Positions 1 to 45,642 of a DNA stretch of 45,642 bases are shown piece by piece. The stretch spans positions 1 to 45,642 of the forward strand of contig CAWBHS010000048.1 in NCBI GenBank assembly GCA_963788655.1, in the 5' to 3' direction. Source of the stretch: an uncultured Verrucomicrobiae bacterium (GTDB lineage Bacteria; Verrucomicrobiota; Verrucomicrobiia; Limisphaerales; JAFGQR01). How positions within the stretch are numbered: position 1 is the first letter of the stretch; each line of letters opens with the position of its first letter. The notes beneath the pieces are model-generated. The model was not told the DNA's origin, did not search any database, and saw nothing but the letters and a program-made list of their open reading frames with translations. The position numbers were made by a program, and so were the translations under genes.

Positions 1-100
1 TGCAGCGAACCGCCGCCCCGCTGGGCAGTCGGACGGTTCAGATAATTTGTCAGCGACTCTTGCAGCCGACCGGGCGTTTCCGGCGGCGGTCGCTGAGCTC
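1..100 (+). other. Integron attC site: left end cut by the window edge, right end interrupted by IS110 (remainder at 1806-1817)
   Basis: TGCAGCGAACCGCCGCC (1-17) pairs with GGCGGCGGTCGCTGAGC (82-98). Removing the IS restores GCTGAGC-TCGGC-GTTCGCC, i.e. L', 5-bp spacer and an R' GTT core. Confidence 0.8.
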
Positions 101-129
101 ATCTCTGAGGTGAGCGATCAACCAATTTT

Positions 130-1450
130 TCATTTTTTCTTCGCGGCTTTCGCGCCCTTTTGCTGGCGGCGGGTGTAGGGGTTTTTGCCTAACTCAATCT
201 GATCGAACAACGCCACGATCGGGCTGCCGTGGCGACGCAGCGCTGCCTCATAACGCGCCTCGTCATAGACCTCGTGGCGCTGCCAGCAGCACCAGAGGAT
301 TCGCTGCCATTTGTAGGCCAGCGCCCGGACCGCGACGTGATGGCTGGCCCCCGCCTCGCGCGGTTGCAAGTAGTAGGCCGCGGCCCAGCGGCTGAACAGG
401 ATCGAGCTGCCGGCATACTCGTGAAAGCTCTGCCGGCAAAACTTCGGACAGAGATAGCGCCGATGGACGTGGCGCTTGTTGCCACTCTCTTTGGTGACCG
501 GGGCGATGCCACTGTAGCACTGGAGACTGACGACCGTGGGAAAACGCTCGCGCTGGCTGCCCATCGTGGCCAACAACCGGGGCGCCAACACCGAGCCGGC
601 TCCGGGCAGGTTCTTGAAGATGACGTAATCGGGGTGCGCCACAAAGCGCTTCTTGATCTGCTGATCGTAGGTGTCAATGGCCGCGACGACCAGTTGGAGT
701 TGGCGACAAATCAATTGCACGCGCAAGGCGTAGGTTTCCACCAGGGCCGATTCCTCGGTGAGAGCAATCGCCTGCCTAATACATTGGAGCCGCTGGTTCA
801 GCCGGGAAGCGCTGTGGGAATTGTGCTGGCGATAGAATTGTTTGAGGGTGGCTGGCTTGACCTTTTTGATCGCCGCCAGCGTGGGCCATTTCAACAACAA
901 ATCGGTGGCCAGCGGCCGCCACAGTTCCTCGCCGCACAGCGTCAACGCCTGCGGAAAATAAGCCTTTAAGAGGGCTTGCAAGCGGTTGGTCAACTCGGTG
1001 CGTTCGTCCACCACCGCGCGGCGGTGGGTGACGGTTTGTTGGAGGTGGCGGGTGGCGCTGTCCTCGGGCCGCCACACGGTCAGTTTGTCGTGGTGGGTCA
1101 GCAGCAGTTCGGCTAAATAATAGGCGTCCTGGGTGTCGTCCTTGGCGCGGCTGGTGACGAAGGCTTCGCGGAATTTTTTGAGCGTCATCGGGTTGATGGC
1201 GTAGAGGGTGATCCAGGCATAGCCTTCCAGGAAGGCGAGGAGGTTGGCGGCGGGTTGTTCCAGGCAGATCGCCACCCGGGCCTGGGGATGTTGCTGGCGC
1301 AGTTGGGCCAGCCAGTCGTGGAGGGCTTCGGGAGTGGTGCCGATGGTTTGGTTGGCACGCTGGTGGGTGCGAGTCAATCGTGTGGAGATCGGCGTTGGCA
1401 TCGGAGCGGTCCAGGCCGATGACCAGGTCATAGGGATAATCTTGTTTCAT
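130..1450 (-). CDS. IS110 family transposase/recombinase (one frameshift near 1373)
   Basis: N-terminus MKQDYPYDLVIGLDRSD (frame of ORF 776..1450) continues in ORF 130..1431 with ICLEQP, AKDDTQDA, LPGAGSVLA, YSGIAPVTKESG and ALAYKWQRILW. These match the RuvC-like DEDD and Tnp_20 motifs. Confidence 0.92.
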
Positions 1451-1489
1451 CGTCGAGTCATTCGTGGTTTATGGTTAATGTGGTTTTCC

Positions 1490-1795
1490 CGCAGGCTTGA
1501 CCCGGCGACGGCAATATAGAAGAGTTCTGACTGCAAGCGCGAACGCCCTCTGAGTAGTCGTTAGAGGGTGCAAGCCCGCCCGGCGGGCCGGTCGATAAAG
1601 CTCAAAGTCGTCCAGGCGACTGGTCGTTCGCAGACCTGGCCCGCCGAGGCGGGAAAACCGGGATAGCATACGGCAGAACATCAACGGATGCGAATAAGAA
1701 AGTATCATCATAATCATGTCGGGCGGCGCAGTGATTCACCGGCGGCTGCGGCGGAGCAACGCGGAGCGCGCCTGGCCACCGGTGAATAACTGCGG
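1490..1795 (-). ncRNA. Putative IS110 bridge RNA in the left non-coding end (approximate limits)
   Basis: Long 5' stem-loop (1727-1794). Internal-loop hairpin 1586-1641 whose loop strands match the target flanks. Donor-like matches at 1548-1554 and 1514-1519. Confidence 0.7.
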
Positions 1796-1825
1796 ATAAC
1801 CTATATCGGCGTTCGCCAGAAATGT

Positions 1826-2205
1826 ATGCCAAATGGTAAGGGATCCATCGATTGCCGATATTGCGTTTACGCATGGCCGGCGGACGACAAGTGGCCGATA
1901 CTTTTCGGGTCACGGCTGAAGTGTCTCTACCATCAGCAGCGCCTACCGCAGCCCACTGAGCCAGGAGCACATCGATTCTGCATCAACATCCAAGCCAATG
2001 AAACTTGGTATCAGAAGAAGGAGGGATGCACATCTATTGGCCGTTCTTGCGGCAGGCCGCGCGATTTGGGGCCGAACTCGAGGCCGGAATGCTTTACGAA
2101 TATACGACGCAAGACTCCGAGGGCTTGAATACACTCTCTCAGCTCCGTGAGCCCGATTACGAGAATCGCACCTGGAAACCAGTAAAGGGCAAACCAGACG
2201 CTTGA
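1826..2205 (+). CDS. Gene cassette protein, hypothetical, Cys-containing (frameshift near 2010)
   Basis: ATG shortly after R' GTTCGCC. ORFs 1826..2128 and 2005..2205 overlap, and the stop lies inside the next attC. Confidence 0.6.
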
Positions 2206-2255
2206 GGTAATCTGGCTCCGCGGACTTCGCCAGATACCTCAGCTTTACGTTCGGC
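2188..2255 (+). other. Integron attC site
   Basis: GGCAAAC-CAGAC-GCTTGAG-GTAATCTGGC...GCCAGATAC-CTCAGC-TTTAC-GTTCGGC: R''/L''/L'/R' layout with 5-bp spacers and an extra base in L''. Confidence 0.8.
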
Positions 2256-2329
2256 AACTATTGAGATATTCGATGTCACCGAAAGTATTCTCAATTATGA
2301 CAGTTTGGATCGCATGGTAAAATCCCGCC

Positions 2330-2653
2330 ATGAAAGTTATCTATCACGTCGGCACGGAGCTTACTCTTAAGACGAGAGTGAGTTCAGGATCACTCATCTT
2401 CCAAGATGAGGCGGCCAGCATCTCTGGCAGTTCGCCGTTGACTATTCCATTTTCGGAGATTATCAACGTCGAGATGTTCCGGCTTCACGGATTAGGACAC
2501 ATGATTAAGCTGGTCTGCAAGGAGCGCACGATTTTCCTCACTGTTGTTCGCATCAATCTTTTCGGGTATTTTCTCATCATTAGCTTTTTCAGGGCCGGAG
2601 AGCTTTATGAGACATTCAAACAACGAGTTCGGAAGATTGTGGCCGAACAGTGA
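2330..2653 (+). CDS. Gene cassette protein, hypothetical (107 aa)
   Basis: Lower-GC ORF after the attC. It ends over GCCGAAC (2642-2648), the exact complement of the preceding R' GTTCGGC. The rest of that attC is not recognisable. Confidence 0.75.
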   Translation: MKVIYHVGTELTLKTRVSSGSLIFQDEAASISGSSPLTIPFSEIINVEMFRLHGLGHMIKLVCKERTIFLTVVRINLFGYFLIISFFRAGELYETFKQRVRKIVAEQ

Positions 2654-3058
2654 AAATGCTTCGGGGGTATCTGGCTTCTAAAAAACAAGCTGGCCCAATT
2701 GTCCTCGGCACAAAAGGGCCAGCGTGATCGTCATCCGCGCTGCGGTTCACCGTTTACCGGAGTACCAAAGACACCTCCCCTCGGTATGTTTTTACCAAGC
2801 TGAAAAATCCAATGCGTTCGTGGAATAATGGCGTCGCCACGGTGGCTAAGAAAGGGAACCTCGGTATGACCGGAAGAACCCGCCGCGGCAGCCCAAGCGG
2901 GTTCTTCCGGCGGCAACAAACACGAACCTGAACCGACAGTTTGAGCGTAAGTCTTCACAATGTACTGTCCGAGCAACGTCTGTTAACCGGGTGCTTAAAC
3001 GCAGGAGGTGTGCCATCTCAAAAATGCAAAACGCCGAATTGCCGGTGATTGCCGCTTA

Positions 3059-3252
3059 ACCGTGACTATTCAGTAGGACAGGCGTCCCGCCTGTCCCGAA
3101 CAAGTGCAAACCAACAATTTGTATCACGGCGCCGCGAGTCTTTCTATGTCACCAAACGGTGAGGATGCCTTGGGCTATTCGAGACAGGCGAGACGCCTTT
3201 CCTACCACGCCGAACTGCCTCATCGCAGCACCAGCCACTGAATTGATACGGC
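3059..3252. mobile_element. 194-bp MITE-like element, copy 1 (REP doublet cargo)
   Basis: Near-identical to 4467-4660 and 34548-34741. Ends ACCGTGACTATTCA/TGAATTGATACGGC, with TTA on both flanks. Confidence 0.85.
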
Positions 3253-3255
3253 TTA

Positions 3256-3444
3256 ACCGTATCGATGCAGAAAAGAACCACGAAAGCGAATCGACACGAA
3301 CAGCCGGAACAACAGCGCTGTTGGTGGATTACGGCGAGAGTTACCATTGGGTGACCTTTCGTTTTCATTCGCCATACGATCAAAGCTTCGGTCTGCATTC
3401 GTGTTGATTCGCGTCCATTCGTGGTTGAATTGAATAGACACGGC
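3256..3444. mobile_element. 189-bp MITE-like element with related ends (inverted) and different cargo
   Basis: Ends ACCGTATCGATGCA/TGAATAGACACGGC, flanked by TTA/TTA. Internal IR AACCACGAA...TTCGTGGTT. Confidence 0.65.
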
Positions 3445-3521
3445 TTAGGAGCAGTGATCGCTTTGCCATTTTGCCTTGGCGCTCCGCATGGGTGTTCGTT
3501 TATTGTCCCGCCAGCAAAACC

Positions 3522-4466
3522 ATGAAAAGCATTACTCTGGGCAAAAGCTCCTTGAAAACCAGCCGGCTGGCCTACGGTTGCTGGCGAATTGCCGGCACGT
3601 GGGATCCCGCGGGAGTCACCAAAGAATCAATGGCCGCAGGCCGTCGCGCCGTGATCGCCGCGTATGAGGCGGGTTACACGCTGTTCGACCACGCGGATAT
3701 TTATTGCGGGGGCATCGCAGAAACGGTTTTTGGCCAAGTGCTCAAGGAAGTCTCGGGAATGCGAAAACGGGTGGTCATCGCGTCGAAGTGCGGTATCCGC
3801 TTTGCGGGGGAACCCGAGAAACAATCCCCGTTTCGCTACGATTTCTCCGCCGACCACATCCTCCGGTCTTGCGACCAAAGCCTCAAACGGCTTGGCATCG
3901 AGCGGATCGACCTGTACCAGTTGCACCGCCCCGACTACTTGATGGAACCGGAGGAAGTGGCCAAGGCTTTCGCGAAATTGAAAAAGGCGGGCAAAGTCCG
4001 CGAATTCGGCGTGAGTAACTTTCGTCCGTCGCAAGTGACCTTGTTGCAGGCCGCTTGTTCCATGCGCCTGCAAGTGAACCAGGTGGAACTCAGCCTCGCC
4101 CGGCTGGTGTGCTTCGAGGACGGCACGTTGGACCAATGTCTCGAGCAGGAAATCACCCCGCTGGCCTGGAGTCCTTTGGCGGCGGGTAAATTGGGCCAGG
4201 GTGCCAAACGGCTGCTGCCATCGCAAAAGGCCTATCAGGTCAATCGCATCATCCGCGAGTTGGACGCCCAAGCCAAAGCGTACGGAACCACGCGCTCGAC
4301 GTTGGCGCTGGCTTGGTTGCTCAAACATCCCAGCGGCATCGTTCCGATCGTGGGTTCGACCAAGCCGGAGAACATTCGGCAGGCTGCCGAGGCGGTAAAC
4401 CTCGAGATGTCCCGCGAAGACTGGTATCGCTTACTGGAAGCCGCCCGCGGAGAACGCTTGCCCTGA
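3522..4466 (+). CDS. Aldo/keto reductase (YdhF-like)
   Basis: SRLAYGCW, FDHADIY, SKCGI, IDLYQLHRPD, GVSNF, PIVGSTKPENI motifs. Confidence 0.93.
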   Translation: MKSITLGKSSLKTSRLAYGCWRIAGTWDPAGVTKESMAAGRRAVIAAYEAGYTLFDHADIYCGGIAETVFGQVLKEVSGMRKRVVIASKCGIRFAGEPEKQSPFRYDFSADHILRSCDQSLKRLGIERIDLYQLHRPDYLMEPEEVAKAFAKLKKAGKVREFGVSNFRPSQVTLLQAACSMRLQVNQVELSLARLVCFEDGTLDQCLEQEITPLAWSPLAAGKLGQGAKRLLPSQKAYQVNRIIRELDAQAKAYGTTRSTLALAWLLKHPSGIVPIVGSTKPENIRQAAEAVNLEMSREDWYRLLEAARGERLP

Positions 4467-4660
4467 GGCGCAACGATTCAGTAGGACAGGCGTCCCGCCG
4501 GTCCCGGACGAGTGCAAACCAACAACTTGTATCACGGCGCCGTGAGTCTTTCTATGTCACCAAACGGCGAGGTTGTCTTGGGCTTTTCGAGACAGGCGAG
4601 ACGCCTGTCCTACCACGCCGAACTGCCTCATCGCAGCACCAGCCATTGAATTGATACGGC
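4467..4660. mobile_element. 194-bp MITE-like element, copy 2
   Basis: Same sequence family. Flanked by TGA/TGA; the left TGA is the reductase stop codon. Confidence 0.85.
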
Positions 4661-4913
4661 TGAGGCGCGTTCTGCTCGCGCTCAATCCTGCGGCTGTTCC
4701 GGTTCTTGCTCGTTGGTGGCGATCATTTTGGGTCGCGACGACGGCCGCACTGGTTGACCCGTGGTTTTCGACTGCACCAACAAGGCTTGAACGCACCCGC
4801 CCGACAACTGCGATCAACTTGCGCATTGGCAAGCGGCGACGGGCAGGTTACAACGCTGCCGCGTTTTAGCGCGCAATATGCACCGGCTCGAATTGTAAAT
4901 CGGTTACGACTGA

Positions 4914-5504
4914 ATGAATCTGCCCAACAAGCTGACCGTCTCCCGCTTTGTCCTGACCATCGCCTTCCTGGTCGCCATTTTCAGCCAATTTCCCTTTCAC
5001 CAAACGGTCGCGTTATTCCTGTTCGTCGTCGCCAGCATTACCGACATGTTGGATGGCATCATTGCGCGCCGGCACAAACTCATCACCAGCTTCGGCATCC
5101 TCATGGATCCGCTGGCGGACAAAATCCTGACCTGCTCGGCGTTCATTGCCTTCGTCGGCCACGGTTACATGCCGGCTTGGATGGTGACCATTATTGTCGC
5201 CCGTGAGCTGGCGATTACGGGTTTGCGGTTGCTGGCGGCCAACAAACAGGTCGTGCTGGCGGCCGAAGGTTACGGCAAACACAAAACCATCACTCAGATC
5301 GTGGCGATCATTTCCGTCCTGTTGCTGACCAGCTACCCGCAGTGGGGTGAAGTGGGCCGGTTGATATTCGGTTTCACCGTGTTCGGGAAACCGTGGCTCA
5401 AATGGTTTACCGAAGTGGTCCTTTGGCTGGCGGTGGTGCTCACTTTCATTTCTGGCTGGTTGTACCTCTGGAAGAACCGCCACATCTACCTCGATGATAT
5501 TTGA
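4914..5504 (+). CDS. pgsA: CDP-diacylglycerol--glycerol-3-phosphate 3-phosphatidyltransferase
   Basis: MNLPNKLTVSR start and the CDP-alcohol phosphotransferase motif DMLDGIIARR...FGILMDPLADK. Confidence 0.95.
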   Translation: MNLPNKLTVSRFVLTIAFLVAIFSQFPFHQTVALFLFVVASITDMLDGIIARRHKLITSFGILMDPLADKILTCSAFIAFVGHGYMPAWMVTIIVARELAITGLRLLAANKQVVLAAEGYGKHKTITQIVAIISVLLLTSYPQWGEVGRLIFGFTVFGKPWLKWFTEVVLWLAVVLTFISGWLYLWKNRHIYLDDI

Positions 5505-5507
5505 GCC

Positions 5508-6007
5508 ATGCGTTCGCTGATGCTCTACGTTGCGCAGGGCTTTGGCACCGGGCGAATCCCGTTTGCGCCGGGCACGTTCGGATCGCTGGTGGGGTTGGTC
5601 TGGCTGGGACTGCTCGTGGCGATGGGCAATTTCTGGATTTTCCTCGCGGGTATCGCGGCCGGCTTGGCCGTCTCGGTTTGGCTTTGTGGAGCGGCGGAGA
5701 AAACTCTCGGCCAATCCGATCCCGGTTCCGTCGTGCTCGATGAAATCGTGGCGCTGCCGATTTGCTTTCTGCCGTGGGTCGCGTCGTCTGGTTCAATCAG
5801 CACGCGCTGCCGGCGCCGGACAGTTTCTTTAGCCGCGCCAACATTGTTTTTACGGTGATTCTGTTTGTGCTGTTCCGCGTGTTCGACATTGCCAAGCCGT
5901 GGCCAGTGCGCCAGAGCCAACGATTGCCGGGCGGTTGGGGGGTGACGGTGGACGACGTGCTGGCCGCCATCTACGTGGCGCTGATTTCGCTCCTCTTTGT
6001 CCTTTGA
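5508..6007 (+). CDS. pgpA: Phosphatidylglycerophosphatase A (frameshift near 5785)
   Basis: [17 protein letters not shown] and [10 protein letters not shown] in one frame; [11 protein letters not shown] and [13 protein letters not shown] in the next. Confidence 0.9.
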
Positions 6008-6199
6008 ACAGCCCTTGAACCAAAATGGGATACTCCAAACCACGGATTTCGCGGATGACACGGATTAAAAACTGATTATCCCGAGGATTTGTAAACCAGC
6101 CTATCGGCTCAATGATACTTTGATTTCACCAATTCCGGTTTTAGGTCGAGGTGCAATTTTTCCTGTCATTCGGCGCCGGTTCTTGTCACAAAGTAACCA

Positions 6200-6898
6200 A
6201 TGGCAACGAAAGACCATTTGCTGAAACTCGTCAACGTCGCCAAGCGCTTCGACTCCGCACCCAGCGCCGGGCAACTGCAAGTGTTGCAGGACATCACCTT
6301 GGAAATCGCGTCGGGCGAGTCCATCGCCATCGTCGGCCCCTCCGGCTCCGGTAAGACCACCCTGCTCAACATTATTGGCACCTTGGACCGGCCCTCATCC
6401 GGTCAGGTCACCTTCGATGGGCAGGATCTCACTCAACTGAACGAGGAACAACTGGCCGCCCTCCGCAATCGCCAGATGGGTTTCATTTTCCAACTCCACC
6501 ACCTGTTGCCCCAATGCACGGTGCTGGAAAACGTCCTCGTGCCCACGCTGGCCGGCCCGGACCGCGCCCTGCGCGAGGGAGCCGAGGACCGGGCGAGGAA
6601 ACTGTTGCAGCGCGTGGGATTGGCCGAACGGGTCAGCCATCGGCCGGCCCAATTGTCCGGTGGCGAACGTCAACGGGTGGCGGTAGTGCGGGCGTTGATC
6701 AACCAGCCCAAGCTCCTGCTCGCCGACGAACCCACCGGCGCGCTGGATCGGGATTCCGCCCACGCGCTGGGCCAACTCCTGACGGAACTCAACCGCGAGC
6801 AAGGCATAACGCTGATGGTCGTCACGCACGCGCTCGACCTGGCCCGACAAATGGGACGGGTGTTCGAACTCAACCAGGGCAAACTGGAATCACGATGA
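6200..6898 (+). CDS. ABC transporter ATP-binding protein (LolD/MacB type)
   Basis: Walker A GPSGSGKT, signature LSGGERQRV, LLADEPTGALD. Confidence 0.95.
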   Translation: MATKDHLLKLVNVAKRFDSAPSAGQLQVLQDITLEIASGESIAIVGPSGSGKTTLLNIIGTLDRPSSGQVTFDGQDLTQLNEEQLAALRNRQMGFIFQLHHLLPQCTVLENVLVPTLAGPDRALREGAEDRARKLLQRVGLAERVSHRPAQLSGGERQRVAVVRALINQPKLLLADEPTGALDRDSAHALGQLLTELNREQGITLMVVTHALDLARQMGRVFELNQGKLESR

Positions 6899-9800
6899 AT
6901 TTCCGCACGCTCATTCTGCGCAGCCTGCGTTTCCATTGGCGCGCGCATCTCGGGGTGGTGCTCGGGGCCGTCGTGGGCAGCGCGGCCCTCATTGGCGCGT
7001 TGGTGGTGGGGGACTCCGTTCGGGAAAGCCTGCGCGAACTGGCCTTGCAACGACTCGGGCCTTACGACCTGGCGCTGGCGCCGCTCGACCGCTTCTTCAC
7101 TGAAGAACTTGCCGACGCGGTGCATCCTCCCAACGGTTGGGTTGCCAACGCGCTGCGTTTGTCCGGCACCGCCGCGCTCCCCGATGGTTCGGCGCGGGCG
7201 AATCAAATCAACGTCATCGGCGTGCGCAGCAATTTCTGGCCTACCAGCCCCACGATGCCACCGACCAACATCCCACCCGACGGGGTGTTGCTCAATCCGG
7301 TGCTGGCCGCGCAACTCAACGCGCGCGTCGGCGACACGGTAATCCTGCGCATCAACAAACCCAGCGCGCTTTCCCGCGACGTGCCCATCACGCCGCAGAG
7401 CGATGCGAGTCTGGCGCTTCGCCGCAAAGTAATGGGTGTCGCTTCGGCGAATCACTTGGGCAATTTCAGTCTCCAAGCCAACCAGGTTCCGCCCTTCAAT
7501 GCCTTCGTCAATCTCAAGGCGCTGGCCAAAGAAGCCGGATTGGCGGATCGGGCCAACTTGCTGCTCATCCGCGAAGGCGCCGCGGCGCAAACCGGCCACA
7601 CATCCGCGGCCAACGCATCGGACGCGACCGGCGTGAAGGAAGCGGACCAGTCGCTGGCCTCGGCGTTAACACTCGCCGATCTTGAAGTGCAACTGCTGTA
7701 TCTGACCAACCCCGGCGCGCTGGAATTGCAGTCCTCGCGTATTTTTATCGACCCACCGGTGGCGCGCGCGGCCGAATCCGCCTCCACGAACGCCACCGGT
7801 GTTTTGACGTATCTCGTCAATCTGTTTCGCGCCGGCACGAATACCACTCCCTATTCGATGGTGACCGCAGTGGGAGCACCGTGGACGCCCCCGGACATGA
7901 AGGTGAATGAAATTCTCGTCAACCAATGGCTGGCGGATGATCTACACGTCAAACCGGGCGACACGATTGCGCTCAGTTATTTCCTGCCGGAATCGGCGGC
8001 GCGGCTCGTCGAAGCCACCAACCAATTCATCGTCCGCAGCATTGTACCGATGGCCATGCCCTGGGCGGATCGCACGCTGATGCCGGAGTTTCCCGGCCTG
8101 GCCAAAGCGGAGAGCACGCATGATTGGGATGCCGGCTTTCCGCTGGTGTACAGAATCCGTGATAAAGACGAAGCCTATTGGAAACAGCGTCGCGGCACGC
8201 CCAAAACCTTCATCACGCTGGCCGCCGGCCAAAAGCTGTGGAGCAATCGGTTTGGCGATCTCACGGCCATTCGGTATTCCATACCCGCCAATGCCGCCGG
8301 CGGTCCGAATGCCTCCGTGAACGCGGCGAAGGTGGACGCTTTCCGGCAGACCGTCGCCGCCAATATCCTGGCGAACTTGAAACCCGAAGCCGTGGGACTG
8401 CGTTTTGTGGCCGTACGCGAGCAGGCCCTGAACGCCGCCAGTCAATCGCAGGATTTCGGCGGTCTGTTTATCGGTTTCAGTTTCTTTCTGATCATTGCCG
8501 CGCTCATTTTGATGGCGTTGCTTTTCCAATTCGGATTGGAACAGCGCATCACCGAAATCGGCACGCTGCTGGCGCTGGGCTTTCGTCCCCGGCAAGTGCG
8601 ACGCTTGTTCCTCGGCGAGGGCGTCGCGCTGGCGGCCGTGGGCGGTTTGCTGGGCATGGGTGTGGGATTGGCTTACGCCTGGCTCATGTTGCGTGGCCTC
8701 ACCACCATCTGGCGGGATGCCGTGCGCACGTCAGCCCTAAGTTTTCATGTCACTCCGGCGACACTGTTCATCGGAGCGATTTCCTCGGTCGTGGTCAGCG
8801 CGTTCACCATCTGGCTCGCGTTACGCAAACAGGCCAAACAACCGGCCCGCCAGTTATTGGCGGGAGAAATTGCCGAACCCAAATTCAAATCTAAACGCCG
8901 GCGCCTGGCGTTATGGGGAGCCATCGCCAGTTTGGCTATCGCGCTGGGGCTGTTGGGCTGGACGCTGTCCCAAGGCGAAACCGGTAATGCGGAGGTGTTC
9001 TTCGAGGCCGGTTCGCTGCTATTGCTTGCCGGAATATTGTTCCTGGTTGTCTGGTTGCGGCGCCTGGCGGGCGCGGGGGTTGCTGATGGTGGCAACGGTT
9101 CCCCAAGCACGTCGGCGGTTGCGCACGCCAGGGCATCGAGCTTCACGCTTTCGGTGCTGACCATGCGCGCGTTGGCGCGCCGGCGCAGCCGGAGCCTGGC
9201 GGTCGTCGGCTTACTGGCGTGCGGTAGTTTTCTGATTGCCGCTATTGGCGCGTTTCAATTGAATGCGCACCAGGATGCCTGGCAACGTTCGTCCGGCACC
9301 GGCGGGTTTGCGTTGATTGGAGAATCCGCGTTGCCGGTCATTCGCGATCTGAATACTGAACGCGGCCTGGAGTTTTACGGATTGGATAAACAGGATGTTT
9401 CCGGGGTCAGCTTCGTGCCCTTCCGGGTACGCAGCGGCGACAACGCCAGTTGCCTGAATTTGAACCGGGCACAGAATCCGCAATTGCTCGGCGTGAATCT
9501 ACAATTGCTGGCCGAACGGCACGCCTTCACGTTCGCCAAAGTCGCCCCCGGTTATTCGGCCGAGGCGGGCTGGACGATGTTGCAGCAAGGAAGCGCCAGT
9601 CTGGGTAGCACGGACACGGCGAGCCGCGATGAGAGCGGTGGACCGGTCACGAACGAGATACCCGCCATTGGTGACCTGAATTCGATTCTGTGGGCCATGC
9701 ACAAGCAGGTCGGCGATACGATCGATTTCGTGGATGAAAATGGGCAGCCGTTCAAAGTCCGGCTCGTAGGCGCGCTGGCGAATTCGATTTTGCAGGGCAG

Positions 9801-10371
9801 TCTGATTATTTCGGACAAGGAATTTGTGAAACGTTTCCCCGGCGAGAGCGGCTATCGCACGTACCTCATCGATGCCCCGACCAATCAGGTGGCCGCCGTG
9901 TCGGCGACGTTGTCGCGCGCGTTGCAGGATGCGGGGATGGAACTCACGCCAGCCACGCAGCGGTTGGCTCAATTCAACGCCGTGCAAAACACCTACTTGA
10001 GCACGTTCCAGATCCTGGGCGGCCTCGGTTTGCTGCTGGGCAGCGCCGGATTGGGCGTGGTGGTGTTGCGCAACGTGCTCGAACGGCGCGGCGAACTGGC
10101 GCTCCTGCTGGCGGTCGGTTTTCGCCGCCGCACGCTGCGCCAATTAATCCTCGGCGAACACGGCGGTTTGCTCGTCCTCGGTTTGGGCCTTGGTATCGTG
10201 GCCGCCGTGGTGGCCATTCTGCCGCAATTGCTCGCCCCTGGCGCCGAAACCGATTACCTCGCCCTCGGAGTGACGCTGGTGGGTGTGCTGGCCAGCGGGT
10301 TGGTGTGGACGTGGTTGGCCACGCTGCTGGCGTTGCGCGGAAATTTGTTGGACGCGCTGAGAAATGAATGA
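6895..10371 (+). CDS. ABC transporter permease (FtsX/MacB type, duplicated)
   Basis: ATGA overlap with the ATPase. Two FtsX-like units (QRITEIGTLLALGF; ERRGELALLLAVGF) and many TM segments. Confidence 0.9.
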   Translation: MNFRTLILRSLRFHWRAHLGVVLGAVVGSAALIGALVVGDSVRESLRELALQRLGPYDLALAPLDRFFTEELADAVHPPNGWVANALRLSGTAALPDGSARANQINVIGVRSNFWPTSPTMPPTNIPPDGVLLNPVLAAQLNARVGDTVILRINKPSALSRDVPITPQSDASLALRRKVMGVASANHLGNFSLQANQVPPFNAFVNLKALAKEAGLADRANLLLIREGAAAQTGHTSAANASDATGVKEADQSLASALTLADLEVQLLYLTNPGALELQSSRIFIDPPVARAAESASTNATGVLTYLVNLFRAGTNTTPYSMVTAVGAPWTPPDMKVNEILVNQWLADDLHVKPGDTIALSYFLPESAARLVEATNQFIVRSIVPMAMPWADRTLMPEFPGLAKAESTHDWDAGFPLVYRIRDKDEAYWKQRRGTPKTFITLAAGQKLWSNRFGDLTAIRYSIPANAAGGPNASVNAAKVDAFRQTVAANILANLKPEAVGLRFVAVREQALNAASQSQDFGGLFIGFSFFLIIAALILMALLFQFGLEQRITEIGTLLALGFRPRQVRRLFLGEGVALAAVGGLLGMGVGLAYAWLMLRGLTTIWRDAVRTSALSFHVTPATLFIGAISSVVVSAFTIWLALRKQAKQPARQLLAGEIAEPKFKSKRRRLALWGAIASLAIALGLLGWTLSQGETGNAEVFFEAGSLLLLAGILFLVVWLRRLAGAGVADGGNGSPSTSAVAHARASSFTLSVLTMRALARRRSRSLAVVGLLACGSFLIAAIGAFQLNAHQDAWQRSSGTGGFALIGESALPVIRDLNTERGLEFYGLDKQDVSGVSFVPFRVRSGDNASCLNLNRAQNPQLLGVNLQLLAERHAFTFAKVAPGYSAEAGWTMLQQGSASLGSTDTASRDESGGPVTNEIPAIGDLNSILWAMHKQVGDTIDFVDENGQPFKVRLVGALANSILQGSLIISDKEFVKRFPGESGYRTYLIDAPTNQVAAVSATLSRALQDAGMELTPATQRLAQFNAVQNTYLSTFQILGGLGLLLGSAGLGVVVLRNVLERRGELALLLAVGFRRRTLRQLILGEHGGLLVLGLGLGIVAAVVAILPQLLAPGAETDYLALGVTLVGVLASGLVWTWLATLLALRGNLLDALRNE

Positions 10372-10398
10372 TTGCAAAACACGCATTGGAAAATTGCC

Positions 10399-11349
10399 AT
10401 GAAGAAGAACCGAATCGAACTGAGGCGTCGTGACTTTTTGAAGTGCAGTCTGGCCGCGACCGTGTTGCCGTTGGCCACGCATTTGCACGCAGCGGCGGCG
10501 GTGGCTGGCGCGGAAGGGCTCAGCACTTATCAACTAGGACCGCGAATCTGGGTGCGATGGAACAACCGCGCCCTGACCTGTTACCGGGCGCATCGGTCGC
10601 AGAAATATCCGTACATGTATCCGCTGGCCGGACCCGTAACCGGTTTGCCGCTCACCACCGAAACCTCACTGCCCTACCCGCACCATCGCTCGCTATTCTT
10701 CGGATGCGACCGCGTCAACGGCGGCAATTACTGGCAGGAGGACTATGCCCGTGGGCAAATCCTGTCCGCCGGACCCCGCTTGGGCAAAACTACGAAAGAC
10801 TCGGTGGAGATTCTCGATCAGTGCGTCTGGCAGCAGCCGGGCAAAGAGCCAGTCATGAAAGACCAGCGCCGCGTCACGGTAACGGTGGCCAACGAGAAAC
10901 TGCACTTTGTCGATTGGGAAATCGAATGGTCGGCGGTTGCGGACGTGCAAATCCAGAAAACCAACCATTCGCTGTTCTCGCTACGGGCCGCCAGCGATCT
11001 CACACCGAACGGCGGCGGAACGTTGCTCAACGCCGTCGGTCAATCCGGCGAAAAGGCGACCTTCGGCAAACCGGCGGCCTGGTGTGGTTTTTCGGGCAAG
11101 CGCGAACGGATTGGTGGCGACATTGTTGAAGGTATCGCGATTCTCGACCACCCGAAGAATCCCTGGTCGCCGTGTCCATGGTTCACCCGCGACTACGGTT
11201 TCCTCTCGCCCACGCCGTTGAACTTCCTCCCCCAGCCCATGGAATGGCCCGCCGGCAAATCCGTAACCTTGCGCTACCGCGTCGTTTTGCACGCCGGCGA
11301 TGCCCACGAAGCCGGCTTGGATACGATCCATCGTCAGTGGGCGGCTTGA
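10399..11349 (+). CDS. Tat-exported PmoA/DUF6807-like protein
   Basis: RRRDFLK signal; KYPYMYPL, PHHRSLFF and ILDHPKNP...WFTRDYG motifs. Confidence 0.7.
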   Translation: MKKNRIELRRRDFLKCSLAATVLPLATHLHAAAAVAGAEGLSTYQLGPRIWVRWNNRALTCYRAHRSQKYPYMYPLAGPVTGLPLTTETSLPYPHHRSLFFGCDRVNGGNYWQEDYARGQILSAGPRLGKTTKDSVEILDQCVWQQPGKEPVMKDQRRVTVTVANEKLHFVDWEIEWSAVADVQIQKTNHSLFSLRAASDLTPNGGGTLLNAVGQSGEKATFGKPAAWCGFSGKRERIGGDIVEGIAILDHPKNPWSPCPWFTRDYGFLSPTPLNFLPQPMEWPAGKSVTLRYRVVLHAGDAHEAGLDTIHRQWAA

Positions 11350-11360
11350 GTGAAACAAAA

Positions 11361-11437
11361 TGGTCGGAGCGACAGGATTTGAACCTGCAACGTCTTGGTC
11401 CCAAACCAAGTGCTCTACCAAGCTGAGCTACGCTCCG
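11361..11437 (-). tRNA. tRNA-Pro (anticodon TGG)
   Basis: Minus strand CGGAGCGTAGCTCAGCTTGGTAGAGC...CTTGG-TTTGGGA-CCAAG...GGTTCAAATCC...CTCCGACCA. Confidence 0.97.
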
Positions 11438-11565
11438 ATCACCGGTGGCTGCATCATTCCCTGAACCCGTCTGGAGTGCAATGATTATTCTGGGTCTTCG
11501 CCTTGGGCGGATGCGGCGCAGCAAGTGAAGTTTACTCCCGTGCGTTTCTATGCCATAAACGGGTC

Positions 11566-12613
11566 ATGGACACGCTGAGACTAATAAAGCGGAAACCGGC
11601 AAGCCCGGCCCGGTGGCGCGGCCCGGTCGTCGCCTTTCTTGCGCTGGGGATGACCGGCGCTGCCTTCGCGGTTGTTCCGGAATTCACCATGGACGATGGG
11701 GCGGTCCACATCAAAGGCGTCGGCCCCGGCAACCCGATCATCTACGATAACGACTGGTGGTTCAACGTCTTCGACAACAACTACCTTTGGGCTCAGGCCA
11801 GCCTGGGGAAAGTAAACTTGCGCGGCAACATCGTGAGCCGCGACATGTGGAATTGGGACCAGGGCTATCTGTATCCGATGCAACGCTGCCTCGATGACGC
11901 GGCGAAGGCGCTGGATCTCGCCCGCCGCAGCGGACTTCGCCATCTTCCGGATATGACCCGGGGGTGCGGACCAGGTTCTGCGCCCGCCTCCAAGCGGTAA
12001 GCTCGAAGACACTCAGCCGCAGTCCTCACCCGGCGCCCGGCTCATCATTGATGAAGCCCACCAGGCCTCGAAGGAAAAACCCCTGCTCATCATCTCCGGT
12101 GGTCCGCTCACCACCGTGGCCAATGCCCTGCTACTCGCCCCGGATATTGCGTCCAACCTCGTCGTGTTCAACATTCTCGTCAGCCACTACGGTTACAATG
12201 GCAAGGACGGCTGGGCCGGTTACCTCGTCGCCAAAAAGGCGCGCTATGTGGATTGGGGCGGGCGGGGGCGAGGCAACGGATTTTGGGAGCGGAATTCGGT
12301 ATTCGTCGCGAAGGATTTCGAATCGCTGCCGAAGAATCCTTTTTGTAATGACCTGCGCCGGCTGATCAAATCCAATCTTGGCCAAGCCAACCAATTGGGC
12401 GATGGCGCGCCGCTCGTGTGGCTCTTCAATCCTCAATGTTGGACCAGTGCGCAAGTTGATCGCGCTGATTTTCGGGGCCAAGCCGTCGAGTTCAGCCCGG
12501 TCAAGCCCGGCGAACGGGGCGACGTGCTGGTTACTCCCAAAGCCGCCACAGACTTGAAGCGCTGCCATGACGAATTCTTCCGGGTGCTGCGGAACCCGGC
12601 GGTGTACGAATAG
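11566..12613 (+). CDS. Exported protein, possible nucleoside-hydrolase-like fold (frameshift in G-run near 11962)
   Basis: Signal-like N-terminus, IIYDND, then GGPLTTVANALLLAPDIA after the shift. Confidence 0.55.
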
Positions 12614-12658
12614 AATTGGCTCAAGCGCCCACGTTGCACGCCCTTCCATGCCTCCCGG

Positions 12659-13132
12659 CTAGCGGCGTGCCCCCACTCCGACCGCCGCCCGGGTGAAAAA
12701 GTTTGTTTGCCCTTTGGCGTCACCAGCGGCCACTTCGAGGACATATTTCACGTCGGGCAACAACGGCTGCGGCCGGCTCCGGGGAATGGCCGGTTTCATG
12801 TTCTTGACGCGGAAGCCGTAAATGAGGGACTTCATCGGCGGCGACCCCTTTTCCGAAATCATGTGCCACACGGGCGTCGGATACTTGTTGGTCTTCATGT
12901 CCTCCTCGACCAGCACTTTCACCTCCGTCAGCCGGTATTTGCCGTTGAAGGCAAAGGAAACCGGATACACCGGGGGCATGCCCGGGTCGCGCGGGATGGA
13001 CGACGCCTGACTGGGCCGTATGGTGGGAAAGATTTGAATAGTTTCTTTATGAAACCAGTCGGTGAAATAGGTGACGTAAATTGCGGCGAGTATCACCGCA
13101 ACCACGGATAGGAAAATCCCATTCTTTGTCAT
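12659..13132 (-). CDS. Hypothetical protein with N-terminal TM anchor
   Basis: MTKNGIFLSVVAVILAAIYV start; coherent ORF filling the gap. Confidence 0.7.
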   Translation of the reverse strand: MTKNGIFLSVVAVILAAIYVTYFTDWFHKETIQIFPTIRPSQASSIPRDPGMPPVYPVSFAFNGKYRLTEVKVLVEEDMKTNKYPTPVWHMISEKGSPPMKSLIYGFRVKNMKPAIPRSRPQPLLPDVKYVLEVAAGDAKGQTNFFTRAAVGVGARR

Positions 13133-13273
13133 AAGCAAGTGATCAGTGGACGCCAAAAGAGCCCGAGGTATTCGACGGGGTTCCGACCGGTTCGCGGAGG
13201 ATTGAAACCGCAAGCCACTCGGGCGGGTCTTTTTCGCCGACTGAATTAACCAATATCAACTTTCGTAACATCT

Positions 13274-14006
13274 ATGAGTACCTAATAGGACGCCCGAACG
13301 CGGCAAAAAGTTTCATTTAGCTTTTACGCTCATCGAACTTTTGGTGGTGATTGCCATCATTGCCATTCTGGCGGGCATGTTGTTGCCGGCGCTGGCCAAA
13401 GCCAAGGAAGCCGGCAAACGCATCGCCTGCATCAACAACCTTCACCAAATGGGCCTGGCGGCCAAGATGTTTGCCGACGACCACGACGAAAAATTTCCCA
13501 CGCGCATTGGGGGGAATACCGCCCCCGGTGCCTGGCCCACGGCCTTGCGGGAATATTACAAAGACCTAAAAATCCTTGTCTGCTCGAGTGACGGTATCAG
13601 GCCAAATACGCTAAGAGGTTCATTAGAAGCCGATTCCGCTGACCGCAGTTACTTGATCAACGGCTGGAACGACTATTTTGAAGATGTTTTAACCAATGTG
13701 TCGCTCAAGAATATCGGCCCGATCATTGGCCACGCCATGCCGGAGAGCGCCATCCGCAATCCCAGCGACACCATTTTATTCGGCGAAAAGCTCACCAGTT
13801 CAGCGCATTACTACATGGATTTGTTGGAAACGGATTGGGGCAATGACACCGACCAGGTCGAGCACGGGCGCCATTCCCATACCGGCCAAGGCAGCGGCGG
13901 GTCCGATTTTGCCTTCGTGGACGGACATGCCAGTTATCTCGCCTATATGAAGTCGGTGGTTCCGATCAATCTATGGGCCGTGACTGACCGTTGGCGAAAC
14001 AAGTGA
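13274..14006 (+). CDS. Prepilin-type N-terminal cleavage/methylation, H-X9-DG protein (start ATG one base out of frame)
   Basis: [48 protein letters not shown]. Confidence 0.9.
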
Positions 14007-14150
14007 AACGCCGTCCACCGTGCCGTAACAGGAAGTCACAACGCCTCAATTAACCAAGAACGGGATTGCTGAACAGCCACCCCGCGCTGTTTTCCAGATT
14101 TGGGCTGGATGAGCGGGATCGTGGCGCGACCGGCGGCCAGCCACCGCTCA

Positions 14151-15155
14151 TCACTTCAACAGCAATTCAGCAATTTGCACCGCATTTAGCGCCGCGCCCT
14201 TGAGCAATTGATCGCCGGCCACCCAGAAGCATAATCCGTTGTCGAGCGCGCAATCTTTGCGCACCCGGCCCACTTGGCAGTTATCCTTTTCGGCGGCATA
14301 CAGCGGCAGCGGATATTCTTTGGCTTCGGGATTATCCACCACGTCCAGGCCGGGCGCTTTTTTCAGCGCCGCCATGGCGGCTTCCACTGTGACGGGTTTT
14401 TCAAACTCGGCGCTCATGGCAATCGAATGCGCCCGATACACCGGCACGCGGACGCAGGTCACGCTCGCCCGAAAGTCCGGATGGTGCATGATCTTCCGGC
14501 CTTCGTTTTCCATCTTCATCTCTTCCTTGGTGTAGCCGTTGGGCAAAAAGGCATCGACGTGAGGCAGCACGTTGAACGCGATCTGGTGCGGATACACTTC
14601 CTTGGTCACCGGTTGGCCGGACACGATTTGGTTGACCTGTTGCTTCAATTCCGCGATCGCCTTGGCGCCGGTGCCGGATACCGCCTGGTAGCTGGACGCG
14701 AAGATGCGCTTCACCCCGAACGCTTGGTGCAGCGGATACAACGCCATGAGTGCGATGGCCGTCGTGCAATTGGGATTGGCAATGATACCCCGGTGCCGTT
14801 TCACATCCGAACCGTTGATTTCCGGCACCACCAGGGGCACCGTGTCATCCATTCGAAACGCGCTCGAATTGTCCACCACCACGCAACCGGCCTGGGCCGC
14901 GATTGGGGCAAATTCTTTGGAAATGCTACCGCCCGCACTGAACAGCGCGAAATCGATGCCGGCGAAGGACTCCGTTGTCAGCTCCTGAACGGTGATTTCC
15001 TTCCCGCGGAACGGAAGCGTCTTGCCGACGGAACGGGCCGACGCCAGCAACGTCAACTGGCTCAAGGGAAAGCTCCGTTTCTCGAGCGTCTTGATCATTT
15101 CGACGCCTACGGCTCCCGTGGCGCCGACCACTGCAACATGTGGACTTTGGTTCAT
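14151..15155 (-). CDS. asd: Aspartate-semialdehyde dehydrogenase
   Basis: VVGATGAVG, VDNSSAFRM, IIANPNCTT, TCVRVPV, GDQLLKGAALNAVQIAE. Confidence 0.97.
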   Translation of the reverse strand: MNQSPHVAVVGATGAVGVEMIKTLEKRSFPLSQLTLLASARSVGKTLPFRGKEITVQELTTESFAGIDFALFSAGGSISKEFAPIAAQAGCVVVDNSSAFRMDDTVPLVVPEINGSDVKRHRGIIANPNCTTAIALMALYPLHQAFGVKRIFASSYQAVSGTGAKAIAELKQQVNQIVSGQPVTKEVYPHQIAFNVLPHVDAFLPNGYTKEEMKMENEGRKIMHHPDFRASVTCVRVPVYRAHSIAMSAEFEKPVTVEAAMAALKKAPGLDVVDNPEAKEYPLPLYAAEKDNCQVGRVRKDCALDNGLCFWVAGDQLLKGAALNAVQIAELLLK

Positions 15156-15242
15156 AAAAGGTGTTGAACTATAATGATTGACGCGCCTCTGTCAAATCGC
15201 TCTGCCGCCAGCTACATGGGATGGCACGGACGCGCCAGCGTC

Positions 15243-15319
15243 TTGGACTGCGGCAGTCCTCTGCCGCTTTCGGACGCAGCATTGCACCTCAACCGCAACC
15301 GAGGACTGTCGTCCTCCAA
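15243..15319. repeat. REP-like inverted doublet
   Basis: TTGGACTGCGGCAGTCCTC ... GAGGACTGTCGTCCTCCAA in intergenic DNA. Confidence 0.55.
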
Positions 15320-15540
15320 AAACTGACGGCGCCCCGCTCGCTTGGGCCGTTGACAGGCCGGATTCGCTTTGCGCCAACGTACTGTCCGGTAGCCCACCGG
15401 AGCACTCTGCAATGAGGCCGCGGGTTGACTTCACCACAGCGACGACGGAGGATGCACTCATGGTCACGACTGTTCCCGGCGATCGCCTGAAGTAAGTTAC
15501 AAACGCCGCCGAGGGATGGCTTGAAGAAAGGCCGTTGTTT

Positions 15541-16266
15541 ATGCCCTATCGCGTTTTTAATGTGGACGAAGTCGCGCGTTATTTGCACCTGACGCGTGAC
15601 GACATTGACTTGCTCGTGAAGGATCACGAGATTCCGTTCCAGAAACGGGGGGACCGCATCGTGTTTAACCGGCAGGACATCGATGCCTGGGCGTCGCAGC
15701 GCATCCTTGGCCTGAAGGATCGCAAACTGACCGAATACCATACCCAGTCCATTCGTGGCACACGCGAGATATTCCCCAACGAAGCGATCATGCCTGAGAT
15801 GGTGCAACCTCGCTTCATTGATCCGGCGATTACGGCAAAAACCAAGGCCTCCGTGGTGCGGCACATTGTGTCGCTGGCTGAAAGCACCGGCCGGGTGAAC
15901 GATCCACGCGAACTCCTGACCAGCCTGGAGGAACGCGAGGAATTGTGTTCGACCGGACTGCCAGGTGGCCTGGCGTTGTTGCACCCCCGCCACCATCAGC
16001 CCTACATGTTCGAGTCCTCATTCATTGTGTTGGGGCGCACGCTTCAGGAAATCCACTTCGGAGCGCCGGATGGTCATTCCACGGATTTGTTTTTTCTGAT
16101 CTGCTGCCAGGATGACCGCATTCACCTGCACACGCTGGCACGGCTTTGTTTGATGGCGCAGAAGAGCGAGCTCTTGGCCGGGTTACGCCAAGCCTCCGAT
16201 GCGGCGGCGATTTACGATTGCATCATTGCGGCTGAAGAAGAGGTGCTGAAAGGCAGAAAGGGTTGA
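15541..16266 (+). CDS. Excisionase-type HTH fused to PTS EIIA (PtsN-like) domain
   Basis: VDEVARYLHL...EIPFQKRG HTH; EREELCSTGLPGGLALLHPR EIIA motif. Confidence 0.88.
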   Translation: MPYRVFNVDEVARYLHLTRDDIDLLVKDHEIPFQKRGDRIVFNRQDIDAWASQRILGLKDRKLTEYHTQSIRGTREIFPNEAIMPEMVQPRFIDPAITAKTKASVVRHIVSLAESTGRVNDPRELLTSLEEREELCSTGLPGGLALLHPRHHQPYMFESSFIVLGRTLQEIHFGAPDGHSTDLFFLICCQDDRIHLHTLARLCLMAQKSELLAGLRQASDAAAIYDCIIAAEEEVLKGRKG

Positions 16267-16339
16267 AGCGTCACAGCGTTTAAGAGTAGAAACGCGCGCT
16301 CGTCAACTCGGCGGCAATCGAGTCACCGGTAATTGTTGA

Positions 16340-17381
16340 TCAAAACCGGTTAATGACCGTAACCCCTGCCGTTTGAAACTCACCCATCGCTGCTAATTCG
16401 TTAACGGACTCGGCGAGCGTGACCGTCTTGCGCACCAAACGTTGCGGTTGCAGCGCTCCAGTCCGAATCATTTCCAGCAACGGGCCGTAAGCGTGGGCCT
16501 GCATGCCGTGGCTGCCGTAAATTTCCAGTTCGTTCGCAATCACTAAATCCATCGGCACTGCGGCGTCGCGGTGCTCGGCCAGCATCAAACCCACCTGCAC
16601 GTGCCGACCGCGTTTGCGCAGGCTGAGAATGGAGTTGCGGCACGTCGCGCGGCTGCCCAATGCGTCCAGGGAAACGTGCGCGCCGCCCTCGAGTGAGCTC
16701 CCGGAGCTTGAACAGGAAATTCGGCTCGTTCCGAACCTCGAGAACGTGCTCGGCACCGAGCGCTTGCGCGAGCCCCAACGCGTCTTCGGAAATGTCGATG
16801 CCGATGACGCGTGCCCCAAGTGCCCGCCCAATCATGATGGCGGCCAAGCCAACGCCGCCACAGCCGTGAACCGCCAGCCATTCGCCCGCCGCGAGCCGGG
16901 CTTGCGTGACCACCGCGCGAAAGGACGTCACAAACCGGCAGCCCAGACTGGCTGCCGCCACAAAGTCCAGTTCCTCCGCCAACCGGACCAGGTTCCCGTC
17001 CGCCCGGGGAATGGCTACAAACGGAGCAAACGAACCCCAGGCCGTGAAGCCCGGTTGAAACTGGTCGTCGCACAAGTGTTGGTTCCCGGCCTGGCATTGC
17101 GGGCAACGACCGCAAGCGACCACGAACGGCAGGGTCACGCGGTCGCCTGCCTCCCAGCGATGCACCTGGCGGCCGGTTGCCTCGATGACGCCCGCCATTT
17201 CGTGACCGGGCACGTGCGGGAGACGGACATCGGGATCGTGTCCCATCCAGGCGTGCCAATCACTGCGGCAAATGCCATTGGCCAGCACCCGAATGACCAC
17301 GCCATCCGGTGGCGGCTCTGGATCGGGCACCGTTTGCAGCGCCAGCGGCCCTTGGAATTGTTCGAAGATGACAGCGTTCAT
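16340..17381 (-). CDS. Zinc-dependent alcohol dehydrogenase family protein (frameshift near 16690)
   Basis: [29 protein letters not shown]-terminus is in ORF 16340..16831. Confidence 0.9.
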
Positions 17382-17593
17382 ATCGAGTCAGCAGCGTCGG
17401 AAAGATGAATGGATAAAACGCGAAGCTGTCAAGAAAGTCCGCTCGCGACGGTGCTACGCGGGTACGGTGCATTTGAGCGTTGCCCAGGTTAGCATTTATT
17501 TCGCCATTGTGCGACGGTGGCAAGCCCTTGGCACTCGGGCCTTGGGCCTTTATGCGTGTCCGTCGTTCCAAGCTGTCGGCACGCCGCTGACAA

Positions 17594-17743
17594 CGTGCTG
17601 CCGGCGTCTCGCCGGCAGAAACGAACGCACTGAAACGTCCGAACTTTTGCCACCACCCGAAGCCCAAGGTGCGCGCGCGAACGGCCTTGGCAAGTCGTAA
17701 CGCCTTCCTCCGTTCGAACTGTCGGCAGGATGCCGGCAGCACG
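17594..17743. repeat. REP-like inverted doublet
   Basis: CGTGCTGCCGGCGTCTCGCCGGCAG ... CTGTCGGCAGGATGCCGGCAGCACG. Confidence 0.65.
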
Positions 17744-17800
17744 CTGACCGGGCTGTATTCTCGGCTTGACGAGGTGGTTGGCCGGGCGTAGCAAAGCGCC

Positions 17801-18670
17801 ATGATTCACCTCGGACTGCACACGGATAATTGGAGGCCGCTGAGCGTGGGCTTTGAAGCCGCTTGCGAAAAGATCGCTGCCACCGGCCTGAAACACCTCG
17901 AATTCTGCGCCATTCACGGACAAAACTTCATCGCCGCGCTGGGCTACGATCCGGGCGTCAGCCTGCAATCCAGTCCCCGCGCCATTCGCCGGTTTCTGGA
18001 CAAGCTGAAGCTCAAGGTTTCCCAAATCGACGGCTCGTATCCGATGATGGGCCCCAACGGCTCCGCTTATGGCGTGCAATACGTCCTGCAATCCATACGC
18101 TTCGCCGCGGAGTTGGGTTGTCCCATGGTGGACACTGTGGATGGCGCGTTCGAGACGCCCGGCATGACGCGTAAGGAAGTGTTCCGCGTGACGTGTGATA
18201 ATTACCGGCAGTGCCTGTCGTGGGCTGAGGACTACAAAGTGGTGATCAACGTCGAGCCGCACGGTCCGTACACGAACGACCTCGATTTCATGGAGCGGCT
18301 GTTCAAGCATTTCGAGTCCGAGTATTTGCGCTGCAATTTCGACACCGGCAACACCTTCATCGCCGGGCACATTCCGCTCGCTTACCTCAAAGCCCTGCGC
18401 AAATACATTGTCCATTGCCACATTAAAGACGTGAGCGCCGACCTGGCCGCCGCCGTGCGCGGAGAAGAAACCGGCATTGGCAGCAGCATCGTGCCCGTGG
18501 GCGGCGGCGTGAATGCGGACAACATCCAAAACTGCCTGGATTATCTGAACCAGACCAAATGGGATGGTGTCGTCTCCATCGAGTGCCACGGTTCGGATGA
18601 AAATACCGACGCCAGCGTGCGCTGGATGAAAGCCGCGGTGAAAGGGAAGGGGAAGAAAGCTGGGCGTTGA
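17801..18670 (+). CDS. Sugar phosphate isomerase/epimerase (xylose isomerase-like TIM barrel)
   Basis: NVEPHG, NFDTGN, HCHIKD and SIECH metal-ligand pattern. Confidence 0.88.
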   Translation: MIHLGLHTDNWRPLSVGFEAACEKIAATGLKHLEFCAIHGQNFIAALGYDPGVSLQSSPRAIRRFLDKLKLKVSQIDGSYPMMGPNGSAYGVQYVLQSIRFAAELGCPMVDTVDGAFETPGMTRKEVFRVTCDNYRQCLSWAEDYKVVINVEPHGPYTNDLDFMERLFKHFESEYLRCNFDTGNTFIAGHIPLAYLKALRKYIVHCHIKDVSADLAAAVRGEETGIGSSIVPVGGGVNADNIQNCLDYLNQTKWDGVVSIECHGSDENTDASVRWMKAAVKGKGKKAGR

Positions 18671-18848
18671 TGGGTGAGGCCGGAACATCGAAGAGCGTGG
18701 CGTGGTGGAGTAGCTGGAGCGGGGGAAAGTTGAGGGATTAAAGTGGCGAAGCGGCTGATCATCTGCCCGTCTGGCGAAGGTATAGCGTGATGGCACAAAT
18801 ATTCTTAATCAGAATGGGCTTGGTTTTTCGGCCTTTGGGTTTTGTTTA

Positions 18849-19040
18849 GCCGTGACCATGCAGATGAACAGGGGAGCGCGCCCGCCCCGGGCGCTGTGGT
18901 TGGCGCCTCGCCAACCACTCTCAACATCAACAATAGCTCACGATTCAGTGACTGCTCAGTCGCCAGGCCAACCGGCTAGGGTGTCGGTTGGCAGCGCCCG
19001 AGGCGGGCGCGCTCCCGATACGCAATTGTATAACTACGGT
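18849..19040. mobile_element. 192-bp MITE-like element with related ends and a third cargo type
   Basis: Ends GCCGTGACCATGCA/TGTATAACTACGGT. Internal IR GGGAGCGCGCCCGCC...GGCGGGCGCGCTCCC. Left flank TTA, right flank TTT. Confidence 0.65.
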
Positions 19041-19061
19041 TTTTTCGCTTGGGAACGCAAC

Positions 19062-20672
19062 ATGCCGACTACGACATTCAAACGCTCCTTGGTCCTGCTG
19101 GCGCTCTTGCTCGCGGCCTGCTGCACCCAGGCTTCCCAACCAGTCGTGCCGCAATGGGTGGTCGTGACGGCACCGGCGTATCGAACTTCACTGGAGCCGC
19201 TCATCGAGCATCGGCAGGCGGAAGGTTTCAAGGTCGTGGTCGTCGAAATCACCAACGTGCTGAGCCGGGAGCAAATCGCACAAGCCGACGCGACACCTCT
19301 ACAAGAGCGCTTGCAACAACTTTGCCGCCAGCATTCCGGGCCCAGTTATATTCTGTTGGCTGGAGCGATGGTGGCGAAGGATGCGGCCCGTGCCGTGGCG
19401 ACGATGGTACCGCCACGGAAAGGAGTCGTGGGCCGAATGAAAGGCCGACCTACCGACCATGGTTTCGGTTGCCCTGACTCGAATTCAGCGCCGACGGTGG
19501 CAGTTGGCCGTTTTCCCGCGCGCAATCCGGAAGAACTCCGCCTGATGGTCACCAAAACTTTGAAGCTGGAACAAGAACCGGCAGCGGCGTCTTGGCGCAA
19601 TCATTTGCTGGTGCTGATCGGTAATCCGGGGGGCGGAACCTTGCCGGAAATGTTGGCAGAACAAGCTGTCGCGCCGCGGTTGCGGCAATTGCACCCGTCG
19701 TGGAATTTGCGGGCGCTGGTCCACAATCCGTTGTCGCCATTCTATCTGCCCAGCACGCAGTTGACGTCCACGGCCCTGCGATATCTTCAGGAAGGCGAAC
19801 TGTTCGTGGCGTACCTGGGCCACTCCGGGCCAACGGGCTTGTGGTCCAAGCACACCTGGGTGAGCCGGAACGATTGGGCGCGTCTAAACATTCCCCAAGG
19901 AGCGGGCGTGTTTTTTACTTGCGGTTGTTTCGCCTGCCAACTGGGCGGCTTCGAGGGCGAAGGCTACGGGCTGGCTGCCTTGCGCAATCCCAACGGACCG
20001 GTAGCCGTCATGGGCGCAACTGGCGAGACGTATGGGGCTCCCGGCCAATTGGCCATTGATGGTCTGATTCGATGCCTCTCCACGCCGCCGTTTCCGGAGC
20101 GACTCGGCGATTATTGGCTCGCGGTGAAAGCCGGCTTGGCGCGCGGGCACATCGATGAATCGTTGTTCAAACTCTACGACATGTTCGACGGCAGCGGCGG
20201 CAAGGTGCCCCTGGACGTGCAGCGGTTGGAACATCTCGAAATGTGGCTGTTGCTGGGCGATCCCGCGTTGCGGTTGCGGACCACCCCATTGGACGTTCGG
20301 CTCGAACCGATGGAGCCGGTCCACGCTGGCCAAAATCTCACCGTTCGGGGCGCGCTGCCCGATCGCTTGCGCGGAGCGGACGTAGAGATTTCCCTGGAAC
20401 GTCCCATCGGATCAAAGCCCGCCGGATTGGAAAAGCTGCCCGCCTCGACTCCGGAGAATCGCGAAGCGCGCGAACGGGCGGCCCTGGCGAATCACCAACG
20501 GGCCAACACGCTGGCTTTGGTTAGCGCCGCAGCCAACGTGAAGGAAAACCATTTCGAATGCACCGTGAAAGTTCCGCTTGAGCTCAATTGGACCACCCTG
20601 GTCTTACGAGCTTATGCGACCAACGAAACCAAGGCTGGCCTCGGCCTGTTGACGCTGCCGGTCACTCCATAG
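19062..20672 (+). CDS. C25 (gingipain) family peptidase-like protein
   Basis: Signal peptide; LIEHRQAEGF, YILLAG, VGRFP, YLGHSG, FFTCGCF, LLGDPAL. Confidence 0.8.
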   Translation: MPTTTFKRSLVLLALLLAACCTQASQPVVPQWVVVTAPAYRTSLEPLIEHRQAEGFKVVVVEITNVLSREQIAQADATPLQERLQQLCRQHSGPSYILLAGAMVAKDAARAVATMVPPRKGVVGRMKGRPTDHGFGCPDSNSAPTVAVGRFPARNPEELRLMVTKTLKLEQEPAAASWRNHLLVLIGNPGGGTLPEMLAEQAVAPRLRQLHPSWNLRALVHNPLSPFYLPSTQLTSTALRYLQEGELFVAYLGHSGPTGLWSKHTWVSRNDWARLNIPQGAGVFFTCGCFACQLGGFEGEGYGLAALRNPNGPVAVMGATGETYGAPGQLAIDGLIRCLSTPPFPERLGDYWLAVKAGLARGHIDESLFKLYDMFDGSGGKVPLDVQRLEHLEMWLLLGDPALRLRTTPLDVRLEPMEPVHAGQNLTVRGALPDRLRGADVEISLERPIGSKPAGLEKLPASTPENREARERAALANHQRANTLALVSAAANVKENHFECTVKVPLELNWTTLVLRAYATNETKAGLGLLTLPVTP

Positions 20673-20702
20673 TCACCCAATAAACCCCAACCCAAATTCC
20701 TT

Positions 20703-21914
20703 ATGTCCAAACCAACCCTCATTCACACTCCCATCGCCCGTCGCAGTTTTCTTGCGGGCGCCGCCACCGCCACTACATTGACCGCCCTGAAGCCGTCACT
20801 GGTTTTCGGCGCGCAAGCCAACTCCGTGCTCGACATCGGCCTGATTGGCTGCGGGGGGCGGGGCAGTTGGATCGCCAACCTGTTCCACGAAACCGGCAAA
20901 TATCGGTTCGTCGCCTGCGCCGATTATTTTCCCGACCGCGCCAATGCCGTGGGCGAGAAATTCAAGATCGATCCCGCGCGCCGTTACACCGGGCTGTCCG
21001 CCTACAAGCGATTGCTCGACAGCAAACTGGACGTCGTGGCTATCGAGACGCCGCCCTATTTTCATCCCGAACACGCCATGGCGGCGGTCGAGGCCGGCAA
21101 ACATGTTTATCTGGCGAAGCCCATTGCGGTGGATGTGCCGGGTTGCCAGACCATCGCGGCGGCTGGCAAGAAGGCCACGGAGAAGAAGCAGGTGTTCCTC
21201 GTCGATTTCCAGACGCGCGCGGACGCGGACTTCCGCAAAGCTGTCGGCCTGGCGCAACAGGGGGCCATCGGCAAGTTCGTGATGGCGGAAGCGTTTTATC
21301 CGTGGAGCGGTGGTGGTCGGGGCGAGCCGCCCACCAAACCCGAGGACCAGTTGCGCAGTTGGTATTACGTGCTGCCGTTGTCCGGCGATTTCATTGTCGA
21401 GCAAAGCATTCATTCGCTGGACGTGGCCACTTGGATCCTTAACGCCGATCCGATTCGCGCGCGTGGCACTGGCGGCCATAAGGTGCGTCCGCCGAACAGC
21501 ATTTACGATCATTTCGCGGTGACCTACGAATTCCCGGATGACCTGGCGCTGTCCTTCACGTGCATCCAGAGCATTCCCTTCGTAAAGGACGAAATCCGCG
21601 CCCGCGTGTATGGTTCGGACGGAATCATTGACGTGGACTATTTCGGCACCGTCTTCCTGCGCGGCCGCGAGAATTCGGTGCGCGCCCAGATGGGCAATTT
21701 GTACACGACGGGTGCGCAAACGAACATCCACGAGTTCCATCAGTTCGTGACCGAAGGCAAATACGACAACCCAACCGTCGCGCCCTCCGTGCGCTCGAAC
21801 CTGACCGCAATCCTGGGCCGCGAAGCCGGCTACCGCAAAACCGAGCTGACGCTGGCGGCCCTGATCAAGGAAGGCAAGAAGCTGGAACCGGACTTGCGGG
21901 GGGTCAAAAGCTGA
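20703..21914 (+). CDS. Tat-exported Gfo/Idh/MocA oxidoreductase
   Basis: RRSFL signal; GLIGCGGRG, ETPPYFH, KHVYLAKP, EQSIHSLD. Confidence 0.92.
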   Translation: MSKPTLIHTPIARRSFLAGAATATTLTALKPSLVFGAQANSVLDIGLIGCGGRGSWIANLFHETGKYRFVACADYFPDRANAVGEKFKIDPARRYTGLSAYKRLLDSKLDVVAIETPPYFHPEHAMAAVEAGKHVYLAKPIAVDVPGCQTIAAAGKKATEKKQVFLVDFQTRADADFRKAVGLAQQGAIGKFVMAEAFYPWSGGGRGEPPTKPEDQLRSWYYVLPLSGDFIVEQSIHSLDVATWILNADPIRARGTGGHKVRPPNSIYDHFAVTYEFPDDLALSFTCIQSIPFVKDEIRARVYGSDGIIDVDYFGTVFLRGRENSVRAQMGNLYTTGAQTNIHEFHQFVTEGKYDNPTVAPSVRSNLTAILGREAGYRKTELTLAALIKEGKKLEPDLRGVKS

Positions 21915-21930
21915 ACGGCGACTTATTAGA

Positions 21931-22053
21931 GAATGACCAATGACCAAAACCAAATGACCAAAGAATGTCCAAGCCGCCAATGACCAACCGCCGCGAATTG
22001 GTCATTGGCCCTTGGTCATTCTCTGGTGGTTGGACATTGGGCGTTGGTCATTC
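21931..22053. repeat. Inverted array of AATGACC-like heptamers between convergent genes
   Basis: GAATGACCAATGACCAA... mirrored by ...TTGGTCATTGG...TTGGTCATTC. Confidence 0.7.
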
Positions 22054-22060
22054 CGATTGG

Positions 22061-25000
22061 TTATTTACAGGACCGGTTCACTGCTAATGAAGGGCGGGCA
22101 CCCGGCATGTCCATGCGCGGGTGTTCCCGCAGTTGTGCCAGCACGGGGGCAAAGGTTTTGAGGATGGCCTGGTAATCGGTGTCGTCGGTGCTCGCGAACA
22201 CGGCGCGTCCGCAGGCTTCGCTACCGCCGGCTGATTTGGCCAAGGGTGCGCGCAGGAAACTGTTTAACTGCGGGTTCGTAATCCGGATCCAGAACGGACG
22301 CGGTGTTCGCCCTTTCTCGTGGCACTCCGCGCAGCGGCGGGCAGCCACGTCCGCCAGCACTTTGTCGAGGTCACCCGGATAGAGGCGTCGGCTGCCGGGA
22401 TTGTCCGGAAGTGTCGTTTCGGAACTGCCGTAATACGGCACATTCAAATCGATCCACGCCAGGATGCGGCGGCGGCTGGCATCGTCCATGTCGAAACGCG
22501 GTTGGCCTTCCGCGTCTGGATGGTTGGCCAGCACGACATCCGCCAATTTACTTTTGGGCGAACCCCAGCTTTCCGGATCAATCTTGAGAATGTTTTGCTC
22601 GAACCCATTGTAAGATGGAATCCAACTCACATACGGGCTTTCCCACTGCGCCTCGCCGGATTGGCGACGACCACGGGCCAACGTTTCGTAGGAGACGTTG
22701 AAGAAGTCGGTGATGTCGCCGCTCAAATCCACTTTGCCCTTTGGATTGGCTCCGCTGTGACATTCACCGCAGTAACGGTCCAGGACCGGTTGCACCACGC
22801 GCGCATAGTCAAAACCACCCCGGCCCCATTCGGGCGGCTGCAATGGTTGCGGCGCGCGGACCATCGCGGTGGGTGGGGTCTGCAACCGCGCCGTGTCCTG
22901 CCGCGACTCATGGCAGCCCACGCAGCCCTGCACTTCGCCGGGCATCAAGTGAGTGAAACTGCGCATCCGTTGGACCGTCCGCCCGCGGGCATCGAGTGCC
23001 AGGAAGTAAATGGGCACCCCGGCGGGCACTTCGAAACATGCCGATCCATCCGGCGCCACCTCGACTTCGCCCAGCACGTCTTTGCCCGCGTATGTCGCCC
23101 CAGCCGAAATTACCGGAAACTGGAAACCGAACGCCCGTTTGTCCGGATTGATGCGGACGGTCTTGGGCATTTCACGAACAACCCGCAGGCGTTTGATTTC
23201 GCCGCGTTTGATCCGTGGCTCCAAACCGTTGTAAATGTCCTGCAATACCAATGTCGCCGTGTTCGAATGAGCGCCATCAGTATCCGACCGCCCAACCTGT
23301 GTCGCCTCCGTATTACTGTCCGTTTGGGTTTCGGCAACGAGCGTAGAAGGAATCACCGGCGGACGAACCCGCGGCCGCACCGGTTGGGCAGAGAACCACT
23401 GCAGGCCGTCGGCCGGTTTGGGCAGCGCAAGCGATTGACAAGTGCCGGCCAGGTCGCGCACCAGCACCGGGCCGTGCGCCGAGACCAGAAAGCGGTTTTG
23501 ATCCAGTGGCAGGGGCGTGCAATAGAGTTTCGGTCCGTCGAAATTTCCGTTGCCCTGATCAACGGGCGGCACGGATTGGTCCGGTGTCACGTTCCAAATC
23601 GCGGCCTGCGCGTTGACGCCGCGGGTGCGGTCGATGACGCCGATGGCGCCGCGTGCCGGCCCGTTGTGACCAGTCATCGTGCAAATAATTTTGTCCGTGC
23701 CCGGGATTGAACGCGCTTCCATGAACGTGCCCGGGGAAATGACGCGGTTGCCGTAATAGCCGGCCAGGCCGGTGCCGTCTGGGTTGATGGTCCACAAGCT
23801 CTGAATGGGGATGGCCGGTTTGTCCACGTATTCCCAACGCGAGTAAATCAAGCGCCCGTCCGCGAGCGGATACGGCGTGAAGTCATTCAAATAATTGGCC
23901 GAAAGCCGACGTACGTGCGAACCGTCGGCATCCATGCGATGTACCACGCCGACCGGCGAGTTCCAGCAATAGGCAAACTGCGCGTTACGCGTGCTTACGA
24001 ACGCAATCCCGCCGTCGGGCAGCCAACACCCGTTGTAGTCGTGCCATTCGCCGCGCGTCAGTTGGTGTAGCCCCGAGCCATCCACGTGAATGGTCCACAG
24101 ATGGTAGCCTTCGTCGCCACTCTGTCGCCAACTGAACAGCACCGTCTTGCCGTCGTAAGCCAAGTCGGCATCCAGAATCTGCCCTTCCGGCGAAGCCACC
24201 AATGCCCGTGCTTGGCCTGCCCCCGGTCCATGCACGGGGATGACGAACAATCCGCCGCCCGGACGAAAATCTTCGTTGTGATACGTATAAACATGCGACG
24301 AATTGATTTCGTGCCGTTGCACGACCAGCAACCGTTGCACGTCGAACAGCAGAACCTCACGTTGCAATTCGGCCAGGGCTTTCTCCACGTCGGCACCCGC
24401 TTCGAGTTGGGCCTGCAACTTCGCCAGGCGGGCAAGATGGGCATCCGCCTGCGCATAGTGGGCCCCGTGTGTGCGCTGCAATTGTTCAATGAGCGCGCGC
24501 AAGAATTGGGGATCTGCTTCATCGACGAATGGTGAGTTGGGTTCGGCCAACCGCACCAGGGCCTTCTCGGAGGGATGACTGGCCAGCACCAGCACCTCCG
24601 ACGCGCCGGGATTGGGCCCGCCATAACTGCTGGTGAAGCGCAGGGTCAGTTTGCGCACAGACGCCGGTTGCGACAGCACAATGCGCTGAGGTCCATGACG
24701 CATTTCGAAGGTACCTTTGACGATAGGTTGGCGGGCATCGTCCAACAACAGTTCGTAGTCTTTCCAGCATTCCTCGAGGAACCACGCGGTGCGGCCGTAA
24801 TAGACCACCTCGGCCACGGTAACCGGTTGTGGCCATTCGAACGTCAGTTCCGCACCGTTCCGATGCGTCTGGCCCTGAACGCACCAGGCCCGTCGCAAAT
24901 CCTGGCTGCCTTTGGCCTCGGGTACCTTGCCGTCAGCGACGAATCGGGCGCGGTAATCGCTGCTGTATTCGGAATTGGCGCGGATCGTCGCTTTCGCGGC

Positions 25001-25126
25001 GAGGTTCGGGGGCAACGCGGCAGATCGCGGAGCAGCGACGGCGGGCAAAACGGCCAGGAGCTGGGCGACAACCAAGCTGCCGGCCAATCCGGCGCGCCAA
25101 GCAGAGGGAAGAGCATTCGGCGTCAT
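22061..25126 (-). CDS. Large exported protein: discoidin-like N-terminus, TolB-like propeller, hydrazine synthase alpha middle-like domain, three CxxCH motifs
   Basis: YSRWEYVD, DGSACFEVPAGVPIYFLALD...QRMRS, CVGCH, CGECH, CAECH, WIDLNVP. Confidence 0.8.
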   Translation of the reverse strand: MTPNALPSAWRAGLAGSLVVAQLLAVLPAVAAPRSAALPPNLAAKATIRANSEYSSDYRARFVADGKVPEAKGSQDLRRAWCVQGQTHRNGAELTFEWPQPVTVAEVVYYGRTAWFLEECWKDYELLLDDARQPIVKGTFEMRHGPQRIVLSQPASVRKLTLRFTSSYGGPNPGASEVLVLASHPSEKALVRLAEPNSPFVDEADPQFLRALIEQLQRTHGAHYAQADAHLARLAKLQAQLEAGADVEKALAELQREVLLFDVQRLLVVQRHEINSSHVYTYHNEDFRPGGGLFVIPVHGPGAGQARALVASPEGQILDADLAYDGKTVLFSWRQSGDEGYHLWTIHVDGSGLHQLTRGEWHDYNGCWLPDGGIAFVSTRNAQFAYCWNSPVGVVHRMDADGSHVRRLSANYLNDFTPYPLADGRLIYSRWEYVDKPAIPIQSLWTINPDGTGLAGYYGNRVISPGTFMEARSIPGTDKIICTMTGHNGPARGAIGVIDRTRGVNAQAAIWNVTPDQSVPPVDQGNGNFDGPKLYCTPLPLDQNRFLVSAHGPVLVRDLAGTCQSLALPKPADGLQWFSAQPVRPRVRPPVIPSTLVAETQTDSNTEATQVGRSDTDGAHSNTATLVLQDIYNGLEPRIKRGEIKRLRVVREMPKTVRINPDKRAFGFQFPVISAGATYAGKDVLGEVEVAPDGSACFEVPAGVPIYFLALDARGRTVQRMRSFTHLMPGEVQGCVGCHESRQDTARLQTPPTAMVRAPQPLQPPEWGRGGFDYARVVQPVLDRYCGECHSGANPKGKVDLSGDITDFFNVSYETLARGRRQSGEAQWESPYVSWIPSYNGFEQNILKIDPESWGSPKSKLADVVLANHPDAEGQPRFDMDDASRRRILAWIDLNVPYYGSSETTLPDNPGSRRLYPGDLDKVLADVAARRCAECHEKGRTPRPFWIRITNPQLNSFLRAPLAKSAGGSEACGRAVFASTDDTDYQAILKTFAPVLAQLREHPRMDMPGARPSLAVNRSCK

Positions 25127-25176
25127 CAGCCATTGGTTTACCACAAGCTGTTCCCGAAGGCGATGACGAATACTCG

Positions 25177-25260
25177 GCCGTGACTGTGCAATTGCGTTTG
25201 GGGAGCGCGCCCGCCTCGGACGCTGCCAACCGGCGCCCTCGCCGGTTGGCCTGCCGGCTC
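25177..25260. repeat. Partial copy of the 18849-19040 element type
   Basis: GCCGTGACTGTGCAATTGCG...GGGAGCGCGCCCGCCTCGG...GCCGGTTGGCCTG matches the reverse complement of about 18960-19040. Confidence 0.65.
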
Positions 25261-25323
25261 GATCTTGGTTGCGAAGCGAAAACGTTGGGTTCTTCGCGTC
25301 ATGGAAAGCGAGCCAATGGTTGG

Positions 25324-26970
25324 TCAAAAATCCCGGAAGCCATCCATGGGCAGAGCTGCGCTGTCGGGCACCGCCGACGGGGTCGCCGCGGCCAGGGAAT
25401 TGCCGCATCCGTGCCACCGTCCGTTGCCGTTCCCGTGCGCCAGATTGCGCTTCGAAGCTGCTTTCCGTTCCGGCAATACTCTGGAGACAGAGGCCGGCCC
25501 CGACGGGTGTTTGGACGCCCTTGCGACCCCCGCGGCCGGCTGGCCACTTACGAGCGATTTAAGTTGGATCACCGTCTGCTGAAGTGTCGCGGACTGGGCT
25601 TCAAGTTCTTGCGCGGCACTGGCACTTTCTTCCGCCCCGGCGGCGTTGGACTGGGTTACCTTGTCCATTTGCGCAACGGCGATATTGACCTGTTGCACCG
25701 CCTGGTTCTGTTCTTGTGAGGCGGTGGCAATTTCAGTGATGTGTTCATTCACCTGCCGGGCTTTGTCCACAATCTCTTGCAGGCTGGTGGCCACCTGGGC
25801 GCTGATCTGCACGCCTTGATGGCTCTTTTGGACGGACTCTTCAATAATGGTTGCGGTTTCGCGCGCGGCCTGGGCGCTGCGTTGGGCCAGGTTCCGCACT
25901 TCGTTGGCTACCACGGCAAAACCGGCACCCGCCTCACCGGCGCGTGCCGCTTCGACGGCTGCATTCAGCGCCAGGAGGTTGGTTTGGAAGGCAATTTCAT
26001 CGATGGTTTTGAGGATCCGCGCAATATTGTCACTGGAGGTTTTGATGGCGTCCATTGCCCCACTCATCTGCTCCATGCCCGTTGCTCCTGTGTTGGCAGC
26101 GGCGCGGGTCTGCTCGGCGAGGGTCTTGGCGGTCTGGGCGCTCTCAGCGTTGCGCCGCGTCATGCTGGCGATTTCCTCAAGCGACGCGCTGGTTTCCTCG
26201 AGCGATGCGGCTTGTTCACTGGTGGTTTCCGCGAAGGATTGGCTGGCGGAAGCAATCTCCCGGGCTGCGGCGGCCGTCGTGTCCGCGTTCTCCGTCAAAG
26301 TGGCCGACATGCGCTTCAAGGGCCCAGTCAAGGAACGACCAAACCAGAGCCCCAATCCCAGGGCCGGCAAAATGCTCAGCACCGTAAAGAGGGCGCTCGT
26401 CACCCGAATACGCCGACTGGCAGTCTCACCGGCTGTACGGGTTTGCGTGGCCGCGGTGGCGACTTTCCCACGAATCTCACCAAACAGCTTTTGGATGTCC
26501 CGCACACACGCGGTCGTGTCGCTGGTGAAGAACGCCAGTGCCGCCGCGCGGTTCGTGGCCCCTTGCTGGGCCAGCAATTGCTCCAGCTTCACGGCCGAAT
26601 TGTGCAACCGTTGATGCGGCGTCTCGATTTGCGGGAGCAGCTCCTTGATCGCGGGTACCAGCCGGGCTGCTTGCTCCCGCTCCGGGCTGTAATACCACCG
26701 GCCAAGTCCGCAGCGATGATCGTCTTTTTCAACGTCCAACGTGGGTTGGTCTTCGTGGTCGCGAAACTCGCCGACTTTCTGAACCCACATCAAGTGGTCA
26801 ATTTCGCGCTGGAGAAACATCTCCTGCACTTGTTCGATCGCGGTGACATCCTGGAGCACCGCCTGGCTGCGGGAGATCCCGAACCAATTGATCGCCCCCA
26901 CGATGAGAGTAACTGCCGCAACCGAAAGAAATCCCCCAATGAGTTTGGTGGTCAGACTGAGTTTGGACAT
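25324..26970 (-). CDS. Methyl-accepting chemotaxis protein with CZB domain
   Basis: [30 protein letters not shown] signalling tip. CZB pattern [23 protein letters not shown]. Confidence 0.93.
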
Positions 26971-27170
26971 AATCGCTGTTCGCTGTGTGGTTTGGTTAAG
27001 CCGGTCAATGGTTCTGCCCTAATGCTTTGGTTTTATAATTGCGTTCGTTCGGACCACATTCTCCACGATCGCAAGGAGCTGATGCCCACCTTAGGTGGAC
27101 GCGTATCTCAGGTAAGCAAGTGTCCAACCAGGCGAATACAGCTTTGGGGGTTTGTTTCAAACGACCCGGT

Positions 27171-27680
27171 TTAGGCGGCTACCAACAAGTTCGCCGCGGC
27201 AATGTTGGCGGCGCCCACGGCTGGATCAACGTCCAATAGGGCCACCACGCGGGCCTTGATCTTGGCCATGCCCAGGAGATAGGCCGTATCCAATTGGGTG
27301 CCGAAATCCGGAGTGTCTTCGATGTCGGCGGCACCGATGTGGAGAACTTCTTCCACGTCGTCAACGACCAGGCCCATGAGAACCCGGTTGGCGGAGGCGC
27401 TCTGCACCTGCACTACAACGATGCATGTGCGTTCGGTGGTTTCCGCCTGGACCAGGCCAAACTTCAACCGCAGATCAAGCACCGGGATGATTTTACCGCG
27501 CAAATTGATTACCCCCCGAACGTATTCCGGCATTTGAGGCACGACGGTGATTTCGCTTTGGCGAATGATTTCACGAATCTTGAGCACGTCGATGCCATAG
27601 AATTCGTGGCCCAGCATGAAGGTGAGGTATTTGCCGGCCAGGTTGGCTTTAGTCGGCGTTTCGGTCGTGACATTACTCAT
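27171..27680 (-). CDS. cheW: Chemotaxis coupling protein CheW
   Basis: KYLTFML, VRGVINLRGKIIPVLDLR, MGLVVDDVEEV. Confidence 0.95.
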   Translation of the reverse strand: MSNVTTETPTKANLAGKYLTFMLGHEFYGIDVLKIREIIRQSEITVVPQMPEYVRGVINLRGKIIPVLDLRLKFGLVQAETTERTCIVVVQVQSASANRVLMGLVVDDVEEVLHIGAADIEDTPDFGTQLDTAYLLGMAKIKARVVALLDVDPAVGAANIAAANLLVAA

Positions 27681-27750
27681 ATCGGCCCGAGTCAGCAAAA
27701 GAATTGCCAAGTTGAATTGAGTGCCGCGTGGCTTCGTCGGGCCGGGAAGA

Positions 27751-28004
27751 AAGCATGAACCAGGGCCAGCGCCCGATGACCAGGGAAGGCCCACTACTCA
27801 ATGGCCAGGGAACCAGGCATGCACAGGGAGGCAGAATTCCGCCGGTCGAAATCCGAGGCCCGAATGCAATCCGAAATCCCATTTACGAATTCAGTTTAAA
27901 TGCGAACCGCCTTCGGACGGTCCTTCCGGCCAGTGGCGGGCGACACAAACTCAGGTTGGTGCTTGGACCTTGGCCATTCTCTGGTCATTGGTTCTTGGTC
28001 ATTC
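27751..28004. repeat. Degenerate short-unit inverted repeat region related to 21931-22053
   Basis: ATGACCAGGG/AATGGCCAGGG units mirrored by CTTGGCCATTCTCTGGTCATTGGTTCTTGGTCATTCC. Confidence 0.5.
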
Positions 28005-28010
28005 CAGCGG

Positions 28011-29915
28011 TCAACCGTTCGCGGCCTGAAGGAGTTCTGCGGAACCACACTGGGAAGGCTTTTCGTAGTGCTCGCTGTTGTAAAACTCGCATTTCAGGCA
28101 GTTGGCCAGTTTTTGCGCAAATGATCCCTGGACTTTGCCGCCACATAGCGTACCGGCAACCTCGGCGCATTGCCGCCCATGATTCGGATAGGCCGGGCAC
28201 ACACCCAATTCCTTGGCCTTGGCGCCGCCGGCTTCACGTCCGCATTTTTTGTATTCCCAACAATTCATCGAGGGCCCCGAGGGCGTCGGCGCCATGGTCG
28301 CCATGGCTGCGGTGAGGGGATGATGCGAGGCAGCCTCCGCCAACGGCGCCGTCGGGCGGCTCCAGCCCTGGTTGGCGAAAGCAGAACTACTGCGGACAAC
28401 CACCGCGGGAGGAGCCGGTCGAAGATTTTCCTGTTGATCGCCGGCGTCATCCTCGCGCGCTGCGTCGGTTTGCTCACGGCTCACGATGGCGAGCAAGTCG
28501 TTCACCGCGTTTTTCAAATCGCGGGACTGACGGTCAAGTTCCCGGGCCGCGCTGGCGCTTTGTTCGGCCACCGCCGCGTTGGATTGGGTGATCTTGTCCA
28601 TCTGGCTGACGGCGCTGTTGACCTGCTGGATGCCCTGGTTCTGCTCGCGTGAGGCGGTGGCGATCTCCGCCACCAGGTTGCTGACCTGGCGAACCTTCTC
28701 GACAATTACGCCCAGGCTCCGGGCCACCCGCTCACTGATTTGCACCCCGCTATCGCTCTTCTGAATCGAGTCGGCAATCTTCGCGGACGTTTCGTGGGCG
28801 GCCTGGGCGCTGCGTTGCGCCAGGTGGCGCACTTCATCCGCCACGACCGCGAAGCCCAATCCCGCTTCCCCGGCGCGGGCGGCTTCCACCGCGGCGTTGA
28901 GCGCCAGGAGATTGGTCTGAAACGCGATCTCGTCAATCGTCTTGATGATTTTGGCGATGTCGCTGCCGGAATTCTTGATGTCATCCATGGCCTGGCTCAT
29001 GGCTTGCATTTCCAACGCGCCCTGATCCGCGGCGCGGCGGGCTTCGCCGGCCAACGCGTTGGCGGCCTGGGCGCCTTCCGTGTTGCGATTGGTCATGCTC
29101 GACACTTCTTCCAGCGAAGCACTGGTTTCCTCGAGCGACGCGGCTTGTTGCCCGGCGCCAACGGCCACGGATTGGCTCGCGCTGCTGAGTTCCGAGGCGG
29201 AGGCGCGCACCTGGTCGCTTTGCTGCTGCAGTTTGCCGGCCAGGCGGCGCAACGTGGTGGCCAGGTTGCGCGTCACGAAGTAAATCAGGGTGCCAATCAA
29301 ACCCAACAGGACCACGAGCACGACGGCGGAATCTTTCAGGCTCTGCTGTTTGGCTTCCGCGTGGGCCGAGGCAAACTGACGTTGCATTTGCGCCGCGGCA
29401 TCGTTGGAGAAGCGGTAATAGGTCACGCCGGCGGTCATGCCCTCCTTCCAGTCCGTGTGGCACTCCGTGCAGTTCTTTCGGACCAATTGTGGTTCGTAAA
29501 TTTCAACGCCCTCGGCGCCGGTTTGCCGGACGCGCTGCGGGTGGGTGTAAAGCTGGGTTTTGAGCGCATCGGGCAACCTTTTCTGATCGGCGCTCTGGTC
29601 TGAATACTGGCTGAGCTTGCCGTCCGGACCGTAGAGTGCGAACTGGTTGAACCCGGGGATGCCGCGCCGCAACTCGGCCATTTTCTCGAAGATGGTCATC
29701 TCGCCGCGCGCCAGGAAATCGTCCGTCGTAAAGTTCAGCACGTGCATGAGGTTATCCACGGAGTGGCGTTCGCGTTCCTGGAGCAAGGTCGAACTGGCGT
29801 CGGCCAGGCGGCGGCCCGCCCGTTCCGACTGGTAATATTGCAGGGCCTGGGAAAGCGGCAGGACCACCAGCAGTCCCCCCAACAGGGTTACGCTTAGTTT
29901 GGTTTGAACCGTCAT
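28011..29915 (-). CDS. Methyl-accepting chemotaxis protein with extracytoplasmic heme-c motif and C-terminal Cys-rich (two-CW-like) domain
   Basis: CTECH between the TM segments; MCP tip; [11 protein letters not shown]...CPA...C...GTLCGG...CLKCEFY tail. Confidence 0.92.
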
Positions 29916-29963
29916 AATTTTGTTTGGTGGGTTATGGGTTGAATAAACATCGGGCGGAATATC

Positions 29964-32900
29964 TTAGGTGGCCGTGGTTGAGGTTTCCACCGGACGTTCC
30001 AGTACCTGGCGTAGCGTTGCCAGCAACTGCTCGGTCGTGAACGGTTTGGGCAGAAACGCCTGAACGTTCGCGGTGGGATGGCGCGCTTCGGCTTCCTGGG
30101 CCGGCAGCCCGCTCATGGCGACCATCGGCAATTCCGGCGCCTGCCGGCGGATGGCCCGGATCAACGTCGCCCCGTCCATGATGGGCATCAACATGTCGGT
30201 GACCACCGCCTGGATGGCCTTCTGGTGGCGCATGTAAGTCATCAATCCGTCGGCGCCGTCCAGCGCCGGCAACACGCGGTAGCCGTGCTTTTCGAGCATC
30301 CGCTGCGCCACGTCGCGCACCGCCTCTTCGTCATCGACCAACAGCACCGTCTCGCCCTGGCCGCGCGGCAAATTGCGGGGGCGGATTTCGGTTTGGCCCG
30401 GGGCCTGGTTGGCCAGCGCGGGCAGGTACACGCGAAATTGCGTGCCGTAACCCAGCCGGCTTTGGATCTGGATGAAGCCCTCGTGGTTTTTGACAATGCC
30501 CAGGGCGGTGGACAGGCCCAAGCCGGTGCCCTGGCCGGGTTCCTTGGTGGTGAAGAACGGATCAAACACCTTGTCGAGGAGTTCCGGGGGAATGCCCAGG
30601 CCGGTATCCCCGACTTGCACGACGACGTGCGGGCCGGGGCGGAGTTCCGGGTGCAGGCGGGTGTAGGCTTCGTCCAGCACGAGGTTTTCCGCCGCCAGGG
30701 TGAGCGTGCCGCCGCGGGGCATGGCGTCGCGCGCGTTGACGCACAAGTTCAACAACACCTGATGGACTTGCGTGGGATCGGCGCGGATGGTCCACAGCTC
30801 ATCCGGGAATTGCGGTTGCAGCTTGATGTTCTTGGGAAACGTCTCCGCCATCACTTTCGCCATCTCCTTGAGCAACGGGCGCGGCGGGAGTTCGGTGCGT
30901 TGACCGGGCAGGCCGCGGCCGAAGGTGAGCAATTGCTTCACAATGTTCGCCCCCCGCTGCGCGCTGCCGGATAACAAATTCAACAACGATTCGTCGTCGG
31001 GCCCGGACGGCTGCTTCCGCAAGATATCCACCGCAATCATGATGGGCGAGAGAATGTTGTTGAGATCGTGCGCCACCCCGGTGGCCAGCGTGCCAATGCT
31101 CTCCATACGCTGGGCGCGAAGGAACTGGGTTTCCAGACGCTTCTTTTCGGTGATGTCCGAGTTGACGATGAGGATGGATTCCGGTTGTCCCTCGGCTCCG
31201 CGCACCAACACCCAACGGCTCTCGACAACTTGTGTCTTGCCGGGGGCCAGACAGCGCTCCAATTCCCCGGACCACTGGCCGCGCGCCAGCGTGGTTTCCC
31301 AGGCCTCGAGAATCCGTTCCAGGACTTCCGGGAAGAGAACGTCCTGCATCGCGCTCCCGCACAACTGACGGGCGGTTTGGCCGTGCATTCGTTCGGCGCT
31401 GCGATTGGCGTACTCGATGCGTTGCTCCATATCGAGCACCAGCACCGCATCCTGGGTCTGGTCCAGCAGCCCGGCCTGCCAACTCACTTTTTCTTCCGCC
31501 GCCTTCAAGCTGGTGATGTCTTCCAGGCACAACAGGATGCGGTGACGACCGTGCAGTTCGATCCGGGCCACCGACATGAGCAAGGTGAGCCGGCTGTCAC
31601 GTCCCCCCGCGACGCTGGGCTGCACGGCCAGCCGTTGGCACGGATCGCCCGTTGTCAGCGTTTTCAGCACCGCCGTCCGCATCGGACAACCGGCACACTC
31701 CGGGCCGTACCCGCACCCGCGCGGATCGTCATGGACGTGCAGGCAACCTATGAATTCGCCGCCCCGTTTGCCCTGCAATTCTGATTCCGGGCGGCCGGCG
31801 AATTGGATCGCGGCCTGGTTAACTTGCACCACACGCAGGTCTTCATCCAGCAGGCAGATCATGACGGGCGCGTGATTCAGCGTGGCGCGCAATTCCGCTT
31901 CGCGTTGCTGCAACGCCTCCTGGACCGCCTTGAGCGCGGTGATGTCGCGCGTCAGACCGCACAGGCCGGTGATCCGGCCTTGGGCGTCGCGCAGCGGCAC
32001 CTTCACGGTTAGAAAGCTGCGCGGTTGGCCCCCGACCGGACGGGTATAATCGCCTTGCACGGTTTCCCCTGCCAGCACCCGGACGTCCACCGCGGAAATC
32101 TGTTCCGCATCCCCGGCTTCCCACAACTCCGTATCCCCCGCGCCGAGCAACGCGGAGGCGGGACGGGCAAACAAGTGTTCCATGGCCGGATTCACATGGG
32201 TGTACCGGCCGTTCAGGTCCTTGATGAAAATGGCGTCCGGCGCGGCTTCAAAGATGGCCCGCAGACGTTCTTCGCTTGCTCTCAACGCACGTTCGGTCTG
32301 CCAGCGCTCGGTGATGTCCACCACGATGCCCCGGACCCCGCCCGGGGCATCGTCGAGCCAGATCGCGGTGGCATCGATCATCACCGGGAACGTCGTGCCG
32401 TCCTTGCGCTGGGCTGTGTATTCTTCGGGAGGAACGGTTTCCCCGCCGGCAATCCGACTGACGTTGGCCCGCGCACGCTCCCGCTGTGCCGGCACCACCA
32501 TGTCCCAAGCTTCCAGGCCCTTGGTAAAATCGTCGGGGTCGTAGCCAAACGTGACAAAGGCCTGCCGGTTGACGAACGTCAAGCGTCCTTCAAGATTCAT
32601 CTCGAAGACGGTTTGCGGCAGCCGCTCGGCCAACTCCCGGAAGCGTTGCTCATTGCGCAGGAGTTCTGCCTGGGCCTGCTTGCGCTCGGTCAGATCCCGG
32701 CAGACACTCAGGATCAACGTTTGCCCCTGGTGCTCGAAGCGCCGTACGTTTACCTCGACGGGCACAACCGTGCCATCACGCCGGCGTTGGGTGGACTCAA
32801 AGAGATGATGGCCCTGCCGGGAAACAACCTCCATGCGTTCCGCGATCATGGCGGATGCCGCGGGCGCATCAATATCGGCCACCGTCATCCCCAGCAATTC

Positions 32901-34181
32901 GTCCCGCGAATATTGCAGCCGTTCGCAGGCGGTCCGATTGACTTCGACGAACCGGCCTTTAATGGGGTCGAAGATAAAAATGGCGTCCATCGCGTTGTCG
33001 AACAGCGCCCGGAATTTCTCCTCGCTGGTGCGCAAGTCCCGTTCGGCTTGTTGACGCTCGGTGATATCGGAAACCACCGTCGCGAATTGGCCGGGCTTGG
33101 GCGAGAAGACCGCGATCTGGAAATGGCGCTTCAGGGACGGCACTTCCGTTTCGAATTGCACCGGCTCACCGGTGAGCGCCACGCGGCCGTAGGTTTCGAT
33201 AAACGCGGCCGCATCGAGGTCCGGCAGCGCCTCGGTGACGCATCGGCCCAGCAGTTGAGGGCGGGCCAGCCCGGTTTGCGTTTCAAAGGCGCGGTTGACT
33301 TCCAGGAAGCGATAATCCACCGGCTGGCCGGCGGCGTCGGTCACGATTTCGTGCAGGGCGAAACCATTCAAGGAGTGGTCGAACAAACCGCGGTACCGCG
33401 CCTCGCTTTGGCGAAGGCGGATTTCCGTGCGCTCCTGAGCCTGGATGCGGCGCCGCACGTACCGTCCCCCGCCCACCAAGCCCACCAAGCCGAGGACCCA
33501 AATCAGTCCGTGGTTCAATAACACCGCGCCCAACTGGGCGTTGGCGTCTGCCAGATAGGGCCGCATTGGCACCGACACACTGATGCCCCCGCGGATGTCG
33601 CCCAGCCGGTAACCTTGGTCCCCATGGCATTTCAAACAGTCGGATTCCACGCGCATGGGACGCATCAGACGCAAACAGGATTGGCCGTCGAGCGGCTCGA
33701 GGGAACTGACTTCCGTGGCGCCGGTTTCGAAGGCTCGCAGGGCATTTGTTTCCCAGGCATCCGCGGCATTTTCCGGCCGGATTGGCTTCAAGCTGGTGAT
33801 GTGATCCTGCACGCCTTTGGCCTGGCGGGCCATTTCCTGGACTTGCCGCGTCATGGAGGCCGGGTTGACCAGCGTGAGCTGCTGGCCCGAGGGAAGCGTC
33901 AGATCGCGTTGGGGCACATGGGCCAAATTGGGATTGGGCGGTGTCTGCGGTGTCACGGGCACATACACACCTCCATGCATGGCGACCCACCGGCGATAGA
34001 GCAGATCCTTCGCAAAACTCAACCGGGCCGCTTGCCGGGCCATTTCCTTGCCGTGGCGCCGCAGCCCCAGCCAATCGCACCCGGCGGAGGCGGCCACCAT
34101 CAACGTCCACCCCACGGCCAAAACCCACACGAGCTGGTTTAGCCGTGGCACTGACGATCGCATTTCAGGAAGTTGCTTCAT
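29964..34181 (-). CDS. Hybrid sensor histidine kinase (DUF3365-like heme-c sensor, six PAS, HisKA, HATPase, receiver)
   Basis: HGGVYVP...CLKCH...GDIRGGISV; six DITE-type PAS ends; AHDLNNIL, DPFFTTK, GTGLGL; LLVDDE...TDMLMP...PKP. Confidence 0.95.
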   Translation of the reverse strand: MKQLPEMRSSVPRLNQLVWVLAVGWTLMVAASAGCDWLGLRRHGKEMARQAARLSFAKDLLYRRWVAMHGGVYVPVTPQTPPNPNLAHVPQRDLTLPSGQQLTLVNPASMTRQVQEMARQAKGVQDHITSLKPIRPENAADAWETNALRAFETGATEVSSLEPLDGQSCLRLMRPMRVESDCLKCHGDQGYRLGDIRGGISVSVPMRPYLADANAQLGAVLLNHGLIWVLGLVGLVGGGRYVRRRIQAQERTEIRLRQSEARYRGLFDHSLNGFALHEIVTDAAGQPVDYRFLEVNRAFETQTGLARPQLLGRCVTEALPDLDAAAFIETYGRVALTGEPVQFETEVPSLKRHFQIAVFSPKPGQFATVVSDITERQQAERDLRTSEEKFRALFDNAMDAIFIFDPIKGRFVEVNRTACERLQYSRDELLGMTVADIDAPAASAMIAERMEVVSRQGHHLFESTQRRRDGTVVPVEVNVRRFEHQGQTLILSVCRDLTERKQAQAELLRNEQRFRELAERLPQTVFEMNLEGRLTFVNRQAFVTFGYDPDDFTKGLEAWDMVVPAQRERARANVSRIAGGETVPPEEYTAQRKDGTTFPVMIDATAIWLDDAPGGVRGIVVDITERWQTERALRASEERLRAIFEAAPDAIFIKDLNGRYTHVNPAMEHLFARPASALLGAGDTELWEAGDAEQISAVDVRVLAGETVQGDYTRPVGGQPRSFLTVKVPLRDAQGRITGLCGLTRDITALKAVQEALQQREAELRATLNHAPVMICLLDEDLRVVQVNQAAIQFAGRPESELQGKRGGEFIGCLHVHDDPRGCGYGPECAGCPMRTAVLKTLTTGDPCQRLAVQPSVAGGRDSRLTLLMSVARIELHGRHRILLCLEDITSLKAAEEKVSWQAGLLDQTQDAVLVLDMEQRIEYANRSAERMHGQTARQLCGSAMQDVLFPEVLERILEAWETTLARGQWSGELERCLAPGKTQVVESRWVLVRGAEGQPESILIVNSDITEKKRLETQFLRAQRMESIGTLATGVAHDLNNILSPIMIAVDILRKQPSGPDDESLLNLLSGSAQRGANIVKQLLTFGRGLPGQRTELPPRPLLKEMAKVMAETFPKNIKLQPQFPDELWTIRADPTQVHQVLLNLCVNARDAMPRGGTLTLAAENLVLDEAYTRLHPELRPGPHVVVQVGDTGLGIPPELLDKVFDPFFTTKEPGQGTGLGLSTALGIVKNHEGFIQIQSRLGYGTQFRVYLPALANQAPGQTEIRPRNLPRGQGETVLLVDDEEAVRDVAQRMLEKHGYRVLPALDGADGLMTYMRHQKAIQAVVTDMLMPIMDGATLIRAIRRQAPELPMVAMSGLPAQEAEARHPTANVQAFLPKPFTTEQLLATLRQVLERPVETSTTAT

Positions 34182-34547
34182 CCATGAGAATGGATTCGCG
34201 GTTCGCGAATTTACCCGGCGTCAGCGCAACAGCTTTTGTGCCGAAGCGGCTTACGTAGTTCTACCGGCCTAATGTCCGTGACGATGGGTTTTGAGCAGAA
34301 ACGGCTCAAACCTCTCGAGGTATGGGTTCCCGGAAGGAGAAGAAGAGAATAAACGACTGGCTGCGGTTAACGGCATCAGCAAGTGCGATTCTGGGATTCA
34401 CTGACCCGTGAACAGATCGCGCGGAAGTCGAACCAGTACTTTGCTTTGCCTGGCCCCTTCGTTTGCTTCGTTTGCTTCAATGTTCCGTGTCAGGCGCATG
34501 TCCGAGCGGCAATTCCGCCCTGCCAAGCATCGAATTGAAACAACTAA

Positions 34548-34741
34548 GCCGTGACTATTCAGTAGGACAGGCGTCCCGCCTGTCCCGAACGAGTGCAAAC
34601 CAACGACTTGTATCACGGCGCCGCGAGTATTTCTATGTCACCAAACGGTGAGGATGCCATAGGCTATTCGAGACAGGCGAGACGCCTGTCCTACCACGCC
34701 GAACTGCCTCATCGCCGCATCAGCCACTGAATTGATACGGC
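34548..34741. mobile_element. 194-bp MITE-like element, copy 3
   Basis: GCCGTGACTATTCA...TGAATTGATACGGC flanked by TAA/TAA, at the stop of the response regulator. Confidence 0.85.
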
Positions 34742-35118
34742 TAAGCGGCCTTTGCCGTTCGCAGCACTCGACGGATATCCATCAGCAATTGGCTCCGCAC
34801 CAACATCTTGCTGGTGAACGCATCCGCTCCCTGTGCGCGGGCTCGTTCCCATAGATCCTCTTGATAGCCGAAGCCGGTAAACACAATCACGGGCAGATCC
34901 GGCCGGGTGGCCTTGAGTTCGCCCAGCAAGCTCAAACCATCTTCCCCGCCAAGATCAACGTCGAGCACCGCCAGATCCACCGGGCCGGCGGCGACCGCTG
35001 CAAGCGCTTCCTGCCGGTTGTGCGCCGCCGTCACCCGGTAGCCATGCTCCTTCAGGAACAAGGCTACGGCGGTCTGAATTTCGTGGTCATCATCGACCAC
35101 CAGGATGTCGTGAGTCAT
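34741..35118 (-). CDS. Single-domain response regulator
   Basis: ILVVDDD, VLDVDL...DGL, VIVFTG, FTSK. Confidence 0.9.
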   Translation of the reverse strand: MTHDILVVDDDHEIQTAVALFLKEHGYRVTAAHNRQEALAAVAAGPVDLAVLDVDLGGEDGLSLLGELKATRPDLPVIVFTGFGYQEDLWERARAQGADAFTSKMLVRSQLLMDIRRVLRTAKAA

Positions 35119-35274
35119 GGGCTGATCTTTCCAGAGTTCTTATGTAAAACGTGTGTATTGCCACAACACTCAAGCCGAAGTCGTAGCAAGATGCTCACCA
35201 CAATTGGCAGGAAGTTCCTGAAGAACTGTGGAACTCGATCTCAGATTGGCGCTTGTGACTTGGACCTTCTCTTA

Positions 35275-36106
35275 TTAAAGGCCGGCGTCGGCGCCGTACG
35301 GCACCAACTCGGCCATACGCCAGTGCCCCGTCCCCATCCGTTGGCACGATCCCAGTGTGGCCATCCGTTCGGAAACCGCTCCGTACGTTGTCAATGCGGT
35401 TCCGCTTACTCCGACAATGCCACCCCTAAAGTCCAAACGGATCAACGATCGAAATCGGGTTTCCATCAAACGCAACGCAGAAGTTCAACCCGCCCGAGAA
35501 TCCCGCCGGCTCAAGATTCAGGAACTGGCACAGGTACGGGTTGTAGTAACTGCTCCGCATGCAAAGGAGGCCGTTGGCATCGGTCTGCACGCCGTAGCGT
35601 CCGTTGCATAGAAACGGAGGTTCGTGCCGCTCCGGCACGTCAGGCTGCCGTAGGCCGAGTATTCGGCGCGGTCGGTCACGTTGCCATTGGCGTCGTAGCC
35701 GTAGCGGATCACGTAGCCATCGGCGTTGGTGAAAGCGGTCACGCGGTCGGTACGCGTCAAAGCCCCAGGTGTTGGTCTGCGTCCCCTCGCTGACGGTGGT
35801 GAGGTTGTTGTTCGCGTCGTAGCGGTAGTACGTGGTGCCCACCCCATCGGTGCGGTTGGTCAGGCGGCTGCGGGCGTCGTAATAGAAATTGGCGGTGTTC
35901 GTGCTGGGTTCGATGACCGTCTGCAACCGGCCTCGATTGTTCCAGCCTTGTGAGGTGACCCGGCTCAGCGGCGTGGTGGTATTCGTCAGCCGATTGGCGG
36001 CGTCAAAGTGGAGAAACAGCCTCCGCTCTGGCGGATAGCCAAAGGCCGACACCGCCAGCAGCAGGAACAAAGCGAATTGAAGCCGGCGCTTCATGGGCTT
36101 ATCCAA
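35275..36106 (-). pseudogene. Degenerate Rhs remnant (leader, YD repeats, eroded core end)
   Basis: YD repeats split across frames. YNPYLCQFLNLEPAGFSGGLN...NPISIVDPFGL is followed directly by a stop. Confidence 0.8.
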
Positions 36107-36381
36107 AGCGCCAACATAGCTGGAACAGTCGCATCCCTGACCGAAAGCGAACCGGGCGTGCTGAGTGAAGAACGCTCAACCACACTCTTGTGTTGACCGG
36201 GACAGTGCCACGAGGCGGGCAAGGCATTGGGGTGTTGAGTGTGAGTAGGTGAGCCTTCCTTCGCAGTCGAAGCGTTCGTAACTGAGAAGCTCTTCCAGCG
36301 TTTTAAATTCATTGGCAACTCGGGTGCTATGGTTGGCGTGTGAAGTTCATTTTAACCGTCGCCAAATGTTCGTGGTGGCCC

Positions 36382-36675
36382 TCATCCGAGGCGGACGACT
36401 TCGCCTGTTGCGATTTCCTTGCCTTCCCAAAGTCTCACCGGTTTTCCCGGTGACAGCTTCGACAGCACCAGATCGGGATTTAGGAACTTGACCGGCAACT
36501 CGTAGCTTTCGCCAAGCTGGAGCGTCTGAGCGTTGACGAGCAGCCGGCAGTCGAATGCTTCTCCCTCGATAAAGAGCGGACACCCGTAAGGCGTTTCGCC
36601 GATAACAATTGGGCCTTGCCGACCGCCTTCTGCCGTGGTCTTCAAGCGCACTTTGATAAACGCGTCTGGATTCAT
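36382..36675 (-). CDS. Putative immunity protein resembling EF-Tu domain III
   Basis: Directly after orphan toxin 3; EGGRQGP...GESYELPVKFLNP...EGKEIATGEV. Confidence 0.7.
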   Translation of the reverse strand: MNPDAFIKVRLKTTAEGGRQGPIVIGETPYGCPLFIEGEAFDCRLLVNAQTLQLGESYELPVKFLNPDLVLSKLSPGKPVRLWEGKEIATGEVVRLG

Positions 36676-36683
36676 ATTCGTGT

Positions 36684-37103
36684 TTATGGGCGGGGAATTG
36701 GCATTGTGGGGAGCACCTTTGGAGTGAGTCCAGGCAGGCGATTGTTCGGGATCACCCAAGCGGGAATGCCGCGGTCAACCGTTGCCGGTGTGAGACCTTC
36801 AAAGATGCTGTTTGGCACTCTGGTCTGGATGAGCGTGTAGGGAGGATCACCAAAGCCGCGCACCGCCTGTTTTGCGTACGAAGAAGCTGCCTCAGCCGAA
36901 GTCGTAAAATACTTTCCTTCCGCCGAACCGAGGTTTCTCAAAATGTTGTTTGCCTGAATGTCCGCTAGTTCTGCCGGTCCTACGGCGCGGTAGAGTGTTG
37001 TCTCTGCGGCAAGAGTGGAATGCCAAATTTCGGCATTTCCCTTCATCGCCGGGCCGCTCAGAAAAAGGAGCAGCGTCAGCAGGCTTACGATGATGTTCGC
37101 CAT
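36684..37103 (-). CDS. Orphan toxin 3 with hydrophobic leader; possible ADP-ribosyltransferase-like tip
   Basis: Leader MANIIVSLLTLLLFLSG...HSTLAAE, then LYRAVGPAELADI...EGKYFTTS. Confidence 0.65.
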   Translation of the reverse strand: MANIIVSLLTLLLFLSGPAMKGNAEIWHSTLAAETTLYRAVGPAELADIQANNILRNLGSAEGKYFTTSAEAASSYAKQAVRGFGDPPYTLIQTRVPNSIFEGLTPATVDRGIPAWVIPNNRLPGLTPKVLPTMPIPRP

Positions 37104-37465
37104 TATTTCACAAATTCGCGGTCGATGGTCTTTCCAGTATCGAGATCAAGCTTCAGCATCCAAGAACTCCAAGTCCATGCACGCAATCCGTCAGCCGTCA
37201 TTTCAAATTCGACGAACGCGTCGGGTTGATCGGAAAGTTCGGCTTTCCAGATCACATTTCCATCACGTCCAACGCAGAACAGGTTTTCAAAAACTTCCTG
37301 TTTGCTCGCCATTCTATCCAGCAAGATCAAACACCTGTCGGTATCAATTGGCAAAGCTGCGTCCACTTTCATTCCTTGAAAGCTGCCGTTCCAACTGACT
37401 GTGCCATTATCCGCTCGAAAGATGGCGAACTCGCGATTCGGAATCGAAAAAATTTCGGTAGGCAT
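37103..37465 (-). CDS. Putative immunity protein for orphan toxin 2
   Basis: Starts 3 bp after the toxin stop; NLFC...GNVIWKAE...DLDTGK...FVK. Confidence 0.75.
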   Translation of the reverse strand: MPTEIFSIPNREFAIFRADNGTVSWNGSFQGMKVDAALPIDTDRCLILLDRMASKQEVFENLFCVGRDGNVIWKAELSDQPDAFVEFEMTADGLRAWTWSSWMLKLDLDTGKTIDREFVK

Positions 37466-37468
37466 AAA

Positions 37469-38083
37469 TTAAGGGCGCAATGGAATACCTGGTCCAAAGT
37501 TCGCGTTCGGGATTTGTTCCAAGAGTTGAACTTGAACACCGCCGCCGGTGAGACCGTTAGCACCGGCTGCTGTTCCAATCTGATAGCGAGTCCCGCCCGG
37601 AACAAGAACCTCTGAGTAGAACTGCGCCGTGTTCGCTGAAGGTAGAGCAAGACTTTCGATGGCTGACGCCGCGGAGGTGGGACGGATTGGTGAGAGCCAC
37701 GGTCCTGCTTGTCGTGAGCCGCCACCCCAAACCCGATACATCGTCGTATCCGAAGCAGCCGTTACGCTTCGTATCTCGCCTGCCCAAGGCTGATACCCTG
37801 TGTATGCCGGAAGAAGTCTCGTCCCTGTTCTTTCTGCGGCAAAAAATTCCGCAAATTTGGAAAAGCTGACGCAATCCCCAGGCGTTCCTTTTTTCTTTTC
37901 GCCCGTGGTGGGCACAGAGGCGGGGTCATAGCCACCGGCGGATTCGCCGTTGCTGTAGTAGGCAACTATTGTTTGGTTTTCCGCGTCGTAAGCGAAGATG
38001 GAGGGCGGAGCGAAAGTTGTGGAGGCAAAACATGCCCACAAAAGCAGCACAAAGCGCAGTCGTAGCCAAAGCGCGTTCATCAT
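37469..38083 (-). CDS. Orphan toxin 2 with leader; TNT/Tne2-like NAD(P)+ glycohydrolase-type tip
   Basis: YRVWGG...GPWLS...LALP...VPGGT...GTAA...GGGVQ motif string after FFAAE. Confidence 0.7.
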   Translation of the reverse strand: MMNALWLRLRFVLLLWACFASTTFAPPSIFAYDAENQTIVAYYSNGESAGGYDPASVPTTGEKKKGTPGDCVSFSKFAEFFAAERTGTRLLPAYTGYQPWAGEIRSVTAASDTTMYRVWGGGSRQAGPWLSPIRPTSAASAIESLALPSANTAQFYSEVLVPGGTRYQIGTAAGANGLTGGGVQVQLLEQIPNANFGPGIPLRP

Positions 38084-38502
38084 AATGGAAGTGAATCGGC
38101 TCGGTCGCTTAACAGGCTCTGACCGGCCTGTTTCAACAACTCAACCAATCCATCGGTCATCTGTTCGAGAGAAGACTTACCAGCCTCGCTCGATCCGCGC
38201 GGTCTTCCCCGATAACCCGCATGGTTAACAAGGTGTGTGAAGATGTCTGACGAATATCCTCCTTCCCAATTCCGCTTAATCTGGCCGTCCCGAACCCTCA
38301 CAACCTGTCCGTCAACGCACTGATCGCGCACATCGAGACTGAAGATGAAACCGACATTATTGCCCAAGTAAACCACCGTGCCGCTCGTCGGAGTTGTCTC
38401 CTCCAGGCTCGGCACGCGGTGAAATCCCTTGCCCTCTAGGAAGCTGAATCGGTCCAGAGCCAACGTCCTAAATTGCTCGACTGTGATTTGTGAATTGCTC
38501 AT
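38080..38502 (-). CDS. Putative immunity protein for orphan toxin 1
   Basis: 140-aa ORF starting 14 bp after the toxin stop, with AAGCGGAG upstream. Confidence 0.7.
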   Translation of the reverse strand: MSNSQITVEQFRTLALDRFSFLEGKGFHRVPSLEETTPTSGTVVYLGNNVGFIFSLDVRDQCVDGQVVRVRDGQIKRNWEGGYSSDIFTHLVNHAGYRGRPRGSSEAGKSSLEQMTDGLVELLKQAGQSLLSDRADSLPL

Positions 38503-38516
38503 GGTTTAAGCTCCGC

Positions 38517-38957
38517 TTAAGGGTCAAAGCCCGGCACACCACCCTGATATTTTCCTGTGCGCTCGTAAATGCGCTGGTAGTTGTCGTAGTTGAGAAGCTG
38601 TTGACGTTCGCCCCCATAAACAGCACTGGGAGGACGTCCGAGCGCTGGGTCGATGCGATTCTGCAGTCGTCGGCCAAAGGCAGGGCCGATGTCGATGAAT
38701 TCTCGACCTTGTGCCTTCATCGTCGCAATGAACTGGTCGTTCAGAGGCTGTGACCACTGCCTGCCCGCCAACCAATCGTCAATTGTATGACCGCCGATGC
38801 TCCGAGAATACGCATTAACCCGCGTCATCTGCTCCCCAATGACAACGGGTGCGTTCTTTGCGGCAAGTGTGGAATGCCCGTCGTAGGCAAAGCCCGTCAA
38901 AAAGAGGAGCGTCGTAGCCGCGAACCACACCCACCGGCGGACGAAATTACAAGACAT
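38517..38957 (-). CDS. Orphan toxin 1 with leader; unassigned toxin-tip family
   Basis: Leader MSCNFVRRWVWFAATTLLFLTGFAYDGHSTLAAK, then VIGEQMTRV...FIDIGP...SAVYGGE. Confidence 0.65.
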   Translation of the reverse strand: MSCNFVRRWVWFAATTLLFLTGFAYDGHSTLAAKNAPVVIGEQMTRVNAYSRSIGGHTIDDWLAGRQWSQPLNDQFIATMKAQGREFIDIGPAFGRRLQNRIDPALGRPPSAVYGGERQQLLNYDNYQRIYERTGKYQGGVPGFDP

Positions 38958-39285
38958 GAATGTCATCGAGTTCAATCCTAAAGCCCTTTTCCCCAGCGAT
39001 GAGCGTGATCCCGATTGAAAGATCGGAACGTCCTTCCTCATGCGTCCAGAGCGGCATCGTAACCGACCACTGCCTGGGTTGCGCGTCTCGGACCTCAACA
39101 ATATCCATCAGTCCAAAAGCATCATCAGGTGGTAAGACCAATTTCCGGCCATAGTCACTGATGGCCTTGGCCATTTCGTGAGCGGAAAGGCGCTGCCTCC
39201 CCGTCAGCGTTTCCAGTTCGGCATACTTGCCTGCGACCAAATGCTCAATGACTTGGCGGACGGGCTGTTTTAGTCGTTCGTTCAT
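38947..39285 (-). CDS. Putative cognate immunity protein of the full-length Rhs
   Basis: 112-aa ORF starting 7 bp after the Rhs stop; LWTHEEGRSDLS...DDIHVL. Confidence 0.78.
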   Translation of the reverse strand: MNERLKQPVRQVIEHLVAGKYAELETLTGRQRLSAHEMAKAISDYGRKLVLPPDDAFGLMDIVEVRDAQPRQWSVTMPLWTHEEGRSDLSIGITLIAGEKGFRIELDDIHVL

Positions 39286-39292
39286 AGCAGAC

Positions 39293-42200
39293 TTAACGGT
39301 TGCCAGGAATGCGTGTTGGAGTTGATGGAGTCGCGCCAATGCTCCTGAAGTAGGCATCCGATTCAGCGATGATTTGGCGAGCTTGCGCCTCCGAGTAGCC
39401 GGATTGCCGAAGCGCCTTGTATCCGATTCGCATCTCGGCTGCGAGCGTTCCGCCACCGGCCTGACGCTGAACCTGAGTCGCAATGTAATGCGGAGTTCCC
39501 CCTGCTGTGGATGGTCCGGGAAGCTGAACACCCGGCGCAAGCTGCGTGTTGTAACCAGGCAAATCTCTCACAGCCGCATCTTGCACTACGTGATGGGCAT
39601 CTCTCAGACCGGCAGCCCGCAAATCGCCTACGGTTGACGTCAGTCGCGTCTCTGCGGCCGTCACCCGCTCCACGAGGTTGCGGTTACTGAGGCTGTTCTC
39701 GGGGCATCGGGTTGAAGGAGGTTTAAGGGGAAGCTCGAGCTGTTCAGCCCGGGGTGCCCGCAGTTCCGTCAGGCCAGGCGAACGTAATCCGCGCTGAAGT
39801 GATTTCTCCAGCATTTCAATCCGCTGCCGTCGGCTGAACATCTGCCTCGGCTCGGCAAAGCCCCGGGTTTCAAGCTGAATCTCAATTTGAACTGCCAAGG
39901 GATCGCGGGGTGGCGCGGGCTCAGCGTACTCGGCGACGCCTTGAAGGCCATAGGGATCAATTGCGTTGACCGGATTATTCTTGACCAGTGCATACAGATG
40001 GATGCCTCCGGCTTCGCCGAGTGGGTCTGGCGTCAACCAACGCTGCAAACTCGGATCGTAAAACCGCTGGCCATAACCGTAAACTCCAAGCAAGGAGAAA
40101 TATTCCTTGCTCGAAAAGCGATACGGATTGGCCGCCGCTTGTGGACCAGCGGCCATCAGCAGGTTGCCATACGGATCATAGTGATACCGCGCGACAATTC
40201 GTTGATGCTCGTTGAGCAGCGCCGTGATGTTCCCGCCTCGATCAGCGTGGTAGTAAAAGGTCTCTTGCCCGACCGCAGGTTCGGACACGGTTCGCGCCAA
40301 CAGCCCGCCGATGCCGCCGGCCCCGTCCAGAGTGCCGCTCAGGTCAACGCCGCGGGTGTAACTGACAACGCGCTGGGGCGTATTGGTGGAAATCCGGGGA
40401 TCAAAGTGGCGCTCCTGGAGCACCAATGATCCGTCATACACATACCGAACTTCGTTCGTCGGCTGCCAGTTAGGGCTGCTCCAACTGCATTCGCGCCGCA
40501 CGCGCAGTCGGTTCAGACCGTCATAGACCAATTCGCTGCGCCACTCATTGGACACCGTGACCGCCGTCAACTGATCGGCATCGTCGTATTCGAAAGTGCG
40601 CCGACCATCGCTGGTGAGATTGCCGTTGAGGTCATATTGGAAACCAACCGATTCCGGCAGGTAGGCACTGATTTCGTTGGTGGCGCGGTAACCGTCCTTC
40701 CAGTTCGCCTCGGTATGAAACGTGTTCCAGCCGCTGGTAAGAGTGAGCCCCTCCGCCGCATACGTGCCGTCAGCATAACTGACGGCGTTTGTTCCATTCA
40801 CCTTTACGCTGAGCGGCAGCCGACCGCGCAGGTGGAACCACCAACCGCTTGCGGTATAGGTGTTGGATCGCGTCACTGAACTTAACTGGTCCAGGTTGTT
40901 GTCGGGAACAAACGTCTGGCTAAACCCGTTCCGGACGCGGGTTACGAGGTTCCCCGCCTGGTCGTAGTCGTAGCTGATTTGCTCGTTCAACCGTGACACG
41001 CTGTTGGACTCGTAGCCGGTGGCGGTCTTCAGTTGCCCCAGCGCGTCATAGCCGTAATGAACGCAATTGCTGGCCCAAAAGGTTTGGTTGGTTGCTTCCC
41101 CAAAAAGGTTCACCCCGTAAGCGTGCTGGTTAAGAACCGAATCGTCGGAATTAAGAAGCACTGTGAGATTTAGCCGTGCCATCGAATCGAAGGCATTGGT
41201 GATAACGCCGCCATTGGGAAAGGACAGGCTCTTGCGTAATGGCCACCGGCTTGATTCGTAGGCGTAGCTAAAGGTTCCCGAGGAGGAATTCAGGTCTTTT
41301 AGGCGCCGCGCCGTATCAAAAATGTATTGGTTCGTCCAAGCGGAGCCGACCAATTGCTCCAGGTTTAGATTTGTCCGCACCTGGCTGGCATAGGCGTAGG
41401 TCACCGTGTCGCTGGCCCAGGGACCGTCTTCCGCCAGCAACTGGCCGACTTCGGTGTAGCTCAATTCGGTGGTGCCGACCGCATCAGCCAGACTGGTGAG
41501 ACGATTCACCTGGTCGTATGTCATGGCGATGTCTGCACTGGTCGCGTAGTCAATGTTGGTCAGGTTCCCCACGTCGTCATAATGGTAAGTCGTGAGGCCC
41601 TTGGCGGCGGTCCACCGGCTAATCAGGCGTCCATCGGCATCGTAGCCGTTGGTGAGAATCAGCGCGTTGGCCGCATTGGTCTTGCTGAGAACCTGGCCAT
41701 AAACATCATAGCCCCATTTTCTGACTTGGTTGCGTCCGTCCTGGAGGGCCACCAAGTCGCCCGCCGCGTTGTAGGTAAAGCGCACTTCTTCAAGGTTGGC
41801 GTTGGTTACCACCAACAGGCGGCGTGCTTCGTCATGGTCAAAGAGGGTGACCCGGCTCGATGTGCCCGCAGCTCCGTCCTGGGTGTAATTCGTGAGGCCG
41901 CGCGGCCCGTAGAAATAGTGTTCCACGCCACCGTCCGGCCAAGCCCGGCTCAGAATGCGGTCTAGCGAATCGTAAGCGTTGGTAACCGTTACTCCGGCGG
42001 CATCGGTGATGTTGGTGGGCCGGTCTTTACGGTCATAAATTAGGCCAAATACCTGGCCACCGGCGTTCCACGCGGAAGCGGGCAAACCCAGGTGGGTATA
42101 GTAATTGGTCACGCTGTAGCCGCCATTATCCCGAAGGTTTGTCAGCCATCCCAACCGGTTGTATGTCAGGTTTACAATGCGACCATCGGGATAGGTGATG

Positions 42201-44389
42201 TTCGTTCGGCGGGTTTGCAGATCGTAATCAAAAATTGTCGTTTTGTTCCGGGCATCAGTGACGGATTCCAGCGCGCCACAGTCGCAGTAGCCAAACGACG
42301 TGACGTTGGTGAGTGCGTTGGTTACCGTAAGAAGTTGCCGAACCGGACTGTATTCGAAACGCGTCCAGATACCCAGTCGGTCTTTTACCCCAACGACGTC
42401 CAGCCGATTATAGACACGCTCGATGTAGGATTGATCCGGAAAGGTGACGTTGGTGAGCCGTTGCAGCTTGTCCCAGGCGTAGGTGACGGTCAAATCGCGG
42501 GCATCGGTGGCGGTGTGGACCAAATCATTTGTGTACGTGAACGTGCGCGTGGCTTGGATTTGTTGGTCTTCGATTTCCTTCAAGCGCCCCACACTGGCGC
42601 CTTCCCAAGCTTGGTAGTAGGTCAACCACGTTGTTAGGCCGCTTGGCTTTTCAATACTGCCAAGCTGGTGGGTGTTTTGATCATAATTATACGTCCACAC
42701 CTCGCCTACAGCATTGGTGAACTTGGTCATTTGGTGGTGATCGTTGTAGCCGTAGCCCGCCAGAAATTCGCCACTGGGACCGTAATGGGTGACGAGATCA
42801 ACCAAGTTCGCCGCATAGACGAAATCATTGGTGCGCCGAAGACTGTTGTCGTAGGTTTCCACTAACAGGGTGACATTTCCGAGCGCGTTTCGCTGCTGCC
42901 AGGTAAAGCGTTGCTGCGCGCCCGGCTGCACCCGGATGGTCGCCGCCACCTGGGAATTGATGCCCTCGTAATCGTCCTGGTACTTTCCCGGATAATCGTA
43001 CCAGGTGAACTGACCGGTTTCCGCGCCGTCGGGGCTGGGGGAGCGCTCACAATTCAAGGTTGGACTGACGGTATTGTCCGGGGCGTGGGCCACGCGCAAC
43101 CATTGGCGCATTCGGCCTTTCTCAAAATCGGCGCTGCTAAACTCGGTTGGGGTGTTCGTGGACAAGGCCGCAAATTGCCGCTTATTCCAGTAAAAACTAT
43201 TTCGCCAGCGCATATCGTCGTCAGACAAGGTCCCAAGCGGCGAATACGTGGGCGTCAGCCCGTTGTAGTAGTGCGTCGGCAGGAAGTCGCTACTGTCATC
43301 CATGTACAGGTACAGTTGCGTCGCATTATCGGGCGTGGTGATTTGCAGCGAGCGATTGATGACATTTTGCCCGCCCAGGAAATCGGAGTTGCCGCCGGTC
43401 ACCTGGAAGCTCGTCACTCCATACGGCGTGGTCAGGTTGGTGATCGCACCCGCGTCATCGTAAACGAAACGGCTAAACAGTCCCTCCGGATCCACGATGT
43501 TGGTGAGGTATCCTGAAGCATCGTAATACAGGAAGTTGGTACGTCCGTAAGCGTCTTCGACACTCGTGATTTGCGAACTGAAATTGGTGTCCGCATAGCG
43601 AACATAATTGGTTCGGCCATCGACATCGATTACCCGGACAAGACGCGTGACTAAAACCACACCCTCGGTCTGCGACTCGTATTCAAAGCGGGTGCTGAAA
43701 CCCACCGGGTCAATTCTTTCCGAAAGGAAATACGTTTCCCCGTTACTCGTCAGCACGTGGTATTGATAAAGCTCTTTCCGGCCGTCAGCGTGATCGAGAG
43801 CGAAGCCCACGAGGTCGGGAGTGCTGTTGAAAACCGGCCGCAGCCACGTCTGGGCATACGGGTCGAGTTTGGCGCCGCCCTCAGCCTGCGAGCAGCAGTC
43901 CGCGTTGGTGTACCGTTTCACGCCTCCACCAGCCAGATAAAGGTCGGCCAGGAGGTAATTCACGCAATTGGTCGCCGCCGCTCCCGGAACACACTGGGCC
44001 GCTTGCAGGCCTTCAAAATAAATCCGTGACATCCACGAGCATTCCCACTGCGGCCCGACGTTGAAGACGCTGGGAGTGTTGTCGCGCTTATCACGCTGCG
44101 TGTAACTCAAATAACGCACTGGTGCTCCCTTGCTGGGCTGATAGCTTAGCGGCTCATCTTCCATCCAGAGTGAAATGAACGGCTCGCTGACCCACCACCG
44201 CGCCATACCCTCACAATCCTCCGAGGCTTCCAGCCCGTTATATCCGGCCAGTCCCGGGGCATGTTCATCATCTTCGTCCTTGATTTTGTTATCGCCACCG
44301 GCCCAGCACCAGCTCGCTATGACACCACACGCCAGTAGCAACGTTGCCCATCGCTTAACGATTTCGAAATTGTGAATCAAACCTTTCAT
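39293..44389 (-). CDS. Rhs/YD-repeat polymorphic toxin with signal-peptide-like N-terminus and probable HNH-type nuclease tip
   Basis: Many YD repeats; core RFYDPSLQRWLTPDP...NPVNAIDPYGL; tip DAHHVVQDAA...PHYIATQVQR. Confidence 0.93.
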   Translation of the reverse strand: MKGLIHNFEIVKRWATLLLACGVIASWCWAGGDNKIKDEDDEHAPGLAGYNGLEASEDCEGMARWWVSEPFISLWMEDEPLSYQPSKGAPVRYLSYTQRDKRDNTPSVFNVGPQWECSWMSRIYFEGLQAAQCVPGAAATNCVNYLLADLYLAGGGVKRYTNADCCSQAEGGAKLDPYAQTWLRPVFNSTPDLVGFALDHADGRKELYQYHVLTSNGETYFLSERIDPVGFSTRFEYESQTEGVVLVTRLVRVIDVDGRTNYVRYADTNFSSQITSVEDAYGRTNFLYYDASGYLTNIVDPEGLFSRFVYDDAGAITNLTTPYGVTSFQVTGGNSDFLGGQNVINRSLQITTPDNATQLYLYMDDSSDFLPTHYYNGLTPTYSPLGTLSDDDMRWRNSFYWNKRQFAALSTNTPTEFSSADFEKGRMRQWLRVAHAPDNTVSPTLNCERSPSPDGAETGQFTWYDYPGKYQDDYEGINSQVAATIRVQPGAQQRFTWQQRNALGNVTLLVETYDNSLRRTNDFVYAANLVDLVTHYGPSGEFLAGYGYNDHHQMTKFTNAVGEVWTYNYDQNTHQLGSIEKPSGLTTWLTYYQAWEGASVGRLKEIEDQQIQATRTFTYTNDLVHTATDARDLTVTYAWDKLQRLTNVTFPDQSYIERVYNRLDVVGVKDRLGIWTRFEYSPVRQLLTVTNALTNVTSFGYCDCGALESVTDARNKTTIFDYDLQTRRTNITYPDGRIVNLTYNRLGWLTNLRDNGGYSVTNYYTHLGLPASAWNAGGQVFGLIYDRKDRPTNITDAAGVTVTNAYDSLDRILSRAWPDGGVEHYFYGPRGLTNYTQDGAAGTSSRVTLFDHDEARRLLVVTNANLEEVRFTYNAAGDLVALQDGRNQVRKWGYDVYGQVLSKTNAANALILTNGYDADGRLISRWTAAKGLTTYHYDDVGNLTNIDYATSADIAMTYDQVNRLTSLADAVGTTELSYTEVGQLLAEDGPWASDTVTYAYASQVRTNLNLEQLVGSAWTNQYIFDTARRLKDLNSSSGTFSYAYESSRWPLRKSLSFPNGGVITNAFDSMARLNLTVLLNSDDSVLNQHAYGVNLFGEATNQTFWASNCVHYGYDALGQLKTATGYESNSVSRLNEQISYDYDQAGNLVTRVRNGFSQTFVPDNNLDQLSSVTRSNTYTASGWWFHLRGRLPLSVKVNGTNAVSYADGTYAAEGLTLTSGWNTFHTEANWKDGYRATNEISAYLPESVGFQYDLNGNLTSDGRRTFEYDDADQLTAVTVSNEWRSELVYDGLNRLRVRRECSWSSPNWQPTNEVRYVYDGSLVLQERHFDPRISTNTPQRVVSYTRGVDLSGTLDGAGGIGGLLARTVSEPAVGQETFYYHADRGGNITALLNEHQRIVARYHYDPYGNLLMAAGPQAAANPYRFSSKEYFSLLGVYGYGQRFYDPSLQRWLTPDPLGEAGGIHLYALVKNNPVNAIDPYGLQGVAEYAEPAPPRDPLAVQIEIQLETRGFAEPRQMFSRRQRIEMLEKSLQRGLRSPGLTELRAPRAEQLELPLKPPSTRCPENSLSNRNLVERVTAAETRLTSTVGDLRAAGLRDAHHVVQDAAVRDLPGYNTQLAPGVQLPGPSTAGGTPHYIATQVQRQAGGGTLAAEMRIGYKALRQSGYSEAQARQIIAESDAYFRSIGATPSTPTRIPGNR

Positions 44390-44404
44390 GTTCGCCTCCT
44401 TGTC

Positions 44405-45642
44405 TCAGGGAATAACCGACGCACTGTGCGGTTGCGCAATGCCAATTTCAACTGATGCCTTCCACGGGTCATTTCCGTTCAGATACTCTTCATAATTGTC
44501 GTCCCAATCCCCGTCGGGATTGGCGTCGGCATCATCGATTTGCGGGTCCAGCCCCCAGCGCAGTTCCCAATTGTCTGGCATGCCATCGCCATCCGAATCG
44601 ACGAGGGATGGGGTGTTGGTGCTGGTCATGCTGATGAGCAGCTCGTAGGCATCGGGAATCCGTCCAGTCGCTGTCCAGCATCGTGCCAATCGAAAGAAGC
44701 CCATACTATCCAAAGGCCCTTCGATACCAACTGAGTCTCGCCCGGTTGGCTGCGCGCCAGCCAAACCCAAGTGATTGGGCTGGCCAGGTTCGTCGCGTAA
44801 TACAAATGGTATGCGCCGCTTCCGTCGCTGAAATCGTCAGCAGCAGATTGGTCTGTTGCAGCATTTCAGCGGAGACGATTAAATTCGTAAACCTCCTTCG
44901 CCCATCATCATCACCTCCGAATAAAGCCAGCTCCAAGGATTGTCCCTGCATCATTTCCTGCTGTTCTTTCCACACTTCGAGCATCTCCGAAAGGCCGTCG
45001 TAAAAACTGGTGATTTCCCATTCCTCAATTGGGCCATCGAAGGTCAGCGCCACATCCAAGGTGCGCCGCGTTATATGGTTGAAAAAACAAAACCCGTTGG
45101 AGCGCACCGTAGCACTTGGCCAGTAGGTAACTCCGGTGCCGTTGGTGATGAACTGGTGATTGATGTACCCTTCTGCGTTGGTCACGGTGTCAGTGAGCAC
45201 AATCTGATACCACTCATTGGAGGCGAACTGCGCCGGGGTGCTCAAATAGAGCGCCTCGGACCGTTCGTTTGCGCAGCGAACCAGCAAGGCGTCGTCCTGC
45301 CAATAAAAGGACCACCAACCGATGGAAGAATCCTCCGTCCAGGTGCCGACTTCAATGAACGGCGTGTAGGCGCCAGTCCAAGACATTGTCCGGCCGGAAC
45401 CAGAACATCACCGAACCGCGGTCGCACAATAAATTGGGCCGGCCATTCGTTTGGATTTCCGGGTAACGCAGGACGGCGGGTCCGGCGGCATCGATCTGCA
45501 CAGCGTTGCTTTGCCAACTGGACACGAGCACCAGATTTGACGCGCTCAGCGGCGGCGACCCTGACGCATCGACGATGTTGGTATCATCGAATAACCAGAA
45601 CCCCAGCCAAATCCGCAAGGTCTGGCAGCGGTGGTGGACCAT
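44405..45642 (-). CDS. Partial, frameshifted gene upstream of Rhs: LamG-like region plus Asp-rich DxDGDG repeat
   Basis: Three overlapping ORFs (45352..45642, 44706..45386, 44405..44770); GSVMFWFRP, NEWYQIVLT, DSDGDGMPDNWE...GLDP. Confidence 0.65.

Follow-up and report, generated by a model that had tools for sequence, protein, structure and literature searches.

The region analysed here is very probably the non-coding left end of an IS110-family insertion sequence and encodes a bridge RNA (seekRNA), the loops of which match both the ends of the element itself and an attC target. The element was located on the minus strand at the beginning of the window, i.e., the whole stretch of 45,642 nucleotides that was analysed (Table 1). 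Four guide matches were found, each on its proper loop strand and all in the proper sequence, and as a set they are not a product of chance; the single matches were weak, and the relatives of the element were decisive.

Table 1. Positions of the insertion sequence, its predicted RNA and its flanks in the window
Feature	Position	Strand	Details
Left target flank CTGGCGAACGCC	1808..1819	(-)	R''-like box GGCGAAC 1817-1811; GCGAACG 1816-1810 (7 nt, repeated in left target guide)
Left copy of core dinucleotide GA	1806..1807	(-)	AA, GA, AG or TA in relatives
IS110-family insertion sequence	1805-101	(-)	~1.7 kb
Left-end tip TATAGGTTATCCG	1793..1805	(-)	contains TATAGG and left subterminal inverted repeat
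Long 5' hairpin (CCGCAGTTATTCACCGG ... CCGGTGAATCACTGCG), between left-end tip and predicted bridge RNA	1727..1794	(-)	fold; conserved in 26 relatives
Predicted bridge RNA, 165 nt	1491..1655	(-)	covariance model, 166 bits, E about 2e-37; covariation
Target-binding loop module	1575..1653	(-)	outer stem 1653-1633 / 1593-1575; inner stem-loop AGUCG-CCUGGA-CGACU 1621-1606
Left target guide, 5' loop strand UGCGAACGACC	1622..1632	(-)	same sense as left flank
3' loop strand UUGAGCUUUAUC	1594..1605	(-)	UGAGCUU 1604-1598 = right target guide, antisense to core + GCTCA
Donor-binding loop module	1494..1574	(-)	outer stem GCUUGCACCC / GGGUCAAGCC; CGAC 1560-1557 / GUCG 1509-1506; inner hairpin 1545-1524
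Left donor guide ACUCAGAGGG	1546..1555	(-)	same sense as right-end tip CCTCAGAGAT; includes CUCAGAG 1554-1548
Right donor guide CUAUAUU	1513..1519	(-)	antisense to core + TATAG of left-end tip
IS110-family DEDD transposase gene	130..1450	(-)	two frames, single frameshift near 1370-1355; PF01548 and PF02371
Short right end	101..129	(-)	29 nt; -35-like TTGATC 121-116; repeat 117-108; left donor 109-101
Right copy of core dinucleotide GA	99..100	(-)
Right target flank, L''...L' part of split attC-type site (GCTCAGCGACCGCCGCC ... GGCGGCGGTTCGCTGCA)	1..98	(-)	ends at window start, before expected R' box

The insertion sequence and the predicted bridge RNA

Both domains of the transposase family were recognized in the window ORF (PF01548, E 2e-24; PF02371, E 5e-13), and an intact homologue, P0001 (90% identical), scored 163 bits against NF033542, 'IS110 family RNA-guided transposase' (cut-off 140). 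A PDB search with the single protein P0001 gave no match and a family profile was needed, with which the IS621 and ISCro4 transposases were matched in both domains (E 2e-11 and 3e-12). The transposases of intact relatives were 427-467 aa long. In a plasmid collection, the best relatives were 'IS110 family transposase' genes that were about 40% identical, and none reached 60% identity. Programmed frameshifting was raised by a database homologue, P0012, that started out of frame, and was ruled out because the frameshifts found in 9 of 23 close relatives were at scattered positions.

On the minus strand, the left junction reads ...GGCGAACGCC-GA-TATAGG... and the right junction reads ...CCTCAGAGAT-GA-GCTCAGCGACC.... 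Junction models with a one-base core or with no duplication were weighed against the 2-nt core on uninterrupted sites and rejected, with the register known to within one base. The hexamer TATAGG (1805-1800) is the right donor and also the -10-like hexamer of an inferred junction promoter; the left donor of the window copy is CTCAGAGAT (109-101). In the integrated state, a promoter scan of positions 1-2300 found no sigma-70-like sites. The left subterminal inverted repeat is AGGTTATCCG (1802-1793), and its right-end counterpart in the window copy, TCGCTCACCT (117-108), is degenerate: the repeats measured 10-11 bp in relatives (AGGTNATCCG / CGGATNACCT) and 10-19 bp in a more distant clade, and AGGT alone is left in the window copy.

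The predicted RNA (1655-1491) is encoded in the left end of the element and ends 41 nt upstream of the ATG at position 1450. Positions 1641-1586 of the minus strand read GGCCAGGTC-TGCGAACGACC-AGTCG-CCTGGA-CGACT-TTGAGCTTTATC-GACCGGCC. The stem with a two-sided internal loop that the preliminary description had noticed here was reproduced by the minimum free energy fold of 1800-1455 (stem, two-sided internal loop and stem; z = -4.71, with 0 of 100 shuffles as good), and the strings on which that description was built were all present on the minus strand at 1641-1586, 1554-1548 and 1519-1514. The long 5' hairpin of the window copy was found to carry a compensatory change relative to the 26 relatives that share it.

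A covariance model (R1) was built from 24 Verrucomicrobiota relatives. The window RNA scored 166 bits with this model, compared with 172-188 bits for intact copies, and among more distant relatives from Acidobacteriota the model also detected this RNA, again upstream of the transposase gene. A scan of the whole window with Rfam 15 at the gathering threshold yielded a tRNA at 11364-11437 alone, with no match in the region of the predicted RNA.

The RNAalifold consensus of 24 relatives contained 44 pairs. In an alignment of 29 sequences from two phyla (A4), both-side changes occurred in 31 of the 44 pairs, against 20.9 in shuffles, and 93.2% of cells were paired, against 74.2% in shuffles (0 of 500 shuffles reached either value) and 28-44% in slid controls; this alignment was fitted to the covariance model, which favours structure. 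Helix 1 of the target-binding module showed both-side changes in 16/16 pairs. In the donor module, helices 3 and 4 covaried and the predicted helix 6 was not conserved. The RNAalifold helix AGAGGG / UCUUCU, in which the left donor guide would be buried, was discarded, as three of its nine pairs were broken in 13-16 of the 29 sequences with almost no compensation. Because the predicted helix 6 pairing of the left donor guide stretch with the 3' strand breaks in about half of the sequences, this stretch was considered to be a loop. Covariation clarified the donor-loop fold, which had been flagged at the outset as less certain: two outer helices on one side and an inner hairpin on the other close an internal loop. 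Throughout the 29-sequence alignment, the loop strands were unpaired while the helices kept pairing via compensatory changes.

Guides and their covariation with target and donor sequences

The matches of the window RNA to its target comprise 7 nt in sense orientation on the left and 6 nt in antisense orientation plus one G:U pair on the right. The possibility of coincidence was assessed with 20,000 dinucleotide shuffles of the 165-nt RNA, in which a match was allowed anywhere. The 7-nt sense match to the left target was reached by 1968 shuffles, the 6-nt antisense match to the right target by 4211, the 7-nt sense match to the left donor by 794 and the 6-nt antisense match to the right donor by 451. 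At least two of the four matches were found together in 704 of the 20,000 shuffles, and all four in none.

The family left target guide is 9 nt long (CUAACGNCC) and abuts the core. The earlier claim that the first loop strand repeats the left flank over 7 nt held as far as the match itself, GCGAACG, which is present; it did not hold for the family register, from which this match is one base out because the window site reads AACG-CC-GA and not AACG-NCC-RA. Against its own site, the window left target guide matched 3/9 positions without gaps at the best offset. Against the uninterrupted attC of a related locus, L016, it matched 8/9 positions in register.

Across 24 elements, the right target guide fitted the right flank at 112 of the 120 positions compared (17/24 perfect), whereas the permutation mean was 101.8 and none of 20,000 permutations reached 112. 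Guide and flank were found to switch together: UGACC occurred with GGTCA in 3/3 cases and UGAGU with ACTGA in 3/4, and in locus L025 UCACU-UC occurred with GA-AGTGA. For the left target guide, agreement was found at 180/243 positions against a permutation mean of 173, a value reached by 516 of 20,000 permutations, so that covariation of this guide in the close clade was weak (p about 0.03). In most copies, the left donor guide has an extra base. A compensatory change was found in L023, where the left-end tip TATCGG pairs with the right donor guide CGAUAUU.

The core is read by the right target and right donor guides and, in the distant clade, also by the left target guide (..CGC-CC). In 28 of 29 sequences, the right target guide strand carried the same core-binding dinucleotide as the right donor guide strand, namely UU, GG or AG for the cores RA, CC and CT, respectively; the exception was L025, with UC and UU. 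For the Verrucomicrobiota left guides to match the core, the AG that starts the inner stem would have to open, and the bases of their left target guide that align with the core readers of the distant clade are C and A, with no match to RA. The two bases after the core readers were complementary to positions 6-7 of the other partner (AC with GT, AU with AT), in keeping with handshake logic. The AU that follows the right target guide UGAGCUU in the window is a candidate handshake guide.

The Acidobacteriota sister clade provided a prediction made from the loops before the ends had been located: core CC, right flank ATGCC and left flank ACCTCGC. The ends were then found to read ...GACCTCGCCC|TATAG and ...CTCAGATGT|CC|ATGCC, and the prediction held. 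Exact matches of 8-9 nt on the left were present in 15/19 elements of this clade and of 7-8 nt on the right in 18/20, and left-donor matches of 9-10 nt were present in 19/20; the variants covaried. The target of this clade is a different sequence that does not look like an attC.

The preliminary description had put forward covariation of loops with targets across homologues as a check, and both the right guide, for which 0/20,000 permutations were as good, and the predicted switch between clades bore it out. Its second loop strand, antisense to the right flank and core, was present in the window and covaried in the relatives. The donor matches, which are CUCAGAG and CUAUAU in the window, held in close and distant relatives as well, and the order and polarity of the loops, given as those of IS621, were found again in 26 close and about 20 distant relatives.

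The attC-type target and the state of the window copy

In the Verrucomicrobiota lineage of which the window copy is a member, the programmed target is the R''-L'' junction of attC, GCCTAACG-NCC-RA-GCTCA, cut between R'' (GCCTAAC) and L''; GCCTAACG occupies in relatives the flank position of CTGGCGAACGCC in the window. NAACG was found 2-5 nt from the crossover in 24 of 26 related left flanks (TAACG in 18 of those), and 10 of 31 right flanks contained a strict GTTRRRY at a distance of 74-146 nt on the right. The sites of relatives contained GCCTAAC ... GTTAGGC pairs, an L''/L' palindrome and bulged bases over a length of about 75-150 nt. Ten loci contained 13 uninterrupted sites, all on the strand of the insertion sequence; L051, for instance, had three of them at intervals of about 500 bp. 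When folded, the bottom strands from L051 and L007 formed bulged hairpins closed by R' and R''. Co-oriented sites were 400-600 bp apart with small ORFs between them, and the element always had a single orientation, that of the cassette array. In L011, about 600 bp separate the element from an integron integrase (TIGR02249, 266 bits; cut-off 265). In three other relatives, Xer/IntI-like recombinases below the cut-off adjoined IS91-type genes.

The window site has the L''/L' palindrome, and its right flank (98-1) folds into a hairpin that is paired from one end to the other, with one T bulged out (z = -2.6). This flank is 89% identical to a complete uninterrupted attC, L016 498-594, which ends in GTTAGGC; the corresponding R' of the window would lie beyond base 1. 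No integron integrase was found among the 36 window ORFs scanned. A half-site HMM search of the 45.6-kb window at E <= 1 returned the half beside the insertion sequence alone (E 0.59) and no second attC, and a search of the rest of the window for the reconstituted 18-nt target with up to 3 mismatches returned no matches. The proposal that attC is the target was upheld by the relatives (canonical boxes, arrays, the integrase of L011) and by the identity to L016; the R'' of the window itself is non-canonical, and neither an integrase nor a second attC was found there.

By analogy with IS621, ISEc21 and ISCro4, the element would excise as a circle in which the right-end -35 is joined to TATAGG of the left-end tip, and a junction promoter would therefore be formed. 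Both the transposase gene and the bridge RNA would be transcribed from it. Bound to the two loops, recombinase dimers would then pair with the circle junction and with attC DNA, and strand exchange at the 2-nt core would proceed through a phosphoserine intermediate and a Holliday junction, leaving the element between R'' and L'', where it splits the attC.

It is unlikely that the bridge RNA is real while its target is a generic REP-like extragenic palindrome with coincidental R''/R'-like boxes. Such a target would agree with the window, which has neither integrase nor second site and whose R''-like box GGCGAAC matches RYYYAAC at 5/7 positions, with the limited occurrence of strict GTTRRRY in related right flanks (just 10/31), with the non-attC-looking target of the sister clade and with reports, in their available text, that other IS110/IS1111 elements target REPs (PMC11187229; 10.64898/2026.03.19.712850). 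However, the canonical box pairs with the L''/L' palindrome and bulged bases in the flanks, the site lengths, the spacing of co-oriented sites with small ORFs between them and the integrase at gathering score next to one copy all argue for attC. Far less probable still is that the region gives the transposase mRNA an ordinary 5' leader or a regulatory element, the matches being chance or terminal-repeat leftovers and the target being read by the protein alone. Each of the four window matches was indeed reachable by chance, in 2-21% of shuffles, and subterminal inverted repeats of 10-19 bp could be read by a protein. Nevertheless, all four matches never coincided in 20,000 shuffles, guide and flank change together across clades with the core included, and helices are kept by compensatory changes around unpaired loop strands; moreover, the available text of PMC11208160, PMC11208158 and PMC11187229 presents the mechanism as demonstrated for relatives.

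The bridge-RNA reading is compatible with the window copy being a dead relic that retains a legible RNA gene and does not move by itself, and the evidence on this point is evenly balanced. Its transposase gene carries one frameshift near residues 34-72, and close relatives are frequently frameshifted as well (9/23). The right-end repeat keeps 4 contiguous complementary bases, whereas relatives have 10-11 (one mismatch allowed), TTGATC stands in place of TTGACG as the -35, and the left guide and its site are not in register. On the other hand, assembly errors could account for both the indel of one base in a short run of C and the G that is absent from ACG(G)CC in the flank, the remainder of the ORF is open, with 86% identity to an intact homologue, the RNA scores near intact copies, and mobilisation in trans is possible. 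Judging from its sequence, with the frameshift, the degenerate right repeat and -35 and the left guide one base out, the window copy is probably not autonomous as sequenced, and it may be inactive.

Comparison with known systems and significance

Bridge RNAs are expected in most IS110 elements, and finding one is therefore unsurprising. The mechanism is ordinary for the IS110 family, and this target has so far been reported, in the literature searched, only for another branch of that family.

As far as the available text of PMC11208160 and PMC11208158 describes IS621 and ISCro4, the present element resembles them in several respects. The RNA is encoded in a long left end that precedes the gene of a DEDD plus Tnp recombinase, and its target-binding loop is followed by the donor-binding loop. 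The left guides have the sense of the DNA top strand; the right guides have the opposite sense and terminate with the dinucleotide that reads the core. A left target guide of 9 nt, including the 2-nt core in the distant clade, and the handshake logic (AC with GT, AU with AT) are shared as well. A junction promoter split between right and left ends is a further common feature, as predicted for the present element. In contrast, the recombinase is strongly diverged and larger (about 445 aa against about 326-341 aa), the right target guide has 7 nt instead of 4, and an extra long 5' hairpin with a spacer of about 70 nt is present. The subterminal inverted repeats are 10-19 bp long, compared with the 2-3 bp described for the IS110 group, and a core of RA, CC or CT, depending on the clade, and a structured attC target likewise set the present lineage apart from IS621 and ISCro4.

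The IS1111-attC elements were reportedly defined by Tetu and Holmes in 2008 and by Post and Hall in 2009. According to the available text of PMC11187229, this group (ISKpn4, ISPst6, ISPa25) likewise consists of insertion sequences with DEDD transposases of the wider IS110 family that are RNA-guided and occupy a fixed position and orientation near one attC end, the level at which insertion position was compared. The subterminal inverted repeats studied here are of IS1111-like length (7-17 bp in that group). However, the guide RNA lies upstream of the transposase gene here and, as that text has it, downstream, in the long right end, in the IS1111-attC group (PMC11187229). The order of the guides also differs: here the bottom-strand match is 5' of the top-strand match, which is the IS110 order, and the same source gives the reverse for IS1111 (PMC11187229). 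The transposases are about 445 aa long here and 330-350 aa in the IS1111-attC group, and the hosts are Verrucomicrobiota from environmental assemblies here and Proteobacteria there. With the IS110-type seekRNA of ISEc21, as presented in PMC11187229, the present RNA shares the upstream non-coding region, the top-strand match 3' of the bottom-strand match and a promoter created at the circle junction (predicted here). Unlike the present element, ISEc21 has a linear target inside IS3-family transposase genes and a transposase of 358 aa, according to the same text.

Whether the present elements form an IS110-group lineage in Verrucomicrobiota that has specialised on the R''-L'' spacer of attC, independently of the proteobacterial IS1111-attC elements, with an Acidobacteriota sister clade in which the same scaffold has its four guides and core naturally reprogrammed (RA to CC or CT), is about an even call. 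In the literature searched, an attC target has so far been reported just for IS1111-group elements, although the supplementary tables of PMC11208160 may list relatives. If this view of the lineage is true, attC would have been captured at least twice as a landing pad by RNA-guided insertion sequences. Together, the two clades form a clean series in which guides, cores and handshake positions have been reprogrammed naturally on a single scaffold, and a target that is itself a structured recombination site is relevant to the recent suggestion that bridge recombinases gain specificity from the secondary structure of the target.

Under the same assumption, insertion of such elements would break attC hairpins in two and hold the cassettes of environmental integrons in place. 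Separation of R'' from the rest of attC should block excision of the adjacent cassette by the integrase, and the elements may therefore shape the cassette arrays of soil and freshwater bacteria.

The insertion sequence and its relatives

The IS110-family insertion sequence was approximately 1705 bp long, with GA at either boundary; read on the minus strand, its left junction was ...GGCGAACGCC-GA-TATAGGTTATCC... and its right junction was ...CACCTCAGAGAT-GA-GCTCAGCGACC... Its sole gene encoded the DEDD domain of the IS110 family (PF01548, E 2e-24) and the Tnp domain PF02371 (E 5e-13). Because MKQDYPYDLVIGLDRSD..., with the first catalytic Asp, was read in one frame and the other 400-odd residues in a second, the gene carries one frameshift.

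Among 8000 candidates scored, 1969 were relatives of the transposase at E <= 1e-20, mostly 427-467 aa in length and 60-70% identical, and one intact homologue (P0001) was 90% identical. A search with a 22-sequence alignment, restricted to one genome per species, yielded 62 loci (L001-L062), the majority in Verrucomicrobiota genome assemblies (the close clade), together with a 40-50% identical Acidobacteriota set (the distant, or sister, clade). No relative above 60% identity was found in plasmid records. Among PDB entries, the transposases of IS621 and ISCro4 were detected by the family profile; they were not detected in a PDB search with a single family sequence.

The left end was placed to the base in 26 loci and the right end also in 23 of these. 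Subterminal inverted repeats, 10-19 bp long, were found in the window and in L001-L058. Their distance from the tips was constant (3 nt at the left end, 7 nt at the right end), and they covaried between the clades. Such repeats are long for an element whose bridge RNA is encoded at the left end. The right-end repeat overlapped a -35 motif, CTTGAC.

Coordinates of features in the window and in the loci of relatives
Feature	Sequence	Positions	Strand
Insertion sequence	Window	1805-101	minus
Transposase gene	Window	1450-130	minus
Frameshift in transposase gene	Window	near 1370-1355	
Subterminal inverted repeats	Window	101-129, 1793-1805	
Bridge RNA (covariance model match)	Window	1655-1491	minus
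Conserved long hairpin	Window	1727-1794	minus
Right flank	Window	98-1	minus
Low-G+C stretch	Window	2100-2850	
Small ORFs in this stretch (examples)	Window	2330-2653, 2005-2205	plus
199-nt repeat, three copies	Window	3055-3253, 4463-4661, 34544-34742	
RHS genes and the small ORFs after them	Window	35426-44389	minus
Integron integrase	L011	2973-3845	as element
Tyrosine recombinase and IS91-type transposase units	L003	2479-3797	
	L023	2921-4027	
	L004	1-1115	
	L030	right flank	
Different IS110-family transposase genes	L024	3-527	
	L037	2163-3281	
	L053	3-668, 2846-3856	
Interrupted right target guide strand	L019	~1310-1345	
Left-end tip in short tandem duplications	L010	610-703	
	L023	1117-1155	
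Second left end with bridge RNA	L002	1-352	

Structure of the bridge RNA and covariation of its guides

In the preliminary description, a bridge RNA programmed against attC was proposed at 1490..1795. All of the strings quoted there were present at the coordinates given, and thermodynamic folding of the leader (346 nt) reproduced the stem, two-sided loop and stem (z = -4.71). No Rfam family matched the region. Among relatives, leader DNA identity in the part equivalent to window 1659-1485 was approximately 85%, and the leader was more conserved than the protein. An alignment of 24 close copies gave a consensus of 44 pairs. A covariance model derived from this alignment had a single strong match in the window (166 bits) and matched the Acidobacteriota loci over its full length at 30-54 bits, the matches lying at the equivalent spot upstream of their transposase genes. 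Across 29 sequences drawn from the two clades, standard pairs made up 93.2% of pair cells (74.2% when shuffled) and 31 of the 44 pairs showed two-sided changes (20.9 in shuffles), values attained by none of 500 shuffles. Fitting these sequences to the model biased their alignment toward the structure, a bias limited by controls in which sliding the partners by 1-3 columns lowered pairing to 28-44%, and by an independent RNAalifold run on a MAFFT alignment.

The donor-loop fold, regarded as less certain in the preliminary description, was settled by this covariation. In the first module, support was obtained for the long outer stem (compensatory change in 16/16 pairs) and for the inner stem of 5 bp. 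The outer stem of module two (8/9 pairs) was also supported, as was a 4-bp helix, CGAC/GUCG, which was CGCA/UGCG in the distant clade. Pairing of a further predicted helix, AGAGGG with UCUUCU, was not conserved, and therefore this segment is a loop. The predicted junction-promoter transcript opens with a long hairpin, separated from the bridge RNA by approximately 70 nt. This hairpin was conserved in 26/26 close relatives, and the window copy carried a compensatory change.

The four guide-like matches in the window were 7, 6, 7 and 6 nt long. When any position in the RNA was permitted, each was reached in 2-21% of dinucleotide shuffles, and all four jointly in none of 20,000. In the close clade, loop 1 (target-binding) had UGC[U/G]AACGNNN as its 5' strand, and the left flanks directly preceding the core, the 2-nt crossover dinucleotide, were GCCTAACGNCC; the 3' strand was U-UGAGC-UU-AU-, antisense to RA-GCTCA. 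For the 5-nt right target guide, 112/120 positions were matched in 24 elements with a right flank (perfectly in 17/24), a value reached in 0/20,000 permutations of guides and flanks (mean 101.8). This signal came from joint switches of guide and flank: UGACC with GGTCA in L008, L022 and L056; UGAGU with ACTGA in L001, L014 and L054, L021 being an exception; and UCACU-UC with GA-AGTGA in L025. The loop-target covariation proposed earlier as a check was found across homologues. Covariation of the left target guide, which varied little in this clade, was weak (180/243 positions, permutation mean 173, 516/20,000 as high). In loop 2, the left donor guide CUC(N)AGAGG repeated the right-end tip CCTCAGAGGT, and the right donor guide CUAUAUU was antisense to AATATAG; L023, the only relative with the left end TATCGG, had the guide CGAUAUU. 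The donor matches, and the loop order and polarity previously likened to IS621, were upheld.

For the distant clade, predictions were drawn from the Acidobacteriota loops in the model alignment before any ends were located: a core CC (the two right-guide strands each having GG), ATGCC as the right flank, ACCTCGC-CC at the end of the left flank and TATAG at the start of the left end. The junctions observed were ...GACCTCGCCC|TATAGTTG... and ...CTCAGATGT|CC|ATGCCGCC... Exact matches were found for the left target guide (8-9 nt, 15/19 elements), the right target guide (7-8 nt, 18/20) and the left donor guide (9-10 nt, 19/20). Co-changing variants occurred in L029 (ACCCCACTC), the L033 group (ACCTCCCC), L040 (CTTCGCCC) and L027 and L028 (GGAAU with ATTCC), and L046 had a core CT with AG on both right-guide strands. 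On the right target guide strand, the two bases that follow the core readers were complementary to the final two of the right-end tip (AC with GT; AU with AT in L046, L023 and the window), as in the handshake arrangement described for IS621 (PMC11208158). In the window, one extra U intervened. The insertion site of the sister clade (L027-L062), ...GATAGACCTCGC-CC-ATGCCGCC..., is repeated many times per genome, with eight copies in one Vicinamibacterales assembly, and does not look like attC.

attC as the target and the site in the window

The proposal that attC is the target was borne out in relatives. Their left flanks contained GCCTAAC, the textbook R'' box, and NAACG lay 2-5 nt from the crossover in 24/26 loci. 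To the right of the element were a palindromic L''...L' pair, e.g., GCTCAGGCACGCGGG...CCCGCGTTGCCTGCAGC, and, 74-146 nt further on, a strict GTTRRRY (R' box) in 10/31 right flanks; several more appeared by eye to have one-off variants. Since the crossover lies between the R'' box and L''...L'...R', the insertion separates R'' from L''-L'-R' and splits attC. A half-site HMM found another 13 uninterrupted sites, distributed over 10 loci and in every case on the same strand as the insertion sequence; L051, for example, had three, spaced by approximately 500 bp, and L017 and L043 had two apiece. The bottom strands of these sites formed hairpins closed by R'/R'', with bulged bases. The neighboring-gene scan covered 111 of 189 flank frames, those of L013 being excluded. 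On the same strand as the element of L011 and approximately 600 bp to its right, it found an integron integrase (TIGR02249) scoring 266 bits against a curated cut-off of 265, although truncated by the locus end. Three other adjacent tyrosine recombinases were below the cut-off, alongside IS91-type genes.

Units of a tyrosine recombinase and an IS91-type transposase started directly after a GTTGAAC R'-like box of an attC interrupted by the insertion sequence, which suggests a second kind of element using attC ends. Different IS110-family transposase genes lay within 1.5 kb of the element in three loci; hence, the attC arrays there gather several DEDD-type insertion sequences. L011 and L013 were two copies in one genome, with right flanks identical over at least 170 nt and different left flanks. 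The guide strand in L019 was interrupted by a 32-nt insertion, and the second left end in L002, which lacked a full transposase gene, preceded a complete element by 1.1 kb.

The right flank in the window shared 89% identity over 98 nt with a site in L016 that is complete and uninterrupted, GGGCGAACGGCC-AA-GCTCAGCGACC...GGTTCGCTGGAGCGCCCTGGTTAGGCG, so the window stops about a dozen bases short of the expected R' box. In the family register, the window guides matched the L016 site at 8/9 (left) and 7/7 (right) positions, and the unusual G of the left guide (cGAAC) suits this attC subtype. The 7-nt left-flank match reported earlier, GCGAACG, was present but one base out of register (3/9 ungapped at the best offset), since the flank, AACG-CC-GA, is one base shorter than AACG-GCC-AA; possible causes are a true deletion, an imperfect target and an assembly error in a homopolymer. 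Like this displacement, three other features of the window copy suggest that it has decayed or was misassembled: the transposase gene carries its one frameshift, the right-end inverted repeat was reduced to AGGT (10-11 bp in relatives), and the -35 motif was weakened (TTGATC-17-TATAGG). Programmed frameshifting would be an alternative explanation of the split gene; frameshifts also occurred in 9/23 close relatives, and their scattered positions argue against it.

No integrase was found among 36 ORFs scanned in the 45.6-kb window, nor a second attC-like site by the half-site HMM. Directly left of the element, a stretch of 700 bp had a G+C content of 0.47-0.49 (0.59 for the window), and the small ORFs there had no Pfam matches; this stretch looks like acquired cassette-type DNA. 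Elsewhere, the copies of the 199-nt repeat were 91-94% identical, and the first was flanked on both sides by CGGTTAAGC, an arrangement resembling that of a small, non-autonomous mobile element and its target duplication. The RHS region encodes a large protein with RHS/YD repeats (1698 aa), a second fragment of RHS type and then several small ORFs that matched no family, the usual layout of a polymorphic toxin locus with immunity or orphan modules.

Proposed mode of action and comparison with known systems

Anatomy and covariation were observed; the steps of action are modelled on the accounts of IS621, ISEc21 and ISCro4. The element would excise as a circle, in which the joined ends would form a promoter (right-end CTTGAC, 17-nt spacer, left-end-tip TATAGG/TATAGT) driving transcription; this split -35/-10 layout was conserved at the ends in both clades. 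The recombinase tetramer would assemble on the two loops, top strands would be exchanged at the core, and the Holliday junction would then be resolved. Because the promoter scan found no sigma-70-like promoter in the integrated state, expression there would require transcription reading through from the side of the cassettes, whose orientation the element shares.

In its proposed way of working, the element resembles IS621, and most of the features tested that define bridge RNAs of the IS110 group were found. Targeting of attC has been described for the IS1111-group elements ISKpn4, ISPst6 and ISPa25 (PMC11187229; PMC11089894); no report outside that group was found in the literature searched. 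According to PMC11187229, the IS1111-attC elements have the RNA downstream of the transposase gene, a reversed guide order and transposases of 330-350 aa. The present lineage differs from them in all three respects, whereas it shares long subterminal repeats with them. Plausibly, attC targeting may have arisen independently in this lineage.

Follow-up and report, generated by a model that had tools for sequence, protein, structure and literature searches.

The window analysed here is a stretch of 45,642 nucleotides from an uncultured Verrucomicrobiae bacterium, in which an RHS-associated array runs along the minus strand (Table 1). The large RHS protein that heads the array has a weak C-terminal match to Tox-SHH (Pfam, E = 0.014) and a 204-aa ORF in the cassette region has a weak match to TNT (Pfam, E = 0.043). 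The two genes of interest are a toxin gene and a candidate immunity gene, which the initial annotation had placed on the minus strand at the positions that we confirm in Table 1. In this array the toxin gene is a stand-alone cassette without fusion to the RHS gene, and its ATG overlaps the stop codon of the preceding ORF as TAATG (37,101–37,105). A longer version of the immunity ORF, starting from a TTG at 36,759 (125 aa), was rejected because relatives share the methionine at 36,675 (alignment A1). A search for direct repeats shared by the RHS gene and the cassettes gave only echoes of the YD repeats and one 45-nt junction repeat.

Table 1. Features of the toxin–immunity locus and its surroundings in the window
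Feature	Position	Strand	Description	Basis
Toxin gene	36,684–37,103	minus	139 aa + stop	ORF and translation
Immunity gene	36,382–36,675	minus	97 aa + stop; start ATG at 36,675	
Spacer	36,676–36,683	minus	8 nt, toxin stop TAA to immunity ATG	
Putative leader	37,005–37,103	minus	toxin residues 1–33	translation
ART-fold toxin domain (predicted)	36,687–37,004	minus	residues 34–139 (106 aa)	AlphaFold2 model and Foldseek
Small same-strand cassettes	37,103–39,540	minus	context	ORF list
Cassette ORFs	38,517–39,101; 38,080–38,502	minus		ORF list
Cassette ORFs	37,469–38,083; 37,103–37,465	minus		ORF list
DUF7668 protein	38,947–39,540	minus		Pfam DUF7668, E = 4e-24
Main RHS protein	39,293–44,389	minus	1698 aa; head of array	Pfam RHS_repeat, E = 5.6e-45

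The 97-aa product of the immunity gene is homologous to domain III (D3) of the elongation factor EF-Tu, beyond chance at the level of the family. It had been described as a D3 look-alike on the basis of three motifs, all of which are present (EGGRQGP at residues 16–22, G..V.FLNP at 55–67 and EGKEIATGEV at 84–93), and the likeness is borne out by the fold and by the profile of the wider family. The AlphaFold2 model of the protein (pLDDT 94.3) gives 89 Foldseek matches in the Protein Data Bank (PDB) at E ≤ 0.001, with a best E of 4e-5, and the best 50 of these 89 are without exception EF-Tu chains or entries that contain EF-Tu, with a TMq of 0.75–0.81. Identity to EF-Tu is 14–22% in the Foldseek matches listed.

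At sequence level the homology was followed with two profiles, one of the close family (A1, 105 sequences) and one of the wider family (A4, 131 sequences). The top four PDB matches of A1 are residues 299–383 of mitochondrial EF-Tu, without significance (E = 0.074–0.6). The A4 profile matches EF-Tu D3 at E = 1.5e-5 across almost its full length; EF-Tu accounts for all seven of its matches at E ≤ 0.001 and for 55 of 60 among the matches listed. The region matched by HMMER is D3 itself, comprising residues 296–391 of 1d2e and 306–392 of the E. coli chains. The Pfam family GTP_EFTU_D3 (PF03143) is found in 36 of the 131 A4 members (best E 1.9e-6), in merely 2 of the 105 A1 members, and on 13% and 24% of the members of two neighbouring Atlas clusters of ~100-aa proteins. 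Searched alone, the window immunity protein has no family match in Pfam or NCBIfam, and a sequence search of the PDB returned no EF-Tu, the sole match being a subunit of RNA polymerase hit by chance (E = 0.065). Alignment of A1 with E. coli EF-Tu by hhalign gave a probability of 3.9%, with 17 columns aligned around EGGR, and a local hmmsearch against E. coli EF-Tu again found just the EGGR stretch.

With EF-Tu domain III (PF03143) the immunity protein has in common its fold, the EGGR loop and the EG..G.V strand at the C-terminus. It differs in being a free-standing protein of ~100 aa with F41, C43 and R44 as invariant residues of its own. With G18, R19 and L82 these make up the invariant residues of the close family, and G17, G18 and R19 are still at least 90% conserved across the wider family. 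The best-conserved motif of the immunity family is the EF-Tu signature GGR. A G domain and domain II ahead of D3 are absent from the ORF of only 97 aa. The relatives listed span 53–167 aa and 70–273 aa, and in the few longer ones inspected the N-termini are unrelated. The stand-alone D3 family comprises 805 clusters at 50% identity (E ≤ 0.001).

The upstream toxin is best read, from its predicted structure, as belonging to a previously undescribed family of small ADP-ribosyltransferase (ART)-fold domains. An ART-like "YR start" had been noted in its sequence, and this is real in that TTLYRAV forms strand 1 of the predicted ART fold; the ART likeness of the whole domain is likewise upheld, with TreTu among the structural neighbours. 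The toxin-domain model (pLDDT 91.6) has weak Foldseek matches, with none at E ≤ 0.001, a best E of 3.3e-3 and a TMq of 0.37–0.62 among the matches listed. The top match is the RNA 2'-phosphotransferase Tpt1, and the other neighbours include TreTu (TMq 0.51–0.55), KptA, CC0527, diphtheria toxin, ParT, CNFy and RhsP2. Judging by their names, we take all the matches listed to be proteins of the ART superfamily. Tpt1/KptA and RhsP2, which are close neighbours of the toxin, act on RNA.

Numbering the toxin domain over 110 residues, with residue 1 being ORF residue 30, the candidate catalytic residues are R10 on strand 1, E33-G34-K35-Y36 with K35-Y36 on strand 2, Y47, and D81 before strand 5. Y36, Y47, A51 and D81 are invariant across 93 toxin sequences, and the conserved pattern matches no canonical ART clade (R-S-E, H-Y-E or H-H-h). 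The search for relatives gave 134 at E ≤ 0.01. Toxin profiles run against the PDB by sequence gave chance matches only (EsxS, E = 0.33; calcium uniporter, E = 1.7) and the toxin fits no Pfam ART family, the sole repeated Pfam hint being ART-PolyVal in 11 of the 93 members (best E 0.037).

Ahead of the domain, residues 1–33 appear to form a hydrophobic, signal-peptide-like stretch and then a linker ending in HSTLAA. A similar type of leader is found in several toxin relatives (P0120, P0121, P0134, P0144 and P0145). Elsewhere the toxin domain is C-terminal on RHS and haemagglutinin-type proteins, and further carriers are FG-GAP/TcdB proteins and PT-HINT proteins. The stand-alone state of the toxin in the window, with its signal-like leader, was counted against the explanation that we favour below.

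Immunity genes of this family recur beside the toxin. The co-occurrence proposed as a check by the initial annotation is seen in 23 of 44 immunity-gene loci, which span many phyla and in which the full toxin domain lies directly upstream; a remnant of it is present in 3 of 44 (L002, L003 and L032). The gap between the two genes is −1 to 57 nt across the paired loci. In 17 of the 44 loci the immunity gene stands without toxin, and a contig end truncates one further locus. Over 24 pairs, distances among toxins correlate with those among immunity proteins (Mantel r = 0.59, a value attained in 0 of 2000 permutations). As a recurrent small same-strand gene just 3' of a toxin, it is by its arrangement probably a polymorphic-toxin immunity gene, with neutralisation of the toxin as its predicted role. 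One member (L010) adjoins an Imm32 gene within a run of small ORFs on one strand, and others (L001, L011, L020 and L022) are found 3' of large toxin-like ORFs, with other small ORFs between. A second toxin family as partner was considered and rejected, as the 23 upstream ORFs scanned at the 17 toxin-less loci held no recurrent candidate; what lies upstream there is ParE/YoeB toxin–antitoxin genes, Imm32, Uma2, a nucleotidyltransferase, DUF4258 or nothing.

The toxin remnants and the orphan immunity genes, together with the fact that the toxin in the window has no RHS or CdiA carrier, could mean that the cassette is a decaying orphan without present function in its host genome. We consider this very improbable, however, since both ORFs are intact and keep all family-invariant residues, the genes are tightly coupled to their neighbours by the short spacer and the TAATG overlap, and the leader-plus-toxin architecture recurs in relatives, including L036.

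The initial annotation had predicted that the toxin engages EF-Tu domain III, and this has support, at the level of a model, from a controlled prediction of the complex with full-length E. coli EF-Tu. Each of three runs with toxin domain and EF-Tu gave an ipSAE of 0.72, whereas the best of three controls scored 0.00; the runs share at least 90% of their contacts and the partner pLDDT is at least 87. The score is a measure of model confidence. In calibration, 116 of 157 solved complexes and 2 of 215 mismatched pairs attained this ipSAE, a calibration that is roughly valid here because E. coli EF-Tu served as a stand-in, an own alignment was used, and NAD and GTP were included. The predicted interface lies almost wholly within D3, with modelled EF-Tu contacts at 248, 288, 303, 319–324, 326–330, 337–341, 362, 364–365 and 379–382. 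The conserved cleft of the toxin sits in the model on D3 loops 319–324 and 379–382, the loops that hold the motifs common with the immunity protein. Toxin contacts take in all four of the family-invariant residues (hypergeometric P = 5e-4). On the immunity side, four of the six invariant residues fall at positions equivalent to EF-Tu contacts (P = 0.023), as do 10 of the 22 positions that are at least 90% conserved (P = 0.037), an enrichment that was not significant with the first alignment (9 of 22, P = 0.10). The predicted footprint on EF-Tu is, we presume, the T-stem-binding face of D3, so binding there would exclude aa-tRNA rather than present it.

Such a model can be read in more than one way. 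The D3-derived barrel might act by ordinary occlusion, merely capping the active site of a toxin whose substrate is RNA/tRNA or some other protein, with the EF-Tu ancestry incidental. The top structural match to Tpt1 and the match to the RNA-modifying ART RhsP2 would suit this, as would the residues at contact-equivalent positions, just 5 of 22 of which are the same in E. coli EF-Tu. Among ART immunity proteins characterised so far, most also act as active-site lids, for example TriTu and, as modelled, RhsFI (PMC13617354, excerpt). We nevertheless judge occlusion of this kind unlikely, as the controlled prediction puts EF-Tu D3 itself in the conserved cleft, the GGR signature of EF-Tu is what the immunity family conserves best, and most of its invariant residues map onto the predicted EF-Tu footprint.

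EF-Tu could alternatively serve as a cofactor, platform or entry aid, its D3 binding activating the toxin or bringing it to aa-tRNA, the ribosome or the cytoplasm, and the immunity protein competing for the site. The initial annotation had left "target or cofactor" open both ways, and the precedents are several: CdiA-CT NC101 binds EF-Tu domain 2 (PMC5737660), CdiA-CT EC869 requires EF-Tu, EF-Ts and GTP (PMC9071432), SRLase1 depends on EF-Tu for cleavage of the sarcin-ricin loop (bioRxiv 10.64898/2026.09.18.752725) and Serratia Rhs2CT requires EF-Tu for intoxication (bioRxiv 10.1101/2025.10.28.685041). Against this, the modelled EF-Tu touches Y36, Y47, A51 and D81, the presumed active site, and a substrate therefore fits better than an allosteric partner. 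The presumed exclusion of aa-tRNA from the footprint speaks against it too. A role of EF-Tu as cofactor seems to us improbable.

That the immunity gene is a free-standing copy of an EF-Tu domain suggests an antidote that impersonates the target of its own toxin. On balance we favour an ART toxin directed at EF-Tu D3 and blocked by an exapted D3 pseudosubstrate, with binding, activity and protection all as predictions. Under this explanation the locus would be a toxin–immunity cassette within an RHS-associated array. Through its conserved NAD/active-site cleft the toxin would dock onto the EF-Tu of a target cell, on a face of domain III formed by the GGRHTPFF hairpin (319–324), 326–330, 337–341, 362–365 and the C-terminal EGGR (379–382). 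It would be catalytically active, with EF-Tu its substrate rather than its cofactor, and would most likely ADP-ribosylate a residue on this face, upon which EF-Tu would stop working in translation. The immunity protein, an exapted free-standing domain III that has retained the signature loops, would bind the toxin in the pose of D3 and, as a tightly bound pseudosubstrate or decoy, fill the cleft in which the substrate docks, so that the producer is protected. A more specific version is a distinct possibility that we rate as somewhat short of probable: that EF-Tu D3 was copied out as decoy immunity against an undescribed ART family which ADP-ribosylates the tRNA-binding face of D3, the modified residue being part of, or adjacent to, the GGRHT or Thr382 loop.

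As a rule, the antidotes of polymorphic toxins are unrelated proteins that bind and cap the active site. If the favoured explanation is true, immunity by target mimicry would be a different principle, in which the antidote is homologous to a domain of the toxin's target. The immunity gene alone would then reveal the target and docking site of its toxin, and this could be of practical use because, for a toxin not yet characterised, the ancestry of its antidote would predict both the target and the docking surface. The large family of ~100-aa "hypothetical" stand-alone D3 proteins would likewise gain a function, and the wider free-D3 family may hold decoys against other EF-Tu-directed toxins. 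A search of the full-text literature, outside which lie subscription journals and preprint supplements, found no D3-homologue immunity protein described, and the 2012 census of polymorphic toxins makes no mention of EF-Tu (PMC3482391). An ART acting on domain III would, if true, be a third covalent way of disabling EF-Tu, after TreTu at D21 in domain I and Doc at Thr382 in domain III.

Among known systems, TreTu/TriTu of Salmonella Typhimurium Rhs-main (PDB 7ZHL, 7ZHM) resembles the window pair in that TreTu is likewise an Rhs-type toxin domain of ~110 aa with an ART fold. Both toxins have a strand-1 arginine with a glutamate six residues later, R10...E16 in the window toxin having the same spacing as R6...E12 in TreTu, and they have Tpt1, CC0527 and CNF as common structural neighbours; the neighbours given for TreTu itself are RNA 2'-phosphotransferase, CC0527 and CNF (PMC9825190, excerpt). 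A match at sequence level is absent (Atlas feature score 0.88), and membership of TreTu_C (PF24691) was rejected for the window protein and for all 93 family members (0 of 93 at E ≤ 10). EF-Tu is a proven ADP-ribosylation substrate of TreTu and a predicted partner of the window toxin. TreTu, however, acts on D21 in the P-loop of domain I and is thought to be anchored on helix D, whereas domain III is the predicted docking site of the window toxin. TriTu was rejected on fold as a model for the window immunity protein, having a flat five-stranded sheet and two helices instead of the D3 barrel. As TreTu modifies domain I and its partner is no D3 barrel, the likeness to TreTu is in itself no pointer to D3. 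In the TreThr/RhsFI pair, neutralisation has been modelled through the C-terminal helix of the immunity protein (PMC13617354, excerpt).

Tox-ART-HYD1 (PF15633; Zhang et al. 2012) has a signature of H, [RK], [FY] and [DE] (PMC3482391, excerpt), which K35-Y36 and D81 of the window toxin resemble (Atlas feature score 0.90). Membership was rejected, with 0 of 93 family members matching and an arginine on strand 1 instead of the histidine, and the partner immunity protein of Tox-ART-HYD1 in the same excerpt is Imm-My6CBD, not a D3 barrel.

CdiA-CT NC101, EC869, SRLase1 and Serratia Rhs2CT are polymorphic toxins of the CDI and T6SS kinds that bind EF-Tu, as the window toxin is predicted to do. They differ in being nucleases with EF-Tu as cofactor or entry aid, NC101 using domain 2 only. 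CdiI of NC101 is a four-helix protein that enters a ternary complex with EF-Tu and, in the excerpt of PMC5737660, does not imitate it; a check of the SRLase1/SRLi1 paper for a D3-like immunity protein gave 0 occurrences of "domain 3", "domain III" or "mimic".

The Doc/Phd type II toxin–antitoxin system of phage P1 is comparable in its point of attack, as Doc inactivates EF-Tu through D3, the domain on which the window toxin is predicted to dock. Doc is a Fic-fold kinase, in contrast to the ART fold predicted for the window toxin. To our knowledge Phd, the partner of Doc, is not an EF-Tu homologue. The kinase phosphorylates EF-Tu on Thr382, on a D3 loop, and its site overlaps that of tRNA (PMC7180214, excerpt); the footprint predicted for the window toxin at 379–382 adjoins this same threonine.

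The 97-aa immunity protein is a free-standing domain III (D3) of EF-Tu, as judged from its structure, its close-family profile and a wider profile. Its AlphaFold2 model, built from 105 sequences, shows an all-beta barrel and a single short helix (pLDDT 94.3); it gave 89 Foldseek matches in the PDB at E<=0.001, the best 50 of which are all EF-Tu chains or EF-Tu-containing entries (TMq 0.75-0.81, identity 14-22%). The best four PDB matches of the close-family profile are mitochondrial EF-Tu, aligned end to end over residues 299-383, with E values of only 0.074-0.6. With a profile of 131 mutually divergent members the link becomes significant; the best E value is then 1.5e-5, all seven matches at E<=0.001 are EF-Tu, and so are 55 of the 60 matches listed, always over domain III. 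Pfam GTP_EFTU_D3 is matched by 36/131 members of this wider family (best E 1.9e-6) compared with 2/105 close relatives, and neighbouring ESM Atlas clusters of ~100-aa proteins carry PF03143 on 13% and 24% of their members. The sequence of the window's protein alone would not justify the call. No Pfam or NCBIfam model matched it, and when hhalign compared the close family with E. coli EF-Tu as a single sequence, only 17 columns around EGGR aligned (probability 3.9%). The three motif pairs on which the initial annotation had based its comparison with D3 (EGGRQGP with EGGRHTP, G...V.FLNP with PGD...V.LIHP, and EGKEIATGEV with EGGRTVGAGVV) are all aligned columns in the profile matches. Its observation is confirmed.

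The family comprises 117 relatives after clustering at 90% identity, nearly all ~97 aa long, and 805 cluster representatives at E<=0.001 in a 50%-identity library, 406 of these at E<=1e-10. Its best conserved feature is the EF-Tu signature loop, with G18 and R19 invariant in the 105 close-family sequences and G17, G18 and R19 conserved to 90% or more among the divergent members. Two stand-alone D3 relatives, P0307 (273 aa) and P0340 (197 aa), have a long hydrophobic N-terminal extension and a third, P0333 (205 aa), an additional C-terminal domain; forms with a membrane anchor or a fusion may thus belong to the family.

The 139-aa protein encoded upstream is, on the evidence of its model, an ADP-ribosyltransferase (ART)-fold toxin of a family absent from Pfam. 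Judged by eye, its first 33 residues are a hydrophobic leader of signal-like character; the conserved domain, residues 34-139, was modelled with a pLDDT of 91.6. Foldseek matches are weak (best E 3.3e-3, none at E<=0.001, TMq 0.37-0.62) and uniform in kind: Tpt1/KptA RNA 2'-phosphotransferases, TreTu, CC0527, diphtheria toxin, ParT, CNFy and RhsP2, in keeping with the ART-like YR start first noted from sequence. Tpt1, KptA and RhsP2 act on RNA, which speaks for a less likely, rival explanation in which the toxin's real substrate is RNA and the 97-aa protein an ordinary lid-type immunity protein. The toxin profile found no sequence relative in the PDB. Of the 93 family members, 11 weakly match ART-PolyVal and none is matched by the Pfam models TreTu_C and Tox-ART-HYD1; ESM Atlas feature scores of 0.90 (Tox-ART-HYD1 cluster) and 0.88 (TreTu cluster) serve as leads only. 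In domain numbering, where residue 1 is ORF residue 30, the invariant residues are Y36, Y47, A51 and D81. The same domain follows RHS ends, PT-HINT or proteins annotated 'filamentous hemagglutinin' in relatives. Across 19 scanned ORFs it was found at the C-terminus of RHS-repeat proteins (loci L012, L018, L019, L024, L031, L034 and L037), on a haemagglutinin-repeat protein (L005) and on FG-GAP/TcdB-type proteins (L007, L018).

To survey the pairing, the immunity profile was scanned against one genome per species, giving 44 loci from Acidobacteriota, Verrucomicrobiota, Chlamydiota, Spirochaetota, Bacteroidota, Cyanobacteria, Actinomycetes, Planctomycetota and many Proteobacteria. A near-full-length toxin domain ends just upstream of the immunity gene at 23/44 loci and only its 3' remnant is present at three (L002, L003, L032); the region is lost at a contig end at one (L028) and the domain is absent at 17. 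From one matched end to the other the gaps are -1 to 57 nt. Toxin-less copies lie in rows of small same-strand ORFs (e.g. L010, beside Imm32) or adjoin ParE/YoeB genes, and no second recurrent toxin partner was found around them. Another, unlikely explanation would make the cassette a decaying orphan. Over 24 pairs the distances between toxins correlate with those between immunity proteins (Mantel r=0.59, reached by 0/2000 permutations); this shows that the pair is inherited together and does not show co-evolution. One database protein, P0193 (217 aa), is matched by the toxin profile at its N-terminus and by the immunity profile over residues 120-213; its junction resembles a frameshifted read-through from one gene into the next rather than a true fusion.

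In the window the two genes belong to a minus-strand array in which three pairs of small, closely packed ORFs come after the DUF7668 gene.

Features of the RHS array and its flank
Feature	Position	Strand	Remarks
RHS protein, 1698 aa	39293-44389	-	head of array; Pfam RHS_repeat E=5.6e-45
DUF7668 protein	38947-39540	-	after RHS gene; Pfam E=4e-24
204-aa ORF	37469-38083	-	weak TNT match, E=0.043, below cut-off
120-aa ORF	37103-37465	-	after 204-aa ORF; no family match
TAATG	37101-37105		toxin ATG overlaps preceding stop codon
Toxin ORF, 139 aa	36684-37103	-	first gene of last small-ORF pair
Immunity ORF, 97 aa	36382-36675	-	second gene of last pair; ATG at 36675
Mini-RHS, 226 aa	35426-36106	-	signal-like start, few YD repeats, RHS-associated core
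125-aa ORF	34741-35118	-	array flank
1405-aa ORF	29964-34181	-	array flank
Signal-like stretches	37005-37103, 37880-38083, 38790-38963, 35927-36106, 44210-44389	-
45-nt junction repeat	37001-37045, 38855-38899		73% identity

The toxin and immunity ORFs are 8 nt apart. In the automatic ORF listing the latter reaches back to a TTG at 36759, but its relatives begin at a methionine matching the ATG. The automatic RHS and DUF7668 ORFs overlap by ~250 nt, which makes an internal start for the DUF7668 gene probable; its product is presumably the immunity protein of the main RHS protein, whose C-terminus weakly matches Tox-SHH (HNH/EndoVII; Pfam E=0.014). The 204-aa ORF, with its weak resemblance to Tuberculosis necrotizing toxin (an NAD+ glycohydrolase), and the 120-aa ORF are probably another toxin-immunity pair. 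The mini-RHS, at the end of the array, stops precisely at DPFGL, has no toxin domain beyond that point, and has the appearance of an rhs gene that was cut short or lost an internal part. By eye, the 1405-aa flanking ORF resembles a multi-PAS hybrid histidine kinase and the 125-aa one a single-domain response regulator. The main RHS protein, the mini-RHS and each of the array's three small toxin-like ORFs start with a hydrophobic stretch resembling a signal peptide. Two cassettes also share a repeat coding for a '...HSTLAA' linker immediately ahead of the toxin domain, and the relative P0123 has a matching 'AYDGHSTLAAEN' linker there; a common pre-toxin junction, serving processing or cassette swapping, is one possible reading.

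The initial annotation had further predicted that the toxin engages EF-Tu D3. We modelled the toxin domain, with its own alignment, together with full-length E. coli EF-Tu (Swiss-Prot reference), NAD and GTP; EF-Tu was left uncut, so that no domain was chosen beforehand. The ipSAE was 0.72 in 3/3 runs and 0.00 for the best of three controls, with at least 90% of contacts agreeing between runs and a partner pLDDT of at least 87. The ipSAE mark is reached by 116/157 solved complexes and 2/215 mismatched pairs, counts that are only rough here because a user-made alignment and small molecules were included. The predicted complex supports binding of the toxin to EF-Tu, and we are aware of no solved structure in which an ART-fold protein is bound to EF-Tu D3 and which the model might have memorised; the solved TreTu structures are of TreTu alone and with TriTu. 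Predicted confident EF-Tu contacts are 248, 288, 303, 319-324, 326-330, 337-341, 362, 364-365 and 379-382, of which the region of 319-321, 330, 339 and 380 is the tRNA T-stem-binding face of D3. Residues 319-324 (E. coli numbering) are RHTPFF within the EGGRHTPFF loop, and the C-terminal strand contributes EGGR (379-382); these two motifs are common to EF-Tu and the immunity protein. The C-terminal EGGR adjoins the threonine phosphorylated by Doc (Thr382; PMC7180214).

On the toxin side the predicted contacts (30-33, 36, 47, 50-51, 54-55, 76, 78-82, 86 and 88) take in every one of the four invariant residues (P=5e-4); 9/18 are at positions at least 90% conserved (P=0.028). When the EF-Tu contacts were transferred to the immunity protein via HMMER alignments, four of its six invariant residues (R19, F41, C43, R44) fell at equivalent positions (P=0.023). 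At least 90% conservation was found at 9/22 equivalent positions in the first alignment (P=0.10) or 10/22 in the wider-profile alignment (P=0.037), and only 5/22 are identical to E. coli EF-Tu. EF-Tu could instead be a cofactor or entry aid for the toxin, a less likely rival for which CdiA-CT NC101 and EC869, SRLase1 and Serratia Rhs2CT provide precedents.

The best-supported reading is a toxin that modifies EF-Tu D3, with an exapted D3 serving as pseudosubstrate immunity protein, and the mimicry first suggested for this pair is supported by computation. The toxin would dock its NAD cleft onto the tRNA-binding face of D3 and modify a residue there; translation would then halt, we propose, because EF-Tu could no longer carry aminoacyl-tRNA. 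The exapted copy would occupy the same cleft and so protect the producer. Computation gave the fold assignments, the pairing and the interface predicted with EF-Tu; we infer the catalysis, the acceptor residue, the pose of the immunity protein and the protection.

A full-text literature search, with subscription journals and bioRxiv supplements (e.g. the SRLase1 dataset) outside its scope, found no description of an EF-Tu-like immunity protein, and 'EF-Tu' and 'elongation factor' are absent from the 300,000 characters covered of Zhang et al. 2012. The nearest characterised system is TreTu/TriTu. The TreTu paper names RNA 2'-phosphotransferase, CC0527 and CNF as TreTu's nearest neighbours and describes an unorthodox site of R6, E12, S25, H31, F41 and W68 (PMC9825190). 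R10 on strand 1 of the present toxin, with E16 six residues on, reproduces the R6...E12 spacing given there. The systems differ in that this toxin family has no match to the TreTu model, in the site, which for TreTu is D21 in EF-Tu domain I and here is predicted in D3, and in the immunity fold, TriTu being a flat sheet with two helices and the present protein an EF-Tu D3. By target site the nearest known system is Doc, which is a kinase.
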